DNA of 64,000 bases from Lactobacillaceae bacterium (lineage in GTDB: Bacteria > Pseudomonadota > Alphaproteobacteria > RF32 > CAG-239), in contig JAISVX010000003.1 of assembly GCA_031271345.1 (NCBI GenBank), forward strand, positions 437,223 to 501,222. The letters are read 5' to 3'. Numbering within the stretch: position 1 is the first letter of the stretch; each line of letters begins with the position of its first letter. The notes under the pieces are model-generated. The model saw only the letters and a list, made by a program, of their open reading frames with translations. It searched no databases and was not told where the DNA came from. The translations under genes and the position numbers were made by a program. Below are positions 1-64,000 of this stretch, one piece after another.

Positions 1-1805
1 TAGTCGTCATCGGGCAAAGTACGCATTGGTATTAAACCTTCCGCGCCGAGATTTTCTATCCTGACAAAGACCCCTGCCGTCGATATGCCCGAGATTTTCA
101 CTTCAAAATCCTGACCGATGGATGGCTCAAGATATTGGGCAAGAAACCTTGAAACAAGTTCTCTCTCGGCATTGACCGCTTTTCTTTCTGTCTGGGAAAT
201 ATGCTCGCCTGCTTCCTTAAAAGTATTCATTGTCGCCTCAGGCTCAAGCCCGCCGCCGTCAGGCATATTATACGCCCTTATCAAAGCTCTGTGAACAAGC
301 AAATCCGAATAGCGCCTTATCGGAGACGTAAAATGCGCGTAATCATCCAGCGCCAAACCAAAGTGTCCGAGATTTATCGGGCTGTATTTTGCCTGGCTCT
401 GCAGACGCAGGATTAAATCGTTTATGCCTTCGTTGCACCCTTTTTTTGCCGAAGCCTCCAAAATGTTGTTAAAATGCTCTGGTTTAATAGCTGGAACATC
501 AAGAATCTTCAAACCCAAATCTTTCAATAAAGGTTTTATTTCCGTCAATTTTTCTTCCAGCGGCGGCTCATGAATTCTATACATAACGGGAAGCCCGGAC
601 TTTTTAAGAGCTTTCGCCGCGCAGACATTTGCGCAAACCATAAACTCTTCAATTATCTTATTTGAAGCAAGTATCTCATATTTCTCAACTTTTATTACAT
701 GTCCGTTTTTATCAAGCTTGATTTTTATTTCATTGCTTTCAAGCTCCAGCACTCCGCGCTTTTTTCTCGCTTTATCAAGTGCGAAATATGCCTCGTAAAT
801 CGGCTGAATAACATTTTTGAAAACAGGCATAATATTCTGGCTGTAATTTCCTTCAATTGCATTTTGAACTTCTTTATAAGTAAGTCTTGCCGAAGATTTT
901 ATAACCGCCCTTTTAAAATCATAGCTTCGAATATTGCCATCGACGTCAATTTTAATGAGACAAACAATGCTCGCCCTTTCTTCCTTCGGACGCAGCGAAC
1001 ACAGGTCGTTTGACAATTTTTCTGGAAGCATGGGAATAACCATATTCGGAAGATAAACCGAATTTCCTCTTCTATAAGCTTCTCTGTCAAGCTCAGTATG
1101 TGGTTTGACATAAAACGCGACATCCGCGATGGCAGCCATAAGATTAAAGCCAAAATCCGTTCTTTCCGCAAAAACCGCGTCATCAAAATCTTTGGAATCA
1201 TCTCCGTCAATTGTAACAAAAGGTATATGGGTTAAGTCTTCCCTGTTTTTTTTATCAAACTCTGGAAGCCTTAAAGTTTCTTTGATAACCGCGCTAGAAA
1301 AATCATAAGGAATGCCGTATTTATCAAGAACTATGGCTGCAGCGGCTTTATTCAGGTCAAATTTACCTAAAGATTTGACAATTTCAAACTGCTTATACCT
1401 TCCGCTGCCAGTTAAAAAACCGCTTACATAATCTCCTTCCTGAGCTGATTTCGGGTTTAAGATTAAATATTCGTTATTTGAGTTTTTCTCAGTAGTTTTG
1501 AGAACATAACGCCCGTTTTCTTTAACCATAACGCCGCGGATTTTATCAGGCTCGGTTCCCGACATATATGTTCTCATAATCGGCTTGGTCCAATATGCGC
1601 CGCGCTTGTTTATTATCTCGCCGATAAACTTATCGCCTGCCTGCAGCGCCGGCTTTATTCTTTTATTTTCGATAATATAAATTTTCACTTCCTGATATTT
1701 GCTGTCGTAGGGTTTTGCTATCAAATCGCCGAAACCGCTTTCTCCAACAACCTCCATATTAAGGCTTTGAGGAAAATTCAGGCTGCCTTTTTTCTTCTTT
1801 TTCAT
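1..1805 (-). CDS. rnr: Ribonuclease R (RNase II/R family), 3' end of the gene cut off by the window edge. It is missing from the ORF track because the ORF runs off the window
   Basis: My own minus-strand translation runs from the ATG at 1805 to position 1 with no stop. The start reads MKKKKKGSLNFPQS. An RNB catalytic motif HFGLALDDYAHFTSPIRRYSDLLVHRALI lies around 300-390, and an S1-like segment EFEVKISGISTAGVFVRIENLGAEG lies near position 1. The ATG is 1 nt from the xth stop. Confidence 0.7.
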   Translation of the reverse strand, partial: MKKKKKGSLNFPQSLNMEVVGESGFGDLIAKPYDSKYQEVKIYIIENKRIKPALQAGDKFIGEIINKRGAYWTKPIMRTYMSGTEPDKIRGVMVKENGRYVLKTTEKNSNNEYLILNPKSAQEGDYVSGFLTGSGRYKQFEIVKSLGKFDLNKAAAAIVLDKYGIPYDFSSAVIKETLRLPEFDKKNREDLTHIPFVTIDGDDSKDFDDAVFAERTDFGFNLMAAIADVAFYVKPHTELDREAYRRGNSVYLPNMVIPMLPEKLSNDLCSLRPKEERASIVCLIKIDVDGNIRSYDFKRAVIKSSARLTYKEVQNAIEGNYSQNIMPVFKNVIQPIYEAYFALDKARKKRGVLELESNEIKIKLDKNGHVIKVEKYEILASNKIIEEFMVCANVCAAKALKKSGLPVMYRIHEPPLEEKLTEIKPLLKDLGLKILDVPAIKPEHFNNILEASAKKGCNEGINDLILRLQSQAKYSPINLGHFGLALDDYAHFTSPIRRYSDLLVHRALIRAYNMPDGGGLEPEATMNTFKEAGEHISQTERKAVNAERELVSRFLAQYLEPSIGQDFEVKISGISTAGVFVRIENLGAEGLIPMRTLPDDD

Positions 1806-1806
1806 C

Positions 1807-2598
1807 TTATTTCAATTCTGCAATTAGCGGCGTATGGTCGGATGGCTTTACTTTTCCTCGTGGGTTTTTATCTACATAACATTTGGATAATCTGTCAGCC
1901 AAAATCGGCGAAAGAAGAATATAATCAATTCTCATGCCCAAGTCCGCATTAAACGCATTTCCAGAATAGTCCCAAAATGTATATCCGACATCTTTTGGAT
2001 GGAGAGTTCTGAAAGCGTCATAAAATCCCAAATATTCTATAGCTTTCAGACGCTGCCTGACCTCTTCTCTCATCAGCGCGTTATTTTTAAACATTTCCGG
2101 GTCATAGACATCAGAATTAGTAATTATAACATTAAAGTCTCCGCCTAAAATGACAGGCTCGTTTAAAGACAGCAAATCTTTCGCATGCGCGTACATTGCC
2201 TCCATCCACTTAAGCTTATAGTCAAACTTAGAGTTATCATCCGGGTTATTATACGGCGGATTGCCGTTTGGAAAATATGCTGAGGCAACTCTTATTTTTT
2301 CGTCTTTTACATGAATAACAGCCTCAAGATAACGAGAATTTTCATCCTTAAAATTCGGCAGGTTTTCATGCGCGATTTCAATTTTATATCTGCTCAAAAC
2401 CGCCACGCCGTTATAAGACTTTTGACCCAGGATTTTTGCGTTATACCCTAATGTCTGCAAATCAAAAAAAGGAAACGCCGCATAGTCGCTTTTTATCTCC
2501 TGCAGCAGCACGACATCCGGAGCTTCGCTGTCAAGCCATCCAGCCAAATTCTCCATCCTCGCGTTTATTGAGTTTACATTAAATGTTGCTATCTTCAT
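1807..2598 (-). CDS. xthA: Exodeoxyribonuclease III (AP endonuclease, EEP family)
   Basis: 263 aa. N-terminal MKIATFNVNSIN, LLQEIK, and a C-terminal SDHTPL-type motif typical of ExoIII. Confidence 0.85.
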   Translation of the reverse strand: MKIATFNVNSINARMENLAGWLDSEAPDVVLLQEIKSDYAAFPFFDLQTLGYNAKILGQKSYNGVAVLSRYKIEIAHENLPNFKDENSRYLEAVIHVKDEKIRVASAYFPNGNPPYNNPDDNSKFDYKLKWMEAMYAHAKDLLSLNEPVILGGDFNVIITNSDVYDPEMFKNNALMREEVRQRLKAIEYLGFYDAFRTLHPKDVGYTFWDYSGNAFNADLGMRIDYILLSPILADRLSKCYVDKNPRGKVKPSDHTPLIAELK

Positions 2599-2670
2599 AC
2601 TATCACCTTATTGACATATCAATTAGTATAATTGTATATTAAAAAAAAACTCAAAGAAAGATAAAAAAAC

Positions 2671-3825
2671 ATGACTTTAGCAACTTATGCCGTAAATTCT
2701 GAAAACACAAAAGGAAGACAATATAAAGACTTTCCAAACAGCGTGCGCTCTCCTTTTCAAAGAGACCGAGACAGAATAATCCACTCGTCTGCTTTTCGTC
2801 TTTTAGACGGCAAAACTCAAGTGTTCGCATATCATGAAGGAAAAAACTACCGCACCCGTTTAACGCACAGCATCGAAGTGGCTCAGATAACCAGAACAAT
2901 ATGCAAAAGCCTGAATATTAATGAAGAACTTGGCGAAGCTATAGCTCTGGCTCATGATTTGGGACATCCTCCGTTCGGACACTCGGGCGAGAGAGGATTG
3001 CAAATTGCCATGGAAGGATACGGCGAGTTTGACCATAATGTACATTCGCTGAAAGTCGTTACAAAAATTGAAACCCACTATCCGCAGTTTGAAGGACTTA
3101 ATCTTTCGTGGGAAGTGCTTGAAGGAATAGCCAAACATAACGGACCAATTAAAAATCCTAAAAACAAGTATTTAACAGATTTTAACAAAAAGTTTAATTT
3201 AGAACTTGATACATTTCCTTCTCTCGAAGCCCAAATCGCAAACCTTGCGGATGATGTCGCTTATAACAATCATGACTTGGACGATGGTTTCAGAGGCGGC
3301 TTCTTTACCATGAAAGACCTGTGCCGGCTTCCGTTTATTGATAAAATCATCAAAGAATTTGATAAAGAATATCCAAACGCGGATGATAAAATCAAAATAT
3401 ACAACATCACAAGAAACACCATAACAAGAATGGTCATAGACATTCTTGAAAACACCAGGAGCAACATCGAAAAATATAAAATCAAAACCATTGAAGATAT
3501 AAGAAAACAAAATATTCCCATGGCTGAGTTTTCAAATGAGCTGAAAGAAGATTTAAAAATTCTGCGCGGGTTTTTAATGGAAAATTTTTATACCTCCACT
3601 TCCTTGGCTGCAATGGACCACAAATCTCAAAAGGTTGTCAAAGATTTGTTCGACATACATATAGAAAACCCCATGATTTTATCAAAAGAACTGCGTAACA
3701 AAGTAAAAAGCATGGAGGATAAAAATAAAGTCGCGGAAATCATCTCCGAATACATCGCCGGCATGACCGATATAGGCGCGCTTTCCGAGCATGAAAGGCT
3801 TTTCAATCTTTATAAAAGATTCTAG
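2671..3825 (+). CDS. dGTP triphosphohydrolase-like HD-domain phosphohydrolase
   Basis: 384 aa. HSIEVAQI...LAHDLGHPPFGHSGE is an HD-domain metal-binding motif typical of the dGTPase family. Confidence 0.8.
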   Translation: MTLATYAVNSENTKGRQYKDFPNSVRSPFQRDRDRIIHSSAFRLLDGKTQVFAYHEGKNYRTRLTHSIEVAQITRTICKSLNINEELGEAIALAHDLGHPPFGHSGERGLQIAMEGYGEFDHNVHSLKVVTKIETHYPQFEGLNLSWEVLEGIAKHNGPIKNPKNKYLTDFNKKFNLELDTFPSLEAQIANLADDVAYNNHDLDDGFRGGFFTMKDLCRLPFIDKIIKEFDKEYPNADDKIKIYNITRNTITRMVIDILENTRSNIEKYKIKTIEDIRKQNIPMAEFSNELKEDLKILRGFLMENFYTSTSLAAMDHKSQKVVKDLFDIHIENPMILSKELRNKVKSMEDKNKVAEIISEYIAGMTDIGALSEHERLFNLYKRF

Positions 3826-3897
3826 CTTCTGTTAAAGTATTATAAAGATTTATAAGATAAAATCTTCTTAAAATGAAAAAATTTAAGGAGATAAATT

Positions 3898-4842
3898 ATG
3901 TTTCAAGATTTTAATGAAAACAATAATAACGACGACGATTTCTTAAATGAATTCCGTCAAAAGCTTGCGAACCAGGCCAATGCAAGAAACGAAGAGAAAC
4001 AAAAAGATCTTCAGCGCTCCAAAAGCGTATTTCTCGGCGCAATTGCAGGTGTCGGTTTAGCGTGCGTTGTCGGCTGGTTTGCGCTGTCTCCAAAACAAAC
4101 GGGAAATGAAGAAGTTCCAATTATCAAAAAACAGCAGGCGGCGGTAAAAATAAAGCCAACCGAGCCGGGCGGCATGGAAATATTAAACCAGGACAAAACC
4201 GTTTATAATATTATCGATAAATCTAATGAAGCCAATGTAGAACAACTGCTTCCTCCTCCAGAAGAGCCAAAGCTTCCCGAGATTTCTCCTGAAACCGCTG
4301 AAGAAATACAGCCTGTGACAATTGCTGAAATAATCGACAATGTTGACGGCGGAGAAATCGTTGTCGCAGATGTTGTTGAGCCACAGGGAATAGAAGATGC
4401 TCCCGAAGCAAAGACTCTTCCTTTTGCCGAAGCTGTAAAAGCTTCCGAACCTGTTGTTGAAGAACCTGCCGCTGCTGAAAGAGAAAGAGATTATCTTTTG
4501 CCCGAAGTCAAAAAAGAAGCTCCTAAAGAAGTAAAACCAGAGCCGGCAAAAGAAGAAGCTGTTGTTGATAATGCAAAACCGGCAACAGCTCCAAGCGGAA
4601 CATGGCAGATTCAAATAATGTCTTCAAAAAACAAAAAAGCGGTTGAAGATTCTATTAAACCTACCGTAAAAAAACATTCTGTGTTAGCAAATCTTCCTTA
4701 CGAAATTGAAGAAGCCGACCTCCAGTTTGACGGCATATTCTACCGCTTAAAATTTGGCGCTTTTTCAGCTAAAAACGATGCTGACATCGTATGCGGTCAA
4801 ATCAAGGCCAATGGAGGTTCTTGCTTGGTCAAGAAAAAATAA
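3898..4842 (+). CDS. SPOR-domain cell-division/peptidoglycan-binding protein
   Basis: 314 aa. It has one N-terminal TM segment, an acidic Pro/Glu-rich linker, and a C-terminal segment GTWQIQIMSSKNKKAVEDSI...FYRLKFGAFSAKNDADIVCGQIKANGGSCLV with the SPOR fold signature. Confidence 0.6.
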   Translation: MFQDFNENNNNDDDFLNEFRQKLANQANARNEEKQKDLQRSKSVFLGAIAGVGLACVVGWFALSPKQTGNEEVPIIKKQQAAVKIKPTEPGGMEILNQDKTVYNIIDKSNEANVEQLLPPPEEPKLPEISPETAEEIQPVTIAEIIDNVDGGEIVVADVVEPQGIEDAPEAKTLPFAEAVKASEPVVEEPAAAERERDYLLPEVKKEAPKEVKPEPAKEEAVVDNAKPATAPSGTWQIQIMSSKNKKAVEDSIKPTVKKHSVLANLPYEIEEADLQFDGIFYRLKFGAFSAKNDADIVCGQIKANGGSCLVKKK

Positions 4843-5493
4843 ATGGAAATAGCTTTAAGCTTAACAGCCTTATTTTTCGCCATTGTACTTCATGAGATAG
4901 CTCATGGGTACGTGGCGCTTTTATGCGGCGACGACACTGCAAAAAGACAAAAAAGACTATCGCTAAATCCACTCCGCCACATTGACCCAATCGGTACAAT
5001 TATCGTTCCTTTGGCAATGTATTTCAGCAATATAGGATTTGTATTCGGCTGGGCAAAACCAGTTCCCGTAAACTATTATAATCTCCGCAAAGGCAGAAGA
5101 GACATTGTACTAGTTGCTTCCGCCGGAATTATAACAAATCTATCTTTAGCCCTTTTGTCAGCGTTAGTCATCAAGCTGTTTCCGCCCATAGAAAATACTT
5201 TTATCGGGCATATAGGAGTGGGATTTTTAGTTCCTTTTATTTTATATAATATAATACTCGCAGTGTTCAACCTGATACCAATTCCTCCCCTGGATGGTTC
5301 AAAAATGCTCTTTACTTACATAAACAAGCCTTGGGCATATAAATATCTTTCAAATGAAAGAGCCGGGTTTGGAATAATTATATTAATCGGGTTTATCATC
5401 CCTGCCGCACTAGAGCCGTTAGGAATAGATTTTGATATTTTGGGAGCATACATAAAAGGATTTACGCATTTTATATTAAACTTACTGCCATAG
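4843..5493 (+). CDS. Site-2 protease family (M50) intramembrane zinc metalloprotease
   Basis: 216 aa polytopic protein. HEIAHGY is an HExxH motif inside a TM segment, and a downstream NLIPIPPLDG matches the LDG motif of S2P/SpoIVFB-like proteases. Confidence 0.65.
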   Translation: MEIALSLTALFFAIVLHEIAHGYVALLCGDDTAKRQKRLSLNPLRHIDPIGTIIVPLAMYFSNIGFVFGWAKPVPVNYYNLRKGRRDIVLVASAGIITNLSLALLSALVIKLFPPIENTFIGHIGVGFLVPFILYNIILAVFNLIPIPPLDGSKMLFTYINKPWAYKYLSNERAGFGIIILIGFIIPAALEPLGIDFDILGAYIKGFTHFILNLLP

Positions 5494-5502
5494 GAAACCG
5501 CA

Positions 5503-6576
5503 ATGACAAAACCTATGATACCAGCAATGCTGTCTTTTCAGGGACACTCATTATCAGACGATGAAAAAAGGCTGTTTCGCCGATATAATCCTGTCGGATT
5601 TAATTTGTTCGGCAGAAATATAAAAAATAAATCCCAGTTGAAAAAGCTCATTAATGAAATTAAGGAACTCTTAGAAAGAGACGACATACTATTTGCCATT
5701 GATCAGGAAGGCGGCAGAGTAAGACGTCTCGCCGAACCGGAGTTTCGCCCATATCTCCCGCAATATGCTTTTGGGGATCTGTATCTTAAAAATAAAAAAG
5801 AAGCTCTTGATATGGCAAAAAAGCATGCCTGTTTAATTAGCGGCGATTTAAGAGAAATTGGATTTAATATGAATTATGCCCCGGTTTTAGACCTGGCACA
5901 GGAATACACATCTCCAGCCCTCAAAAGCAGATGTTTCGGCAGCGATGAAAAAATCGTGTCAATTCTTGGCAAAACAATGATAAATGAATATATCAAACGC
6001 TGCATTTCGCCATGTATTAAACATCTTCCGGGACATGGAAGAGCCAGCGTCGATCCCCATCTAAGACTGCCGATAATAAACACACCTCTAAAAGAGCTTG
6101 AAAAAGATTTTTACCCGTTTATAAAGAACAATAACTCTCCATCAGGAATGACCGCTCACATTGTCATACCAGAGATTGATGACAAACTTCCGATTACGCA
6201 GAGCAGAAAAGACATTGATTATATAATCAGGGGAATTATCGGCTTTGATGGCTTTTTAATCTCCGACGCAATAGATATGAAAGCCCTAAAGGGTACAATC
6301 GGAGAAAAAACCAAAGCATCGCTCCAAGCCGGGTGCGACGCCGTATGCTACGCATTGGGCAAGTTTGAAGAACTTATTGAAATTTGCGATAACTGTAGTA
6401 TTATAAACGATAAGTCACAATCAAGATTTGAGAAAATAAAATCTATAGTCGGCAAAGTTCCAAACTTTAAAAACATTAAAGATATTTCTCAAAAATATGA
6501 AGAAAAAGCCGGCGGCATAGAATTATATAACGACAGCTATGACGCCACCGAAGTTTTAAACAAATTGAGAGGTTGA
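5503..6576 (+). CDS. nagZ: Beta-N-acetylhexosaminidase (glycoside hydrolase family 3, peptidoglycan recycling)
   Basis: 357 aa. AIDQEGGRVRRL and KHLPGHGRASVDPH are GH3 N-terminal domain motifs. Confidence 0.8.
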   Translation: MTKPMIPAMLSFQGHSLSDDEKRLFRRYNPVGFNLFGRNIKNKSQLKKLINEIKELLERDDILFAIDQEGGRVRRLAEPEFRPYLPQYAFGDLYLKNKKEALDMAKKHACLISGDLREIGFNMNYAPVLDLAQEYTSPALKSRCFGSDEKIVSILGKTMINEYIKRCISPCIKHLPGHGRASVDPHLRLPIINTPLKELEKDFYPFIKNNNSPSGMTAHIVIPEIDDKLPITQSRKDIDYIIRGIIGFDGFLISDAIDMKALKGTIGEKTKASLQAGCDAVCYALGKFEELIEICDNCSIINDKSQSRFEKIKSIVGKVPNFKNIKDISQKYEEKAGGIELYNDSYDATEVLNKLRG

Positions 6577-6577
6577 T

Positions 6578-6712
6578 ATGATATGGAATTTCATAAGCTG
6601 GGCAGTTATAATCGGCGTTATCCTTGCCATTTTTGAAGCCGACAAAATACCGATGATAAAAAAGCTTTTAGATAAGCTGTTAGACAGCAAAAAAAAGACT
6701 AAAAAGAAATAA
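6578..6712 (+). CDS. Small (44 aa) single-pass membrane protein, hypothetical. It is below the ORF-track cutoff
   Basis: ATG at 6578 sits 2 nt after the nagZ stop. Translation MIWNFISWAVIIGVILAIFEADKIPMIKKLLDKLLDSKKKTKKK is a hydrophobic helix followed by a lysine-rich tail. A rho-independent terminator follows. Confidence 0.3.
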   Translation: MIWNFISWAVIIGVILAIFEADKIPMIKKLLDKLLDSKKKTKKK

Positions 6713-6713
6713 T

Positions 6714-6744
6714 AAAAAGCCCTTAACAAAGGGCTTTTTATTAT
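6714..6744. terminator. Bidirectional rho-independent terminator
   Basis: Hairpin aaaagccc/ttaacaaa/gggctttt with an A-run before and a T-run after. It sits between convergent genes. Confidence 0.5.
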
Positions 6745-8378
6745 TCTCCGCTATCAATTATCAGCTTCTCTAAGTCCGCTGGAAAATCTACGTTTAACGC
6801 TTCGTCTTCGCTTTCGAAATCAACTATCGTCGCATAATCTTCATGTTCTACCAAACTCGGACGCATATAACTGTTTTCCGGGACAAGTTCGGCAAATGCC
6901 ATCACATTTTTGCTCCAAAGAACAGGATTATTTTTCACGCCATCCCATGATGAAACTACCACCTGCTTATTTTTCCTTTTGTCAAACTTTTTAACCAGTC
7001 TATTCAAATGCTTAGCCGTTATATTCGGCATATCCGCCGGAAGAAGGATAACTCCGTCGCAAAAACTCGGAACATGGTTTACCGCCAGATTAATCGAGCT
7101 TTTTATACCGTCTCTAAAAGACAGATTATTAATAATGTTTACATCAATATCGCCAAGCTTTTCTTCAATTTTTTCCGCCTGATACCCCGTAACAACGTAA
7201 ACAGGACCAATATTAGATTTTATTGCCTCTTTAACCGACCTTAAAAACAAAGGTTCGCCGCCGACATTTGCCAGCAGCTTATTCTGCCCGCATCTTGTGC
7301 TGAAGCCGCCCGCAAAAATCACAATGGCAACTGTCGCTTTTTTGCTGTCTTTCTGCATGGAGACAATCGCCTTTTTTTGCTCTGCCACAGTCAGTTTTTC
7401 TTTCACGGAAGACAACACTGGATTTTTAAACTCAAAATCTGCCGAAGATATTTTATCCAGAATAACTGTTTTAAGTATCATTTCATCTATTACATCGGAA
7501 TCAACATCCTTATAATTATAAGGCACATTTATAATTCTTAGATGACGCTTGCCGGCAACAATAAAATCACTAATGCCGACATTGGGCGCTTCATCAATAA
7601 ACTTTTCGTCAACAATGCTTGATATTGCCTTTGAAACAATATCATTGTCCCCTCTGGTTCTAAGACTTGAAATAACAAAAACGATGTCGCAGGCAAAATC
7701 TCGCGCGTTTTCAATTTCATCCGCGGTTGAATGCAGATTGTGTTCTGCAGGAAACTCGCGCGCAAAATCAACATCCAGATTTTGCAGTTTTGTTTTTAAT
7801 TTCACCAAGGTTTCCGAGAAGTGTTTTTTTTCAGTTTTATCTTTATAAAACTGGGTATAAACAACTCCCGCCTTTTTCTTTTCATTCTTAACCACGGATA
7901 CAAGCTCAACATTTCCAGATAATTTGAATATTATGTCTTCAATCTCTACCGAGCTGTAAAGCGGAAGCTCAAACTCCAGTTTTGCGATTACATCGCCGGT
8001 TTTTACAAACTCGTATAAAGGAATTGTATTAATTATTATGGCTTTGTTCATGCCGTTGAACTTTTGAATCCTGCCTTCATCGCTGACAAAACATCCGTCC
8101 GAAGCGGCAATAATTTTTACAATGCCGTTTTCGTCAGCTGTATATGCGGTGTTTTTTCCGCAAATTTTATTAGAAATTACGTCTTGAGCCGTTTTAAGCT
8201 CCATATCTCCATCTTCCACCCTGACAACCGTGACCTTTTCAATCCCCATTACCTGAAGCATAACAATATCTTCTTCGGTAACCGCATGCCCTTTATAAAG
8301 CACCCCTAAATCGGTTCTAATATCGTTTAATAGAACTCCGCCCTCGGCTTTATTAATTTTTACTTCTTCATAAATCAT
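6741..8378 (-). CDS. Fusion protein: the N-terminal ~340 aa resemble a MoeA/MogA-type molybdopterin-binding fold (uncertain), and the C-terminal ~200 aa are a MobA/MocA-like nucleotidyltransferase (GT-A fold)
   Basis: 545 aa. The C-terminal VAIVIFAGGFSTRCGQNKLL...GEPLF...VYVVTGYQAEKI...ILLPADMPNI matches the MobA-like NTP-transferase pattern. The middle segment AGVVYTQ...CDIVFVISSLRTRGDNDIVSKAI resembles a MoCF-biosynthesis domain. Confidence 0.45.
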   Translation of the reverse strand: MIYEEVKINKAEGGVLLNDIRTDLGVLYKGHAVTEEDIVMLQVMGIEKVTVVRVEDGDMELKTAQDVISNKICGKNTAYTADENGIVKIIAASDGCFVSDEGRIQKFNGMNKAIIINTIPLYEFVKTGDVIAKLEFELPLYSSVEIEDIIFKLSGNVELVSVVKNEKKKAGVVYTQFYKDKTEKKHFSETLVKLKTKLQNLDVDFAREFPAEHNLHSTADEIENARDFACDIVFVISSLRTRGDNDIVSKAISSIVDEKFIDEAPNVGISDFIVAGKRHLRIINVPYNYKDVDSDVIDEMILKTVILDKISSADFEFKNPVLSSVKEKLTVAEQKKAIVSMQKDSKKATVAIVIFAGGFSTRCGQNKLLANVGGEPLFLRSVKEAIKSNIGPVYVVTGYQAEKIEEKLGDIDVNIINNLSFRDGIKSSINLAVNHVPSFCDGVILLPADMPNITAKHLNRLVKKFDKRKNKQVVVSSWDGVKNNPVLWSKNVMAFAELVPENSYMRPSLVEHEDYATIVDFESEDEALNVDFPADLEKLIIDSGE

Positions 8379-8404
8379 AATCTGCCCCAGTACAAAGAAA
8401 ATGC

Positions 8405-9265
8405 CTAAACTTTAATGCTTATAAAAGACCTGTCGTCAAACGAGTTAAAAGATGAATTATAAGGCTTAAACGACTTATTTGACGTAAAGCAAAGAGGGTC
8501 TTCTTTCAAAACTTTCTTTAAATGTTTCTCTGCCTCTTCCAAAATATTATAAAGCTTTGGATACCCGTCTGAAGCCATTACAACAAATTTTGCATTGGGA
8601 ATTTTAACAACTCTAATCAAGCTTTTGGGAACCGAAAACCCGTCGAACACACCATAATTAAACTCTGTGTATTCCTCCCTGTTTTGAAACATTCCCTGTC
8701 TTTCCAACAGAGGAAAAATAAAGTCCCAGCCGGTATCTTTCTCGCACAATTCTTCAACTGTTTTGCCTTTGAGAATCTCTGTTTGAAGATAAAGCGACCT
8801 TGCTTCCATCATAACTTTATCAATCAGTTTATCATTATTAATATACTCGTTATCTACCAAAGCATGGCAATCGCCCACACACCATAGTTCTTTCTTATTT
8901 TTGCTGTAAATAATTGTTGAAGCAGTCGGACGCTCAACAGAATTAGCCTTAAGATGTTCATATTTTCTAATGCTTTTATACCAATCAGCGATATATTTGG
9001 TAACAACCTCAACGGCTTCATAAGCTGTTGCATTTGCGGGGATGGTTCCTATCGCAGCCTTAACTTTTTCCATAGCTACGCGTCCGGAAGACTTGCCTCC
9101 ATACTGTACTTTCGATTTTGCCGTCGCGCCGTCAATAATAGCGATAAAATCATTGGAAACAAAAATCCCATCCTCACACAGGCTTTGATCTTTGTTTCTG
9201 CCTTCCAAAAACTCTTCTACAACTTGCATGCCAACCATTCTCCATAAACCTAAGATACCTTGCAT
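8405..9265 (-). CDS. PP2C-family (PPM) protein serine/threonine phosphatase; start codon uncertain
   Basis: FIAIIDGATAKS...GGKSSGRVA, WCVGDCHALV (compare the GDSRA motif) and VMASDGYPKL (compare ASDGLWD) fit PPM phosphatase motifs. The annotated ORF start at 9355 overlaps the tRNA-Ser terminator hairpin, so an internal ATG is more likely (9265, 9235 or 9226). Confidence 0.5.
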   Translation of the reverse strand: MQGILGLWRMVGMQVVEEFLEGRNKDQSLCEDGIFVSNDFIAIIDGATAKSKVQYGGKSSGRVAMEKVKAAIGTIPANATAYEAVEVVTKYIADWYKSIRKYEHLKANSVERPTASTIIYSKNKKELWCVGDCHALVDNEYINNDKLIDKVMMEARSLYLQTEILKGKTVEELCEKDTGWDFIFPLLERQGMFQNREEYTEFNYGVFDGFSVPKSLIRVVKIPNAKFVVMASDGYPKLYNILEEAEKHLKKVLKEDPLCFTSNKSFKPYNSSFNSFDDRSFISIKV

Positions 9266-9338
9266 TATATCCAAATAATGCAAATGCACAATTGAAATAT
9301 TATTTATACTCCGCTGTTTTTTGAAACTCTCCTGACAT

Positions 9339-9370
9339 AAAAAAAGGCACCGCAAGGGTGCCTTTTTTTA
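9339..9370. terminator. Rho-independent terminator directly downstream of tRNA-Ser(GCU)
   Basis: aaggcacc/gcaag/ggtgcctt hairpin flanked by an A-run and a T-run. Confidence 0.5.
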
Positions 9371-9371
9371 G

Positions 9372-9458
9372 TGGCGGAGAGTATAGGACTCGAACCTATG
9401 CATCGGAAACCCGATGACAGATTAGCAATCTGCTGCATTACCACTCTGCCAACTCTCC
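9372..9458 (-). tRNA. tRNA-Ser (anticodon GCU), long variable arm
   Basis: The reverse complement gives GGAGAGU...ACUCUCC-G-CCA acceptor pairing. The anticodon loop is uuGCUaa in a gcaga/ucugc stem. The gene is 87 nt with an encoded CCA. Confidence 0.85.
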
Positions 9459-9595
9459 ACAAATCATCAGTATGTTTATATCATCTTTTTTGGTTCGTCA
9501 ATATATTTTTAACTGCCGATAATCTTTTTTGCTTTATTAAATGCTTAAAAAAAGCTATGATATACATACCAAAAAATTATTAGGAGTTAGTGCTA

Positions 9596-10068
9596 TGGAC
9601 AAGGATATTATAATTGAACAATTTACCTCCAAACACATTGAAGGCGCCCTTGATATTCTTCAAGAATACGACCAGTTTCACCACGCCAGCGACCCAAAAC
9701 ATTTTAAAAACATGGATAAAGAAGAAGAGTTTAACTATCTAAAATGGATTTTAGAAGAAGACGGCAGCTATGGAATTGTCGCTACTAAAGATAATAAGGT
9801 TGTGGGTTTCGCCATATTCGGACTTCTATTAAAACCAAGCAACTTCGCTTCTCCAGAAGTTACATATATTTCGGAAATGGTCGTTAAGGACGGCTTTAGA
9901 AGCCGGGGTATCGGCGAAAAAATGCTGAAAAGAATTATAGAGTTCAGCAAAACCCGCGGCATAGATAAAATAGAACTGGAAATCACAAATGCAAACGAAC
10001 GCGGCATCGGGTTTTACAGAAGAACAGGATTTTATGATTATTCAAAAGTTATGTTTTTAGATATTTAA
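9596..10068 (+). CDS. GNAT-family N-acetyltransferase
   Basis: VVGFAIFG...RSRGIGEKMLKRIIEFSK...GFYRRTGF matches acetyl-CoA binding motif A (R/Q-x-x-G-x-G/A). An AGGAG ribosome-binding site lies 9 nt before the ATG at 9596. Confidence 0.75.
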
Positions 10069-10078
10069 CACCGAAGCA

Positions 10079-10744
10079 CTATTTTGCAAAAATATCCAAG
10101 GCTTCATTAATATCCTTAACTTTATAATCAACAAAAGGATATTTCTCTTTCTCGCCAGTTACCCATATTGTGGTCATGCCAAAATCTTTTGCTGTTTTTA
10201 AGTTCTTCAAACTATCTTCAATCATCGCTGTTTCAGCGGGGTTTATACTATATGTTCCAAAAAACTTTTCAAAAGATTTTTTATCTGGTTTTAGCATAAA
10301 ACCGCCATCTCTAATTGTAAAAACATCATCGAATAAGCCGCTTATTTTCAAATTTTTCAAAACACTGCCGACATGAGCGTGCGTACTGTTTGTATAGATT
10401 ATCTTATTATGCGGAAGGAGTGAAATTTTATTTTTCAAATTTTCATTATATTCAATCTCGGACACGTCAATATCGCAGACAAAATCCATAAAATGACCCG
10501 GATTAATTCCAAGCTCGACAATTGAGCTTATATCTGCGTCATTTCTGCTTTTCCATTGTTTAATAAGATTTTTAAAATCATCTTCGCTCATTTTTTGCTC
10601 GCAAAGAAAAAACTCTGCGATTTTATCGCCGAATCTTGCTTCAATATCAGGATTTTCCGAATACAAAGTCCCGTCTAAATCAAAAACCAAATTTCTTATA
10701 TGCTTTACCAAATTACTGCTCCAAAAACAAATCCACAGCTTCAA
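10079..10744 (-). CDS. HAD-superfamily phosphatase, pyrimidine 5'-nucleotidase-like (paralogue 1 of a tandem pair). True start may be a TTG at 10711
   Basis: VKHIRNLVFDLDGTLY contains HAD motif I (DxDGT). It shares about 40-45% identity with the upstream paralogue over its full length. Confidence 0.65.
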   Translation of the reverse strand: MKLWICFWSSNLVKHIRNLVFDLDGTLYSENPDIEARFGDKIAEFFLCEQKMSEDDFKNLIKQWKSRNDADISSIVELGINPGHFMDFVCDIDVSEIEYNENLKNKISLLPHNKIIYTNSTHAHVGSVLKNLKISGLFDDVFTIRDGGFMLKPDKKSFEKFFGTYSINPAETAMIEDSLKNLKTAKDFGMTTIWVTGEKEKYPFVDYKVKDINEALDIFAK

Positions 10745-11348
10745 TTATATCTTTCACGATGTAGTCACAAAAAGAAACGTCTTTTTCGCCGCCGTCAGTG
10801 ATTAAAACCGTTTTTATACCAAGTTCTTTCGCAGGCTGTAAATTCTTTACCCTGTCCTCAATTAAAACAGTCTCGTCAGGATTTAAATTATACTTTTCCA
10901 AGAGCATTTTATACGACGCCATATTCGGCTTCGGAACATAATCAGCCTCGCCAATAGTATAAAGTTCATCAAACATGCCGTTCAATCGAAGCCTTTCCAA
11001 AACATCAATAGTATGCTTCATGCTGCCGTTTGTATAAATTATTTTTCTATGCGAAAGGCGTTCCAGTTTTTTCTTTAGCTCGTCATTATATTCAACATCC
11101 GAAACATCCACATCGCCGGCATAATTCATATATGCCTTTGGGTCTCCGCCATATTCAGCGACGGCTGGAGTACAGCTCCCATGTTTTTTTCGCCATTCGG
11201 CAATCAAGACCATATAGTCATCAGCTATAATCCCCATTTCATCTCTGAAATACTCCACCATCTTATCAAGAAATCTTTGCTTGATTTCATCGGTTTCCGG
11301 ATACAAAGTCCCATCTAAATCAAAAACCAAATTTCTTATATGCTTCAC
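10713..11348 (-). CDS. HAD-superfamily phosphatase, pyrimidine 5'-nucleotidase-like (paralogue 2), GTG start
   Basis: MKHIRNLVFDLDGTLYPETD. It sits 4 nt downstream of the malQ stop, in the same operon as the glycogen genes. Confidence 0.7.
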   Translation of the reverse strand: MKHIRNLVFDLDGTLYPETDEIKQRFLDKMVEYFRDEMGIIADDYMVLIAEWRKKHGSCTPAVAEYGGDPKAYMNYAGDVDVSDVEYNDELKKKLERLSHRKIIYTNGSMKHTIDVLERLRLNGMFDELYTIGEADYVPKPNMASYKMLLEKYNLNPDETVLIEDRVKNLQPAKELGIKTVLITDGGEKDVSFCDYIVKDIIEAVDLFLEQ

Positions 11349-11352
11349 AAAA

Positions 11353-13509
11353 TTATCTTTCCATTTTAATAGCTTTTATGTTTCTGACAAACATTGCGCT
11401 ATCTTCCAAATCTTCCAAATCAACAGGAATTTTACGACGCCAGTTAGGGTGCTTATCCCTGTCTGTCCCAGGAAGGTTTTGCAGTTTTTCAACCTGCAGA
11501 ATATCCTCTAACTGAGCTAAGAAGACTTTTGAATTTGTTCTGGACATAAACCTGTGGACAGCCTCTTCAATTCCTTCTGGATATTTCTCGCCATATATAT
11601 AGTTTCCGCTGCGCATATTATCCCGCGGCCAAACGCCAGCATAGTCTAATGCGGATAAAAGCTTCCACCTGTCGTTTTCTCTTTTATGATAAGAATTGTT
11701 TTTTTCCTGCTCATTTGGTATGAGACCCAGATTGTATGACAATTCAATGTCATATCCAAACCACCACATTTTCAAAGGCGCCATATCATGGGTTCCGACA
11801 GAAACATACGAATCAACGGGATATTTATCCGGCGGTATAAAATCTCCCCAGCCCGCGCCGTATCTTTCCGCCCATAAAACGCTTAAGGATTTTATATTGG
11901 CATTGCCGAGCTTGTCTAAAAAACCATCGGGAACATTGCCGATACTCTCGCCGACAATCATACATTTATTAAGATGGCTTTCTATCATAACCACAGCCAT
12001 CATTTCATCCAAATTATACAAGACATAAGTGCCAAGTTCTTTGTGGTCTGGAATAATATAAAGCCTCATCAATGACATTACATGGTCGATACGAAGCGCG
12101 CCTGAAAACTTCATATTTGCCCGCAATATTTTTATAAAAGGCTCATACCCGGCATCTTCAAGCCTAAACGGATTAAACGCGCCAAGCCCCCATTTCTGCC
12201 CTGCGGGGAAAAATGCGTCCGGCGGCGCTCCCGCTCCGGCTCCTTCGATAAATGTACCGCTGTCTCCCCAAAGCTCCGCACTGTCTCCGCCTACCCCGAC
12301 AGCTAAATCTCTGTATAAACCGACAGCCAGGTTTTTTTCTTTAATTTTCCCATGAACCCCGTTTAACTGTCTGTCAAACTCAAACTGCAAAAACTTAAAG
12401 AAACCTATTCTGTCTTGATTTTCTTTCACATATTCAGCCACTTTTGGCGAATGAGGATTTTTATATTCTTCTTCCCAGGCTCTCCATCCGCCCCAAATTA
12501 CTTTTGATTTTTCTTCATACAAACATTGGAATATCGCAAGTTTATCAAGCTCGCTGCCTTTTTCCAAAAGATATTTTGAAAAGTCTAGTTTTCTCTCTTT
12601 ATTTGCGCTGTCCTTAAATCTTTTATAAGCTTTTTCCAAAACTGCCATTTTTGTTGGATAAACATACGAATATAAAATGGTTTCGCTGTCTCTGTATTTT
12701 TTTAATTTATCTTCTATTTCCGTTTTATCTTCAGGCAAAAACTCTGGAACTTTTTCGGCGTCAATATATATCGGATTTGAAAACAAACGACTGATTGAAG
12801 AATATGGGCTGGCATTTTCCGGGTAATCATGAAACAAAACATTCAGCGGATTTAATCCGATTACGGAAGCGCCGTTACTGCCGCAAATATCGATTAATGT
12901 TTCCAAATCTGTCAAGTCGCCGACGCCCCAGTTCCTTTTACTTTTTAACGAATATAGCTGAACGGCGACCCCCCAGAGTTTGCTATTGTTGACCACTTCT
13001 GATTCATAGCACCTGTCAGGCGCGACCGCTAACCTCGAAGAATAAATTTCGCTTCCGGCATTTACATATAAATCATAATATCCAATGTCCAAATCCGAAT
13101 TTATCCGAACAAAAAGCTTTACATAATCATTACCGTTTATTCTTTTTTCCTCTTTCAGACTTTCCACTTCATATCTTATCGTCGGAGAAGCTTTTGTATC
13201 AACATTCGCGATGCTTACGGTTAAAATTTCGTTTGCCGCAGACTTTGGCAGAACAATATCAAAAACAACATTACGAGGCTTAACAACGTAAATACCATTC
13301 AAAACCTTATGCCATCTTCTATCGTTAAATTTATTGATAGATTCGACGATTGACGCGTTATCATCAGCTTTGTATCCAAGTTTGCCAGCCAAAAAAGCAA
13401 TTACATCATCGTTGACTTCATAATCTTTAGCAACTAATCCCGCGTCTCTAAACTTAGTCAGGATACCAATTTTGTCCGCAAGCTCATGCAATTTATTCGA
13501 CATTAACAA
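11353..13509 (-). CDS. malQ: 4-alpha-glucanotransferase (amylomaltase, GH77)
   Basis: 718 aa. WGVAVQLYSLKS...NWGVGDLTDL and the GH77 core are present. Confidence 0.85.
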   Translation of the reverse strand: MLMSNKLHELADKIGILTKFRDAGLVAKDYEVNDDVIAFLAGKLGYKADDNASIVESINKFNDRRWHKVLNGIYVVKPRNVVFDIVLPKSAANEILTVSIANVDTKASPTIRYEVESLKEEKRINGNDYVKLFVRINSDLDIGYYDLYVNAGSEIYSSRLAVAPDRCYESEVVNNSKLWGVAVQLYSLKSKRNWGVGDLTDLETLIDICGSNGASVIGLNPLNVLFHDYPENASPYSSISRLFSNPIYIDAEKVPEFLPEDKTEIEDKLKKYRDSETILYSYVYPTKMAVLEKAYKRFKDSANKERKLDFSKYLLEKGSELDKLAIFQCLYEEKSKVIWGGWRAWEEEYKNPHSPKVAEYVKENQDRIGFFKFLQFEFDRQLNGVHGKIKEKNLAVGLYRDLAVGVGGDSAELWGDSGTFIEGAGAGAPPDAFFPAGQKWGLGAFNPFRLEDAGYEPFIKILRANMKFSGALRIDHVMSLMRLYIIPDHKELGTYVLYNLDEMMAVVMIESHLNKCMIVGESIGNVPDGFLDKLGNANIKSLSVLWAERYGAGWGDFIPPDKYPVDSYVSVGTHDMAPLKMWWFGYDIELSYNLGLIPNEQEKNNSYHKRENDRWKLLSALDYAGVWPRDNMRSGNYIYGEKYPEGIEEAVHRFMSRTNSKVFLAQLEDILQVEKLQNLPGTDRDKHPNWRRKIPVDLEDLEDSAMFVRNIKAIKMER

Positions 13510-13517
13510 CTCCCAAA

Positions 13518-15590
13518 TTATTTTCTAATTTCAAACAGCAAAACGCTCCATGCAGGAACATCTATCTTTTCGCCCGAAAGATTTTTCTTAACATTTTTCA
13601 TTTTCATCGAACTGTCAACAATAAGCTCCCAATTCATATTTCCCAAATCAGGCAGTTTCCATTTCAAGGTAACATAATTCGCATTAAGCATGAGATAAAT
13701 AAATTTGTTTCCATCATAAACCAAATATGAGAGTGATTTCTTGTCGCTGTTATACCAGTCATGTTCCGTAAACTCTATGCCGCGGCTGTTATACCAGGCA
13801 ATATCTTTATAATCATCCTTTATAACTTCGCCCGTAAAAAATTTCTTGCGGCTGAATATATTTAATTTTTGTCTTGTTTTTATAAGCTTGCGGACAAACT
13901 TTGCAAACTCTCTGTCCTCAGCGTTCACAGCTTCCCACGCAAACCAGGATATTACATTATCCTGGCAATAAGGATTATTATTTCCAAACTGTGTCTTTAA
14001 CAGTTCGTCGCCAGCCAAAATCATCGGCGTGCCAAAAGAAAACAACAAGGTTGACATCAATGCCCTTGCTCTTAACATCCTGTTTGTTAAAACCGTCTTA
14101 TTATCGGTTTCTCCTTCATGACCAGAATTCCAGCTGATATTATTATCGCTTCCGTCTCTGTTTTCTTCGCCGTTGGCAATATTATGCTTCTGGTTATAGC
14201 TGACTAAATCATTAAGACAAAAACCGTCATGAACAGTAATAAAATTTACGCTGCTCCACAAGTTTCGATGATTATAATTAAACACATCGCTTGAGCCTGC
14301 TATGCGGCTGGCAATAGGAGCTACCTGAGAGCCGTCGCCCTTCCAGAAAGACCTCGCGACATCTCTGTATTTGTCGTTCCATTCTGCCCATCCGGGCAAA
14401 AACGCGCCGACTTGATACCCGCCCAAATCCATATCCCAAGGCTCCGCAATAAGCTTTACTCTTGACAGCACAGGATCCTGCTTCACCGCCTGCATAAAAC
14501 CGCTGAGGCGGTCAAATACCATGTTAACTCTGGATAATGAAACGGCTAAATCAAAACGAAAACCATCAACATGCATTTCTTCAACCCAGTAGCGAAGCGA
14601 GTCCATAACAAGCTTCAAAACCTCGGGGTGCTGAACATTAAACGACGAGCCAACGCCCGTGCTGTCATAATAATGGCGTTTATTGTCGTGTTTTAACGTA
14701 TAATACGAGGCGTTATCTATGCCGCGGTAAGAGATAGTCGGTCCAAGATGGTTTCCCTCGCCGGTATGGTTATAAACAACGTCAAGGATTACCTCCAGCC
14801 CGTTTTTATGCATTGTTTTAACAAAATCTTTAAACTCGTCGATTTCGCCGTTTACTAAATATGACTGTTCCGGCGCAAAAAATGAAAAACTCTCATATCC
14901 CCAATAGTTATCCGTAATAAATCCTTTTTTATGACGATTGCCAAAGAAAGCATGAATAGGCAGCAGCTCGACAGAAGTAATTCCAAGCCACTTCAAATAT
15001 TTGGTTATCGCGGGATTGGTCATGCCCAGAAAGGTGCCTTTTTTGCTGTCGGGAACTTTTGGATGGAGCTTGCTGTAGCTTCTGACATGAGTCTCATAAA
15101 TAATCGTATTTTCAAAAGCGACGTCTGGAGATTTATCTCTGCCCCAATTATAACTATTAGCAACCACAACAGACTTCGGAACATAAGGAGCGCTGTCTAA
15201 TTCGCTAAAAGATAAATCTAAATCCGGGCTATCTGCATCATAGCCGAATATGGCTTTATCCCAGATTAATTTTCCGACAAGTTTTTTTGCGTAAGGGTCA
15301 AGAAGAAGCTTATGATGATTAAATCTGTGTCCTTCCATCGGCTTATATGGTCCATAAACCCTATAACCATATACCTGACCAGATTTCAGCCCCGGAATAT
15401 AAACATGCCAGATATTGTTTGTATTATCTTTCAGCTCATGGCGGTGAAGCTCTTTTGAACCGCTTTCGTTAAACAAACAAACTTCAATCTTGGTTGCATT
15501 GGCTGAGAAAATAGCAAAGTTTACACCTTCTCCATCAAAACTCGATCCTAAAGGATATGGTTTTCCAGATTTGGTTTTTACTTCCGCCAT
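13518..15590 (-). CDS. glgX: Glycogen debranching enzyme (isoamylase-type GH13)
   Basis: 690 aa. It has an N-terminal CBM48-like region, LDVVYNHTGEGN and GFRFDLA GH13 motifs. Confidence 0.85.
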   Translation of the reverse strand: MAEVKTKSGKPYPLGSSFDGEGVNFAIFSANATKIEVCLFNESGSKELHRHELKDNTNNIWHVYIPGLKSGQVYGYRVYGPYKPMEGHRFNHHKLLLDPYAKKLVGKLIWDKAIFGYDADSPDLDLSFSELDSAPYVPKSVVVANSYNWGRDKSPDVAFENTIIYETHVRSYSKLHPKVPDSKKGTFLGMTNPAITKYLKWLGITSVELLPIHAFFGNRHKKGFITDNYWGYESFSFFAPEQSYLVNGEIDEFKDFVKTMHKNGLEVILDVVYNHTGEGNHLGPTISYRGIDNASYYTLKHDNKRHYYDSTGVGSSFNVQHPEVLKLVMDSLRYWVEEMHVDGFRFDLAVSLSRVNMVFDRLSGFMQAVKQDPVLSRVKLIAEPWDMDLGGYQVGAFLPGWAEWNDKYRDVARSFWKGDGSQVAPIASRIAGSSDVFNYNHRNLWSSVNFITVHDGFCLNDLVSYNQKHNIANGEENRDGSDNNISWNSGHEGETDNKTVLTNRMLRARALMSTLLFSFGTPMILAGDELLKTQFGNNNPYCQDNVISWFAWEAVNAEDREFAKFVRKLIKTRQKLNIFSRKKFFTGEVIKDDYKDIAWYNSRGIEFTEHDWYNSDKKSLSYLVYDGNKFIYLMLNANYVTLKWKLPDLGNMNWELIVDSSMKMKNVKKNLSGEKIDVPAWSVLLFEIRK

Positions 15591-15608
15591 ACGTCAATCT
15601 CCCACAAA

Positions 15609-17849
15609 TTATCTAACTGGTTTAAGTATAATTGTCGATAACGGAGGTAAAGTAAGCCTTATTGAATACGGTTTGTAGTTCCATCCATCTTCTGAGGCAT
15701 GCAGTTCATTTTCGTTTTTGACTCCGCTTCCCCAATATTTTTTATCATCGCTGTTAAAAATTTCCTTAAACGAGCATTTTTCAATAACGCCGATTTTATA
15801 ATCATGCCTTACTACCGGCGTAAAGTTGCAGATAACGACAACATAATCGCCCGGCGTTCTGCCTTTTCGTATATACGAAACAACACTGTCATCCGCGTTT
15901 GAATGCTCTATCCACTCAAATCCCTGATAGTCGAAGTCCTGCTCATACAAAGCCGGATTGTCGCGATACGCGAAGTTTAAATCCCTGATATAGTCCTGCA
16001 TGCTCTTATACATTGGATATTCCAACAAGTGCCAGCGCAAACTTTCGTTGTAGTTCCATTCCCAGTCTTGTCCGAACTCGCAGCCCATAAACATCAGTTT
16101 TTTGCCAGGATGCGTAAACATAAATCCATAATAAGCCCTCATATTGGCAAATTTCTGCCATTCGTCCCCCGGCATTTTTGCAAGCATGGAACCTTTGCCG
16201 TGAACAACTTCATCATGAGAAATCGGCAGAATAAAGTTTTCATTAAAAGCATAAATCAACCCAAACGTGAGCAGACCATGATGATATTTTCTATGAATAG
16301 GGTTTTCGCTGATATAATGCAGCGTATCATTCATCCAGCCCATATTCCATTTATACCCGAAACCCAATCCTCCCATAGATGTCGGACGGGAAACCATCGG
16401 CCAAGCCGTTGACTCTTCCGCAACCATAACCGCGCCTTTATTATAACCATAAGCTATTTCATTCATGCGGCGTAAAAAAGATATTGCCTCCAGATTTTCG
16501 TTTCCGCCATAAATATTCGGAACCCACTCGCCAGCTTTGCGCGAATAATCCAAATACAGCATAGAAGCCACGGCATCAACTCTTAGACCGTCTATGTGAT
16601 ATTCTTTTAACCAGAACAATGCGCTCGCGCACAAAAAGTTGAACACCTCCGTACGTCCAAAATTATATATCATTGTTCCCCAGTCGGTATGCTCGCCTTT
16701 TTTGGGATCCGCATGCTCATACAAATGGGTTCCGTCAAACTCTGCCAAACCATGAATATCTTTAGGAAAATGCGCCGGTACCCAGTCCATAATCACGCTG
16801 ATTCCAGCCTGGTGGAATTTATCAATCATATACTTAAAATCTTCCGGGTTTCCAAAGCGGGATGTTGGAGCAAACATTCCTAATGTCTGATACCCCCATG
16901 AACCGTCAAACGGATGTTCTGTCAAAGGCAGAAACTCAATATGAGTATACCCCATATTGGTCACATAAGGAACTAATCTGTCTGCAAATTCGCGGTAAGA
17001 TAAATAATCTTCGCCAAACATTCCGTTGCGGCGCCATGAACCTAAATGCACTTCATAAATTGACATCGGCTGAGAAAAATCGTCCCTCGCTTCCCTTGCA
17101 TCCACCCATTCTTTATCCTGCCACTGATATTTATCAATATCAAAAACAACCGATGCGGTGTTTGGTCGTCTTTCCGAATAAAACCCTATAGGATCCGACT
17201 TTAGAAGAATATTATTTTTTGCGGTTTTAATTTCATATTTATAAACTTCGCCTTCGGTAATGCCGGGAATAAAAATGTCCCAAACTCCGCATGAAATATG
17301 TTTGCGCATTATATGCGTGCGACCGTCCCAGCCGTTAAAATCTCCGACGACGGAAACTCTTTTTGCATTAGGCGCCCAAACGGCAAAACTCACGCCTTTT
17401 ACGCCGTCTATTTCTATCAAATGAGCGCCGAGTTTTTTATATAATTCTAAGTGATTTCCCTCGCCTAAAAGATAGACGTCAATATCGCCCAAAGTCGCGG
17501 GAAAACGATATGTGTCTTCTTTAAAATATACATTGCCCAAATCATTCGTAATCTTAAACCTGTATTTAAAATTTTCCGACTGACCCAAGTTAATTTGGTA
17601 AAACCCTCTTTTATCTAATTTTGTCATTTTACCGATGACTTTTCCATCATAGTCTACGACTTCGACACCGTTGCTGCCGGGCTGATACGTTCTAATGTAT
17701 ACTTCTTTGCTGCCCTTGTCTTTATGAATGCCCAAAACAGAAAAAATGTTTTCATAATCGCCATTTATTATGGCGTCCATTTCACTATTAGATAAAGTCT
17801 TTTCCATCAGGTTTTTGCTCCCAAATAAGTCAGAAAAATAATTAAGCAT
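15609..17849 (-). CDS. glgB: 1,4-alpha-glucan branching enzyme
   Basis: 746 aa. [17 protein letters not shown] and the EES/ISHDEV GH13 branching-enzyme motifs are present. Confidence 0.9.
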
Positions 17850-17917
17850 ATATTAGTTTTTTATCAATTTAATTGCAAGTAAATAAATTAAGATAAAAAA
17901 ATATAAATCAATTACTA

Positions 17918-17945
17918 TTGACGTATAAAATTTATGTATTATATT
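17918..17945 (+). promoter_or_regulatory. Sigma70-like promoter for the DUF2934 gene
   Basis: TTGACG at 17918-17923, a 16-nt spacer, then TATATT at 17940-17945. It lies about 60 nt upstream of the ATG at 18007. Confidence 0.35.
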
Positions 17946-18006
17946 AACCAAGTGTTAAGAGATTTAAAAGTCTCAATTTTGTTATTATTTTTATCGGAGT
18001 TTTGTA

Positions 18007-18258
18007 ATGTCTAAATATTGTGAAAATTCTATTAGAGAAGCAGCGTATTACCTTTGGGAAAAAGCTGGTTCGCCTGCTGGTCAAGATGACTATTTCTGGG
18101 CTTTAGCGGTTGAACAACTGGGCGGAAAATCAAAGGCAAAATCTTGTTCTGTTTCTACTGTAAAAAAAGCAAAAACCAGCGCTTCAAGCGTTAAAAAACC
18201 AGCTGTAAAAAAAGCTTCTGCCACTGCAAAAAAAGCAGCGGTTTCCAGCAAAAAATAA
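18007..18258 (+). CDS. Small basic protein: DUF2934-like N-terminal domain plus a Lys/Ala-rich histone-H1-like tail
   Basis: 83 aa. AAYYLWEKAGSPAGQDDYFWALA fits the DUF2934 Y-x-x-W-E-x-x-G...D-x-x-W pattern. The C-terminal half is KSKAKS...KKAKTSASSVKKPAVKKASATAKKAAVSSKK. Its own promoter and terminator flank it. Confidence 0.55.
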   Translation: MSKYCENSIREAAYYLWEKAGSPAGQDDYFWALAVEQLGGKSKAKSCSVSTVKKAKTSASSVKKPAVKKASATAKKAAVSSKK

Positions 18259-18284
18259 CAACGGGTTATTGCTTTTAGAATTAT

Positions 18285-18318
18285 AAAAAAAGTTCTTTTA
18301 TTTAAGAACTTTTTTTAT
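18285..18318. terminator. Bidirectional rho-independent terminator
   Basis: aaagttctt/ttattt/aagaacttt hairpin with an A-run before and a T-run after. It sits between convergent genes. Confidence 0.5.
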
Positions 18319-18321
18319 GTT

Positions 18322-19686
18322 TTAAAGCTGTTTTTTGACCATCGAAATTATAAAACCAATAACCTCGCTGTCGCCCTCATTTCTTATATGCTCGCGAGAA
18401 ATATTTTCCAAATCAAACCCTGTTTTTTCAATTAGATTTTCTATATAGTTTCTGCCATGAGAAAACCTTCCGGACGCATGTAATTTTATGCCGTCATTTT
18501 TTGGATTCTCCGATACGGAAAAAATCACTCTTCCATTTTTTTTCAAAATATTATTGAGATTTAAAAACAGATTTTCCAAATCTCCAAAATATATAAAAAC
18601 ATCTGTCGAAACAACCAGGTCATATTCATTTTTTCTTGAAGATAAAAAGCTTATTAATTCCTCAACAAAAAGTTTATTATAAATTCGTTTTCTCTTAGCT
18701 TCAGCAATCATTTCAGAAGAAATATCCACTCCGTGAAGCCCAAATATTCCTGCATATTTTTTAAGATATTTTCCACATAATCCCGTGCCGCATCCAGCGT
18801 CTAAAATCTTCAGTTTTTTTGATGTTTTCTTTCCGTATATCTGAAGAAGAAAATCATTAATCAGCTCTGGAGCTTTATAATCTAAATCTTTTAAAACCCT
18901 TTCAAAATCCGAAGCAAAAACATCAAAAATATTTTTTAAATATTCATCATTCGCCCGATCCAAAACTTCGTCATTTAATATAGATTTTGCCATATAGTTC
19001 ACAACATTATTATATGAATATTTTTTCAGCCACTGCTCCGTATACCTCACGCTCAATTCTCTATCTTCAATTGATATTTCATAAAGCATATATCCAAGAT
19101 TTATATGGTGCGAATTTCTTCCGTCTTCATCGCTGATATTAACGGCTTTATAACCGGCTTCAACAGCCTTTTCATTCTCTCCTATTTTCTGATATAACTG
19201 GCTCAGATTGTTATAGCTCCAGGCGTCGTCTGGCGATAGCTCTATAGCTTTTTTCGTATAAATAATCGCATTTTCATAGTCTTTAATTTCAAAATAAGTA
19301 TTGGCGACATTAACAACAGAAACAACATTTTCTTCATGAAGATTATATGCTTTTAAATACCACTCCAGAGCTTTGAGATAATCTTTATTTTTATACTCAA
19401 TATTGCCCAAAATTATCAGGGACGAAGTGTTTTTATCACTTATTTTAAGCGCTTTTTCGGCATATTTTTTCGCATCGTCAAACTGGCTCATTTCATATAA
19501 TGAAATCGCAATATTGCTAAAAGGAATTGATGAATTTTTGTTTAATTTGTACGCCTTTTTATAAAAAGCAATCGCTTTGTTTTTATCGCCTTTTTTATCA
19601 TAGCCGTTTCCTGCCGAGATTAATGCTTTAAATTCTTCAGCAGTTTTTTTAGATTCTATTTCAGATTTGACGCTTTCTTTTTTCAT
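18322..19686 (-). CDS. TPR-repeat protein with a C-terminal class-I SAM-dependent methyltransferase domain
   Basis: The N-terminal ~300 aa are TPR-like repeats (AIAFYKKAYKLN, ALEWYLKAYNL, AIIYTKKAIELSP). The C-terminal part carries ILDAGCGTGLCG (motif I) and DLVVSTDVFIYF. The start is taken at the ATG at 19686 (MKKESVK). The longer ORF-track start at 19977 runs across the tRNA-Leu gene on the opposite strand. Confidence 0.65.
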   Translation of the reverse strand: MKKESVKSEIESKKTAEEFKALISAGNGYDKKGDKNKAIAFYKKAYKLNKNSSIPFSNIAISLYEMSQFDDAKKYAEKALKISDKNTSSLIILGNIEYKNKDYLKALEWYLKAYNLHEENVVSVVNVANTYFEIKDYENAIIYTKKAIELSPDDAWSYNNLSQLYQKIGENEKAVEAGYKAVNISDEDGRNSHHINLGYMLYEISIEDRELSVRYTEQWLKKYSYNNVVNYMAKSILNDEVLDRANDEYLKNIFDVFASDFERVLKDLDYKAPELINDFLLQIYGKKTSKKLKILDAGCGTGLCGKYLKKYAGIFGLHGVDISSEMIAEAKRKRIYNKLFVEELISFLSSRKNEYDLVVSTDVFIYFGDLENLFLNLNNILKKNGRVIFSVSENPKNDGIKLHASGRFSHGRNYIENLIEKTGFDLENISREHIRNEGDSEVIGFIISMVKKQL

Positions 19687-19767
19687 AATTTGCACCTTAG
19701 CATAATATAAGTAAAAAAAACATTGACGACATTGATTAAATATTATATTTATCGTTTTGACTCTAAT

Positions 19768-19852
19768 GGGGGCGTGGCGGAATGGTAGACGCGGTTGACT
19801 CAAAATCAATTGTCCACAAGACTTGGGAGTTCGAGTCTCCCCGCCCCTACCA
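19768..19852 (+). tRNA. tRNA-Leu (anticodon CAA), long variable arm
   Basis: D-arm GGCGGAAUGGUAGACGC. Anticodon stem gttga/tcaat with loop cuCAAaa. T-arm gggagTTCGAGTctccc. Acceptor end ...cgcccctACCA. Confidence 0.85.
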
Positions 19853-20005
19853 ATAAGCAAAACTGCCAAGTGTGGCGGTTTTTTTATTGGGGCAAACGTT
19901 TTATAAATAAAACACTGGAGATTGCTGTTTAAGGCGGTCTTTTTTATTATTGACAACGAGGCAAAAGGTAATATCATTTGTAAAAATCAACAAAAGCGAG
20001 CCTTT

Positions 20006-20899
20006 ATGCACTATATTTTAATAAGTTTTCTCAGACCGTTTTTCTTCTCTCTTGCAAACATAATCGAGGGCAAACTTGCCAATACGACATTTAAGAAAAC
20101 AACGACAATGATTTTCTACATATCATTGATGAACTTTGCATTTCTGCCGCTGCTTTTATTTTTGGGAAGACCGACAATTCCGTCTTTTGAGGTTTTCTGC
20201 ATGCTGGCTTTTATCGGCGCCGTTGAAACAACATATTTATATCCATATTATATGGCGGTTAAAAAAATTGATGTCTCAATCGTAACCGCGCTGTTTTCTC
20301 TGGGACAGATTTCCATTCCCATAATGTCATTTTTTATCCTCGGCGAAAAGCTTCTCCCAACTCAGTATTTAGGGTTTTTTATCATAATCATCACATCGAT
20401 AATCTTAAGCATTGATAACCTTAAAATGCCCAAGCTCAATAAAGCCTTTTACTATATGACGGGCGTTTCGCTGCTGCTCTCATTTTATATGATTGTCGAA
20501 AAAAATATTCTAAACATTGATGACAACTGGATAAACGTAGCTTTTTATCCAACGCTTATTTCAGGACTTATCCCCTCTGTTTTTCTGCTAAAAAAAGACT
20601 GCAGAAAAGACATCGTAAAAGCCTTTCCACTTTATAAGAAAAACTTCAAACTAATGACACTAAACGAGCTTATCTGCTTTGGGGCCATAGTTGCGACCGC
20701 TTATGGGCTATCAGGGTTATCGCCGGTTGTTCTTGCCTCAATTGCGGCAACCGTGCCGATTTTTACTTTGGTTATCAGCTATATTCTGACAAAAGCTTTT
20801 AACGTTTACTGTATAGAGACATTAACAAAAAAAATAGTGTCAAAAAAGCTTGCCTGTTTTTGTTTTATTATTGCCGGGGTTGCCCTGGCAATTGGATAG
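20006..20899 (+). CDS. DMT-superfamily (EamA-like) transporter, about 10 TM segments; start codon uncertain (ORF opens at 19922)
   Basis: Two EamA-like repeats, for example YPYYMAVKKIDVSIVTALFSLGQISIPIMSFFILGEKL. The 3' end overlaps the convergent M48 gene by 32 nt. Confidence 0.6.
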   Translation: MHYILISFLRPFFFSLANIIEGKLANTTFKKTTTMIFYISLMNFAFLPLLLFLGRPTIPSFEVFCMLAFIGAVETTYLYPYYMAVKKIDVSIVTALFSLGQISIPIMSFFILGEKLLPTQYLGFFIIIITSIILSIDNLKMPKLNKAFYYMTGVSLLLSFYMIVEKNILNIDDNWINVAFYPTLISGLIPSVFLLKKDCRKDIVKAFPLYKKNFKLMTLNELICFGAIVATAYGLSGLSPVVLASIAATVPIFTLVISYILTKAFNVYCIETLTKKIVSKKLACFCFIIAGVALAIG

Positions 20900-21815
20900 T
20901 TTCCTGAATAAATGATGTTCTTTCTTTCAAACCAAAATCTTTTTCCAAAAATGATATTTTCTCCGCCAGATTCTCTCTGCCGATATATCTGTCATTTTCA
21001 GGATGACGCTTTTTCCATGCGTTTGCTTTCGCGGCAAATTTTTCTATCCGCTGCTCTAAGCTCGGATGACTTTGAAAATAGTCTTCAAGAATACTTAAAT
21101 GCGCATTCCTGTTTATTCCGTCGTACTCCAGCAAACTTTTGAAAGAATTTGACACAGCCATAATATCATAAGGACTGTTTTTTATCACCTCAAACGCATA
21201 ATCATCCGCCTCAGCCTCCTGAGTCTTTGAATAAGAATGCCTAAGCAATATATTTTGAGCGACATCGGCAACCTTGCCCAAACTTCCAAGATTAAGCTTC
21301 TTGGTCAAAATTTCGAACTTTACGGCATTAAAACAATGAGAATTTTCTATATGCCCAACCTCATGAGCGATAATCGCCATAAGTTCGCTCTCGGACTTCA
21401 CCGTCTTTAAAAGCGGCTGGGTGACGACTACAGCTCCTCCAGGGAGGGCATACGCGTTGGCTTCAAAAGTCTCCTCAACAAAAATCTCATAGTCAAACTT
21501 CTTATGCTTTGCCCACTCGGCATTTCTAAGAAGAGAATTCAAATAAGTCCTGTCCTTTTCCAGATGAGGATAATTATACTGTCTGTATCTTTTCTTTATC
21601 TCGTCGCCCAGCTCTTTCTCATCCATGCCGTCTATCGGCAGAATACTGCCAATTCCCCTGTTAGCGGAAGAAGTAACATTGCCAACGACCTGAAACACAT
21701 TCGAGAATGATATTTCATTGTTCATTGATTTGTTGGAAGCGGCAATATTAAAAAACACCGCCGCTCCGACAAAAATAAATATAACCAGCAAAAATATCAG
21801 CTTTTTACTTTTCAT
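20868..21815 (-). CDS. M48-family Zn-metallopeptidase with an N-terminal signal/anchor
   Basis: 315 aa. AHEVGHIENSH is an HExxH motif, and QEAEADDYAFEV supplies the third-ligand EAEAD motif characteristic of M48. The N-terminal 25 aa are a hydrophobic helix. Its start overlaps the upstream DUF2339 gene by 11 nt. Confidence 0.7.
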   Translation of the reverse strand: MKSKKLIFLLVIFIFVGAAVFFNIAASNKSMNNEISFSNVFQVVGNVTSSANRGIGSILPIDGMDEKELGDEIKKRYRQYNYPHLEKDRTYLNSLLRNAEWAKHKKFDYEIFVEETFEANAYALPGGAVVVTQPLLKTVKSESELMAIIAHEVGHIENSHCFNAVKFEILTKKLNLGSLGKVADVAQNILLRHSYSKTQEAEADDYAFEVIKNSPYDIMAVSNSFKSLLEYDGINRNAHLSILEDYFQSHPSLEQRIEKFAAKANAWKKRHPENDRYIGRENLAEKISFLEKDFGLKERTSFIQETIQLPGQPRQ

Positions 21816-24681
21816 AGCGGTACTTATATTTATTATAAATAGCGTTCATAGTAATTAAGATACAGCCGATTATAATAAATATAACCGCCTTAATCAGAAA
21901 ATCCTGACCACGTAAATCAAAAAACATTATTCTTATAAAAATCCCCGCCACACCGTACATTGAAACGACCCTGTATTCAGACCTTCCGATTATGATGCTA
22001 ATCATAAATAAAACAAAGCATTCAACCATCCAAAGAACAGATAAAATCGATTTATCAAATCCTCTGTATAAGAAAAACGCTATTGCCAAGAACAATGGAT
22101 AAATCAAAACTCTGGCGTCATATTTAACAAGAAGAGACTTAACGCTTAAAGCAAGCTTGTTAAGAGCGGCAAGCTCATTGCCCTCAATAAACGCAAGCTT
22201 CCTGTATGCCGACAACGCGAATATAACGGATAAAACAACTGTTATCATGCTTCTAAACCAAACCTGGTCATAAATAAGCCTTGACGGCGTCGCTGATGAC
22301 GAAGAAACGAAACCAACGTTTGCCAGCGCGATAAAAAACAACAAAAAACTGTACATTGTAACCCGATTATAACTGCCGAGCTTAGGACCGACAAACAGCG
22401 AAACAAGAGCAAGAATCGCAAACGCGGTGCCTTGTTCAACTATTCTTACTTCCGCAAAAATATAAAATGAAGCCAAAACCAAAAAGGCTTCAAGCATTCC
22501 GTTTATACATTTTTTTATATATTCGCCATTGAGTTTGGTTCCAAAAACCATCCAGTATACCAAAGCCAGCAAGCTTAATATCTCCGTTGCAAATCTTGCG
22601 GGCAGAACATCTAGAAGCATTGTATGATTGCCCAAGTCAACCAGGCAAAAACGAACAATAAATAATATGAAGCTTACTTTTGACAACATTGTAATCAAAT
22701 ATGCCGGACTTCCTTTTTCACCTGCGGGAACAGTATTTTTCCATAAAATTTCTTTTATATCGCTTCCAATAAGAAAAACAAGAAGCCACAGCACGCTTGT
22801 AAGCATTGTCGAATATGGAATGGTAAACTTATACGCCGCAAACATCAATAACGACCACAGAATTAGAATTCCCGATTTATAAGAATGGCGCTTAAGCTTC
22901 TCAGACCAGCTAAATCTCAGCATAGCCGCTCCTGTTATAATAACAATCGCGGCAAGTTCAACGTTTATCCATAAGTCGTATTTTTTGAAATAAATCAATA
23001 TCATATAATACGCGCTTGTTACAATAGCTATAAAAGCCACCGTGCTGTCAACAAGAGCATTTTTATAATATCCCTTAAAGAATATTGCCGACAGCCCCAT
23101 CAAAAATGCCGCTATAAACCATATACCGTTTGAAAGCGCAATTGCCGACGTCAGGTAAGCCGCGGTAATTATGTGCAGGGCAAAAAACAGATTCATAAAT
23201 GTTGACGTGCCTTTTTGCGCGGTGTCATCAATTTCAAAACCATAAGCCTCTCTTCTTGCAAAATTCTCTATAGACGGATACAAAACAATATTTACAACAT
23301 AGCTTGTGATAATATACATAAACATTTCCTTGTCTACTGTCTCGCTAAGGAAAAGAAGCGGTATAAAGACAATATAGCCGATAAGGACCACAAAGTTATT
23401 TATATTAAATACCATCTTGTTTTTTACATAAGTATTCAGCTTTAAGAATATTACCGAGAAAATAGAAGCATAAAATGCCATTTGATAATATTCAAAATCA
23501 AATTTATAAAGCGAAGTGCAGGTTAAAACGCCCAAAGCCAGCGATACCATCCTATCGCATACATAAAGCCACTCCGCTTTAATTTTATTGCCATAGTAAG
23601 AGAGAGCAAACGTTGCAAAAGCGCCTATTCCCAAGCCTATTGTACTCCAAATGCTTCCTCTGGAATGAATATAAAGATTTATACCAAGCGCTGCCCAAAT
23701 TATAATATGGCTTATTAACGCCTTATTGTCCCAGCCCTGATATATTTTGCGATAATGGCTGAGAATACACGGCAAAGCAACAAATAAACATAAGGCGATA
23801 GTCAGCGCGTATGGCGACGGCCAAACAGTATAATAGTTCATAGCCCAAAAAATATTAAGCAGCATAAAAGACGCGTTTACCACCGCTATATGAACATCCC
23901 ACTTCCTGCTGCCCAGCGTCATTAACATGCCGATAAAACAGATTGCCGCCGCAATTACAAACGACAAGTATGTAAACGGAATCAACAGTAGAGCAAACAA
24001 ACTTAACACAACATGAACCGTTGCAAACAGCTCTTTTTTGCTTAAAGCGCCAAAAGCAATATTTACAAAAACACCCAAAACAATAAACAGCCATGCCTGC
24101 ATATCGTCATATATCCACTTCATGTATGTAAACTGGGAAGCGCCTATACATCCGACAAGAAAAACGACTCCCGAGGCAGTTCTCAGCCATAGAGCGATAC
24201 TTTCCCAAAAAGAATATCTTTTCAATGACAAATACAAACCATAGAAAAACACGGAAAAGCCGCAAACAACTATAAACCGCGCGAGTGGTCCCATATTAAT
24301 CGCGGCGTAAATCGCCAAAAAGATTATACCGATTATAACTGCGGTAACGCCTATAACTCCTGTAGCATTTCCGGCAAAAAGTTTTTCAAGTTTTGCCCAA
24401 AAAGACACTTTCTCTTCGACGCGGGGAGATTTTGGCTGTTTTGGCGCCGCCGGCTTTTTAACCGACTCACGAACTACTTCTTCAATAATTATTTCAGCTT
24501 TCTTTTCTTCAATAATCATCTCAGCCTTAACCTTATTAGTTTTTGCCTGTCCTTTGAGAGCCTGTTTCATATTGGCAAGCTCATCCTCAAGCTTATTAAT
24601 TCTTAGATTGGCTTTATTAATGGAGCCATTAATCGAGATAACCGCTAAGAAAAACACCACTACCAGTATAGATACTACCAT
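21805..24681 (-). CDS. DUF2339-like large polytopic membrane protein
   Basis: 958 aa. It has an N-terminal TM segment, then a coiled coil (NKLEDELANMKQALKGQAK), then a Pro/Lys-rich linker (KKPAAPKQPKSPRVEEK), then at least 25 hydrophobic helices. No catalytic motif is recognisable. Confidence 0.55.
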   Translation of the reverse strand: MVVSILVVVFFLAVISINGSINKANLRINKLEDELANMKQALKGQAKTNKVKAEMIIEEKKAEIIIEEVVRESVKKPAAPKQPKSPRVEEKVSFWAKLEKLFAGNATGVIGVTAVIIGIIFLAIYAAINMGPLARFIVVCGFSVFFYGLYLSLKRYSFWESIALWLRTASGVVFLVGCIGASQFTYMKWIYDDMQAWLFIVLGVFVNIAFGALSKKELFATVHVVLSLFALLLIPFTYLSFVIAAAICFIGMLMTLGSRKWDVHIAVVNASFMLLNIFWAMNYYTVWPSPYALTIALCLFVALPCILSHYRKIYQGWDNKALISHIIIWAALGINLYIHSRGSIWSTIGLGIGAFATFALSYYGNKIKAEWLYVCDRMVSLALGVLTCTSLYKFDFEYYQMAFYASIFSVIFLKLNTYVKNKMVFNINNFVVLIGYIVFIPLLFLSETVDKEMFMYIITSYVVNIVLYPSIENFARREAYGFEIDDTAQKGTSTFMNLFFALHIITAAYLTSAIALSNGIWFIAAFLMGLSAIFFKGYYKNALVDSTVAFIAIVTSAYYMILIYFKKYDLWINVELAAIVIITGAAMLRFSWSEKLKRHSYKSGILILWSLLMFAAYKFTIPYSTMLTSVLWLLVFLIGSDIKEILWKNTVPAGEKGSPAYLITMLSKVSFILFIVRFCLVDLGNHTMLLDVLPARFATEILSLLALVYWMVFGTKLNGEYIKKCINGMLEAFLVLASFYIFAEVRIVEQGTAFAILALVSLFVGPKLGSYNRVTMYSFLLFFIALANVGFVSSSSATPSRLIYDQVWFRSMITVVLSVIFALSAYRKLAFIEGNELAALNKLALSVKSLLVKYDARVLIYPLFLAIAFFLYRGFDKSILSVLWMVECFVLFMISIIIGRSEYRVVSMYGVAGIFIRIMFFDLRGQDFLIKAVIFIIIGCILITMNAIYNKYKYRYEK

Positions 24682-24698
24682 TTAACCATCTTTCAGAA

Positions 24699-27600
24699 TT
24701 ATTTATTGTTCCAAACAGAATCTTTAACGTATGCGCTGAAACCCCATTTAATCCATTTAACAAAATATACTGCCAGCCATGTAGACCAGATAACCATGAA
24801 ACACCTATACATCCATACAGGCAAAGATATGATTTTTGGCATTGGCAAAGCCCCCATTGTTACATCCTGATACCATGTAAGCTTTAAAAACTCTCCAGAA
24901 ACATAAGAGTTTCCAGTAATCCTCATGCTCCAGCTGCCGAGCAAGCCGCTGTATATTCCGCTAAACAAGCTGTATACGAACAACAATGTTAAAAAAGGTA
25001 TTGCCAGCTGGAATAATTTCTTAAACTTAAGCCCATCGGAAAATTTGTCTCTGACGCCTAAAGCAATGAACCATATTATGATTATAACCATAAACAGCAG
25101 GCTGGTCTGGGTTAAACCCAAAAGCAGGATAAACCACTGGGCAAAGCTCAACGGAGCAGCTTTATATCTGCTTAAAACAAAAGCGATAATCAGCCATGCC
25201 GGTATCATGCTCCAAAACAGTACGGAAGGTCCTTTAGTTGGTCCGCTGGTAAATAAAACCCATCTGCTCAAAGGCACCTGCGCCGATTGTGTTATATTAA
25301 CCGCAGGAGCTGTTAAATCAAACTCTGGAAACTTGACATAACTGCCTAGTTTGTTCTTTATTGACGCCTTGAAGGAAATGCTGTTGCTTCCTTGAACGAC
25401 AGGAACGGCAAGTTTATTGCCGTTAACTGTCACTGGATATTGTCTGCCCTCAACAATAAGCTCCTTAACCTCTGCGTTTTCAGGGATTGTAATATCGTGA
25501 ACCCCCGCGTCGGACGCTCTCATATTAAGCGATATATTCGCGTCAATAACGCCTCTTCCATAAGAAATATTGTAGTCAACCTTATCAAAGGTAATAACAT
25601 ATCCGTCAACATTGCTTGGTCTGAAGATTTTAAACTCCAAACTTTCTCCGGCATTTGGCTTGAACGAAATATTATTATCATTTGAAACAGTTGGAGTCAG
25701 ACCAGAATATTTAAAACTCCAGGTATAATCAACATTAAAAGTCCACTCTTCTTTATAATTATTAATTTTTACCGGCGATTTTAAGATAATGTCCTGCTCC
25801 ACGGGAAGAAGAGAAACAAAGCTTTTTGCACTCTCTCTCGGCGCAAAGGAGATTCTAATTTTTCCAGATGTCAGCGTGCCGTCGGTATCAATTACTTTTT
25901 CACCTTCAAGCAAGGGAACCTCAATAGTCGCAGCTTCCGACAGGTTATTTGTTCGAACGACATTGGTTGAAACCTGCCACATCGCGCTAATATCAAAGTT
26001 TCTTTTTACGACAAAGAAAGTATCAATATCCATTTTTGACAACTCTGATGTTTTTCTTACAGCCGCAACTTTTTTCATACGGTTAATTTGAAAAGTCTGG
26101 CTGCCGGATTTATTTTCGCTAAATGACAAACCGTCAAGTTTTCCTTCCGCATGATTAATTCTAATCTTTGACGAAAGTATGAACCTATCGGTGTTTTCAT
26201 CCAGCACATAGTTCATCTCAATATCGTTAATACCCTTATTTATTAAAACGAAAATGCCGTCGTCTTTTTTCAAAGTATTTTTGGCTTCCGCTTTATTAAG
26301 ATTAATGCCGCTGAGTCTTACAAAACCAGAGCCGTCCGCTCTAAGAACAGGCAGCGGAACCACCAGAGTTTCGTTACTGTGAAAGTTTATTTTAACCGTA
26401 ACATTATCGCCATTATTATAAATCACGCCGTCAGGAATAGAAACGCATTCAGGCAGACATGAAGGCACATATTCTCTGGTCAGTTTATCCTCCATTTTCT
26501 TTATGACTTCGCTTGAAGGAATTATATCTTCAGCCTTTGCGTTTAAAGGGTTAAGAAGCATTAAGCCTAAGATAGAAGCCGTGAAAAGTTTTTTCATAAC
26601 GCCGTTTCCTTTTTCACCAAAATTAGGTTTTACATTTTTTGCGTCAAACAGCCAAATCAGAGCAAATATAACCAAAGCTGCTCTTAAAAAGGCTAAAATG
26701 ATGTTTACGCATGGCGACAATAGATAAAGCTTAAAATTATCTCCCTCAACAACAGGACCTTTGATAAACAGTCTTATCGACGAGTTGTAATCGCTCCATG
26801 TCGGAAATCCCACGCCGGTTTGAGCGACGTTTCTCGCAACATTTATGCTTTGATATTTTTTCATGCTGGAATCATTAAGAAGTTTCTGGTTCAGGTTTGA
26901 CGCTTTATTTTTTGCGAGACCGGCAATCGATTTTTTAAGGTCGCCTCTTTCTTTATAATATCCGTCGTCATAGTCATAATCAGCCGCTGCCATTTCCTCG
27001 ACAAACTCATAAGACTGTGCAACCATGGGAGCCGAAGATCTCATTACGCCGCTCACGCCATAAGATCCGCCTCCGGCAAAGGTGTTATCGGCATATCCCG
27101 TTACACCCATATAGTAAATTCCGTTTATAACCGCAAAAACAACTGCCGAACAAATAAAAGTTATAATAAACACGCCGATTGTGTATAAAACTTTTCGCCA
27201 TGTCTCATAAGTATGATTTGCAAATATTCTGTATATTATATATCCAACCAAAGAATATACATAAAAATAGATAAGGAACTTATAGCTTATAAATACCATA
27301 AACATTGATCCCATACCCATATCTAAAGATGGATATATTGCCCCTCTAAGATGTTTTACAACAAATACAAACACCGCGATTGATAAAAATGCAAGCAGCG
27401 TATATCTGATATAAGAAACAAAACCGTATATTTTTATGTCGGGCTTAATGTTCCTCTGCAGGAATAAAAGACCGCAAAGCACAAACGCAAGCGTTGTAAA
27501 CTGCGGAAATATCGGGTGCAGCAATGCCAAAAGAACCAATCCTAAAAAGGCTCTTGCAAAACCAAACAGATAGAAGAAACACACTGTAAGCAAAGCTACA

Positions 27601-29063
27601 ATAAACACGCTGAGCAGGTTCCAGTTGCTTACCCATGAATTTGAAACCGTATCCACTCCAGAAGCATAAAACAGCTTATATCCGGGAGCCAGCTCTAAAT
27701 TCCAGCTGACATTATTAAACTCTCTGTCATATCCTGCCGCCGGTATGCTTTTTTCATTCTCAACCCTTAGAACATTTGTAATATTCACCTGTCCTTTTCT
27801 AACCTCTATCCCAGGCTCCTTGTTTTGAGAAGTATATGTAATCGCCTGAGGCTCGGAATTTATGCTTGAAGAATAAAACTTAAACGGAGGTTTCAATAAA
27901 AGCCTGCCGTCTTCTTTAAAGTCCGCGTTTATATTGTCTTGAATAGAATAAAAACTGCCGTCGAAAGAAAGCTTGATATTTCTGTTTAAGACTAAGCTGT
28001 CCAGATTTTTATTATCATAGCTTATGGCTTTTAAGGTAAAACTTTGGTTTTTGTTAACCTCATAGGCTGGAAGCCTTTTCCACTCGCTGGGCATAGGAAC
28101 ATTTTGTGTTTGAACGCTGTGCAGACTCAATGGAGCCTGAATAACTCTTCTTGATTTATCGCTTTCAAAAACCCAAATCTCCTGCTCAACGGGAGAATTA
28201 TCCAAAACAAAATCCAAACTATCATTATTTTGGCGCAGCATAATATCAACATTTGAATAACCGGGTTTAACCTCGGCAATCAAATCTCCATTTTTTTGAA
28301 CATATATGGATAAACTGGAGTTAATGCTGGATAGAGAAAAGTTCTGGGGAATAATCCTGCCAAGGTTCTCAACCCTTTCTTTTCCCGTTACATTAAGGTT
28401 CAGCCTGACAGTCATCATAACGGGAATATTATCGGTAATTTTTCTGTAAACAAAAACGCTTAAATCATCTGTTTCGCTTTTAGCTGTCGACTGGGTTTCC
28501 AAACGCAGAACGCCGCTGTAATCAATAGCCGGGTTGGCAACGGCAATACCTTGTTTTTTAATGTTTAGTATCGCGGCATTATTGGGAATAAACAAATATC
28601 TGACTTCTTCTTTAGATTTTAATTTACCCTCAATTTTATATTCGCCCTTATCAAGGTAGACATAAGGTCTTCCGGCGCGCGAGATTATATTCATATTTTT
28701 GCCGTCAACCCAGACATTTACAGGAAAAACCTCTACAGAGCCTGGAAGCAGAACATATCCTTTATCCAAGATTTTAACATCTTGAACAAAATCCGCCTCT
28801 TTTCCATTAATATCAATATCAAGATTTGAAATATAATAACAGTATTTATCATTATAGTTATTATACGCAAAGTCGCATTTGCTCTTTTCCGTACCGTCCA
28901 AACTCCATACCGTCCAGTCTTTCAGAACATTTGGAAGATTTTCTTTAACAAAAACCTCTGGTTTTTTAGGCTCCAGAACAAAAGAAGAATCCGCAGACGC
29001 ATGATTAGCCAATACTGTAAAAGACAGTAAAAGAGCTAAAGATAAAGCTATAATTTTTCGCAT
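24699..29063 (-). CDS. Giant (1454 aa) exported polytopic membrane protein, probably a fusion of two ancestral genes
   Basis: A signal peptide MRKIIALSLALLLSFTVLANHASA is followed by a ~460-aa hydrophilic beta-rich region, a TM cluster (residues 480-660), a second TM segment (780-806), then an internal signal-peptide-like MKKLFTASILGLMLLNPLNAKA at residue 823 preceded by an AAGGA ribosome-binding site, a ~420-aa hydrophilic region and a C-terminal TM bundle. No known catalytic motif is visible. Confidence 0.5.
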   Translation of the reverse strand: MRKIIALSLALLLSFTVLANHASADSSFVLEPKKPEVFVKENLPNVLKDWTVWSLDGTEKSKCDFAYNNYNDKYCYYISNLDIDINGKEADFVQDVKILDKGYVLLPGSVEVFPVNVWVDGKNMNIISRAGRPYVYLDKGEYKIEGKLKSKEEVRYLFIPNNAAILNIKKQGIAVANPAIDYSGVLRLETQSTAKSETDDLSVFVYRKITDNIPVMMTVRLNLNVTGKERVENLGRIIPQNFSLSSINSSLSIYVQKNGDLIAEVKPGYSNVDIMLRQNNDSLDFVLDNSPVEQEIWVFESDKSRRVIQAPLSLHSVQTQNVPMPSEWKRLPAYEVNKNQSFTLKAISYDNKNLDSLVLNRNIKLSFDGSFYSIQDNINADFKEDGRLLLKPPFKFYSSSINSEPQAITYTSQNKEPGIEVRKGQVNITNVLRVENEKSIPAAGYDREFNNVSWNLELAPGYKLFYASGVDTVSNSWVSNWNLLSVFIVALLTVCFFYLFGFARAFLGLVLLALLHPIFPQFTTLAFVLCGLLFLQRNIKPDIKIYGFVSYIRYTLLAFLSIAVFVFVVKHLRGAIYPSLDMGMGSMFMVFISYKFLIYFYVYSLVGYIIYRIFANHTYETWRKVLYTIGVFIITFICSAVVFAVINGIYYMGVTGYADNTFAGGGSYGVSGVMRSSAPMVAQSYEFVEEMAAADYDYDDGYYKERGDLKKSIAGLAKNKASNLNQKLLNDSSMKKYQSINVARNVAQTGVGFPTWSDYNSSIRLFIKGPVVEGDNFKLYLLSPCVNIILAFLRAALVIFALIWLFDAKNVKPNFGEKGNGVMKKLFTASILGLMLLNPLNAKAEDIIPSSEVIKKMEDKLTREYVPSCLPECVSIPDGVIYNNGDNVTVKINFHSNETLVVPLPVLRADGSGFVRLSGINLNKAEAKNTLKKDDGIFVLINKGINDIEMNYVLDENTDRFILSSKIRINHAEGKLDGLSFSENKSGSQTFQINRMKKVAAVRKTSELSKMDIDTFFVVKRNFDISAMWQVSTNVVRTNNLSEAATIEVPLLEGEKVIDTDGTLTSGKIRISFAPRESAKSFVSLLPVEQDIILKSPVKINNYKEEWTFNVDYTWSFKYSGLTPTVSNDNNISFKPNAGESLEFKIFRPSNVDGYVITFDKVDYNISYGRGVIDANISLNMRASDAGVHDITIPENAEVKELIVEGRQYPVTVNGNKLAVPVVQGSNSISFKASIKNKLGSYVKFPEFDLTAPAVNITQSAQVPLSRWVLFTSGPTKGPSVLFWSMIPAWLIIAFVLSRYKAAPLSFAQWFILLLGLTQTSLLFMVIIIIWFIALGVRDKFSDGLKFKKLFQLAIPFLTLLFVYSLFSGIYSGLLGSWSMRITGNSYVSGEFLKLTWYQDVTMGALPMPKIISLPVWMYRCFMVIWSTWLAVYFVKWIKWGFSAYVKDSVWNNK

Positions 29064-29098
29064 TTTCCAACCCCGTAAAAGTTAATAATCTGTTAAAA

Positions 29099-29126
29099 AG
29101 TATAATGAACTAATAAATATATTCAA
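29099..29126 (-). promoter_or_regulatory. Candidate sigma70 promoter for the giant-protein/DUF2339/M48 operon
   Basis: On the minus strand, TTGAAT (plus-strand 29121-29126), a 16-nt spacer, then TATACT (29099-29104). It lies about 38 nt upstream of the ATG at 29063. Confidence 0.3.
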
Positions 29127-29206
29127 ATAAAACATTAAGTTTTACAGAGTTTTAAACTATTGCTGATAACATGTTGAACATGACATATTTTTTAAGGTCT
29201 TAAATA

Positions 29207-29710
29207 ATGAAAAAGCTGATTATCGTCATTTTGTTCTGCTTGTTTACAAACTCTAACTCCTTTTCTAACGAGGTTAATATGGCTGGTGATGTTGATAAAA
29301 TTTTAATCATTAAATCAGAACGCAAAATGTATCTTATGAGCAAAGAAAAGCAGATTAAAGAATATGACGTATCTTTAGGATTTGCACCTATAGGACATAA
29401 GGTTCGGCAAGGTGACGGAAAAACGCCGGAAGGCATTTACAAAATTTCGGGACGCAACCCTAAAAGCTCATATCATTTATCTTTAAGAATTTCGTATCCA
29501 AACGAAGAGGACAAGAGAAAAGCAGAGGAGCTTGGCGTTGACCCCGGAGGAGACATTATGATTCACGGTCTGCCCAACAGCATGCCGCATTTGGGCAGGC
29601 TGCATTTATTAAACGACTGGACATTAGGATGTATTGCTGTTACAAATAAAGAAATAAAAGAAATATGGAATACCGTTCCTAACGGCGTAACAGTAGAAAT
29701 AAAACCATAG
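29207..29710 (+). CDS. L,D-transpeptidase (YkuD catalytic domain), exported
   Basis: Signal peptide, then HKVRQGDGKTPEGIYKI...IMIHG...TLGCIAV with the catalytic His and Cys motifs. Confidence 0.75.
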   Translation: MKKLIIVILFCLFTNSNSFSNEVNMAGDVDKILIIKSERKMYLMSKEKQIKEYDVSLGFAPIGHKVRQGDGKTPEGIYKISGRNPKSSYHLSLRISYPNEEDKRKAEELGVDPGGDIMIHGLPNSMPHLGRLHLLNDWTLGCIAVTNKEIKEIWNTVPNGVTVEIKP

Positions 29711-29725
29711 TTCGAGAGGCATGAA

Positions 29726-30187
29726 ATGGTCAAAAAAGCAATTGTTTTTAGTTTATTTTTCTTAATTCTCGGCTCATTGAGCGGTTTTATCACCGACGAA
29801 GCGGTGTTAAGCGGATGGTATAACCAGCTTAACAAACCATTAATAACCCCGCCAAACTGGATTTTTACGCCGATGTGGTTTGCAATATACGTGCTGATGG
29901 GGTTTTCTATTGCGATAATATATGATACAAACACTCAATATACCAATCCGGCTTTAGTGTTTTTTGGCTTCAGCTTCATATTCAACATACTATGGACCGT
30001 AATTTTCTTTGTCATACAGTCTCTTGATATAGCGTTCATCAACATTATAGTAATTGATATAACGCTTATAGTGAGCATATACTACTTTTATAAAATTGAT
30101 AAAAAAGCATTTTATCTTTTGCTTCCATACGCGGCATGGATTCTATTTGCGACATATTTAAGCGCATACATAAGTATTTATAACTAA
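29726..30187 (+). CDS. tspO: TspO/MBR family tryptophan-rich sensory protein
   Basis: 153 aa with 5 TM segments. WYNQLNKPLITPPNWIFTPMWFAIYVLMG is the TspO signature. Confidence 0.75.
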   Translation: MVKKAIVFSLFFLILGSLSGFITDEAVLSGWYNQLNKPLITPPNWIFTPMWFAIYVLMGFSIAIIYDTNTQYTNPALVFFGFSFIFNILWTVIFFVIQSLDIAFINIIVIDITLIVSIYYFYKIDKKAFYLLLPYAAWILFATYLSAYISIYN

Positions 30188-30192
30188 AAAGC

Positions 30193-30861
30193 CTATAAGC
30201 CTGTCTTTCCCTGAACTGATACCCAGTCTTCCGCAAAAGCGTCGACAGCTTTTTTTACCATTGCAGATTCAAAAACATCATGAAGCAGCGACGGCTGGAG
30301 CGTTATTGAATGAGCGCCGGCTAAAAGCGCTTGATTTACCTGCGATATATTCTTGAAACTTGCCGCTAAAATTTTTGTTTTGCTGTCATTTCTATCAATC
30401 ATTTCTCTAAAAGCATAAACGGCCTCAGCCGCGTCAATATCAATATTCTCCATACGGTTATAATATGGGGCAATAAAATCCGCTCCGCATGCTATCGCCA
30501 TAAAGCCCTGAATTTTTGAATATATTGCCGTTGCGGTAATATTAACGTTTTCTTTCTTCAGCACTCTTATTGCCTTCAGACCTTCTTCCGTCGTTGGTAT
30601 TTTTATGTATGTTTGTTTGCCGACGTTTGCAAGAATCTGCTTTGCTTCATTAATCATACCGCCAGCATCTTTTGCCAAAACCTGAATATGAAGGCTTCTC
30701 TCGTCGCCGATTATTTCTCTTATTTTTCTCGCATGAGAAAACAAGTCTATTCTGCCCTCTGCCTTTAATATGCTCGGATTACTTGTAACCCCTGTCATCG
30801 GATATATATCCATATATTTTTTTATATCCTCAATATTTGCCGTATCAAACATAAATTCCAT
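30193..30861 (-). CDS. Fructose-6-phosphate aldolase / short transaldolase (TalC/Fsa family)
   Basis: 222 aa. FDTANIEDIKKY...TGVTSNPSIL is the transaldolase-family N-terminus with the Schiff-base Lys region. Confidence 0.75.
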   Translation of the reverse strand: MEFMFDTANIEDIKKYMDIYPMTGVTSNPSILKAEGRIDLFSHARKIREIIGDERSLHIQVLAKDAGGMINEAKQILANVGKQTYIKIPTTEEGLKAIRVLKKENVNITATAIYSKIQGFMAIACGADFIAPYYNRMENIDIDAAEAVYAFREMIDRNDSKTKILAASFKNISQVNQALLAGAHSITLQPSLLHDVFESAMVKKAVDAFAEDWVSVQGKTGL

Positions 30862-30879
30862 ATCAATAACCTCCGAATT

Positions 30880-30953
30880 AATCCTCTTAAATTTCCGCCA
30901 TTAAAAAATCCCACCAGACGGTGAGATTTTTTAATGGCGGAGAGACTGAGATT
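30880..30953 (-). repeat. Copy 1 of a ~74-bp direct repeat: a terminator hairpin plus the 3' 20 nt of tRNA-Ser(UGA)
   Basis: The segment ccgccattaaaaaatcccaccagacggtgagattttttaatggcggagagactgagatt is nearly identical to 31056-31128, with 2-3 mismatches. It contains the inverted repeat aaaaaatcccacc/ggtgagatttttt. Confidence 0.55.
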
Positions 30954-31055
30954 ACTCTGCGCTGTGCTTGAGTTGCACCGGCGCTCGTTCGCTTCCGCTC
31001 ACCAGCATACTCACGTCTGCTTCTCGCTGGTAGTCGAACTCATTACCCTGAGTTC

Positions 31056-31109
31056 AAATCACTTAATTTCTGCCATTAAAAAATCCCACCAGATGGTGAG
31101 ATTTTTTAA
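31056..31109 (-). terminator. Rho-independent terminator immediately downstream of tRNA-Ser(UGA) (copy 2 of the repeat)
   Basis: Read on the minus strand it is aaaaaatctcacc-atct-ggtgggatttttt followed by a T-run. Confidence 0.55.
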
Positions 31110-31199
31110 TGGCGGAGAGACTGAGATTCGAACTCAGGGAGGACTCGCATCCTCGACGGTTTTCAAGACCGCTGCATTAAACCGCTCTGCCATCTCTCC
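31110..31199 (-). tRNA. tRNA-Ser (anticodon UGA), long variable arm
   Basis: The reverse complement gives GGAGAGAUGGCAGAGCGG... Anticodon stem cggt/accg with loop cuUGAaa. T-arm GAGTTCGAATCTC. 3' end ...TCTCTCC-G-CCA. 90 nt. Confidence 0.85.
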
Positions 31200-31214
31200 A
31201 TATATCAATTGCCA

Positions 31215-31352
31215 AACTTCTATATCTTAGGACTTCGTCCTAACGACGGTTTTGGCTCCGCCGCTTCAACAGCTTCGCTATTTTGCTTGCTCTCCGACCT
31301 TCGCTAACGCTTCGGTTCAAGACCAGACTATATTAACAGCTCTGCCATCTCT
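31215..31352 (-). pseudogene. Degenerate tRNA-Ser-like sequence with a ~65-nt insertion in the anticodon region, lacking a T-arm and 3' end
   Basis: The 5' end GGAGAGATGGCAGAGCTG on the minus strand (31334-31352 on plus) matches the first 16 nt of the intact tRNA-Ser. The segment ...AAAACCGTCGTTAGGACGAAGTCCT matches the anticodon-stem/variable-arm region. A GC-rich insertion lies between them. Confidence 0.4.
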
Positions 31353-31437
31353 CCATTACTTCGGATGTTTTACATAAAACTTTTATAAAGGTCAAGTTTT
31401 TTTTATATTTTTACAAAAAATAAAAAACTTTTATTTT

Positions 31438-31524
31438 TGGTGCGACTAAGAAGACTTGAACTTCCACCGAGAAACCTCGACTAGTACCTGAAACTAGCGC
31501 GTCTACCAATTCCGCCATAGTCGC
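31438..31524 (-). tRNA. tRNA-Leu (anticodon CAG)
   Basis: The reverse complement gives GCGACTATGGCGGAATTGGTAGACGCGCTAGTttCAGgtACTAGT...GGAAGTTCAAGTCTTCTTAGTCGCACCA. Acceptor gcgacta/tagtcgc, discriminator A, encoded CCA. Confidence 0.8.
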
Positions 31525-31649
31525 AAAACTTAACTTATTATTAGACTAACCTTTTACATAAATATTCCTAAAAGGTAAAGATATTATTTCAATTTTTTAT
31601 AAAAAAAATTCCTTACCTCTAAAGAGTTTTAATTATCTCGAAGTCCAAA

Positions 31650-33041
31650 CTATGCTCTCTTCCAATTTGTTCCCTGAGGCGTGTCTTCCAAAACAATTCC
31701 CTGTTCTTTAAGCTCTTCTCTAATCCTGTCAGCCAAAGCATAGTCCTTGTTTCTCTTTGCCTCCATGCGGGATTGTATTTTTGCCTCAATATCTTCTTCG
31801 CTCATATCACATGTGGTCAAAGCTTTAAACCAAACCTCCGGCTCCTGCCATAAAAGCCCCATTAACTCGGCGCTGGCGAGCAGTTTTGATTTGACCGCAG
31901 ATTTTTCTTCATCTGTCCGCGCCTTATTTAAATCGCCGGCAATCTCATGCAGATAAGATATTGCAAGAGGCGTATTTAAATCGTCGCAAAGAGCCTCCAC
32001 TACTCTTTCATCCGGCTCGACGACTTTTATTTCCGCATCGTCAACTTTGAGGAGAGCATTATAAAACTTATCCAACGTAGATTTTGCAGCATCCAGACCG
32101 TCAAACGTAAAATTATACGGCTGATGATAGTGCGTGCTTAAAAACGCCAGCCTCAACGCTTCCGCAGGATGATTTCTACCCAAAATATCAATAACCGTAT
32201 AAAAATTGCCCAAAGATTTAGACATTTTTTCGCCATTAACCATAAGCATGCCCGCATGCACCCAATATTTTGCATAGCTGTCGTCAGGGTGCGCACACAT
32301 GGATTGGGCGCATTCGTTTTCATGGTGCGGAAAAATCAAATCATTTCCGCCGCCATGAATATCAAACGAGTTTCCCAAATATTTCGAACTCATGGCAGAG
32401 CATTCCAAGTGCCATCCGGGACGACCATATCCCCAAGGGCTGTCCCATCCCTGCTCGCCTTTTTCTTTATCCGCCGGTTTCCAAAGCACAAAATCAGCCG
32501 AATTATTTTTATAACATCCGACTTCAACTCTGGCTCCCGCCAAAAGTTCTTTTAAGGGTCTGCCAGATAAATATCCATAATTAGGCATCGATTCTACAGA
32601 AAACAAAACATGTCCTTCCGACGTATATGCATGACCGTTTTTCAAAAGGAGTTCGACAAGTTTAATCATTTCGGGAATAAACTCCGTTGCCTTTGGACGA
32701 TAGTTCGGCTCCAAAACGTTTAAGCTCCCCATATCTTCAAAATACCAGCGGCAGGTTTCTTCCGTAATTTCAAATATCGGTTTGCGCATCTGCGCTGCTT
32801 TGTTTAAAATTTTATCGTCAACATCCGTAATATTAGACACATAAGTTACATGTTCGCCGCCAAATATATACTTAAGCAGACGAAACCATGCGTCAAATAT
32901 AACGGCTGTTTTAGCGTTTCCTAAATGCGCCCTGTCATAAACCGTAGGTCCGCATACATACATACGCACATTCTTAGCGTCAATCGGCTTAAACTCCTCT
33001 TTTTTGCGAGTCAGAGTGTTATGTACATATATATTTCTCAT
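31650..33041 (-). CDS. cysS: Cysteine--tRNA ligase
   Basis: HLGNAKT (HIGH-type) and KMSKSLGN (KMSKS) motifs. Start taken at the ATG at 33041 (MRNIYVHNTLTRKK). Confidence 0.85.
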   Translation of the reverse strand: MRNIYVHNTLTRKKEEFKPIDAKNVRMYVCGPTVYDRAHLGNAKTAVIFDAWFRLLKYIFGGEHVTYVSNITDVDDKILNKAAQMRKPIFEITEETCRWYFEDMGSLNVLEPNYRPKATEFIPEMIKLVELLLKNGHAYTSEGHVLFSVESMPNYGYLSGRPLKELLAGARVEVGCYKNNSADFVLWKPADKEKGEQGWDSPWGYGRPGWHLECSAMSSKYLGNSFDIHGGGNDLIFPHHENECAQSMCAHPDDSYAKYWVHAGMLMVNGEKMSKSLGNFYTVIDILGRNHPAEALRLAFLSTHYHQPYNFTFDGLDAAKSTLDKFYNALLKVDDAEIKVVEPDERVVEALCDDLNTPLAISYLHEIAGDLNKARTDEEKSAVKSKLLASAELMGLLWQEPEVWFKALTTCDMSEEDIEAKIQSRMEAKRNKDYALADRIREELKEQGIVLEDTPQGTNWKRA

Positions 33042-33110
33042 TTTTCTCTCCCAATATAAAAACTTCCCGCATAGTAATGGGCTGTGCATATAAATTCAAT
33101 TTATAAAAAA

Positions 33111-33797
33111 CTATTCATCTTCTGGAACAGCGTTCTCAACAATGATTTGATTATTTCTTTCGGTCGATACGGTTACAGTTTCCAAATCTTCTAAAAACCA
33201 TGTTATGTCCCCGTCATTGCTGTTTATCATATCCGCAAACCGATTCCTATAAGTAAGGATAAAACTTGTCTCGGCAATTTTAAGATCGGTAAGCATAATG
33301 TTGCCATTTTTTTCGTGCAGCCTGAACTCAACCAGAATACTTGCATTCTCAGGACTGTCAGGCTTGCTGTTTTCCAACGCTTTCAAAGTTATATTAGCCA
33401 AAACCAAAGTATAATCTTTTTCTTCCAAAGCTTTTACTATCTCATATTCGATTGTATCTTCATCAAACTGCAGCGGATAACTTTTATACAAAGCCAAAGA
33501 ATATCTTTTAAACAAAGGAACATAAAATTCTCTTTGTTTTGGAGTCATCATTCTCCAATATTTTCCCATGACAAATTGCGCGACATGGTCTAAATCGACA
33601 TAGTTCAGGAACAAATCATCAAGTACTTGATATTTTTCAACCACATCGCCGTTTGCCAAGGCGCTGATAAGGGCTTTTCCTTTTTCTTCGCTCCATTCGC
33701 GGGCTTTTTCAGCGGAAACAGACGCGGCGTTAACTCCCGTTGTGAGAAAAATACTCATACAAAAGATAATAAGTTGTAAAAAATACTTACTTTTCAT
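33111..33797 (-). CDS. MlaC/Ttg2D-like periplasmic phospholipid-binding protein
   Basis: 228 aa. It has a signal peptide, and the length and helical pattern (for example KYWRMMTPKQREFYVPLFKRY) are typical of the toluene-tolerance Ttg2D family. Confidence 0.55.
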   Translation of the reverse strand: MKSKYFLQLIIFCMSIFLTTGVNAASVSAEKAREWSEEKGKALISALANGDVVEKYQVLDDLFLNYVDLDHVAQFVMGKYWRMMTPKQREFYVPLFKRYSLALYKSYPLQFDEDTIEYEIVKALEEKDYTLVLANITLKALENSKPDSPENASILVEFRLHEKNGNIMLTDLKIAETSFILTYRNRFADMINSNDGDITWFLEDLETVTVSTERNNQIIVENAVPEDE

Positions 33798-33844
33798 AAA
33801 AAAATCCTTATACTATGTTAAATCTAGTTAACAATATAACATGA

Positions 33845-34882
33845 ATGGTTAATAAAATGAAATTAAATTTATTCATATTCTCAATTTTTCTTGGTCTTGG
33901 CATATCATCTGCCAGTGCGGATGATAATATCGGTCTTAGAACAATAACTCAGGACGGCAGAGTAAAATGCGGAACCGACATATCCTCAAAAACATTGGCA
34001 TATAAAGACGCGGATGGTTTTTGGCATGGTTATGCTGTTGACTGGTGCAAAATTTTTGCCAAAGCAATGCTTGACAGATCCGATGCTTTTGAAATGATTG
34101 ATATCAGTGAAGAAGATATGGAATCAGCTTTTTCTATGGATAAAATAGATATAATGATTGGCGCTGGTCCAATTAGCGCGAACAAAGAATATAAATCAGA
34201 AACAATTGCCGCGAACACCATTTTGTATGATTACCAGAGCATAATGGTCAGAAAAATTGACGGCGCAAAATCTTTGCAAGACTATAAAGGCGAAAGAGTA
34301 TGCGCTATTGCAGACTCTACCGAAGCAAGCAATATGAAAAAATATATTGATACTTATAACCTTGATTTGTCAGTGCTTCCCCTAAAAGATAAAAAACAGG
34401 CTAGAGAAGCTTTTATGCTTAAGCGCTGCAACCTTATAACCGGCAGCAAAGCATATTTAATCTCCATGCATCAAAATAATTTGGGAGGAAAAGACACCTT
34501 CCAGATAATCCCTGAGAATGTCGGCGTAAAGCAAGAATATGTCTATGTAAAATACGCAAACAACAAGCTGAGAGTTTTAACCAAATGGGTTATAAATTCT
34601 ATGCAGCTGGCTGAAGAAAATGATATAAATTCTCAAAATATCGGCATAATCATCGGCATTAATGACGTATCTCTAAAAAATCTTTTAGGCGATAACGAAG
34701 CGACATGGAAAAGTTTAGGGCTTAATAATCCTAAATGGGTAAGAGACGCTATTGGCGAGTTCGGAAATTTTGGAGAAATATATGACCGCAACTTTGGTAC
34801 TGAAACGATTTTCAAATTTGAAAGAGGAAACAACAATCTTCATGATAATGGCGGATTAATTATTCCGCATCCGTTCTTATAA
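33845..34882 (+). CDS. Periplasmic solute-binding protein (family 3, amino-acid ABC-type), orphan
   Basis: Signal peptide, then LRTITQDGRVKCGTD...GFWHGYAVDWCKIFAKAM, which is the PBP type-2 fold pattern. No permease or ATPase gene is adjacent. Confidence 0.6.
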   Translation: MVNKMKLNLFIFSIFLGLGISSASADDNIGLRTITQDGRVKCGTDISSKTLAYKDADGFWHGYAVDWCKIFAKAMLDRSDAFEMIDISEEDMESAFSMDKIDIMIGAGPISANKEYKSETIAANTILYDYQSIMVRKIDGAKSLQDYKGERVCAIADSTEASNMKKYIDTYNLDLSVLPLKDKKQAREAFMLKRCNLITGSKAYLISMHQNNLGGKDTFQIIPENVGVKQEYVYVKYANNKLRVLTKWVINSMQLAEENDINSQNIGIIIGINDVSLKNLLGDNEATWKSLGLNNPKWVRDAIGEFGNFGEIYDRNFGTETIFKFERGNNNLHDNGGLIIPHPFL

Positions 34883-34925
34883 TATTATATCAAAACAAAA
34901 AAGCAGAGCTTCTACTCTGCTTTTT

Positions 34926-35630
34926 TTATACGGCGATTTTCTTCGCGCTCTTTCTCTGAATAAACCTTAGAGCCAGCTCCATTCCCTCTTCCGTCAGTCT
35001 GTGCTGACCGTTATGTATTGCATGCGCCGCAACCTGGCATCCGATTTCTTCTAAATTTTCTTTTGTATATTCCAAAGCTTCAAACCTGACCTGATTATCA
35101 ACCTCTCCATGAATTAATAAACTGTCTGGAACGCTTTTATAGTTATTTTTTATATATTCCCTCGGAGCAAATATCCCGCCAAAGCTAATCAACCCTCCGA
35201 CTTCTTCATCTCTCATAAGCGAGGTAAATACAGCCAACGTGCCGCCTTGAGAATATCCGCATATATATAAGTCTTTGCTGGCGATGTCATATTCGCTCAA
35301 ACAGTTGTCAATATAAGGATTAATCAAATCAAAGGCTTCAATAATCCCCGGCTTCATTCTGTCATAGATACCTAAATACTCATTCCAGTCATCAATAAAT
35401 TTCCTGTCATCATTCGGATCAAATCTGTGCATTGAATACCACTGAAATTTTTTTGGATATATTTCGCATACATGAGGCGACTGCGGAATATGTATTGCCA
35501 CATCATCTAAATTATCTAACAGCACCGTTACATTTTTATCAATATAATCCGGGCTGTCGATATAACCATGAAGAAAGACTATAAGCTTCTTAGGGTATCC
35601 TTTTATGTGAACAATTTCTTCGGTTATCAT
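34926..35630 (-). CDS. Alpha/beta-hydrolase, phospholipase/carboxylesterase family
   Basis: HGYIDSPD, the nucleophile elbow GYSQGG, and HGEVDNQV. Confidence 0.65.
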   Translation of the reverse strand: MITEEIVHIKGYPKKLIVFLHGYIDSPDYIDKNVTVLLDNLDDVAIHIPQSPHVCEIYPKKFQWYSMHRFDPNDDRKFIDDWNEYLGIYDRMKPGIIEAFDLINPYIDNCLSEYDIASKDLYICGYSQGGTLAVFTSLMRDEEVGGLISFGGIFAPREYIKNNYKSVPDSLLIHGEVDNQVRFEALEYTKENLEEIGCQVAAHAIHNGQHRLTEEGMELALRFIQRKSAKKIAV

Positions 35631-36108
35631 AATCTAAAACACCTCCGCCAAACCCTAAACATCTCTATCATATAAGCGTTAAAATAAAATAAACAATCTT
35701 TACATAAAAGTCTTCCTATGTTAAATTGGACAAACTTCTTACGCATTAGCAGATTATTTAATTTATTAATCTTAAATACTGATAAATATGAAAAAGCTTT
35801 TTTATTCAAAAGAAAATTTCTTCCTGTGGTTAATCTTTTTATTGGCTCTTCCTGTACAATGGCGGGGAGATTATAAAAGAAAAAGATGGCTGAGAAAACA
35901 AGAATGGTACCAAAACATCAAAATACGAAGACTCGAAAACTTAGGTTAATTTTAGTCAAACTTAAATATATATTTTTATAACTGACTGAAAAACTACTAC
36001 GACAGAAAAAAAGAGGTTGAGTATATGAGTGAAATAACAATAAATGGAAAAGTCTTTCAACCTATACTCCTGTAATCTCAAAAATTTTGAGTCCGAAAAT
36101 TAAACGAA

Positions 36109-36145
36109 CCATCCCACAAAAAAACAGAGGCTTTTTTAAGCCTCT
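36109..36145. terminator. Rho-independent terminator downstream of gyrA
   Basis: acagaggc/ttttttaa/gcctctgt hairpin flanked by A-runs and T-runs. Confidence 0.5.
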
Positions 36146-36164
36146 GTTTTTATTTATTATCAAC

Positions 36165-38972
36165 TTATGATAACTCTCCTGGAATATCCGCTTCAGACAC
36201 TTCTTCTAAATCTGGGACATCTTCTCCCAAGATTTCAGAACCTGTGTCTTCTTCCAGTTCCTCGTCGTCTCCTTCGTCCGCATCAAGCCATGTAACGCTG
36301 ACTACGTTTTCATTATCCGCGGTTCTAAACAAGATAACTCCCTGAGTTTTACGTCCAGCAATACGAATATCCTCAACAGGCATTCTTATAAGCTTTCCGC
36401 CGTCTGTTACCATCATAATATGATTATCATCCTCAATCGGGAACGAGCTTACAACTTCTTTATTGCGCGCTGACATTTCCATATTGGCAATACCAGAACC
36501 GCCGCGGCCGGTTATGCGGTATTCATAAGAAGAAGAACGCTTTCCGTAACCCGTTGACGTAACAGACAAGATAAACTGTTCGGCTTCTTCCATCTCTTTG
36601 TATCTTTCCAAAGACAAGCCGTCCTGAAGATAAGACGTAACTGAAACAGGAGCATTTGGCTCTTCTGCTTCCGCGCGTTTGAACGCGTTTGAAGCTTTTA
36701 GATACGCTTCCCTTTCTTCCGACGTCGCAGAAATATGTTTCAATATAGACATTGAAATAACTTCGTCTTTTGACGCAAGTTTAACGCCTCTGACACCTGT
36801 AGAGTTGCGTCCTACAAACACACGAACATCTGTAACAGGGAAACGGATACATTTGCCTTGTCTTGTAGACAATAAGACATCCTCGTCTTCATTGCATATT
36901 CTAACATTTATAAGTTTGTCGTCATCTTCAAGCTTCATGGCAATCTTGCCGTTAGATTGTACGCTTACAAAATCCATTAAACTGTTGCGGCGGACATTGC
37001 CTGATTTTGTAGAGAACATAATAAACAAGTTTTTGCAATCTTCCTCGTTCTCCGGCAGCTTCATAACTGTTGTGATAGTCTCGCCTTCATCCAACGGCAG
37101 AAGATTGATAAACGGTTTGCCTTTTGATGTCGGAGAACCAAGAGGAAGCTTGTAAACCTTCATTTTATATACAAGACCTTTGGATGAGAAGAACAACACT
37201 GGAGTATGAGTGCTTGCAACAAACAAACGAGACACAAAATCTTCTTCTTTCGTTGACATGCCGGACTTGCCTTTGCCGCCGCGTTTTTGCGCTCTATATG
37301 CATTTAACGGAACACGTTTGATATAACCGGCGTCGGTAACGGTAACCACCATCTCTTCGCGCTGAATAAGAGACTCAACATCAGTGTCATATTCAATTTC
37401 TTCAATAATCGAGCGGCGCGGAGTTGCGTATTCGTCTTTAATTTCAACCAGCTCGTCTCTCATAATTGAATATAGCTTTTCACGGCTTGCAAGAATAGAA
37501 AGAAATTCTTTAATATCATCTCCAAGAGACCTTAACTCTTCATGAATCTTATCTCTTTCCAAACCTGTCAAACGGTGCAGCCTCAAATCAAGAATAGCTT
37601 TTGCCTGTTCTTCCGAAAGTTTATAGTAGCCGTTGACAACTTTTCTGTCCGGCTCGTCGATAAGCTGAACCAGAGGCTCGACGTCTTTTGCAGGCCAGTT
37701 TGTCGCCAACAATTTCTCTTTCGCTTCCTGAGGGTTTGCAGCGCCTCTAATCATCTCGATTACGGGATCCAGATTTTCAACGGCAATCGCAAGACCTACC
37801 AAAGTGTGCGCCCTGTCTCTTGCTTTGTTCAGCAAATATATTGTGCGGCGTCGGATAACTTCTTCCCTAAACTCAATAAACGCCTGAATAATGTCTCTTA
37901 AGTTCATCATCATTGGGCGACCATGGTTAATCGCCAGCATATTCATGCCAAAACTGGTTTGCAGAGAAGTAAATTTATAAAGCTGGTTAAGAACAACATC
38001 CGCCTGAAAGTCTTTTTTAATTTCAATAACAACGCGGACGCCCTGACGGTCGCTCTCGTCTCTAATGTCGGAAATGCCTTCGATTTTCTTTTCTTTTACC
38101 AATTCGGCAATCCTGGAAACCAAAACCGCTTTATTCACCTGGTATGGAACTTCATGAACAATGATTGCTTCTTTGTCTTTACGAATTTCTTCAATTGTGC
38201 ATTTTGCGCGCATTACAACCGAACCGCGACCGGTCAGATACGCAGATTTTGCGCCGCTCTGTCCAAGGATTAGACCGCCGGTAGGAAAATCCGGTCCGGG
38301 AACAAGGCTGATTAAATCGTCAATTGTAACATTCGGATTGTCAATATACGCGCAGCAGGCATCGACAATCTCACCTAAATTGTGCGGAGGAATATTTGTC
38401 GCCATACCAACCGCAATACCGCTGGTTCCATTAACCAGCAGATTAGGAAAGCGCGCCGGCATAACAGACGGCTCAGATTCGCTTTCATCATAGTTTGGAA
38501 CAAAGTCTACGGTATCTTTATCCAGGTCCTCAACCATTGTTTGAGAAACTTTCTGCAGACGCGCTTCCGTATAACGCATAGCCGCCGCGCCGTCGCCATC
38601 CATAGAACCAAAGTTGCCCTGACCTTCAACCAGAGGAACTCTCATTGAAAAATCCTGAGCCATACGCACCATTGCGTCATAAACCGCCGTATCGCCGTGC
38701 GGATGGTATTTACCCAGTACTTCACCCACGATACGCGCAGATTTTTTATAAGCTTTATTATAAACAATGCCCATTTCGTTCATCGCATAAACAATACGCC
38801 TATGCACGGGTTTCAAACCGTCGCGGGCATCAGGCAACGCGCGGGAAACAATAACGCTCATCGCATAATCTAAGTACGAGCGCTTCATTTCGTCTGAAAT
38901 TGCTATTGTTTTTACATTTCTATTGTTCACAGAAACAGCATCTATATGATTTTCTTCTGCCATATTAGTCAC
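36165..38972 (-). CDS. gyrA: DNA gyrase subunit A
   Basis: 935 aa. The quinolone-resistance-determining region reads [10 protein letters not shown] and the active-site Tyr region is present. The C-terminal domain is a beta-pinwheel, followed by an acidic Asp/Glu tail. Confidence 0.95.
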
Positions 38973-39026
38973 ACCAAATCATTCCTAAAATTAAATCAAA
39001 ACTTAAGTCAAAAAACATATATAAAT

Positions 39027-39494
39027 CTAGAATGGAATATCATCGTCTAAATCTGGAGCGGCAGAACTGCTGTCCCAGCCAGATGACGAAGAAGAGCCTG
39101 AAAATACGTCATTGCCGCCCGCGGAAAAATCCGAACCGCCTTCTCTGCCGTCGAGAAGCACTAAAGAACCGCCAAAGTTTTGCAAGACCACCTCTGTAGA
39201 ATATCTTTCCTGACCGTTTGTATCTTCCCACTTGCGTGTTTGGAGCTGTCCTTCAAGATATACTTTCGAACCTTTTTTCAAATATCTTTCTGCTATATCA
39301 GCAAGTTGAGGATTAAAAATAACCACACGGTGCCATTCGGTACGCTCTTTTCTTTCCCCAGACAGCTTATCCTTCCAAGAATCAGAAGTCGCGATACTCA
39401 AATTAACAATCTTGCTTCCATTAGCAGTGTGGCTAACTTTTGGCTCATTGCCAAGATTACCAACTAAAATTACTTTATTTATACTTCCAGCCAT
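39027..39494 (-). CDS. ssb: Single-stranded DNA-binding protein
   Basis: Start taken at the ATG at 39494 ([15 protein letters not shown]). An OB-fold is followed by a Gly/Ser-rich region and an acidic C-terminal DDDIPF tip. Confidence 0.85.
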
Positions 39495-39596
39495 AAAAAA
39501 ATCACCTTTAAAATAGGATCTCAAATACAATCAACCCTTTATGTTTTCTACATTCGACCTAATATACACCGAATAAAAAGATAATGAAACAAAAAC

Positions 39597-39611
39597 GAAC
39601 AAAATATACAC
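39597..39611. promoter_or_regulatory. Candidate LexA (SOS) box upstream of ssb
   Basis: GAACAAAATATACAC; its reverse complement is GTGT-N7-GTTC. It shares the GAACAAAA core with the recA and uvrA boxes. It overlaps a perfect 16-bp palindrome TACACAAATTTGTGTA at 39607-39622. Confidence 0.3.
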
Positions 39612-39659
39612 AAATTTGTGTACATTCTGCTGTAAAAATTTATATAAAGAAGATTTCCA

Positions 39660-39806
39660 TTACCAATTATAATTGACGCCTAAGTTTATAGAAGAAGCGT
39701 TATGCTTTGCGGCGAACGACGAAAAATCAAACTCCTCCGCTTGCGCCGGAATAGCGAGAAGAAGCGAGAATAAAAAAGGCAAGCATAAAGTTCTTTTTTT
39801 AATCAT
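39660..39806 (-). CDS. Small (48 aa) signal-peptide-bearing peptide, hypothetical. It is below the ORF-track cutoff
   Basis: An AAGGA ribosome-binding site lies 8 nt upstream. Translation MIKKRTLCLPFLFSLLLAIPAQA/EEFDFSSFAAKHNASSINLGVNYNW. It sits directly downstream of the LivJ-like solute-binding-protein gene. Confidence 0.25.
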   Translation of the reverse strand: MIKKRTLCLPFLFSLLLAIPAQAEEFDFSSFAAKHNASSINLGVNYNW

Positions 39807-39833
39807 ATTTCAAAATCCTTATAGCGTGCAATT

Positions 39834-40946
39834 TTAGTACACCTTTTCAACGTGGTCGGAGCGAACTTTATAAATGCCGTAGTTTATATCATCCTGCGGC
39901 GCACCGTTGTTAAACATAACCTCCCCCCATGTTGTTTCAAACTTGCTGGTTTCAAGTTCTTTTGCAAGCTTGTCATAATCAAACGACTTCGCCTTGGCAA
40001 CTAAATCTCCCCACAGTTTAACCGCCGTATAGCTGTACACGGACAAACCTTCCGGCTCGATACCCAGCAGGCGGAGCTTTACCAGTTCTTCCGTAAAAGA
40101 CGGATTATCCGTTAATGACGGGAGGGCTATCATATATGAGTCTTCGGCAATTTTACCCAAAGCCTCGTTATATTCATCAACCAGTTGATATTTATTTGTA
40201 AAGATTACAAAATTTTTATTTTTTTCTTTCAAGTCGCGAAAAGCTTCCGTTACTTTTTCGGAACCGCCCAAAATATATGCAAGCCTGGCGCCGCTCTCAA
40301 TGACGGCGTCCGTAAGCGCGTCGGCATTTTTATATCTGTTATAATCAAAGGATTTGAGCCTGTCCGACATTTTTTCTTTAACAAACTCCGCCTGAATTGT
40401 CGCCGCTATATCAACAATGTCCCTGTCATTACTGTCATAAATGATGGCAACCATTTTATCCGAATAATTTTCCTGAGAAAAATTGTAAAAGTCTTTGCCC
40501 TGCCGCTCTTTGCTTCCGACCAGTTTTACCAAGCCTTTATGGCTGTGCTTGTAGTTGTTAACGCCCATTGTTGTCGGAATAATCTGAAATATTTTTGCTT
40601 TTGCATATATGTCCGCAATCTCCTCAAAGCTATTTGAACAATATGGTCCGATTACCAAAGACACTTTGTCGTCCTTTGACGAGTTAACCGCCATCATCTG
40701 GGCTGTAGAAACCGATAATGTATCATCGCAAGGGTCGTCAATGCTTATAAGATTAATTCTCTCTCCCTGCAGACCGCCGTTGTTATTAATGTCATCCACG
40801 GCAATCTCTGTGCCTTTAATAAGCTCGGCGCCAAGCTTTTCATATCTGCCTTCCTTAGGGGTCATGATAACGACATTAACATCAGCGAATGCTAATGTAT
40901 TGACAAAAAACATTGATACAAAAAAAATAATGAACCTTTTACACAT
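39834..40946 (-). CDS. Periplasmic branched-chain amino-acid-binding protein (LivJ/LivK-like, PBP type 1), orphan
   Basis: 370 aa. Signal peptide, then VVIMTPKEGRYEKLGAELIKGTEIAVDDINNNGG...GPYCS, which follows the ANF-receptor/LivK family pattern. No transporter genes are adjacent. Confidence 0.65.
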   Translation of the reverse strand: MCKRFIIFFVSMFFVNTLAFADVNVVIMTPKEGRYEKLGAELIKGTEIAVDDINNNGGLQGERINLISIDDPCDDTLSVSTAQMMAVNSSKDDKVSLVIGPYCSNSFEEIADIYAKAKIFQIIPTTMGVNNYKHSHKGLVKLVGSKERQGKDFYNFSQENYSDKMVAIIYDSNDRDIVDIAATIQAEFVKEKMSDRLKSFDYNRYKNADALTDAVIESGARLAYILGGSEKVTEAFRDLKEKNKNFVIFTNKYQLVDEYNEALGKIAEDSYMIALPSLTDNPSFTEELVKLRLLGIEPEGLSVYSYTAVKLWGDLVAKAKSFDYDKLAKELETSKFETTWGEVMFNNGAPQDDINYGIYKVRSDHVEKVY

Positions 40947-41116
40947 ATAGTCCCCTTCATATAATGGTTTGTAATTATAAACTTAATATTTTAAAATACA
41001 ATTGTTTTATCCGTAGCCTTTTATTAAATTGACAAAAAAACTTTTAAATTATAAAGTTTTAGACAAGAGTTATTTTTGTTAAATTAAATTCACCAAATTT
41101 CATTTATATATATGCC

Positions 41117-41362
41117 ATGAAAACTATCAAAGATGAGGTTATCGACTGCGTCGGCTTCTGGGCATCTGCCAGTCTCGGACACCCGACCTCCAGACACGAC
41201 CTTCGCCACGATTTAAACCTTTCTGAAGTACAGATTGGGGACATCGTCTCGATGGTTAAAAGAAGGCTTGGCATCTTGATAAATGACAACGAGTTCCGAG
41301 TTATCGAAACCGTTGGAGACATTATCAGGATTGCGGAAGAGAAAAAAGCGGCAAAAGCTTGA
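41117..41362 (+). CDS. Acyl-carrier-protein-like small protein (PP-binding-like); weak ribosome-binding site
   Basis: 81 aa. DLNLSEVQIGDIVSMVKRRLGI...ETVGDIIRI resembles the ACP helix II/III pattern D-S-L...E...TVGD, with a Ser in place of the DSL serine. Confidence 0.4.
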   Translation: MKTIKDEVIDCVGFWASASLGHPTSRHDLRHDLNLSEVQIGDIVSMVKRRLGILINDNEFRVIETVGDIIRIAEEKKAAKA

Positions 41363-41427
41363 ATTAAGCAAATCCTACCCCTGGAGCATCCGTAATGGAT
41401 GCTCTTTGTATTTTAAACAATGCCCGT

Positions 41428-41442
41428 GTTCTTATTTTGTTT
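41428..41442. promoter_or_regulatory. Candidate LexA (SOS) box upstream of uvrA
   Basis: GTTCTTATTTTGTTT fits GTTC-N7-GTTt, which matches the alphaproteobacterial LexA consensus GTTC-N7-GTTC. It lies about 70 nt upstream of the uvrA ATG. Confidence 0.35.
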
Positions 41443-41510
41443 CATTTTAAATATTGATTTTAAACAAACAAATCACTATATTAATGCGAGTACCATTTAA
41501 GGAAACGGAT

Positions 41511-44324
41511 ATGAGCGGCAAAATTGAAATTAAAGGCGCAAGAGAGCATAATCTAAAAAATATTGATATAAGCATCCCCAAAAACAAATTAGTTGTCTTA
41601 ACGGGACTTTCCGGCTCTGGAAAATCATCATTGGCATTTGATACAATATATGCCGAAGGACAGCGCAGATACGTTGAAAGCCTCTCGTCTTATGCGAGAC
41701 AATTTTTGGATCTTACCAAAAAACCAGACGTAGATTCTATAGAAGGGTTGTCGCCGGCGATTTCTATCGAGCAGAAAACAACCTCGCATAATCCTCGTTC
41801 AATTGTCGGCACCGTAACAGAAATATACGACTACATGAGACTTCTCTGGGCAAGGGTCGGAACTCCGTATTCGCCGGTTACAGGGCTGCCTATTGAATCT
41901 CAAACCGTATCCCAAATCGTGGACAGGATTTTAGAATATCCAGAAGGAACGAAGCTTTTATTGCTTGCGCCAGTCGCACGCGGCAAAAAAGGCGAATTCA
42001 GAAAAGAATTTGACAGCCTGCGCCGCCAAGGTTATCAGCGCATAAAAGTCGATGGCAAAATTTATGACGCGGAAGATTTAGCCGATTTAAACCTAAACAA
42101 AAACATCAAACATGATATTGAAGTTGTAATTGACCGCATTATTGTCAAACAAGAAATTGAATCAAGACTGGCACAGTCTGTGGAAACAGCGCTAAAACTC
42201 GGCGACGGACTAATTTATACCGAAGATATGGATAACGCCGCAAGAGAAACATATTCTTCAAAATTTGCCTGCCCTGTCTGCGGCTTTACGATTGAAGAAA
42301 TCGAACCCCGCTTATTTTCTTTTAACAGCCCCCACGGCGCCTGCCCGCACTGCGACGGTATCGGCGCAAAACTTTATATGAACCCGGAGCTTATTGTTCC
42401 AAATGAAAACCTTTCAATTGCTCAGGGCGCTGTTGCCGCATGGAGTTCTAACAGCACCTCTTTTTATGCTCAGGCCCTAAACTCGTTGGCGCAGTATTTG
42501 AACATATCGACGAAAACACCATGGAAAGACCTGCCGCAAAGAGCCAGAGACGTGATTTTATATGGTTCCGGCAATGTTTCAATTCCAATGTACTATTCAA
42601 AATTTATGACTGACAAACCGTTTGAAGGAGTTGTAAATAATCTTGAGCGCAAGTTTTTAGAAACAGATTCACCAATGATGCGTGAAGAATACGCAAAGTT
42701 TCAAAGTGCGGCTCCCTGCGACTTCTGCCATGGCAAAAGATTAAAACCCGAAGCCTTAGCCGTTAAAATTGCAAAAATGGATATTATGGATGTCTGTGAA
42801 ATGTCCATTGAAAAAGCTCTCGAATGGTTTTCTAAAGTAACGGAGCAGTTATCCCCTAAAAAATCTGAAATTGCCGATAAAATTTTAAAAGAAATCATCG
42901 AAAGATTAACATTCTTAAACAACGTGGGTCTAAGCTATTTAACGTTATCCCGCCAGGCCGGAAGTTTGTCTGGAGGCGAGGCTCAAAGGATCAGACTGGC
43001 GTCGCAGATAGGTTCTGGCTTGACCGGCGTTTTATATGTTTTGGACGAGCCGTCAATCGGGCTGCACCAAAGAGATAACGACAAGCTTTTGGAAACATTG
43101 ACAAAGCTTCGCGACATCGGAAACTCTGTTATTGTCGTCGAACATGACGAAGACGCCATAAGAGCCGCTGACTTCCTAATTGATATTGGACCCCGCGCAG
43201 GCGTAAACGGCGGAGAGATTGTCGCCCAGGGAAGCGTCGAGGATGTGCTGAAAAACAAAAACAGCATAACCGCCCAATATTTAACAGGCGAAAAAAAAAT
43301 TGCCCTGCCGTTAATACGTCGAAAAGGAAACGGCAAATTTGTTGAAATTAAAGGCGCAAAAACCAACAATCTTAAAAATGTCGACGTCAAATTCCCTCTT
43401 GGAACCATGACCTGCGTCACTGGCGTTTCCGGAAGCGGAAAATCATCTCTGGTTTTAGAAACCCTTTACAAAGCTCTGGACAAAGAAATCAATGGCAGCC
43501 GCGAACTCGGAGGCATTTATGACAAAATTATCGGCGCGGGAAATATTGATAAAATAATCGATATTGACCAGTCTCCAATCGGCAGAACCCCGCGTTCAAA
43601 TCCCGCGACTTACACAGGATTATTCACATATATCAGAGACTGGTTCGCTGGTCTGCCCGAATCAAAAGCCCGCGGATACAGCGCGAGCCGTTTTTCTTTC
43701 AACGTTGCGGGCGGCAGGTGCGAAGCCTGCAAAGGCGACGGCGTTACCAAAATTGAAATGCACTTTATGTCAGATGTTTATGTTCAGTGCGATGTATGTA
43801 AAGGCAAAAGATTTAACCGCGAAACACTGGAAGTAAAATATAAAGACAAATCCATTGCCGATGTTCTAGATATGACAATTGACGAGGCATACAGATTTTT
43901 TGAAGCAATCCCGTCCATCCGCAACAGGCTTGACTTGCTGCACCGCGTCGGTCTCGGATACATTACGATAGGTCAGCAGGCTCCCACTCTTTCCGGCGGC
44001 GAGGCCCAAAGAATTAAACTGTCGAAAGAGCTTTCAAAAAGAGCGACCGGCAAAACTCTCTACATTTTAGATGAACCAACGACAGGGCTTCACTTTGAAG
44101 ATATAAACAATCTTCTAAAAGTTTTGCAGGATTTGGTCGACAAAGGCAACAGCATAATAATTATCGAGCATAATCTTGATGTTATAAAGGTTGCCGATTA
44201 CATTATCGACATCGGTCCCGAAGGCGGAGCCGCGGGCGGACAGATTATAGCTTTCGGCACTCCCGAAGAAATAGTGAAATCAAAGAAAAGCTATACGGCA
44301 AAATACTTAAAAAACAAACTATAA
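41511..44324 (+). CDS. uvrA: Excinuclease ABC subunit A
   Basis: Start at the ATG at 41511, with an AAGGA ribosome-binding site. Two ABC ATPase modules are present (GLSGSGKSS twice, LSGGEAQR twice) together with CxxC zinc-finger motifs. Confidence 0.95.
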
Positions 44325-44335
44325 TTGACAAAACG

Positions 44336-44521
44336 ATGAAAGCCCAATTCGGCGAAGTCGTTCAAGAATGCGTGAAGGAATGGTCGTCTCTTGAAAAAGA
44401 CGGAACAAAGAAAGCCTATGACGAAGAGTTTCTTAATTTCGTAAAACAGCGCTACAACGAAAAGTACGGAGACCAGGACATCGATATCGCCAACATGACT
44501 ATCGAAGTTCAACCATCCTAA
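44336..44521 (+). CDS. Small hypothetical protein (61 aa); weak ribosome-binding site
   Basis: MKAQFGEVVQECVKEWSSLEKDGTKKAYDEEFLNFVKQRYNEKYGDQDIDIANMTIEVQPS. A terminator follows. Confidence 0.3.
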   Translation: MKAQFGEVVQECVKEWSSLEKDGTKKAYDEEFLNFVKQRYNEKYGDQDIDIANMTIEVQPS

Positions 44522-44545
44522 AAATAGTTGCCGGCACATTTAAGT

Positions 44546-44582
44546 AAAAAAAGGTTATCAGATCGGATAACCTCTTTTTTTG
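44546..44582. terminator. Bidirectional rho-independent terminator
   Basis: aggttatc/agatcg/gataacct hairpin with an A-run before and a T8 run after. It sits between convergent genes. Confidence 0.5.
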
Positions 44583-44587
44583 CTATA

Positions 44588-46045
44588 TTAACCCAACTTC
44601 TCCGCAACCATCTTATTGACAACCGCTGGATTTGCCTTGCCTTGCGTTCTTTTTAGAACCTGCCCGACAAAAAAACCTAAAAGATTGTTTCTTCCGCCTT
44701 TATAAGCGGCAGCCTCATTTGGATGGTTTATAATCAACTCGTCAATTATCGCATTGATTGCGGCAACGTCTGTTTCCTGTTTAAGACCTTTTTCCTCAAC
44801 GATTTTTTCCGGGCTTTCGCCAGTCTCTGACATAATCTCAAACACTTCTTTTGCTATTTTCCCGGAGATTACGTCTTTCGAAATTAAGTCGACTAGTTTT
44901 CCTAAATCTTCCGGCTTAACAGGGCTGTTTTTAATCTCCAGTCCTTTTTTATTCAGCATTCCAAAAAAATCTCCGATAAGCCAGTTTGCAACTTTCTTTG
45001 CGTCAACTCCTCTGGCGGCGGTCTCAAAAAAATCCGCAACTTCCCTGCTCTCGCAAATAACCTTGGCATCATAAGGCGTTAAACCAAGCTCTTCAATAAG
45101 ACGTTTTTTCTTGACATCTGGAAGCTCCGGCATTTCTTTTTTGATATTTTCAACAAATTTATCATCAAGAACCAACGGCAGCAAATCCGGCTCGGGAAAA
45201 TATCTGTAATCATGAGCAAATTCTTTTTTCCTCATTTTCTTTGTCACTCCCGCGACAGGGTCAAAATGACGGGTTTCCTGCTCGATTGTTCCGCCGTTTT
45301 CATAAACTTCAACCTGCCTTTTGGCTTCGGCTTCAATCGCCTGCATAACAAATCTGACGCTGTTGACGTTTTTCATTTCACAGCGGGTTCTAAACTCGCT
45401 GGAACCAAAAGGGCGAACCGAAACATTGACATCGCAGCGCATTGAGCCTTCATCCATATTACCGTCGCAGGTACCAAGATAACGCACTATTGAGCGAAGT
45501 TTGTAAAGATACGCGCCAGCCTCTTCCGGGCTGCGAAAATCGGGCTTGCTCACAATCTCCATCAAACCAACTCCAGCCCTGTTAAAATCAATAAACGTTT
45601 TATCCGGGTCAATATCATGGATTGATTTTCCAGCGTCTTGTTCAATATGCAGACGCTCTATGCCGATTTCTTTTGCCGCGCCGTCATCCAAATCAATTGT
45701 AATGCCGCCCTCTCCGACAATTGGATATTCAAACTGGCTTATCTGGTATCCTAATGGCAAATCCGCATAAAAATAGTTCTTACGCGCAAATTCCGAATAG
45801 TTATTAATCTTCGCGTTCAAGCCAAGACCTGTTTTTACCGCCTGCTTAACGCACATTTCATTTAATGTCGGAAGCAGACCGGGCATGCCGGCGTCTAAAA
45901 ACGCGACATTATTATTCGGCATATCGCCAAAATTTGTTGATGCGCCGCTAAAAATTTTGGAGTTGGAAATTATTTGGCAGTGAACTTCCAAACCGCAAAC
46001 TACTTCCCATTCGCCTTTTTTAGTTTTTATAATATATTCCGCCAT
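44588..46045 (-). CDS. gatB: Asp/Glu-tRNA amidotransferase subunit B
   Basis: 485 aa, with the characteristic GatB N-terminus [25 protein letters not shown]. Confidence 0.9.
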
Positions 46046-46047
46046 TT

Positions 46048-47502
46048 TTACTTCCTCGCAAACTTAACATCTGTTTCCAACGCATGAGCGGCTTTGAGAA
46101 CGGTTCCCTCGTCAAAAGGCTTGCCGATAAGCTGCAAACCCAAAGGAAGACCATTGGAAGACAGCCCTATCGGCAGGCTCATAGCCGGAAGACCAGCCAA
46201 ACTTGCGGGAATGGTGAATATATCGTTCAAATACATATTTACCGGGTCTTCGCTCATAGACTTATCGCCAATCTTAAAAGCCGCTGTCGGAGCCGTCGGA
46301 GTTAAAATAACATCGCATTTCTTAAAAGCATTGATAAAATCTTCTTTAATCAGACGGCGGACTTTCTGCGCCTGCAGATAATAAGCGTCATAATATCCGC
46401 TGGAAAGAACATAAGTTCCAATCATAATACGCCTCTTAACTTCCCTGCCAAACCCTTTTGTACGAGTATTGATATAAAGATTATCCAGACTGTCGCCGTT
46501 CTCTCGAAGCCCGTATCTTACGCCGTCATATCTAGCCAGATTTGAAGAAGCTTCCGCCGGAGCCACCGTATAATATGCGGCAAGAGCATATTTTGTGTGG
46601 GGAAGCGAAATCTCGACAACCTCCGCGCCTCTTGCTTTTAACATTTCAATTCCCATATCCCAATACTTAGATATTTCCTCGTTCAAGCCATGAGGTCTGT
46701 ATTCTTTGGGAATTCCGATTTTAAGCCCCTTAACATCCTGGGTTAAAAAGCTTTCAAAATTTGGAACCTCTGCCTTTGCCGAAGTTGCGTCTTTATTATC
46801 ATAGCCGGATATAACGCTTAAAAGAATTGCGTTGTCTCTTACATCTTTGCCAAAAATTCCCGCCTGGTCCAAAGACGAAGCAAACGCGACCATGCCATAA
46901 CGCGAGCAGCGTCCATAAGTCGGCTTTATGCCCGTTATGCCGCAATATGCGGAAGGCTGGCGGATGGACCCGCCCGTATCGCTTCCTGTCGCACCAGCGC
47001 AGATATTTGCGGCAACAGCTGCCGCAGAACCGCCGGACGAACCTCCGGGAACAAATTTTTCTTCTTCTTTCCATGGGTTTACAACCGGACCGAAACAACT
47101 TGTTTCATTGCTTGAACCCATAGCAAACTCGTCCATATTGGTTTTGCCTAAAAATGCCGCTCCGCCGTCCAGAAGCTTTTGGGTAACCGTAGATTCATAT
47201 TCCGGCACAAAATTTGATAATATCTTTGAGCATGCAGTAGTGCGAACACCCTTGGTGCAGAACAAATCTTTAATTCCTAAAGGCACGCCTTCAACCGCCC
47301 TCTCAGAACCGTTTGCATATCTTTTATCGGAGGCTTTTGCCTGTTCCAAGGCTGTTTCTGTAGTTTCAAGAACATAAGCGTTTAGTCCGCGCCTTTTTTC
47401 CATCTCTTTAATATAGGATGACGCAAGTTCGACACAGGAAAATTCTTTTCTTTTCAGACCTTTTAATGCTTCGGCTATTGTCAATTCGTTAAGTTTGCTC
47501 AT
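46048..47502 (-). CDS. gatA: Asp/Glu-tRNA amidotransferase subunit A (amidase signature family)
   Basis: 484 aa. The [12 protein letters not shown] amidase signature is present. Confidence 0.9.
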
Positions 47503-47517
47503 TTTTTTTCTTTCTTA

Positions 47518-47802
47518 TTATTCAACAACTTTTGGCACAACAAAATATCCAAACTCTTTTGCCGGGGCGTTAGATAAAATCTTTTCAGCGTCTCCGCCTT
47601 CCATAACTTTATCTTCGCGACAGATTAAATTATTATCATTTACCGAAACCAAAGGAGCGGCATTCTTAGTATCAACTTCGCTAAACTGTTCAATTAAACC
47701 CAAAATATTTTCAAAGTCATTTTTGGTGTTTTCAAAATCTTCATCAACGTTTAAGCGCGATAAAAATGCTATCTTTTTTACTGTTTCATTATCTACTTTC
47801 AT
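47518..47802 (-). CDS. gatC: Asp/Glu-tRNA amidotransferase subunit C
   Basis: 94 aa. Its length is typical and it lies upstream of gatA in the same operon. Confidence 0.8.
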   Translation of the reverse strand: MKVDNETVKKIAFLSRLNVDEDFENTKNDFENILGLIEQFSEVDTKNAAPLVSVNDNNLICREDKVMEGGDAEKILSNAPAKEFGYFVVPKVVE

Positions 47803-47812
47803 TTTTCCTCAC

Positions 47813-49627
47813 TCACATAGACAATTTAAATGGCGGCAATACCGCGTCATATTCCATTCTTTGCAGCAATTTATAATCTTCCAAGTCTACTCCCATGCTC
47901 TCAAATACTTCTGTCCCCTGAACCATGGATGTTTTGCCATTGATAAACTCGGCAAGTTTTTCCTGCATTGTTTTTTTCTTCGGATAATATATGACGCTGA
48001 CTATTGTGTCAATCTCGGCAAGAGCAGCAGCTTTTGTAACCGCCGCATCAATTCCGCCAATATCATCAATTAAATTAAGCTCTTTTGCCTCTATGCCGGT
48101 CCAAACTCTTCCGCGCGCAATGCCGTCAAGTTTTTTCAAATCAATACCTCTTGCTTTTGCAACCTTTGACGTAAAGTCAGTATAAACATTGTCTAAAGAC
48201 TTATTAAAAGCTTTTCTTTCGCTGGCTGAAAACTTTCTGGCAGAGCTAAAAGCGCCTGAATTTAGCCCGATATTTATGCTCTCCCAGTTAACGCCCAGCT
48301 TATTCCACAAACCAGCCAAAACCATCTTTCCGCCAAGAACCCCTATCGAGCCGGTTATAGTGCTGCTTTCCGCGTATACATAATCCCCTGAGAGAGCGAC
48401 AAAATATCCGCCCGAAGCCGCATAATTTGACATGGAAACAACGACCGGCATTTGTCTTTTGGATTTCAAATTATTTATTGCCGCCCAAATTTCATTAGAA
48501 GCGTTATAGCTTCCTCCAGGGCTGTTTATTCTTACAACTAAAGCCTTTATATTTTTATCTTTTTCAATATCTTTCAATTGTTCCAACACGGTCAGCGAAC
48601 CTATTATGTTTTCCTTAAAAGGTCTTGCCTCGCTCAAGCCGCCTTCAATTACGCCGTCCAAGACCAAAAACGCCACAAAATTCGCGTTTCTTTTACTTTC
48701 CGAGATTAAATTAGCGCTATAATCTTCTATCGAAACCGGCAGATTTTTCACTACGGACTTGCCGTCAGCATCCTCAAACGTCGTTCTAAAATATTGCGCG
48801 TCAATAAGCCCCTCGGTCTGAGCCTCATTTGCGGTTAACGGCGCCTTATCAATTATTTTTCTCAATTTTGCAATTTCAATATTTCTATCCGTGGAAATAT
48901 CCGCAAGAATCTGGTCAAAAATGCTGTTGGCCATTTTTTTAAGTTCCTGCCTGTGTTCTTTGGTCAGCTTATCATTAGTTAATGACGCCGCGCCGTTTTT
49001 ATACTCATATCTTGTATAAAACTCCGGCTCCACGCCGATTTTAGCCAGCAAACCTTTGAAAAACGGAACTTCCATGCTTAACCCGGTCATTCCAAAATCT
49101 GTATCGGGCTGCATAGCTATTTCGTTAAACGCGCTTGCCAGATAGTATGACTTGGTGCCGCCTGAAAAAGAGCCAAATCCCGTAGAAAACGCCATGGTCT
49201 TTTTGCCTTGAGATTCAAAATATTTTACCGCGTTCCTCAAATCCTGAACCTGAGCCAGCCCCAAATCCACCTCGGAGACATCGGCAGCCAGCATCCTGAC
49301 TCTGTCGTCATTAGCCGCAGAATATACCGCGTTAATCAAGTCATAGTAAGAAACAGACCTAATTCCCGCCATATCGGACACCAAATCGTCAACGCGCGTT
49401 TCATCATATATATTGGAGAAATTTATTGTCAAAACAGCTTTGGGAGGAATTGGTTTGATTGGAGCCGTATCTTTCTTCAACAATTCTATCAAAGAAAAAA
49501 TTATTATGACAAATAATACACCAAGTAATGCGAAAGCATATAAAAAAGATTTCAGCAGCAATTTTGCTGAAAATATTTTTCTTCTTAATTGTTTAATCTC
49601 TGGGAATTGCGTCTCATATTCTGTCAT
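47813..49627 (-). CDS. sppA: Signal peptide peptidase SppA (protease IV, 67K type with tandem S49 domains)
   Basis: 604 aa. N-terminal TM segment, then VVRINSPGGS and SGGYFVA...GSIGV in two ClpP/crotonase-like S49 repeats. Confidence 0.8.
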   Translation of the reverse strand: MTEYETQFPEIKQLRRKIFSAKLLLKSFLYAFALLGVLFVIIIFSLIELLKKDTAPIKPIPPKAVLTINFSNIYDETRVDDLVSDMAGIRSVSYYDLINAVYSAANDDRVRMLAADVSEVDLGLAQVQDLRNAVKYFESQGKKTMAFSTGFGSFSGGTKSYYLASAFNEIAMQPDTDFGMTGLSMEVPFFKGLLAKIGVEPEFYTRYEYKNGAASLTNDKLTKEHRQELKKMANSIFDQILADISTDRNIEIAKLRKIIDKAPLTANEAQTEGLIDAQYFRTTFEDADGKSVVKNLPVSIEDYSANLISESKRNANFVAFLVLDGVIEGGLSEARPFKENIIGSLTVLEQLKDIEKDKNIKALVVRINSPGGSYNASNEIWAAINNLKSKRQMPVVVSMSNYAASGGYFVALSGDYVYAESSTITGSIGVLGGKMVLAGLWNKLGVNWESINIGLNSGAFSSARKFSASERKAFNKSLDNVYTDFTSKVAKARGIDLKKLDGIARGRVWTGIEAKELNLIDDIGGIDAAVTKAAALAEIDTIVSVIYYPKKKTMQEKLAEFINGKTSMVQGTEVFESMGVDLEDYKLLQRMEYDAVLPPFKLSM

Positions 49628-49716
49628 AACTCGACCCTCTAAAATCGGACTAAGGCTGCTCTAAAATAAAGCAGCCTTTAATATAAAGTATAGCTTATAA
49701 AACTCAAGTTTAAATT

Positions 49717-50532
49717 TTATTCTCCGAGCATTTTGCCTGTCTCATGGACATTTTCCATATCAAGCATGGCAATCGCATGATAACCGGCGTCGACATGAAG
49801 ATTTTCGCCGGTAACGCCAAGACCCATAGGAGAAAGAAGAGCCAGAGCCATTGTGCCTACCTCGTCTTGAGTAACGTTTTTATGAAGAGGCGCATTCAAT
49901 TCGTTCCATCGGAGAATTTTTCTAAAATCACCGATACCAGACGCCGCCAATGTTTTGATAGGACCAGCCGAGATAGCGTTAACTCTGACATTTTGACGAC
50001 CTAAATCAACAGCCGCATATCTAACGGATGCTTCCAGCGCCGCCTTTGCAACGCCCATAATATTATAGTTTGGAAGAACCCTCTCCGCACCGAGATAAGT
50101 TAAAGTGACGATAGCGCCGCCTTCATTCATAATATCCGAAGCAAATTTGCATGTTTCCAGAAAAGAGAAACAAGAGATATGCATTGTGTTGGTAAAGTTT
50201 TCTAGAGTAGTGTCAATTGTTCTGCCTTTTAGCTGGTTTTTATCGGAGAAAGCAATCGCATGAACAACGAAATCAATTTTCCCCCATTTTTTGCCAAGTT
50301 CATCAAAACAAGCTTTCACGCTTTCTGAGCTTGTAACATCGCATTGGATAAGAGTTGGCTCAAAAGAAAGCTGTTCTGCCAAAGGAATAACTCTTTTTTC
50401 TAAAGCTTCGCCCTGATAAGAAATCGCGATTTGAGCGCCGGCTTTATCAAGAGCCTGAGCAATTCCCCACGCAATAGACTTGTCATTAGCCAAGCCCATA
50501 ATCAAACCTTTTTTGCCTTCCATAAGTTTCAT
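49717..50532 (-). CDS. fabI: Enoyl-[acyl-carrier-protein] reductase (NADH)
   Basis: 271 aa. GLANDKSIAWGIA is the Rossmann motif, and the Y-x6-K catalytic pair region is present. Confidence 0.85.
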   Translation of the reverse strand: MKLMEGKKGLIMGLANDKSIAWGIAQALDKAGAQIAISYQGEALEKRVIPLAEQLSFEPTLIQCDVTSSESVKACFDELGKKWGKIDFVVHAIAFSDKNQLKGRTIDTTLENFTNTMHISCFSFLETCKFASDIMNEGGAIVTLTYLGAERVLPNYNIMGVAKAALEASVRYAAVDLGRQNVRVNAISAGPIKTLAASGIGDFRKILRWNELNAPLHKNVTQDEVGTMALALLSPMGLGVTGENLHVDAGYHAIAMLDMENVHETGKMLGE

Positions 50533-50637
50533 ATTATATTCCTTTGCTTGTTCAAAACATATAAATTGTATTTATTATTTGAGTTTTATTTATATAATTA
50601 AATCTAATTTGTAAACCTTTTTTTGAGAGATATAAGA

Positions 50638-51597
50638 ATGTATTTAAAAGAAAAAACGAAAAGTATCGGGCTGTATTTTGCAAAAAAATTAGCTATACTG
50701 ATAGACTTCAGCGTATTCCTTACCAAAAGGATAAAAACTGACGCGCTAACAAGGGTCGCGGCGTCATTGAGCTACACGTCTCTTCTTGCGATTGTTCCGC
50801 TTTTTGCCATAGGACTTGCAATTTTTGCCGCTTTCCCCATGTTTATGGACGCAAAAGTTCAGCTGCAAGAATTTATCATAAACAACTTTCTTCCCGATAT
50901 GGGAGATGAAATAAGCGGATATTTCAACGATTTTATTAATGCCAGCGCAAAACTGACTACAATCGGCGTGGTTGGTATCGCCATTACCGCCGTTTTGCTT
51001 TTATCAACAATCGAAGGAACGTTTAATTTTCTGTTTAAGGTAACCAAACCGCGACCTATAGCAACAAAATTAACTTTGTACTGGACAATAATCACTTTGG
51101 GACCATTATTAATGGGAGCAGCATTTTCTCTAAGAGGATACATAACCATCAACAAATTTATGTCTGATACTCTGGGCAACGCAACTTTATTGTATTTCAG
51201 CGCTTTAATACCCGCAATGTTAAACACCATCCTGCTTGTCGCCGTATTTATGCTTGTGCCAAACAGAAAGGTAACTCTCTCAAACGCTCTTGCCGGAGCG
51301 GTCACCGCGGTTATTTTATTCGCGGTGCTTCGTTCAGGTTTTGCCAGCGTCCTGTTCAGAGGAACGACGTATAAAACGTTGTACGGAGCTTTGGCAACTG
51401 TGCCAATTCTCCTTGTCTGGCTTTATACATCCTGGGCGGTTGTTCTTTTTGGCGCCGCTGTAACGGCTGCTTTGGAAGAATATAGAGCCAAAGAAAAAGA
51501 GAAGGATATTTCCGCGCACCAGCAAAAATATAACAACAACAGGCATAACAATTATCAAAGAAGAAACAATAACAGACCGCCGAAAAAAAGTTATTAG
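50638..51597 (+). CDS. YihY/BrkB family inner-membrane protein (RNase BN-like); the ORF track lists a TTG start at 50623
   Basis: The ATG at 50638 (MYLKEK) is preferred here. LTRVAASLSYTSLLAIVPLFAI is the YihY signature. There are about 6 TM segments, and the C-terminal tail is rich in Asn, Arg and Gln. Confidence 0.65.
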   Translation: MYLKEKTKSIGLYFAKKLAILIDFSVFLTKRIKTDALTRVAASLSYTSLLAIVPLFAIGLAIFAAFPMFMDAKVQLQEFIINNFLPDMGDEISGYFNDFINASAKLTTIGVVGIAITAVLLLSTIEGTFNFLFKVTKPRPIATKLTLYWTIITLGPLLMGAAFSLRGYITINKFMSDTLGNATLLYFSALIPAMLNTILLVAVFMLVPNRKVTLSNALAGAVTAVILFAVLRSGFASVLFRGTTYKTLYGALATVPILLVWLYTSWAVVLFGAAVTAALEEYRAKEKEKDISAHQQKYNNNRHNNYQRRNNNRPPKKSY

Positions 51598-51627
51598 AAA
51601 AATATAAAAAATAGTTCTTGCAAAAAA

Positions 51628-51642
51628 GAACAAAAGTAGTAC
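51628..51642. promoter_or_regulatory. Candidate LexA (SOS) box upstream of recA
   Basis: GAACAAAAGTAGTAC; its reverse complement is GTAC-N7-GTTC, one mismatch from GTTC-N7-GTTC. It lies 49-63 nt upstream of the recA ATG. Confidence 0.4.
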
Positions 51643-51690
51643 ATTGGGTAATGAATATTGTTTATAAATTTTAACAAAGAGAGTAACTAC

Positions 51691-52716
51691 ATGGAAAAAA
51701 ACAAAGCTTTAGATGCCGCCCTCAGCCAGATTGAGAGAGCTTTCGGCAAAGGTTCTATTATGAGGCTTGGCGAAAATACCCACATGGATATTGAAGCCAT
51801 CTCAACAGGTTCTTTAGGCGTTGACCTCGCTCTGGGAATTGGCGGTCTTCCAAAAGGAAGAATTGTTGAAATATACGGACCCGAGAGTTCTGGTAAAACT
51901 ACTCTCGCTCTAAGCGTGATTGCCCAATCACAGAAGAAAGGCGGCACATGCGCGTTTATTGACGCGGAACATGCTCTCGACCCGTCTTATGCTAAGAAAA
52001 TCGGCGTAGATATTGAAAACCTTTTAATTTCTCAGCCAGACGCAGGCGAACAGGCTTTGGAAATTGCCGACACATTGGTACGCTCTGGAGCAATCGATGT
52101 TCTTGTTATCGACTCTGTCGCGGCGTTGGTTCCGAAAGCGGAGCTTGAGGGCGAAATGGGCGACAGCCACATGGGTTTGCAGGCAAGATTGATGTCTCAG
52201 GCTTTAAGAAAGCTTACATCTACGGTATCACGTTCAAACACCATGATTATATTCATTAACCAAATTCGTATGAAAATAGGCATTATGTTTGGAAGCCCGG
52301 AGACTACTACAGGCGGTAATGCGCTTAAGTTTTATGCTTCTGTCCGTATCGACATTAGAAGAACAGGTTCAATCAAAGACAAAGAGAACGTAATCGGCAA
52401 CCAGACAAGAGTCAAAATTGTTAAAAACAAAGTTGCTCCTCCGTTCAAAGTCGTTGATTTTGACATTATGTACGGAGAAGGCATTTCAAAGAACGGCGAG
52501 TTAATCGACCTTGGCGTAAAAGCAGGCATTGTTGAGAAAGCCGGAGCATGGTTCTCTTATAACGGCGATAAACTGGGTCAAGGACGCGAAAATGCAAAAA
52601 TCTTCTTAAAAGAAAACCCTCAGATTGCGGACGAGATTGAACAAAAAATCCGCGCTGACGCAGGGCATATTTCAATTGATATGATTGGAGAAAACGAAGA
52701 AGCTGGAGAAGATTAG
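51691..52716 (+). CDS. recA: Recombinase A
   Basis: Start at the ATG at 51691 ([24 protein letters not shown]). GPESSGKTT is the Walker A motif. Confidence 0.95.
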
Positions 52717-52736
52717 AATTTCTTCTTAAAACTCTT

Positions 52737-52770
52737 AAAGCCCTCATTTTGAGGGCTTTTCTTTTTTATT
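52737..52770 (+). terminator. Rho-independent terminator of recA
   Basis: aaagccctca/tttt/gagggcttt hairpin followed by a T-run. Confidence 0.55.
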
Positions 52771-52809
52771 ATATTTATTATAATAAAAAAACGAAAGAAA
52801 GGATTTATC

Positions 52810-53136
52810 ATGTTAAAAAGCATTAATGATTCAAATTTACCTGTACGGTCCCCGGATGAAAATACAAAAATCACACAGGTCTTTTCTGACGCTGACGCCG
52901 AGATGAGTTTTGTGAAAATAGAATGTTCAGGCGACCACGGCATTTCTTCAAACCGCAGCGGCGATAGAATCTATTATGTTCTTGAAGGCAGCGGGGAAGT
53001 TTATTTCGATAACGACTGGCATTCCGTAAAACCTGGCGATTGCGCTTATATCCGCAAAGGTCGCTCTTGTTCCATAAGAGGAAAACTAAAAGGTCTGATT
53101 ATCAATTCGCCGCCATTTAACCCCAAATCCGATTAA
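52810..53136 (+). CDS. Cupin-domain small protein
   Basis: 108 aa. IYYVLEGSGEVYFDNDWHSVKPGDCAYI fits the cupin_2 G-x5-H-x-H/E...G-x5-P-x-G topology. An AAAGGA ribosome-binding site is present. Confidence 0.55.
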   Translation: MLKSINDSNLPVRSPDENTKITQVFSDADAEMSFVKIECSGDHGISSNRSGDRIYYVLEGSGEVYFDNDWHSVKPGDCAYIRKGRSCSIRGKLKGLIINSPPFNPKSD

Positions 53137-53160
53137 GCTTAATTAGAATGAAAATAAACA

Positions 53161-53198
53161 AAAAAATGAGTCCTCAATAAGGGACTCATTATTTCAGT
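53161..53198. terminator. Bidirectional terminator between the cupin gene and hupB
   Basis: aatgagtcc/tcaataag/ggactcatt hairpin with an A-run before. Confidence 0.45.
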
Positions 53199-53241
53199 AA
53201 AATAAACAAAACAAAGGAGTTTTCACCCCTTAGTTAATGAA

Positions 53242-53523
53242 TTATTTTTTACCATTAGCTTTTGCTACAAGTTCGCTACCTGGTTTGAATTTAACCACTT
53301 TTTTAGCAGCGATTTTAATTGCTTGACCAGTACGTGGGTTACGACCAGTAGTAGCTTTGCGTTGAGATACACCAAATGTACCGAAGCCAACTAAACGAAC
53401 TTCGCCACCTTTAGCAACAACTTCTGAAACAGAAGCGATGAATGCGTCTAAAGCCTTAGAAGAATCTGTCTTTGTAAGGCCAGTCTTGCTAGCAATGCTA
53501 GAAATAAGTTCACTTTTATTCAC
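53242..53523 (-). CDS. hupB: DNA-binding protein HU
   Basis: GTG start at 53523, with a GGAG ribosome-binding site. The 93-aa sequence begins (M)NKSELISSIASKTGLTKTDSSKALDAFIASV. The arm motif RNPRTGQAIKI is present. Confidence 0.85.
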   Translation of the reverse strand: MNKSELISSIASKTGLTKTDSSKALDAFIASVSEVVAKGGEVRLVGFGTFGVSQRKATTGRNPRTGQAIKIAAKKVVKFKPGSELVAKANGKK

Positions 53524-53586
53524 TGTGAGGACTCCCTCTAATAAATTGTTACAAATAATGATCCCACTAAATGCGACCATGAGTAA

Positions 53587-53615
53587 ATTTAACCGCCTAT
53601 TTTCTTATAAGTCAA
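53587..53615 (-). promoter_or_regulatory. Sigma70-like promoter of hupB
   Basis: On the minus strand, TTGACT (plus-strand 53610-53615), a 17-nt spacer, then TTAAAT (53587-53592). Confidence 0.4.
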
Positions 53616-53977
53616 ACAAAATAAACAACTTCCACAAGTTTTTTGCATTTTTGGAAGAAAAAAAGACATATTTTGGCTTTTTCCACTGTTTTTTCGCGAA
53701 GAATCAAAGCAGACACCATTTTCGGAGGATTCGTGAGTCGATTCTGCAATCTTAAAAATGCAATAAAGAATTTACATTAAAGAGAATCTTATCTACTACT
53801 CCTTCGCCAAAGACCCGGGAATTTAATGCTTATCTGCTCGGCTTATTTCTATAAATCCCAGATAATCAGCGTAGAACAGCCCGTAATGAAAAAGATTTTC
53901 GAGTTTATGAACGGCAAAAAATGTACATTATCTTTTACCCAGAGGCTGCCCTGGTTACAATTCCTGTTAAACAACAC

Positions 53978-54001
53978 AAAGCCTCTCTTACGAGAGGCTT
54001 T
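53978..54001. terminator. Rho-independent terminator downstream of lon
   Basis: aaagcctctc/ttac/gagaggcttt perfect 10-bp stem flanked by T-rich sequence on both strands. Confidence 0.5.
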
Positions 54002-54007
54002 GTTTAT

Positions 54008-56338
54008 TTATTTTATTGGTTTTGTTTTCTTGCTCAAAGCAATTTTCAACACTTCGGTCGCTTCAGACACAGGAACAATCCTAAGCCCTTCAAGAACATT
54101 TTTAGGAATTTCAACCAAGTCTTTTTCATTATCTTTAGGGATAATAACGGTTTTAATGCCTCCTCTTAAAGCGGAAAGAAGTTTTTCCTTCAACCCTCCG
54201 ATTGGAAGAACCCTTCCCTGAAGCGTTATCTCGCCGGTCATCGCGACATCTCTGCGAACGGGTATCTTCGTTAATGCGGAAACAATAGTCGTATACATCG
54301 CAATACCGGCGGAAGGTCCGTCTTTTGGAGTAGCGCCCTCGGGAACGTGAATGTGTATGTCTGTTTTTTCAAAAATATCTGGTTTCAGCCCAAGCTCTTT
54401 ACTATGCGCCCGAACAACCGAATATGCCGTATCAATAGACTCTTTCATAACTTCGCCAAGCTTGCCTGTTTGGGTAATCTTGCCTTTTCCAGGCATATCC
54501 ACAGCTTCGATAAACAATATGTCTCCTCCGACCTCTGTCCACGCAAGACCTGTCGTTACGCCAACGTCATCTTTTGCTCCAACCTCTCCAAAATGATATT
54601 TTCTAACGCCTAAAAACTTGTCCAAATTTTTGGCATTTACTTCAACCTTGTCAGACTTGACCTGTTTTAGAAGAATCTCTTTAACCGCCTTACGCGCAAT
54701 TGTCGAAAGCTCTCTTTCCAAACTTCTTACGCCGGCTTCTCTTGTATAATATCTGACTATGCCTAGTATAGCGTCATCGGCAATATAAAGCTCCGTCGGC
54801 TTTACCGCGTTCTCTTTAAATATCTTCGGCAGCAAATGGCGTTTGGCTATTTGAAGCTTTTCATCTTCCGTATAGCCGGAAAGCCTGATTATCTCCATTC
54901 TGTCAAGCAGCGGTCCTGGCATATTTAGAGAGTTTGCAGTCGTTACAAACATAACATCAGACAAATCATAGTCCACTTCAAGATAATGATCATTAAACGT
55001 CGAGTTCTGCTCCGGGTCCAAAACCTCCAGCAATGCTGATGTCGGATCGCCTCTCCAGTCGCTTGACAATTTGTCAATCTCATCAAGCAAAAACAACGGG
55101 TTTGACGTTCCGGCTTTTTTCAAAGATTTTATAATCTTGCCTGGCATAGAACCGACATAAGTTCTTCTGTGTCCCCTAATTTCAGCCTCGTCCCTGACAC
55201 CGCCGAGAGACATTCTGACAAAATTGCGCCCGGTCGCCCGCGCGATTGATTTTCCCAAAGATGTTTTGCCCACTCCCGGAGGACCGACCAAGCACAAAAT
55301 AGGACCTTTAATCTTATCAGCTCTTGCCTGCACGGCTAAATATTCGATAATTCTTTCTTTTACTTTATCCAGACCATAGTGGTCATTTTCTAAAATATCT
55401 TGGGCTTTTGCCAGGTTTTTATTAACTCTTGAGCGTTTTTTCCATGGAATATCAAGAAGATAATCCAAATAATTTCGCACGACTGTCGCCTCGGAAGACA
55501 TTGCGCTCATGCTTTTGAGCTTCTTAACCTCTGCCAGCGCTTTATCTCTGGCTTCTTTAGAAAGCTTGGTCCCTTCAATCTTATTCATATATTCGGAAAT
55601 TTCATTATCTTCGTCGCCGTCGCCAAGCTCTTTCTGAATAGCTTTCATTTGTTCGTTCAGATAATATTCTTTCTGATTTTTCTCCATTTGCTTGCGGACT
55701 CTGGATTTAATCCTGTTTTCCACTTCAAGAAGAGTTATCTCGCCTTCCATAAGCGCCAAGATTTTCTCAAACCTTTCGCTCAAAGATTTTGCTTCCAGCA
55801 GCTCCTGCTTTTCTTCAATTTTAAGCGTCATGTGCGACGCAATTGTATCGGCAAGCTTGCTGTAGTCTTTTATTTGAGATACCGAAACCAAAACCTCAGG
55901 GGGAGTCTTTTTTGAAAGCTTTACATATTCTTCAAATTGAGCGACAACTGTTCTTGATAAGGCTTCCAGCTCTATTAAATCTTCGACAGGCTCCGGCATA
56001 ATCTCTATTGCTGCCTTCATGCAGACATCGTCTTCAAAAAACTCTTCTAATTTTATACGCTCAATGCCTTCGATTAAAACCTTAACAGTTCCGTCCGGAA
56101 GCTTAAGCATCTGCAGCACCGTGCCTAATGTGCCGACATCAAATATATCCTCAGGCTTCGGGTCTTCGGTAGAAGCTTCTTTTTGTGTGACAAGAATTAT
56201 ATTCTCATCATTATCGATAACTTCCTGCAAAGCTTTTATTGATTTTTCTCTTCCAACAAAAAGAGGAACTATCATTTTAGGATATACGACTATATCTCTC
56301 AATGGGAGTATAGGGTATTTTTCTTGTTTTTTTGCCAT
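54008..56338 (-). CDS. lon: ATP-dependent Lon protease
   Basis: 776 aa. It has an N-terminal LON domain ([13 protein letters not shown]), the Walker A motif GPPGVGKTS, and a catalytic Ser in PKDGPSAG. Confidence 0.95.
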
Positions 56339-56515
56339 ATTATTTCTTTACCAATATAAAATTTGCTTTCTTTATATATAGGTAATCAATCGACTATCTG
56401 CAATATGTCAAAGCGTTTTTTTAACAATTAGTTTTTTAATATTTCTTCAAATTACATTGCAGATTTAAAAAAATTATATATTATGAGCCATAAGATTAAT
56501 TAAACGGCTCAAATA

Positions 56516-57271
56516 ATGGCAGGAATACTAAAAAAATCGATGAAAAGGATATTAAAATCGCCTCGATTTCTTAAAATCGCGGGGTTTTTAATTTTTTGTT
56601 ATGCAAAACTTGCGTTTGTAACCTGCAAATGGAAATTTGACGGCATTGATAAAATATATGAAGCATGGGATAAAGAAGAAAACATTATAGTTATATCCTG
56701 GCACGGAAGAGTGACGCTTGTGCCTTTTTTAAAAAAGAAAAACTATAAAATCGACGCTCTTGTTTCGTTGCACCATGACGGAATGCTGATGGCAAATTAC
56801 CTTAAGCACTGCGATTTTGGAGTAATCGGAGGATCAAGCAACAGAAAACCTTATGAGGCCGCGTTAAAATTGATGGGAAATATCAAGAAAAACCAGGCTT
56901 CCATAGGCATAATACCCGACGGACCGCAAGGACCCAACATGACCATGACTCCAAGCCCAGTATATTTTGCAAAAAAATCAGGAAAACCTATTTTTGCCGT
57001 AGTATACAGCATGAAAAACGCAAGAATTGTAAAAAAAGCCTGGGATCAAATGCTAATCCCTCCGCTTTTCTCAACAGGAACATTCAAAGCGTTAGGTCCC
57101 TACTATGTGCCGTCAGACATAACCAAAGAAGACATGGAGCAGTATGCAAAAAAAATTGAAAATGATATGAATAAAGCTCTATTAAACATTGACAAAGAGT
57201 ATGGGTTACCTAAAGTTGAAATTGGAAAAGTTTCCAGAAAAAAGCTAAAAAAACAAAAGAAAGAGAATTAA
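56516..57271 (+). CDS. DUF374-type putative lysophospholipid/lipid A acyltransferase; this family is commonly found immediately upstream of waaA
   Basis: 251 aa. It has an N-terminal TM segment, and HGRVTL resembles an acyltransferase HxxxxD-like region. It is 1 nt from the waaA start. Confidence 0.5.
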   Translation: MAGILKKSMKRILKSPRFLKIAGFLIFCYAKLAFVTCKWKFDGIDKIYEAWDKEENIIVISWHGRVTLVPFLKKKNYKIDALVSLHHDGMLMANYLKHCDFGVIGGSSNRKPYEAALKLMGNIKKNQASIGIIPDGPQGPNMTMTPSPVYFAKKSGKPIFAVVYSMKNARIVKKAWDQMLIPPLFSTGTFKALGPYYVPSDITKEDMEQYAKKIENDMNKALLNIDKEYGLPKVEIGKVSRKKLKKQKKEN

Positions 57272-57272
57272 A

Positions 57273-58544
57273 ATGTTCATTCGGATATATAATTTCATGA
57301 TAAGGATACTATATCCTATTGTTATCAGCCGATATATAAAGAAACGCAAACAAAACGGAAAAGAAGATATTGAACGCTTCAATGAGAGAATTGGACGTCC
57401 GAAATTAAAACGCCCGGAAGGAAAACTATTTTGGTTTCACGGCGCTTCCGTGGGCGAGTCCATATCTATGCTTCCATTAATCCACCGAATACTTGAAACA
57501 TATAAAGATTCTCACGTAATGGTAACGACAGGCACCATAACCTCGGCGGAAATTATGAGAAAAAGGCTTCCAGAGAGAGCTTTTCACCAATACATTACCC
57601 TGGATAATCCAGTATTTACCACAAGATTTATAAAACACTGGCAGCCTGACGTCGTATTATGGTTTGAGTCTGATTTCTGGCCGGCAATGTTAAGCAGCAT
57701 AAAAAGAAAAAACATACCATTGGTACTGGTAAACGGCAGAATTTCCAATAAGTCTTTCAAAAGATGGCAGCAGTTTGACTTTGTCAGCAAAGAGATTCTT
57801 TCCTGCTTCACTTTCTGTCTGGGTCAGTCGGAAGAAGACGCGTACAGATTAAGAGTTTTGGGAGCAAAAGACACAACATGCCTGGGAAACATTAAATATG
57901 CGGCGCTGCCTCTTCCCGTTGACGAGGATAAGAAAAAAGAGATAGTAGAGCAGATTGACGGCAGACCTTTCTGGCTTGTCAGCTCAACGCATAATGACGA
58001 AGAATTTAAAATAGCAAGGTTCTTAAAAAGACTGCAGGAAATAAAGCCCGGTCTTTTAACAATGATTGCGCCAAGACACCCTCACCGAGGAGAAGAGATA
58101 AAAGAAAAATTGGTCAAAGACTTTGGTCTAAATGTTTCTCTGCGCTCAAAAAATGAAAAAATAACCAAAGAAACTGACGTATATGTTGCCGATACAATCG
58201 GAGAACTTGGAATATGGTACAGCATAGCCGACCTGGTATTTATCGGCGGCTCCCTAATACCTCACGGAGGGCAAAACTTCATGGAGCCTGCGAGAGACAG
58301 AGCCGCTGTTGTCGTCGGTCCGCACATGTTCAATTTCAATGACGCGATGAGCAGAGCAAAAAAAGCAGATGCGGTAATACAGGTTAATGATGTCATAGAC
58401 CTGGAGGACGAGATTATCAAACTTCTTTCCAACGACGAGCTGCGCGAGGCAAAAGCAAGCCTTGCTCATAACTGGGCTGTGAGCGAAGCAAAAGTTCTCG
58501 ATGGCATAATGAACAAGATTAAAAGTTATTTACCAGAAGAGTAA
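57273..58544 (+). CDS. waaA: 3-deoxy-D-manno-octulosonic acid (Kdo) transferase
   Basis: 423 aa. WFHGASVGE is the conserved WaaA N-terminal motif. The overall fold is GT-B. Confidence 0.85.
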   Translation: MFIRIYNFMIRILYPIVISRYIKKRKQNGKEDIERFNERIGRPKLKRPEGKLFWFHGASVGESISMLPLIHRILETYKDSHVMVTTGTITSAEIMRKRLPERAFHQYITLDNPVFTTRFIKHWQPDVVLWFESDFWPAMLSSIKRKNIPLVLVNGRISNKSFKRWQQFDFVSKEILSCFTFCLGQSEEDAYRLRVLGAKDTTCLGNIKYAALPLPVDEDKKKEIVEQIDGRPFWLVSSTHNDEEFKIARFLKRLQEIKPGLLTMIAPRHPHRGEEIKEKLVKDFGLNVSLRSKNEKITKETDVYVADTIGELGIWYSIADLVFIGGSLIPHGGQNFMEPARDRAAVVVGPHMFNFNDAMSRAKKADAVIQVNDVIDLEDEIIKLLSNDELREAKASLAHNWAVSEAKVLDGIMNKIKSYLPEE

Positions 58545-58549
58545 AAAAA

Positions 58550-59512
58550 GTGAGAACACCAAAATTTTGGAATAATAAAGGTATAATATCAACCTTTTTC
58601 CTTCCTTTAGGATTTATTTATTCTTCAATAACAAGTTTAAGAATGAAGTATATTAGAGGAAACAAGGTAAACGTTCCCGTAATATGCATAGGAAACCTAA
58701 CTGCGGGTGGAACGGGGAAAACTCCTGTCGCCATATCGGTAGCCGAAATTTTACAGGAAAGCAGACTAAATCCGTTTTTCGTATCAAGAGGATATGGAGG
58801 CAAGCTCAAAAGCATCCCTGTCGACAATAAAATACATATCGCCGAAGATGTCGGCGACGAACCGCTGCTCTTATCAAAGCAGGCAAGAGTGATTATTGAT
58901 TCCGACAGATATAAAGCCGCAAAAATAGCCGCGGATATTGGAGCCAATATAATCATTATGGATGATGGCTTTCAAAACCCCTATCTTCGTAAAAATCTTT
59001 CTTTTGTGGTTGTTGACGGAGGATTCGGTTTTGGCAACGAACGCCCGATTCCTGCGGGTCCGATGAGAGAAAACCTTGATAATGGGCTGAAAAGAGCCGA
59101 TGCTGTAATTATAATCGGAAAAGACACAAAACATATTGCCAAAAGAGTCGGAAATATTCCCGTGTTTAAGGGAACGATGAAGCCCGCTCTTAAAACTCTT
59201 AAAGGAAAAAAAGTTATTGCTTTTGCTGGAATCGGAAGACCTCAAAAGTTTTATGACACGCTTCAGTCGTTAGAAGCAAAACTGGTTGAAACAATAGATT
59301 TTCCCGACCATCACAATTATACTAAAGAAGAACTTGAAAAAATAATTCATAAATCCCAGGGTTTAAACGCCAAAGCATATACGACTTCAAAAGATTTCGT
59401 AAAAATACCGCTTGAATTAAGAGAAAATTTTAATGTTTTAGAGATTGAAATTGATTGGGAAAATAAAGAAGAATTCAAAAGCTTTATACTAAACCATATA
59501 AAAATAGCATAA
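58550..59512 (+). CDS. lpxK: Tetraacyldisaccharide 4'-kinase
   Basis: 320 aa. VICIGNLTAGGTGKTP is the P-loop. Confidence 0.85.
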   Translation: MRTPKFWNNKGIISTFFLPLGFIYSSITSLRMKYIRGNKVNVPVICIGNLTAGGTGKTPVAISVAEILQESRLNPFFVSRGYGGKLKSIPVDNKIHIAEDVGDEPLLLSKQARVIIDSDRYKAAKIAADIGANIIIMDDGFQNPYLRKNLSFVVVDGGFGFGNERPIPAGPMRENLDNGLKRADAVIIIGKDTKHIAKRVGNIPVFKGTMKPALKTLKGKKVIAFAGIGRPQKFYDTLQSLEAKLVETIDFPDHHNYTKEELEKIIHKSQGLNAKAYTTSKDFVKIPLELRENFNVLEIEIDWENKEEFKSFILNHIKIA

Positions 59513-59529
59513 CCTGCCATAAATAAAAA

Positions 59530-59562
59530 ACGACCTAGGAACAAAAGCTCCTAGGTCTTACT
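59530..59562 (-). terminator. Hairpin with a T-run on the minus strand only. It would terminate a leftward transcript, not lpxK
   Basis: acctagga/acaaaagc/tcctaggt hairpin. The A7 run at 59524-59530 becomes a T7 run after the hairpin on the minus strand. No T-run follows on the plus strand. Confidence 0.35.
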
Positions 59563-59655
59563 AAGCATTTACTTCCAAAGACAAAGTTATGAACTTGCTA
59601 TAGGGACTAATAAATTCTAAGAAAATAAATACTTAATAGGATGATAATATCACCA

Positions 59656-59689
59656 TGTAACAAAACTGTAAAATTAAAATTTTGTTACA
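59656..59689. promoter_or_regulatory. 10-bp perfect inverted repeat (operator-like) next to a TTGACA hexamer
   Basis: TGTAACAAAA-N14-TTTTGTTACA. A TTGACA hexamer at 59716-59721 follows, with a weak -10-like TACAAA at 59737-59742. Confidence 0.3.
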
Positions 59690-59759
59690 ATTATGTTAAT
59701 CCGCATATATTTTATTTGACAAATAAACTAAAACAGTACAAAATATACACATATTAGAC

Positions 59760-59925
59760 CAAAAAAGACTAGACATACAAAACTATTTATAATATAAACA
59801 GATATATAAAAAGTTTCTTGCTTTCATAAGGCAAGCAGAAGAGGTTCACAAGAAGACTAAAGGTGGACATTACAAATAGGGACGGAGAGAGGAATATCAT
59901 CAGGTATCCTCTCTCTTTTTATTTA
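59760..59925 (+). ncRNA. Candidate small non-coding RNA: an ORF-free transcript ending at a strong intrinsic terminator
   Basis: There is no ATG on the plus strand between 59722 and 59925. An internal hairpin cttgc-tttcataag-gcaag is present. The terminator is ggagagagga/atatcatcaggta/tcctctctc followed by TTTTT at 59884-59921. Confidence 0.25.
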
Positions 59926-60227
59926 TATATCTTTATATCTTGCCAAAAACAAAAAAATCATATAATATTTTTAGACAAATGAATTTTTATTAAATTAAAC
60001 AAAAAAACTTACTTACTAAATAAAATTAAAGTCATGATGAAACGGTTTTTGAAAAATGCCCGAGATTTATCCTCGATTCTAGGAATCGAACCTGTCAGGC
60101 TTGCTCCTCTTCCCCGCTCTGAAAAATTTCTCGACAACGGAAAAACAGTCAGCGGAAAAAGCATTCACGGCAAAAAAGTCTCCAAGCTGAGAACGCCCTA
60201 CAAGTAAGGCGCACGTTTAAAAACAAC

Positions 60228-60262
60228 AAAGGGTGAAACATAAAGTTTCACCCTTAAATTTT
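60228..60262. terminator. Bidirectional rho-independent terminator
   Basis: gggtgaaac/ataa/agtttcaccc hairpin with T-runs on both strands. It lies 17 nt after the stop of the 60279-60881 gene. Confidence 0.5.
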
Positions 60263-60278
60263 TATGCCGGCTCTTTTC

Positions 60279-60881
60279 TTACGCTTCCACAGTTTTTTCT
60301 TCCGCCATTCTTTTCTTTGCCGCGTTCTTATATTCTTTCATGTATTTAGTCATATAGTAAACTTCTTCTTCAGAAAGCTCAAATTTATGATATTTTACAT
60401 TACTCAAAATGCCTATTCTCACTCTCTTTATTTTTTCAACGTCTAAATGCCTAACTTTCTCTTCATAAAAATCGGCAAAATTAAATGTTGTTTTAGTGTC
60501 GGTAGCGCTTTTAATTCTGGTAGGATCCATGCTGACCGCCCTAATATCCATCAAATTAACTTCCTGAATTTCTTTGGTGGCAAAAGAAGCGCTCTCCATT
60601 ATTTTTGACGTATCTAAAAAGAACATTACCGCATTTGAAATTTTTAGCGGAATCCTTCCATTATCTCTCAAGTTTAGACATAATGACGGCAGACCCGTTT
60701 TGGGATTGTCTGTAAAGTATGCGAACTCGAGCTTCAGCCAGTTCTCTACATTATTCTCGCGATATGCTTTATATGACACTATAGCGGAAAAAATACACAG
60801 CAGCATTGTTCCTATTGCCACAAAGGTCTGAGTGACAATGTAAGAAACCTCAAAACTATTCCATAAATAATCTTCAACCAT
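60279..60881 (-). CDS. Hypothetical protein with one N-terminal TM helix
   Basis: 200 aa. The TM helix is VSYIVTQTFVAIGTMLLCIFSAIV. The C-terminal part is hydrophilic and Lys/Glu-rich. The start is 1 nt after the upstream gene's stop. Confidence 0.45.
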   Translation of the reverse strand: MVEDYLWNSFEVSYIVTQTFVAIGTMLLCIFSAIVSYKAYRENNVENWLKLEFAYFTDNPKTGLPSLCLNLRDNGRIPLKISNAVMFFLDTSKIMESASFATKEIQEVNLMDIRAVSMDPTRIKSATDTKTTFNFADFYEEKVRHLDVEKIKRVRIGILSNVKYHKFELSEEEVYYMTKYMKEYKNAAKKRMAEEKTVEA

Positions 60882-60882
60882 C

Positions 60883-64000: not shown

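Follow-up and report, generated by a model that had tools for sequence, protein, structure and literature searches.

A gene pair encoding DUF2339 and DUF3999 proteins has been described in Pseudomonas aeruginosa as Arc3A/Arc3B (PMC8926400), so the association of the two families, which the original prediction for the locus studied here had brought up, is real. Arc3A (PF10101) guards P. aeruginosa against lipase (phospholipase A) toxins and averts the build-up of lysophospholipids; during attack by Tle3 it prevents the accumulation of LPE/MLCL, and it binds Arc3B (PMC8926400). According to its description, Arc3B carries a lipoprotein signal at the N terminus and one inner-membrane helix at the C terminus, and it co-purifies with Arc3A as its periplasm-spanning partner (PMC8926400). 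A DUF3999 gene beside the DUF2339 gene is common in Gram-negatives but not obligatory (PMC8926400). The protection from lipase effectors was confirmed by an independent study (bioRxiv 10.1101/2024.10.26.620397), and protection from phospholipase toxins is known only for Arc3A of Pseudomonas and for a small number of homologues that complement it (PMC8926400; bioRxiv 10.1101/2024.10.26.620397).

Here we analysed an 8.2-kb cluster of three genes, referred to as A, B and C, in a 64,000-nucleotide stretch of DNA (the window). The cluster had been described as three tightly linked minus-strand genes with a 17-nt gap between A and B and an 11-nt overlap between B and C, and both the coordinates and the junctions proved to be exact (Table 1). 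The overlap has the sequence ATGAAAAGTAA and places the start of C inside the end of B. As full-length homologues with residues conserved throughout their length exist for each of them, A, B and C are real genes and not chance ORFs. Current Pfam and NCBIfam models matched C (M48) alone among the three.

Regarding the promoter, the picture was mixed. The sigma70-like site proposed upstream of A is present, but it is not significant on its own, as the consensus scan found 38 such sites in the region with 26 expected. Nevertheless, the orthologous intergenic regions of loci L001 and L087 retain both of its hexamers (-35 and -10) and the spacing between them, and an upstream block, TGTAAAACT, is conserved along with these. 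The three genes are probably transcribed from one promoter.

Table 1. Positions of the genes and protein features within the window
Feature	Position (nt)	Strand	Basis
Promoter-like site upstream of gene A: TTGAAT (-35), 16-nt spacer, TATACT (-10)	29099..29126	minus	consensus scan, 9/12
Gene A, 1454-aa envelope protein, tandem duplication of exported beta domain and TM cluster	24699..29063	minus	ORF, translation, hhalign
A: Sec signal peptide, aa 1-24, ...ANHASA cut before D, no lipobox Cys	28992..29063	minus	sequence, hydropathy
A: exported beta-rich module 1, aa ~75-470, with three subdomains of the beta-sandwich type	27654..28841	minus	
A: first TM cluster, aa 477-655	27099..27635	minus	hydropathy, family-averaged hydropathy, AF2 helices
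A: acidic/Gly-rich linker, low confidence, aa 656-778	26730..27098	minus	pLDDT <50 for 649-750 (AF2)
A: TM 779-814 and internal signal-peptide-like segment MKKLFTASILGLMLLNPLNAKA (aa 823-844)	26529..26729	minus	sequence, hydropathy
A: exported beta-rich module 2, aa 846-1273, a homologue of module 1	25245..26528	minus	
A: C-terminal TM cluster, aa 1274-1440	24744..25244	minus	invariant columns, hydropathy
Gene B, 958-aa polytopic protein, divergent relative of DUF2339 (Arc3A)	21805..24681	minus	
Gene C, M48 Zn-metallopeptidase of 315 aa, anchored in the membrane by its N terminus (aa 1-29)	20868..21815	minus	Pfam PF01435

Protein B and its M48 neighbour

The layout predicted for B was seen in its sequence and hydropathy profile, with an N-terminal TM (aa 1-24), a coiled-coil and Lys-Pro linker (aa 25-100) and about 25-30 hydrophobic segments (aa 101-958). 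Its proposed likeness to DUF2339 found support in the family profile and in remote homology, but not in the PF10101 model itself, which B does not match at E<=0.1 or at E<=10. An orthologue of B (P0023, 64 % identical) aligns with positions 2-652 of the 659 in the profile and scores 16.7 bits (E 0.003), and the relatives P0025 and P0026 reach 26-30 bits, all below the gathering score of 33.6 bits. Among 50 sampled B-family members, 38 match PF10101 over its full length at E<=0.01 (best 2.5e-10), and those with listed scores all lie under the gathering cut-off. Searching a database of 5.8e9 sequences, the B-family profile retrieved the PF10101-annotated protein P0174 (E 2.9e-24) as well as P0175 and P0176. 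The alignment of the family with P0176 by hhalign (Prob 93 %, E 3e-7) includes a common C-terminal FYDLRG...Y..FK.R.EK; the conserved C-terminal stretch of B reads RIMFFDLRGQDF...YNKYKYRYEK. The family also contains a protein of Leptospira broomii (P0045) named 'DUF2339 domain-containing protein' in RefSeq. Judged from these comparisons, B is a very divergent relative of DUF2339/Arc3A, connected by remote transitive homology and itself lying below the Pfam model. Searches of B for other Pfam, NCBIfam or PADLOC domains and for a catalytic motif gave no result.

Protein C had been taken for a membrane-anchored M48 peptidase, which was borne out by its match to PF01435 (Peptidase_M48; 4.6e-25, 89 bits against a cut-off of 20.3), by its N-terminal TM and by the motifs HEVGH (aa 151-155, nt 21351-21365) and EAEAD (aa 200-204, nt 21204-21218). 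The anchor is kept in 15 of 15 orthologues together with HExGHxExxHC, ExxAD and sHP. By the positive-inside rule, the sole basis for its orientation, the catalytic domain would face the periplasm. The nearest solved relatives in a PDB sequence search were 3c37 (4e-14) and BepA (1e-8). BepA-type enzymes are periplasmic and serve in outer-membrane protein quality control, and a C-terminal TPR domain is a criterion for membership in BepA. We rejected C as an equivalog of BepA (NF052400; 60.5 bits against 570), its 315 aa holding only the M48 domain without TPR, and as an equivalog of LoiP (NF052399; 53.5 bits against a cut-off of 365).

The main new result is that B and C form a widely conserved pair, usually with overlapping genes. 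An M48 peptidase orthologous to C is encoded directly downstream of a B-family/DUF2339 gene in 20 of 24 independent loci. A C orthologue (phmmer 1e-52 to 1e-122) comes right after the B homologue in L087 and in 15 of the 18 loci from metagenomes, the typical overlap being 1-11 nt. The bona fide PF10101 proteins P0174 and P0176 likewise have an M48 gene behind them, each with a 4-nt overlap. The genes upstream of the B-type genes are unrelated (Aldedh, T9SS NHL protein, DnaE, nuclease), and the pairing includes a Bacteroidota-type context. The M48 gene is absent from four of the 24 loci (L096, L101, L103 and L109/L110), and no adjacent DUF3999 (Arc3B) gene was found at the B-type loci. Our literature search found no paper that describes the pairing of DUF2339-type and M48 genes.

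Architecture and family of protein A

The signal peptide, the two beta-rich exported regions and the TM clusters predicted for A were all seen in its sequence, hydropathy and AF2 models. The N-terminal Sec-type signal, MRKIIALSLALLLSFTVLANHASA, is of the SPase-I type and is cut before D; hydropathy gives at least nine TMs in total besides the two beta modules. In the first TM cluster, three TMs (476-576) occur family-wide and two further ones (588-652) are clade-specific. The linker ends in a conserved QTGxGFPxW (aa 748-756, nt 26796-26822) with invariant G750, P754 and W756, and the second beta module contains a conserved CxPxC (aa 869-873). The best-conserved part of the family is the C-terminal TM cluster, with WFxLLxGLTQ (1310-1319), WYQD (1397-1400) and a W-rich last helix. 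The N and C halves of A align with each other in hhalign (Prob 98.4 %, E 6.3e-15), which identifies A at the sequence level as the product of an ancient tandem duplication whose unit is an exported beta domain with a TM cluster; the internal signal-like segment (aa 823-844) is probably a relic of the signal peptide of the duplicated unit. The AF2 models have a low pTM of 0.46-0.48, and neither the inter-domain geometry nor the topology of the linker can be read from them.

Using a motif of the C-terminal TM cluster as a search pattern, we recovered at least 450 full-length homologues of A in species-representative genomes, with methanotrophs, sulfur oxidisers, Desulfobacterales and Myxococcota among the hosts. 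These proteins are about 1350-1450 aa long, and the duplicated unit consists of a beta module of about 400 aa and three TMs. The B family comprises 432 clusters at 50 % identity, and with these numbers we rejected the idea that either family is rare or lineage-specific. Gene A had zero Pfam, NCBIfam, PDB-sequence or PADLOC matches. Any one Pfam match was common to at most 2 of 55 family members, and a PDB profile search with the family gave nothing at E<=1. We regard A as the representative of a previously unannotated, widespread family of envelope proteins.

The suggestion that A may correspond to DUF3999 did not hold. PF13163 gave no match in A and 21 close members at E<=0.1, and none in 34 more diverse members even when E was relaxed to <=10. 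DUF3999 proteins are about 450 aa long. The assignment is also contradicted by the 1454 aa of A, its two beta modules, its nine or more TMs and its SPase-I signal without a lipobox Cys. The beta modules have a ribophorin-I/M1-N-domain-like fold, and similarity to the fold of the luminal domain of ribophorin I (OST1) was found. Membership of A in the ribophorin I sequence family was rejected, as the Pfam searches gave no match common to more than 2 of 55 members and the PDB profile search none at E<=1.

Relation of the three genes

The idea of the triad as a conserved unit was not upheld, as A stands alone without a conserved neighbour in about 85 loci of many phyla, and 17 independent loci have a B-M48 pair but no A. 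At the same time, synteny was found in part: the order A-B-C is kept in L001 and L087, which belong to the clade of the window, and in one related lineage (L109/L110; 49 % and 37 % identity) A and B are adjacent, though flanked by other genes and lacking the M48 gene. Elsewhere A lies apart from B.

We put it slightly above an even chance that the cluster brings together, specifically in this lineage, two units of independent evolution, B+C and A, with the following roles. In the first unit, the C gene would be translationally coupled to the B gene, and C would occupy, in this family branch, the genomic slot of Arc3B (DUF3999) in canonical Arc3 loci. B could act as a platform or sink in the membrane, sensing or sequestering membrane-damaging agents or damaged lipid or protein, and C could cut proteins delivered to the periplasmic face of this platform, for instance lipase-type toxins as they arrive or membrane proteins that have been damaged. 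The pair would form a module for membrane-damage defence or quality control. The second unit, A, would most likely work alone in the periplasm as a binding or scaffold protein anchored in the inner membrane, and in this clade it may have been recruited beside B as an Arc3B-like accessory.

It seems unlikely to us that the three proteins form one envelope machine, an A-B-C complex with A in the role of Arc3B and C processing or maintaining the complex. The 17-nt and -11-nt junctions leave no room for a terminator, the promoter upstream of A is conserved, and both the A-B-C order in L001 and L087 and the A-B order in L109/L110, despite other flanking genes, point in this direction. Moreover, each half of A is similar in architecture to Arc3B, a protein that co-purifies with Arc3A (PMC8926400). 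However, the solitary loci of A span phyla and include relatives at 37-56 % identity, the B-C pairs without A and the loci L109/L110 without the protease break up the triad, none of 55 A-family members gave a PF13163 signal, and the signal of A is not of the lipoprotein type. As A has no conserved neighbour in most loci and its adjacency to B is limited to the clade and one lineage, little speaks for a three-protein assembly. Still, the recurrent adjacency in L109/L110 hints at a real link between A and B, which is played down when they are treated as independent units. A further scenario combines a phylum-spanning DUF2339/Arc3A and M48 module with the recruitment of A, a protein of about 1400 aa made from a duplicated ribophorin-I-like module, as a functional analogue of Arc3B in a three-part envelope-defence assembly; it appears improbable. 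If true, the DUF2339 and M48 module would provide a mechanistic handle on toxin neutralisation in the Arc3A family, namely capture by a membrane platform followed by proteolysis at the periplasmic face.

Alternatively, B and C could be a protease and its regulator or substrate, unrelated to lipid damage. Either the scaffold B would gate or activate the M48 protease for general quality control of envelope proteins, similarly to the TPR/scaffold partners of BepA-type enzymes, or C would mature or turn over B itself. The tight translational coupling suggests a matched stoichiometry, and the closest solved relatives of C are the BepA-type and Geobacter M48 peptidases, with sub-threshold BepA/LoiP matches in NCBIfam. 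On the other hand, C has no BepA TPR domain and scores far under the BepA and LoiP cut-offs, and the experimental data on the DUF2339 family concern only lipase-toxin defence and lysophospholipids (PMC8926400; bioRxiv 10.1101/2024.10.26.620397). We hold this reading to be unlikely. It is likewise unlikely that A, rather than being a scaffold, transports or flips some envelope component or acts on it as a membrane enzyme, using polar residues of its C-terminal TM cluster, with the beta modules handling substrate in the periplasm. This TM cluster is strongly conserved and bears polar residues. As originally noted, no catalytic motif was found in A or B, nor was a characterised transporter or enzyme family.

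Comparison with known systems

Compared with ribophorin I/OST1 and the N-terminal beta domain of M1 aminopeptidases, A shows 6-14 % identity without a sequence-level relationship. Unlike them, it comes from bacteria, contains a duplication and is joined to TM clusters of polytopic type, and it has no tie to oligosaccharyltransferase or to a peptidase domain. With Arc3B (PA5113), the halves of A share an exported beta-rich part of about 400 aa followed by inner-membrane helices, and in this clade A likewise adjoins a DUF2339-type gene; this neighbour is present in the window, L001, L087 and L109/L110 and absent in the roughly 85 other A-family loci. In contrast to Arc3B, A has no PF13163 match (55 members) and an SPase-I instead of a lipoprotein signal, and it is three times larger, duplicated, polytopic and solitary in almost all genomes.

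Protein B is, like Arc3A (PA5114), very large, built nearly entirely of dense TM helices and without a catalytic motif, and it is encoded together with a partner that would be exposed to the periplasm. The differences are that Arc3A has about 35 TMs and B about 25-30, that B lies under the Pfam threshold, and that the partner gene encodes an M48 protease in place of DUF3999/Arc3B. Transfer of function from Arc3A of P. aeruginosa to B crosses a very large evolutionary distance.

Finally, C shares HExxH...ExxAD with the BepA/LoiP-type M48 peptidases and the Geobacter M48 peptidase 3C37, as well as a soluble catalytic domain that would lie outside the cytoplasmic membrane. It differs from them by its uncleaved-looking N-terminal TM anchor, by the extended HExGHxExxHC and by its dedication to a DUF2339-type neighbour.

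Gene layout, promoter and surroundings of the cluster

The cluster consists of three minus-strand genes encoding a giant envelope protein (A), a DUF2339-like polytopic protein (B) and an M48 peptidase (C). The predicted arrangement was confirmed from the sequence: the three ORFs are co-directional, A and B are separated by 17 nt, and B and C overlap by 11 nt, with ATGAAAAGTAA of C lying inside the last codons of B. The G+C content of the cluster (0.38-0.40) does not differ from its surroundings. As the A/B and B/C junctions leave no space for terminators, co-transcription of the three genes is likely.

Regarding the promoter, the situation was less simple. The consensus scan does find the sigma70-like site of the original prediction, TTGAAT-16-TATACT, but comparable sites are frequent here (38 found vs 26 expected). 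On the other hand, two related genomes (loci L001 and L087) keep its hexamers and spacing in the orthologous intergenic region, together with an upstream block TGTAAAACT, so the promoter is probably real. The window, L001 and L087 also have in common an almost unchanged intergenic block, GTTTAAAACTCTGTAAAACT, approximately 20 nt 5′ of the -35 hexamer; it could be a regulator site or an UP element that also serves the divergent gene for YkuD.

Coordinates of the features in the window
Feature	Position	Strand	Remark
Glycogen-metabolism cluster	11353-17849	-	4-alpha-glucanotransferase, CBM48/alpha-amylase debranching-type enzyme, branching enzyme GlgB
TPR + SAM-methyltransferase ORF	18322-19977	-	551 aa from first ATG; overlaps tRNA gene
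tRNA gene	19768-19849	+	within the opposite-strand overlap
EamA-family transporter ORF	19922-20899	+	convergent; overlaps 3′ end of C by ~32 nt
C	20868-21815	-	ORF, 315 aa
B	21805-24681	-	ORF, 958 aa
A	24699-29063	-	ORF, 1454 aa
Loop of A, aa 1376-1414	24822-24938		between third and fourth C-terminal TMs
Promoter-like site	29126-29099	-	consensus scan
Block upstream of A	29140-29165		intergenic

The EamA gene follows the cluster also in L001 and L087, and the glycogen-metabolism genes, downstream of A-B-C, are syntenic in L001. The true start of the TPR + SAM-methyltransferase ORF is probably further downstream, as its orthologue in L001 has only 454 aa. The source record is labelled 'MAG: Lactobacillaceae bacterium' at NCBI and names A an 'acyltransferase', while a 56% identical homologue of A is recorded as 'TMEM181/wntless family protein [Deltaproteobacteria bacterium]'. 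The two product names contradict each other and could not be reproduced by NCBIfam searches of 21 members of the A family. MlaC encoded in the window and FlaF/FliX in the locus of a relative (L111) we take to be marks of a diderm, probably alphaproteobacterial organism, FlaF/FliX supporting the alphaproteobacterial placement. The NCBI taxon label and product names look unreliable.

Proteins B and C and their pairing

B had no match to DUF2339, DUF3999 or any other Pfam/NCBIfam family at E<=0.1, and PADLOC defence models matched none of A, B and C. A word-indexed protein search with 2-3 matches made B appear very rare, which was overturned by exhaustively searching 1.84 billion representatives with a profile, recovering 432 clusters (238 at E<1e-30) of mostly full-length proteins of 950-1000 aa. 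PF10101 (DUF2339) was matched by 38 of the 50 aligned family members at E<=0.01 (best 2.5e-10), those listed scoring under the gathering score and typically covering the entire model; an orthologue 64% identical to B matched it over positions 2-652 of 659 (E 0.003). The PF10101 search that had been proposed for B itself formally fails, with nothing even at E<=10. In the opposite direction, the B-family profile retrieved proteins with precomputed PF10101 at E 2.9e-24, hhalign aligned the family to one PF10101 protein with a probability of 93% and a C-terminal motif in common, and a RefSeq 'DUF2339 domain-containing protein' of Leptospira broomii is a B-family member. Judged by these sub-threshold matches, profile comparisons and the RefSeq-named member, B is a very divergent member of DUF2339, and the DUF2339-like architecture seen in the original prediction was a correct call. 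Papers on Leptospira transcriptomes naming DUF2339 held no functional information on it. Internal repeats in B were considered and rejected (hhalign probabilities of only 2-35%).

C is the only protein of the cluster recognised by Pfam/NCBIfam, and its assignment as an M48 peptidase holds (Pfam Peptidase_M48, E 4.6e-25, 89 bits). It scored far under both NCBIfam equivalog cut-offs for BepA and LoiP; among solved structures, those of a Geobacter M48 peptidase (3c37) and BepA are closest to it. All C orthologues keep the motifs HExGHxExxHC, sKtqExxADey and sHPxxxR as well as an N-terminal TM anchor, and the basic residues preceding this anchor suggest that the catalytic domain faces the periplasm.

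A metagenome scan using an alignment of 12 closer B-family sequences returned 18 B-type loci. Clear C orthologues were present in 15 of them (phmmer E 1e-52 to 1e-78), starting at or a few bases from the stop codon of the B homologue. The M48 gene follows B with an identical 11-nt overlap in L001 and L087, and with a 4-nt overlap it lies downstream of two bona fide PF10101 proteins (P0174 and P0176). Altogether, an M48 gene is directly downstream in 20 of 24 independent B-type loci, the exceptions being L096, L101, L103 and L109/L110. The genes upstream of B vary (aldehyde dehydrogenase, T9SS-sorted NHL protein, DnaE, nuclease), the T9SS-sorted protein implying Bacteroidota, and no DUF3999-like or A-like gene was found upstream of B homologues in the metagenome B-C loci.

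The protein A family

A also seemed very rare in the word-indexed search (21 matches), which was overturned by a scan that covered each GTDB species with one genome and used a motif of the C-terminal TM cluster as query. The scan recovered at least 450 loci/species, and nearly all of the 80 loci listed, of the 450, match A end to end at 23-56% identity. Homologues occur in Methylococcales (Crenothrix and the cultured methanotrophs Methylovulum miyakonense, Methylobacter luteus and Methyloglobulus morosus), Thiothrix, Thiodiazotropha, Desulfobacterales, Myxococcota, Acidobacteriota and Elusimicrobia. The sole RefSeq record of the family examined, WP_015452075.1 (1364 aa, 'hypothetical protein'), is encoded on pAZKH, a 738-kb megaplasmid of Azoarcus sp. 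KH32C; its gene (L114, 7920-12928) overlaps an isoaspartyl peptidase/L-asparaginase gene by 4 nt, and it is a genetically tractable candidate.

The suggestion that the exported N-terminal domain of A may correspond to DUF3999 was not borne out: Pfam searches of 55 family members (21 at E<=0.1, 34 at E<=10) gave no DUF3999 match and no family common to more than two members. NCBIfam searches of 21 members found nothing, nor did a PDB sequence profile search with A at E<=1. Annotated DUF2339/DUF3999 loci were also sought on plasmids for a DUF3999 profile comparison, with no match.

BLASTP of the two halves of A found no repeat, a result overturned by profile-profile comparison based on a 100-sequence alignment, in which residues 74-576 align with 872-1374 (Prob 98.4%, E 6.3e-15) and the beta modules alone reach E 1.4e-12. 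By this alignment of its halves, A is an ancient tandem duplication of a unit composed of an exported ~400-aa beta module and three TMs. A signal-peptide-like stretch inside the protein (aa 823-844) is apparently what remains of the signal peptide of the second unit. AlphaFold2 models of residues 1-820 and 255-1454 (domain pLDDT ~80-90, pTM 0.46-0.48) display three beta-sandwich subdomains per half and match ribophorin I/OST1 chains with a Foldseek probability of 1.00 over 300-500 columns; the beta modules are thus predicted to have a ribophorin-I-like fold.

Conservation is highest in the C-terminal TM cluster, which carries WFxLLxGLTQ, WYQD and invariant Q, R and D. The 30-40-residue loop at aa 1376-1414 also ranks with the best-conserved stretches (M1380, G1384, N1385, W1397, Q1399, D1400, P1407, S1413), although its pLDDT in the AlphaFold model is below 50; this loop may be re-entrant or bind a partner. 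A would be a pseudo-dimeric binding or scaffold protein, anchored in the inner membrane and facing the periplasm, that works alone, and no catalytic or transport motif was found to back a more specific function. The recognition of this large, unannotated and internally duplicated family appears to be new, and its duplicated ribophorin-I-like architecture merits a family definition.

One system or two units, and the relation to Arc3

A, B and C had been proposed to form one uncharacterised envelope system. The A-B-C order is indeed retained in L001 (A 74% identical) and L087 (A 68% identical), and A and B are adjacent also in L109/L110 (A 49%, B 37% identical), where the flanking genes are different. 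However, A lacks a B- or C-like neighbour in approximately 85 loci of its family, those of relatives with 56, 54, 52, 44, 42 and 37% identity among them, and the B-C pair occurs without A in 17 loci. We read the cluster as two apparently independent units that are neighbours in one alphaproteobacterial group; there is a real but unproven chance that A was recruited in this group as an accessory to B. For annotation, closely spaced genes in a reduced genome should not be taken as proof of a single assembly.

In L109, the A and B homologues are separated by an ORF of 198 aa (14343-14939, +) whose N-terminus is rich in Lys and which has about four TMs, and in L109/L110 a clear, strong terminator follows B where the protease gene would stand. 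A DUF2157 + GDYXXLXY gene pair is located upstream in L109 (3278-4859, +); DUF2157 is fused to DUF2339 in P0174.

We found no conserved neighbour of A, the commonest neighbour clusters being generic or lineage synteny; ABC ATPase, response regulators, MacB-like permease, GDSL lipase, Mpl and ApaG were rejected as partners on this ground. In 6-7 methanotroph loci (L054, L080, L073 and other Methylococcales), an ABC ATPase, a MacB/FtsX-type permease and a GDSL lipase/acylhydrolase, which we read as a YbbA/YbbP-TesA-like set, lie within ~6 kb of the A homologue, with mpl and apaG also nearby. This neighbourhood is probably lineage synteny, and its lipase merits a look given the Arc3 link.

Arc3A/DUF2339 proteins are found in most bacterial phyla and, in Pseudomonas, form the chief known protection of the cell from lipase-type interbacterial toxins. 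In P. aeruginosa DUF2339 is Arc3A, a ~35-TM protein on which defence against the T6SS phospholipase Tle3 mainly depends; it prevents lysophospholipid accumulation and associates with Arc3B (DUF3999), the product of the adjoining gene (PMC8926400). Its protection against further lipase effectors was independently confirmed (bioRxiv 10.1101/2024.10.26.620397). In the proposed mechanism, B would be an Arc3A-type inner-membrane platform limiting membrane damage, and C, anchored next to it and facing the periplasm, would cleave what B captures or exposes, for example lipase-type toxins or damaged membrane proteins; alternatively, B itself may be maintained by C. We found no paper tying DUF2339/Arc3A to an M48 protease. 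An M48 partner that is conserved and translationally coupled in a large branch of DUF2339 provides a concrete, testable clue to the mechanism of Arc3A, suggesting that the protease either degrades captured toxins or damaged proteins or maintains the giant membrane protein. Judging from gene order and homology, the conserved DUF2339-M48 module appears to be a new variant of the Arc3 system.

Follow-up and report, generated by a model that had tools for sequence, protein, structure and literature searches.

An internal signal-peptide-like segment in a broad family of two-module bacterial membrane proteins

A long gene that appears to end and begin again halfway along its frame raises the question of whether it is one gene or two, and of what the apparent second beginning does. 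Such a gene lies in the window, a 64,000-nucleotide stretch of bacterial DNA (assembly GCA_031271345.1, contig JAISVX010000003.1), where the ORF list and the translation give a single 1454-aa minus-strand ORF with no stop codon at the junction (Table 1). At codon 823 of this ORF, in frame, stands an ATG (26597-26595) within the minus-strand DNA ggtgaaaaaGGAaacggcgttATGaaaaaactt; translation from it gives MKKLFTASILGLMLLNPLNAKAEDII, and residues 823-844 are MKKLFTASILGLMLLNPLNAKA, followed by ED after the predicted cut. The hydrophobic helix 779-809 and the Lys-rich loop 810-822 come immediately before. The motif AAGGA (26611-26607) ends 9 nt from the ATG. TM helix and basic tail, followed by a Shine-Dalgarno (SD)-like motif, an ATG and a signal peptide (SP), give this place the look of a natural C-terminus. 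The host is a diderm, as MlaC, a BepA-like M48 protein and SppA are encoded.

A previous sequence-only reading of the window described the same elements, and the letters read again here bear it out on the uninterrupted halves, on the TM helix with its basic tail, and on the Met823 that opens a signal-peptide-like stretch ending before EDII. Its SD spacing of 6-7 nt is corrected to 9 nt. As explanations it offered a fusion of two genes that kept the downstream gene's signals, a sequencing error, or dual products through internal initiation.

One ORF in all sampled lineages

Every one of the 21 first-pass homologues, the most distant at 21% identity, has the fused ORF without interruption. So have most of the best 150 among 1871 cluster representatives and 78 of the 80 species genomes; in the two remaining genomes a contig end cuts the gene. 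The species genomes with the fused ORF bear at least six phylum-level labels and include complete isolate genomes of Methylobacter and Methylocaldum. At 50% identity the family falls into at least 1871 clusters. It occurs in 450 species-representative genomes, with methanotrophs, sulfur oxidisers, sulfate reducers and myxobacteria among the carriers; cultured ones include Methylobacter luteus, Methylovulum miyakonense HT12 and Methylocaldum sp. GT1BB. No two-gene arrangement was found, and searches with the N-half returned full-length proteins only. An apparent split version (P0097) was rejected, its contig ending there, and five proteins of intermediate length (P0195, P0202, P0203, P0212 and P0223) are fused genes called N-terminally truncated.

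These results bear on the view that two ordinary neighbouring genes were run together by faulty sequencing or assembly or by the recent loss of a stop codon. Its one argument is the appearance of the junction, and against it stand the fused ORF throughout the homologues, representatives and genomes listed above and the absence of a split form from the N-half searches. We consider it extremely improbable, and the sequencing error suggested earlier is refuted. The locus is one real gene. It is neither erroneous nor recently fused, and no second gene is nested in it.

The ATG and AAGGA as a translation start

A Met near the junction was present in 16 of 126 full-length members and in 9 of 78 species genomes (12-13%), and the chance rate, estimated from about 2% Met over 7 positions, is ~13%. 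At the position of Met823 the codon is CTG, TCG or CGG in three related loci (L002, L005 and L006). AAGGA is part of the E-K-G codons (gaa aaa gga) of the conserved basic loop. Among the in-frame internal ATGs of the window ORFs, 40/420 (9.5%) have an SD-like tetramer at 4-11 nt, and such a motif is found at 15 of the 41 mechanically called gene starts of the window; the giant ORF itself contains 29 internal Met residues, and AAGGA occurs 8 times on its coding strand. No promoter-like site was found inside the gene on the coding strand. An SD-like tetramer with an in-frame ATG is unremarkable here, and ATG 26597 very probably does not mark a conserved internal translation start.

Initiation at ATG 26597 via AAGGA could still operate in the window's own clade, where it would yield a separate exported C-module of 632 aa besides the long protein. 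Of the 8 sequences with 49% identity or more (window counted), 6 retain both the Met and the SD-like motif, and the Met with its basic pair stands in the window protein and in P0002, P0003, P0005, P0006 and P0007; L001 and L004 show a G-rich purine run upstream as well, AAGGA lies 9 nt before the ATG, and a C-module on its own is viable in nature (see below). Against this, the Met is replaced by Leu (CTG) in P0004 and is missing in P0008 and in all more distant members, its family-wide frequency equals the chance estimate, and the conserved E/K-K-G codons, together with the genome's preferred AAA and GGA, force an SD look-alike at this place. The frequency of similar internal ATGs, the use of such a motif at a minority of the putative gene starts and the lack of a coding-strand promoter-like site weigh in the same direction. 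Because the Met and the SD-like motif persist in 6 of 8 close sequences, we assign clade-level initiation a small probability, and otherwise regard it as improbable.

The proposal of dual products by internal initiation thus fails as a conserved mechanism and retains only its clade-level form. The sequence-only reading had also taken uniformly single ORFs, with neither Met nor signal peptide conserved, as evidence against its proposals. Half of this holds: the relatives do have single ORFs throughout and no conserved Met, yet their signal peptide is conserved. The ATG and AAGGA would be incidental by-products, a Met chancing to fall in the n-region in the window clade. Two products are nevertheless likely, and the conserved sequence suggests that they would arise from proteolysis at the AxA and not from a second start.

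Two paralogous modules

BLASTP of the N-half against the C-half gave no match (best E 0.67). In contrast, profile-profile comparison with hhalign aligned the halves over 515 collinear columns (probability 98.7%, E 1.9e-16; reversed control E 0.19), pairing the two SPs, the two Cys pairs and the first four TM helices of each half; the duplication is visible by this type of comparison only. The demonstrable repeat stops after the fourth TM helix, and homology of the module tails (N 735-822 vs. C 1375-1454) is unsupported (E 0.21 over 11 columns). Because the halves are ancient paralogues by this alignment, the protein is almost certainly a tandem duplication-fusion in which the internal SP is homologous to the N-terminal one. 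As far as the sequences tell, the fusion is older than the whole family, and a recent stop-codon loss is ruled out. Of the gene fusion proposed earlier, a tandem duplication-fusion with a retained export signal stands, and recent stop loss with retained translation signals does not.

Table 1. Parts of the 1454-aa protein and their positions in the window
Feature	Residues	Position	Strand	Basis or remark
Whole ORF, two paralogous modules	1-1454	24699..29063	-	Full-length homologues 1343-1454 aa
N-terminal signal peptide of module 1, MRKIIALSLALLLSFTVLANHASA then D	1-24	28992..29063	-	Sequence; aligns with internal SP
Module 1 all-beta periplasmic domain (predicted), conserved Cys63/Cys75	25-480	27624..28991	-	AF2 model
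Module 1 TM cluster	481-654	27102..27623	-	AF2 helices; hhalign alignment reaches residue 576
Linker	655-778	26730..27101	-	pLDDT; consensus motif
Long TM helix before junction	779-809	26637..26729	-	Kyte-Doolittle 2.71; AF2 helix
Short basic loop DAKNVKPNFGEKGNGV, probably cytoplasmic	810-822	26598..26636	-	Sequence
Predicted internal signal peptide of module 2	823-844	26532..26597	-	SP-SP alignment; AxA; h-region
Module 2 all-beta periplasmic domain (predicted), conserved C869-x-P-x-C873	845-1277	25233..26531	-	AF2 model
Module 2 TM bundle	1278-1454	24702..25232	-	AF2 model helices

Each module is built from a signal peptide, a Cys pair, an all-beta periplasmic domain of ~440 aa and a TM bundle. 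In the AF2 model (m36b7ded21352), the strands of module 1 span residues 64-457 with pLDDT mostly 80-93, and Cys63 and Cys75 are invariant columns of the homologue alignment. The first four of the helices that follow (483-500, 502-515, 520-538, 544-576, 594-615 and 621-654) have homologous counterparts in module 2, and two more come after them. The linker starts with an acidic, Tyr-rich and poorly conserved part (pLDDT 24-37 at about residues 651-750), and continues with a conserved YQS..KN..QTG.GFP.W consensus motif and two short strands. The helix before the junction (344-366 in model numbering, pLDDT 76-86; family median hydrophobic length 21) would run from periplasm to cytoplasm, the chain having crossed the membrane an even number of times before residue 779, as the predicted helices and the charge bias suggest. 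In module 2, strands cover model positions 434-833 (protein 874-1273, pLDDT about 80-90), and the bundle consists of four helices (843-859, 867-876, 882-904 and 908-932 in model numbering), a periplasmic beta hairpin (strands 945-975), a final helix (976-1006) and a Lys-rich C-terminal tail.

Searches of Pfam, NCBIfam and PDB sequences assigned no family to the window protein, and 21 members had no Pfam match even at E <= 1. When the modules were compared separately with PDB folds (Foldseek), the best match of both was Ost1/ribophorin I (E 2.9e-5 for module 1 and 1e-7 for module 2), and this independent agreement supports the duplication. Like the modules, Ost1 carries tandem beta-sandwiches on the non-cytoplasmic face of the membrane and is TM-anchored; in contrast, it has no sequence similarity to the window protein, TM-scores are 0.1-0.29, and it is a lumenal subunit of the eukaryotic oligosaccharyltransferase with a single TM helix. 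Membership in the Ribophorin I/Ost1 family was rejected, there being a low-scoring match of fold and none in Pfam; in these models the likeness is one of fold alone, from which nothing firm follows for function. The database names TMEM181/Wntless (P0004) and 'acyltransferase' (P0001) were also set aside, with no such Pfam or NCBIfam match in the window protein or the aligned members and no Wntless structure among the PDB fold matches. The window's gene order is common to L001 only and differs in L002, L004, L005, L006, L007, L090 and L091; the downstream 958-aa gene showed no relation to the family. A literature search found no paper on the family.

The C-module also occurs alone, in a clade of 603-656-aa proteins whose named members are from Ca. 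Magnetoglobus, Ca. Magnetomorum and Magnetomoraceae. These proteins begin exactly at the internal segment, which is there an N-terminal SP (AMA↓DYP, VLA↓DFP and VNA↓EIP). The clade is nested among fused forms, and no N-module was found within 10 kb of its genes. The lone C-module appears to represent a derived lineage that lost the N-module, the formerly internal segment now serving as its N-terminal SP.

A proposed internal export signal and its probable processing

Among the 126 full-length members, AxA was found at 66% of the junctions, at 47% of the N-terminal SPs and at 11% of other hydrophobic cores, and a small-x-small motif at 93, 86 and 50%, respectively. The window protein has A842-K-A844 at -3/-1, and 46 of 78 species genomes have AxA. 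Its segment consists of an n-region MKK, a 12-aa h-region LFTASILGLMLL and a c-region NPLNAKA, with a predicted signal peptidase I (SPase I) site at A844↓E845; family-wide, the loop before the core averages 3.6 K+R vs. 0.9 D+E. The h-region at the junction (median 15, IQR 13-19) is as long as that of the N-terminal SPs (median 16, p 0.82) and shorter than the adjacent TM helix (median 21, p 6e-10). Short h-regions set cleaved SPs apart from signal anchors, according to an earlier study (PMC2120157). The pLDDT of the junction helix (45-54) resembles that of the N-terminal SP (34-51) and not that of the neighbouring TM helix (76-86), although the shallow 21-sequence alignment alone may lower such values. 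The first residues past the AxA are EDIIPSSEVIK in the window protein and DFPDQAMLDELR in Methylobacter; part of the conservation of the pattern AxA-[DE]-x-P could be owed to structural demands where domain 2 begins. On these sequence comparisons, the SP-like segment is far from chance and its architecture is conserved across the whole family.

The segment resembles an ordinary N-terminal Sec/SPase I signal peptide in its basic n-region, h-region of ~12-16 residues, c-region with a helix-breaking Pro or polar residues, and small residues at -3/-1. It differs in its place, 822 residues into the chain and after about seven TM helices, so that it would have to restart export internally. An N-in/C-out orientation fits the predicted helices, the positive-inside loop and the downstream Cys-pair beta domain, all as predicted topology.

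The explanation that we find the most satisfactory as a whole, and rate as fairly probable, is that the segment is the obligatory export signal of the second duplicated module and is probably cut by SPase I. The family would be one of inner-membrane proteins that arose by ancient tandem duplication and fusion of a module made of SP, Cys pair, ribophorin-I-like beta domain and TM bundle. Module 1 would end with a TM helix that brings the chain back from the periplasm, and with a short basic loop in the cytoplasm; segment 823-844, the signal peptide of module 2 retained under selection, would then re-engage the Sec translocon N-in/C-out and lead to export of the second periplasmic domain of ~430 aa. 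Because the short h-region and the AxA c-region are conserved, the segment is a predicted SPase I substrate, and therefore the single product would probably be cut after A844 into two membrane proteins of ~90 kDa (residues 25-844) and ~70 kDa (845-1454). The two might work together as a pseudo-heterodimer. The single ORF, the duplication, the conserved SP features and the service of the segment as N-terminal SP in the derived lineage are demonstrated. Actual cleavage after A844 we rate as slightly more probable than not; the topology, the initiation of export by the segment and the association of the two products are proposals.

The segment might instead remain uncut as the second helix of a TM hairpin, a reverse signal-anchor that sets domain 2 on its way across the membrane and is itself retained as a permanent TM helix of one 1430-aa polypeptide, the AxA being a leftover or structural. 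A single ORF always encodes the protein, 28% of the junction h-regions are >=19 aa and 34% of the junctions lack a strict AxA, all of which suit an uncut hairpin, as does the finding that a signal peptidase gene that might be dedicated to it adjoins the family gene in only 1 of ~90 loci. That gene, of the S26 type and just downstream in L006, had been considered as a dedicated peptidase, but phmmer detected none in any other fetched locus or in the window, and we take the adjacency as coincidence. At 25-30% identity, however, a leftover motif should have decayed, and AxA and small-x-small are as frequent as in true N-terminal SPs and ~6 times and ~2 times, respectively, commoner than at other hydrophobic ends. 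The h-region has the length of true SPs, and the segment was not packed with confidence by AF2. We consider the uncut hairpin unlikely for the family, although in some members, given the long h-regions or the missing strict AxA, it may stay in the membrane uncleaved as a TM helix.

Viral and organellar polyproteins routinely contain internal signal peptides at which they are cleaved, as flavivirus polyproteins and thylakoid pre-PsbY are. To our knowledge, bacterial chromosomal genes offer only anecdotal examples, FbcH being the textbook one. Most bacteria encode the two halves of FbcH in separate genes, and cleavage of the FbcH product has been demonstrated. Like FbcH, the window family has one bacterial ORF with two autonomous membrane-protein units and an internal Sec-type SP placed after the final TM helix of unit one. 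In the window family the second unit also occurs alone in nature. Cleavage there yields two cooperating polypeptides, which in the window family is a prediction. FbcH joins two unrelated proteins, whereas the present halves are paralogues from an internal duplication, and here the fused state is the norm, the lone C-module being confined to one derived lineage. As in viral and organellar polyproteins, the internal SP would both determine how the following unit sits in the membrane and show where the chain is cut; the peptidase there is that of the ER or thylakoid, whereas a chromosomal bacterial gene would use LepB. Bunyavirus glycoprotein precursors are a further case: according to a published account (PMC7926653), type I signal peptidases cut these polyproteins at internal SPs.

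These data define an uncharacterised, Pfam-less family of ~1400-aa proteins, common in methanotrophs and sulfur-cycling bacteria, each with two periplasmic domains of ribophorin-I-like fold. They also carry a warning for annotation, since SP predictors check N-termini only and such genes may be divided or given a wrong start by gene callers. A broad family that has kept such a segment since an ancient duplication would offer a natural system for the handover of an internal signal from SecYEG/YidC to LepB in a polytopic protein. Whether the whole family makes a two-subunit inner-membrane complex from one ORF, through LepB cleavage at the conserved internal SP, is in our estimate evenly balanced; if it does, no other natural class of bacterial polyproteins processed by signal peptidase would come near it in size, and its building block would be an internally duplicated ribophorin-I-like module.

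One continuous gene with two modules

The giant 1454-aa ORF carries no stop codon between its two halves. Pfam and NCBIfam searches of its product matched no family, and a sequence search of solved structures found no relative. The first homologues found were all long (21 of 21, 1343-1454 aa), with identity down to 21% in the alignment, and a search with the N-half only returned exclusively the long proteins. An exhaustive C-half search yielded 1871 cluster representatives (1156 at E ≤ 1e-30); among the best 150 of these, the majority were 1300-1560 aa long, with the C-half match in the second half. A relative is encoded in 450 species-representative genomes. The N- and C-modules share one unbroken frame in 78 of 80 fetched loci, the remaining two being cut by contig ends. 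Among the carriers, Methylobacter, Methylovulum, Methylocaldum, Methyloglobulus and Crenothrix are cultured, and Thiothrix, Thiodiazotropha, Desulfobacterales, Myxococcota and Alphaproteobacteria are represented by MAGs. The locus holds a single genuine gene. Because the single ORF recurs across so many carriers, cultured methanotrophs included, the sequencing error and the recent stop-codon loss offered by the sequence-only reading are both excluded.

BLASTP of the N-half against the C-half gave no match. Profile-profile alignment joined N-half 7-576 with C-half 4-549 (98.7% probability, E 1.9e-16, 515 collinear columns), pairing both signal peptides, Cys63/Cys75 with Cys869/Cys873, several strand motifs and the first four TM helices of both modules; a reversed-profile control gave E 0.19 over 26 columns. 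Comparison of the module tails did not demonstrate a repeat past the fourth TM helix. AF2 models of residues 441-1454 (pLDDT 73) and 1-700 (pLDDT 74) show two periplasmic all-beta domains with a helical bundle after each, and Ost1/ribophorin I was independently the top PDB fold match of each model (E 1e-7 and 2.9e-5, respectively). Profiles and models together indicate that the halves are paralogues from an ancient internal duplication, so that the proposed fusion of two ancestral genes holds in a deep sense, between duplicated paralogues; it is not recent and predates the whole family.

Features of the gene, its surroundings and two homologue loci (L-numbers)
Feature	Position	Strand	Remark
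Giant ORF	24699-29063	-	1454 aa
Junction ATG	26597-26595	-	codon 823
AAGGA	26611-26607	-	9 nt from its end to the ATG
Module-1 helices	residues 483-500, 502-515, 520-538, 544-576, 594-615, 621-654		AF2 predicted
Linker	26784-27101	-	residues ~655-760
Long hydrophobic helix	residues 779-809		model 784-806; upstream of junction ATG
Lys-rich basic loop	residues 810-822		between helix and junction segment
Hairpin calls	26326-26364	-	inside the ORF, ~230 nt 3' of the ATG
958-aa protein gene	21805-24681	-	starts 17 nt past the giant ORF's stop
M48 peptidase gene	20868-21815	-	BepA/LoiP-like
Glycogen-metabolism cluster	11353-17849	-	
MlaC	33111-33797		
SppA	47813-49627		
L006 signal peptidase I gene	12340-12969		Peptidase_S26
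L091 PBP1c-type gene	7447-9873		Transgly + Transpeptidase + BiPBP_C
L091 stand-alone gene	10001-11926		

The linker, found in module 1 only, is acidic, Tyr/Gly-rich and poorly conserved (…EEMAAADYDYDDGYY…, pLDDT 24-37), and lies between the TM cluster and a conserved YQS..QTG.GFP.W motif. P0202, a 1075-aa homologue on a 922-kb contig, begins mid-N-module at profile position 295, which could reflect a frameshift, pseudogene status or a wrongly called start. The 958-aa polytopic membrane protein encoded downstream has a coiled-coil N-terminus, shows no sequence relationship with the giant protein and matched nothing in Pfam or NCBIfam; its gene overlaps the following M48 gene by 11 nt. Locus L001 keeps the order giant gene, 978-aa gene and M48, and more distant loci do not. 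The glycogen cluster encodes a GH77 4-alpha-glucanotransferase, a GlgX-like debranching enzyme and the GlgB branching enzyme, and GlgB also adjoins the family locus in L001.

The internal ATG

The minus-strand sequence of 26620-26560 is ggtgaaaaaGGAaacggcgtt ATG aaaaaactt..., and translation from codon 823 gives MKKLFTASILGLMLLNPLNAKA↓EDII (arrow, predicted cut). The ATG and its signal-peptide translation were thus read correctly from the sequence alone; the AAGGA spacing had been put at 6-7 nt. In the window's probable genes, an SD-like tetramer lies 4-11 nt 5' of 40 of 420 internal in-frame ATGs (9.5%); such a tetramer precedes just 15 of the window's 41 gene starts that were called mechanically. 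Within the giant ORF there are 29 internal Met codons, and its coding strand carries AAGGA eight times, where the background density is 1.13 per kb. The junction AAGGA falls within gaa-aaa-gga, which encodes E-K-G in a Lys/Gly-rich loop whose protein sequence is conserved; both AAA and GGA are frequent codons in this sequence of 39% G+C. No sigma-70-like site was found upstream of the ATG on the coding strand. The ATG and its SD look-alike are no more than chance would provide, and are incidental.

The aligned Met is retained only in the window protein, P0002, P0003 and P0005-P0007; at this position P0004 has Leu (CTG) and P0008 Ile, and more distant members have no Met there. A Met within six residues of the hydrophobic core occurs in 16 of 126 full-length representatives (13%) and 9 of 78 species genomes (12%), where we estimate ~13% by chance (~2% Met × seven positions). 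Judged from the alignment, the internal start codon is not conserved in homologues. The three overlapping terminator-like hairpin calls within the ORF (0.8 expected from shuffles) are probably one chance hairpin.

A conserved internal signal peptide

Members at only 25-30% identity share one layout between the preceding TM helix and the conserved [DE]-x-P...LL-x-EL...C-x-P-x-C domain start: a basic loop, then a short hydrophobic core, then small-x-small. Junctions of methanotroph isolates read KAHA↓DFP, KAYA↓DYP and PAHA↓DFP. AxA is present in 66% of junctions; for the N-terminal signal peptides of these proteins the figure is 47%, and for their other hydrophobic segments 11% (small-x-small: 93, 86 and 50%). 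The loop preceding the core averages 3.6 K+R vs. 0.9 D+E. Signal peptides that are cleaved differ classically from uncleaved signal anchors in the length of the h-region (PMC2120157). With a median of 15 aa (IQR 13-19), the junction h-region is as long as those of N-terminal signal peptides (median 16, p 0.82) and shorter than the adjacent TM helix (median 21, p 6e-10). The conserved element is a signal peptide, not a start site, and it carries every sequence hallmark of a LepB substrate, kept to the same degree as in genuine signal peptides. The segment is a conserved and probably functional export signal inside the chain, derived from the ancient duplication.

In one clade of 603-656-aa proteins, with named members from Ca. 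Magnetoglobus, Ca. Magnetomorum and Magnetomoraceae, only the C-module is present, and the N-termini are exactly the junction segment as an ordinary signal peptide (MKLSFTKNVLTIILSVILVSHNAMA↓DYP..., ...VLA↓DFP, ...VNA↓EIP); the segment is thus a competent export signal once N-terminal, and the C-module can stand alone. In L007, a 795-bp stop-rich intergenic region precedes the gene, and no N-module was detected within up to 10 kb in L007, L008, L090 or L091. In a rough midpoint-rooted NJ tree the clade lies ten nodes deep among successive sister groups that are all fused, which argues for its origin by loss of the N-module. In L091 the stand-alone gene lies directly 3' of a PBP1c-type penicillin-binding protein gene, a single occurrence resembling the pbpC/alpha-2-macroglobulin pairing, which could hint at a cell-envelope role.

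Proposed processing and precedents

Markers of the window host (MlaC, BepA-like M48, SppA) are those of a diderm. From predicted helices and charge bias, the N-terminal signal peptide would be cut (ASA↓D), placing domain 1 in the periplasm; the long hydrophobic helix would return the chain to the cytoplasm, ahead of the basic loop, and segment 823-844 would insert N-in/C-out and begin export of domain 2. A cut after A844 would release ~90 and ~70 kDa fragments. AF2 packs the junction segment without confidence: its pLDDT of 45-54 is nearer to that of the N-terminal signal peptide (34-51) than to that of the neighbouring helix (76-86). Taking this weak packing with the LepB hallmarks, we infer that cleavage after A844 is slightly favoured; the internal signal peptide is probably a signal-peptidase site. 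A signal peptidase I gene lies immediately 3' of the gene for the homologue P0018 in L006, probably by coincidence, since none was found beside the family gene in the other loci fetched.

That the gene is always fused, and that a minority of junction h-regions are long, would suit an uncleaved TM hairpin, a reading we regard as rather unlikely, which leaves AxA retention at signal-peptide frequency unexplained. Internal initiation at codon 823 in the window's clade is improbable, comparative support being absent, and an artefact or recent fusion is refuted, with a negligible residual chance. The observation behind the sequence-only reading is confirmed and its interpretation partly supported: the fusion, in its deep sense, and the signal peptide stand, the start-site features are incidental, and the error and the recent event are excluded.

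The protein identical to the window's (P0001) is labelled 'MAG: acyltransferase [Lactobacillaceae bacterium]' by its source, yet the window carries the diderm markers above and the nearest relatives bear Alpha- or Deltaproteobacteria MAG labels; its taxonomic label and product name both look wrong. No domain model supporting the database names 'acyltransferase' and 'TMEM181/wntless family' was found. The closest bacterial precedent is reportedly the FbcH cytochrome b/c1 precursor of Bradyrhizobium. In viral glycoprotein precursors, internal signal peptides are routinely cleaved by type I signal peptidases (PMC7926653). The giant gene would be a further case of this known arrangement, within a large uncharacterised family.
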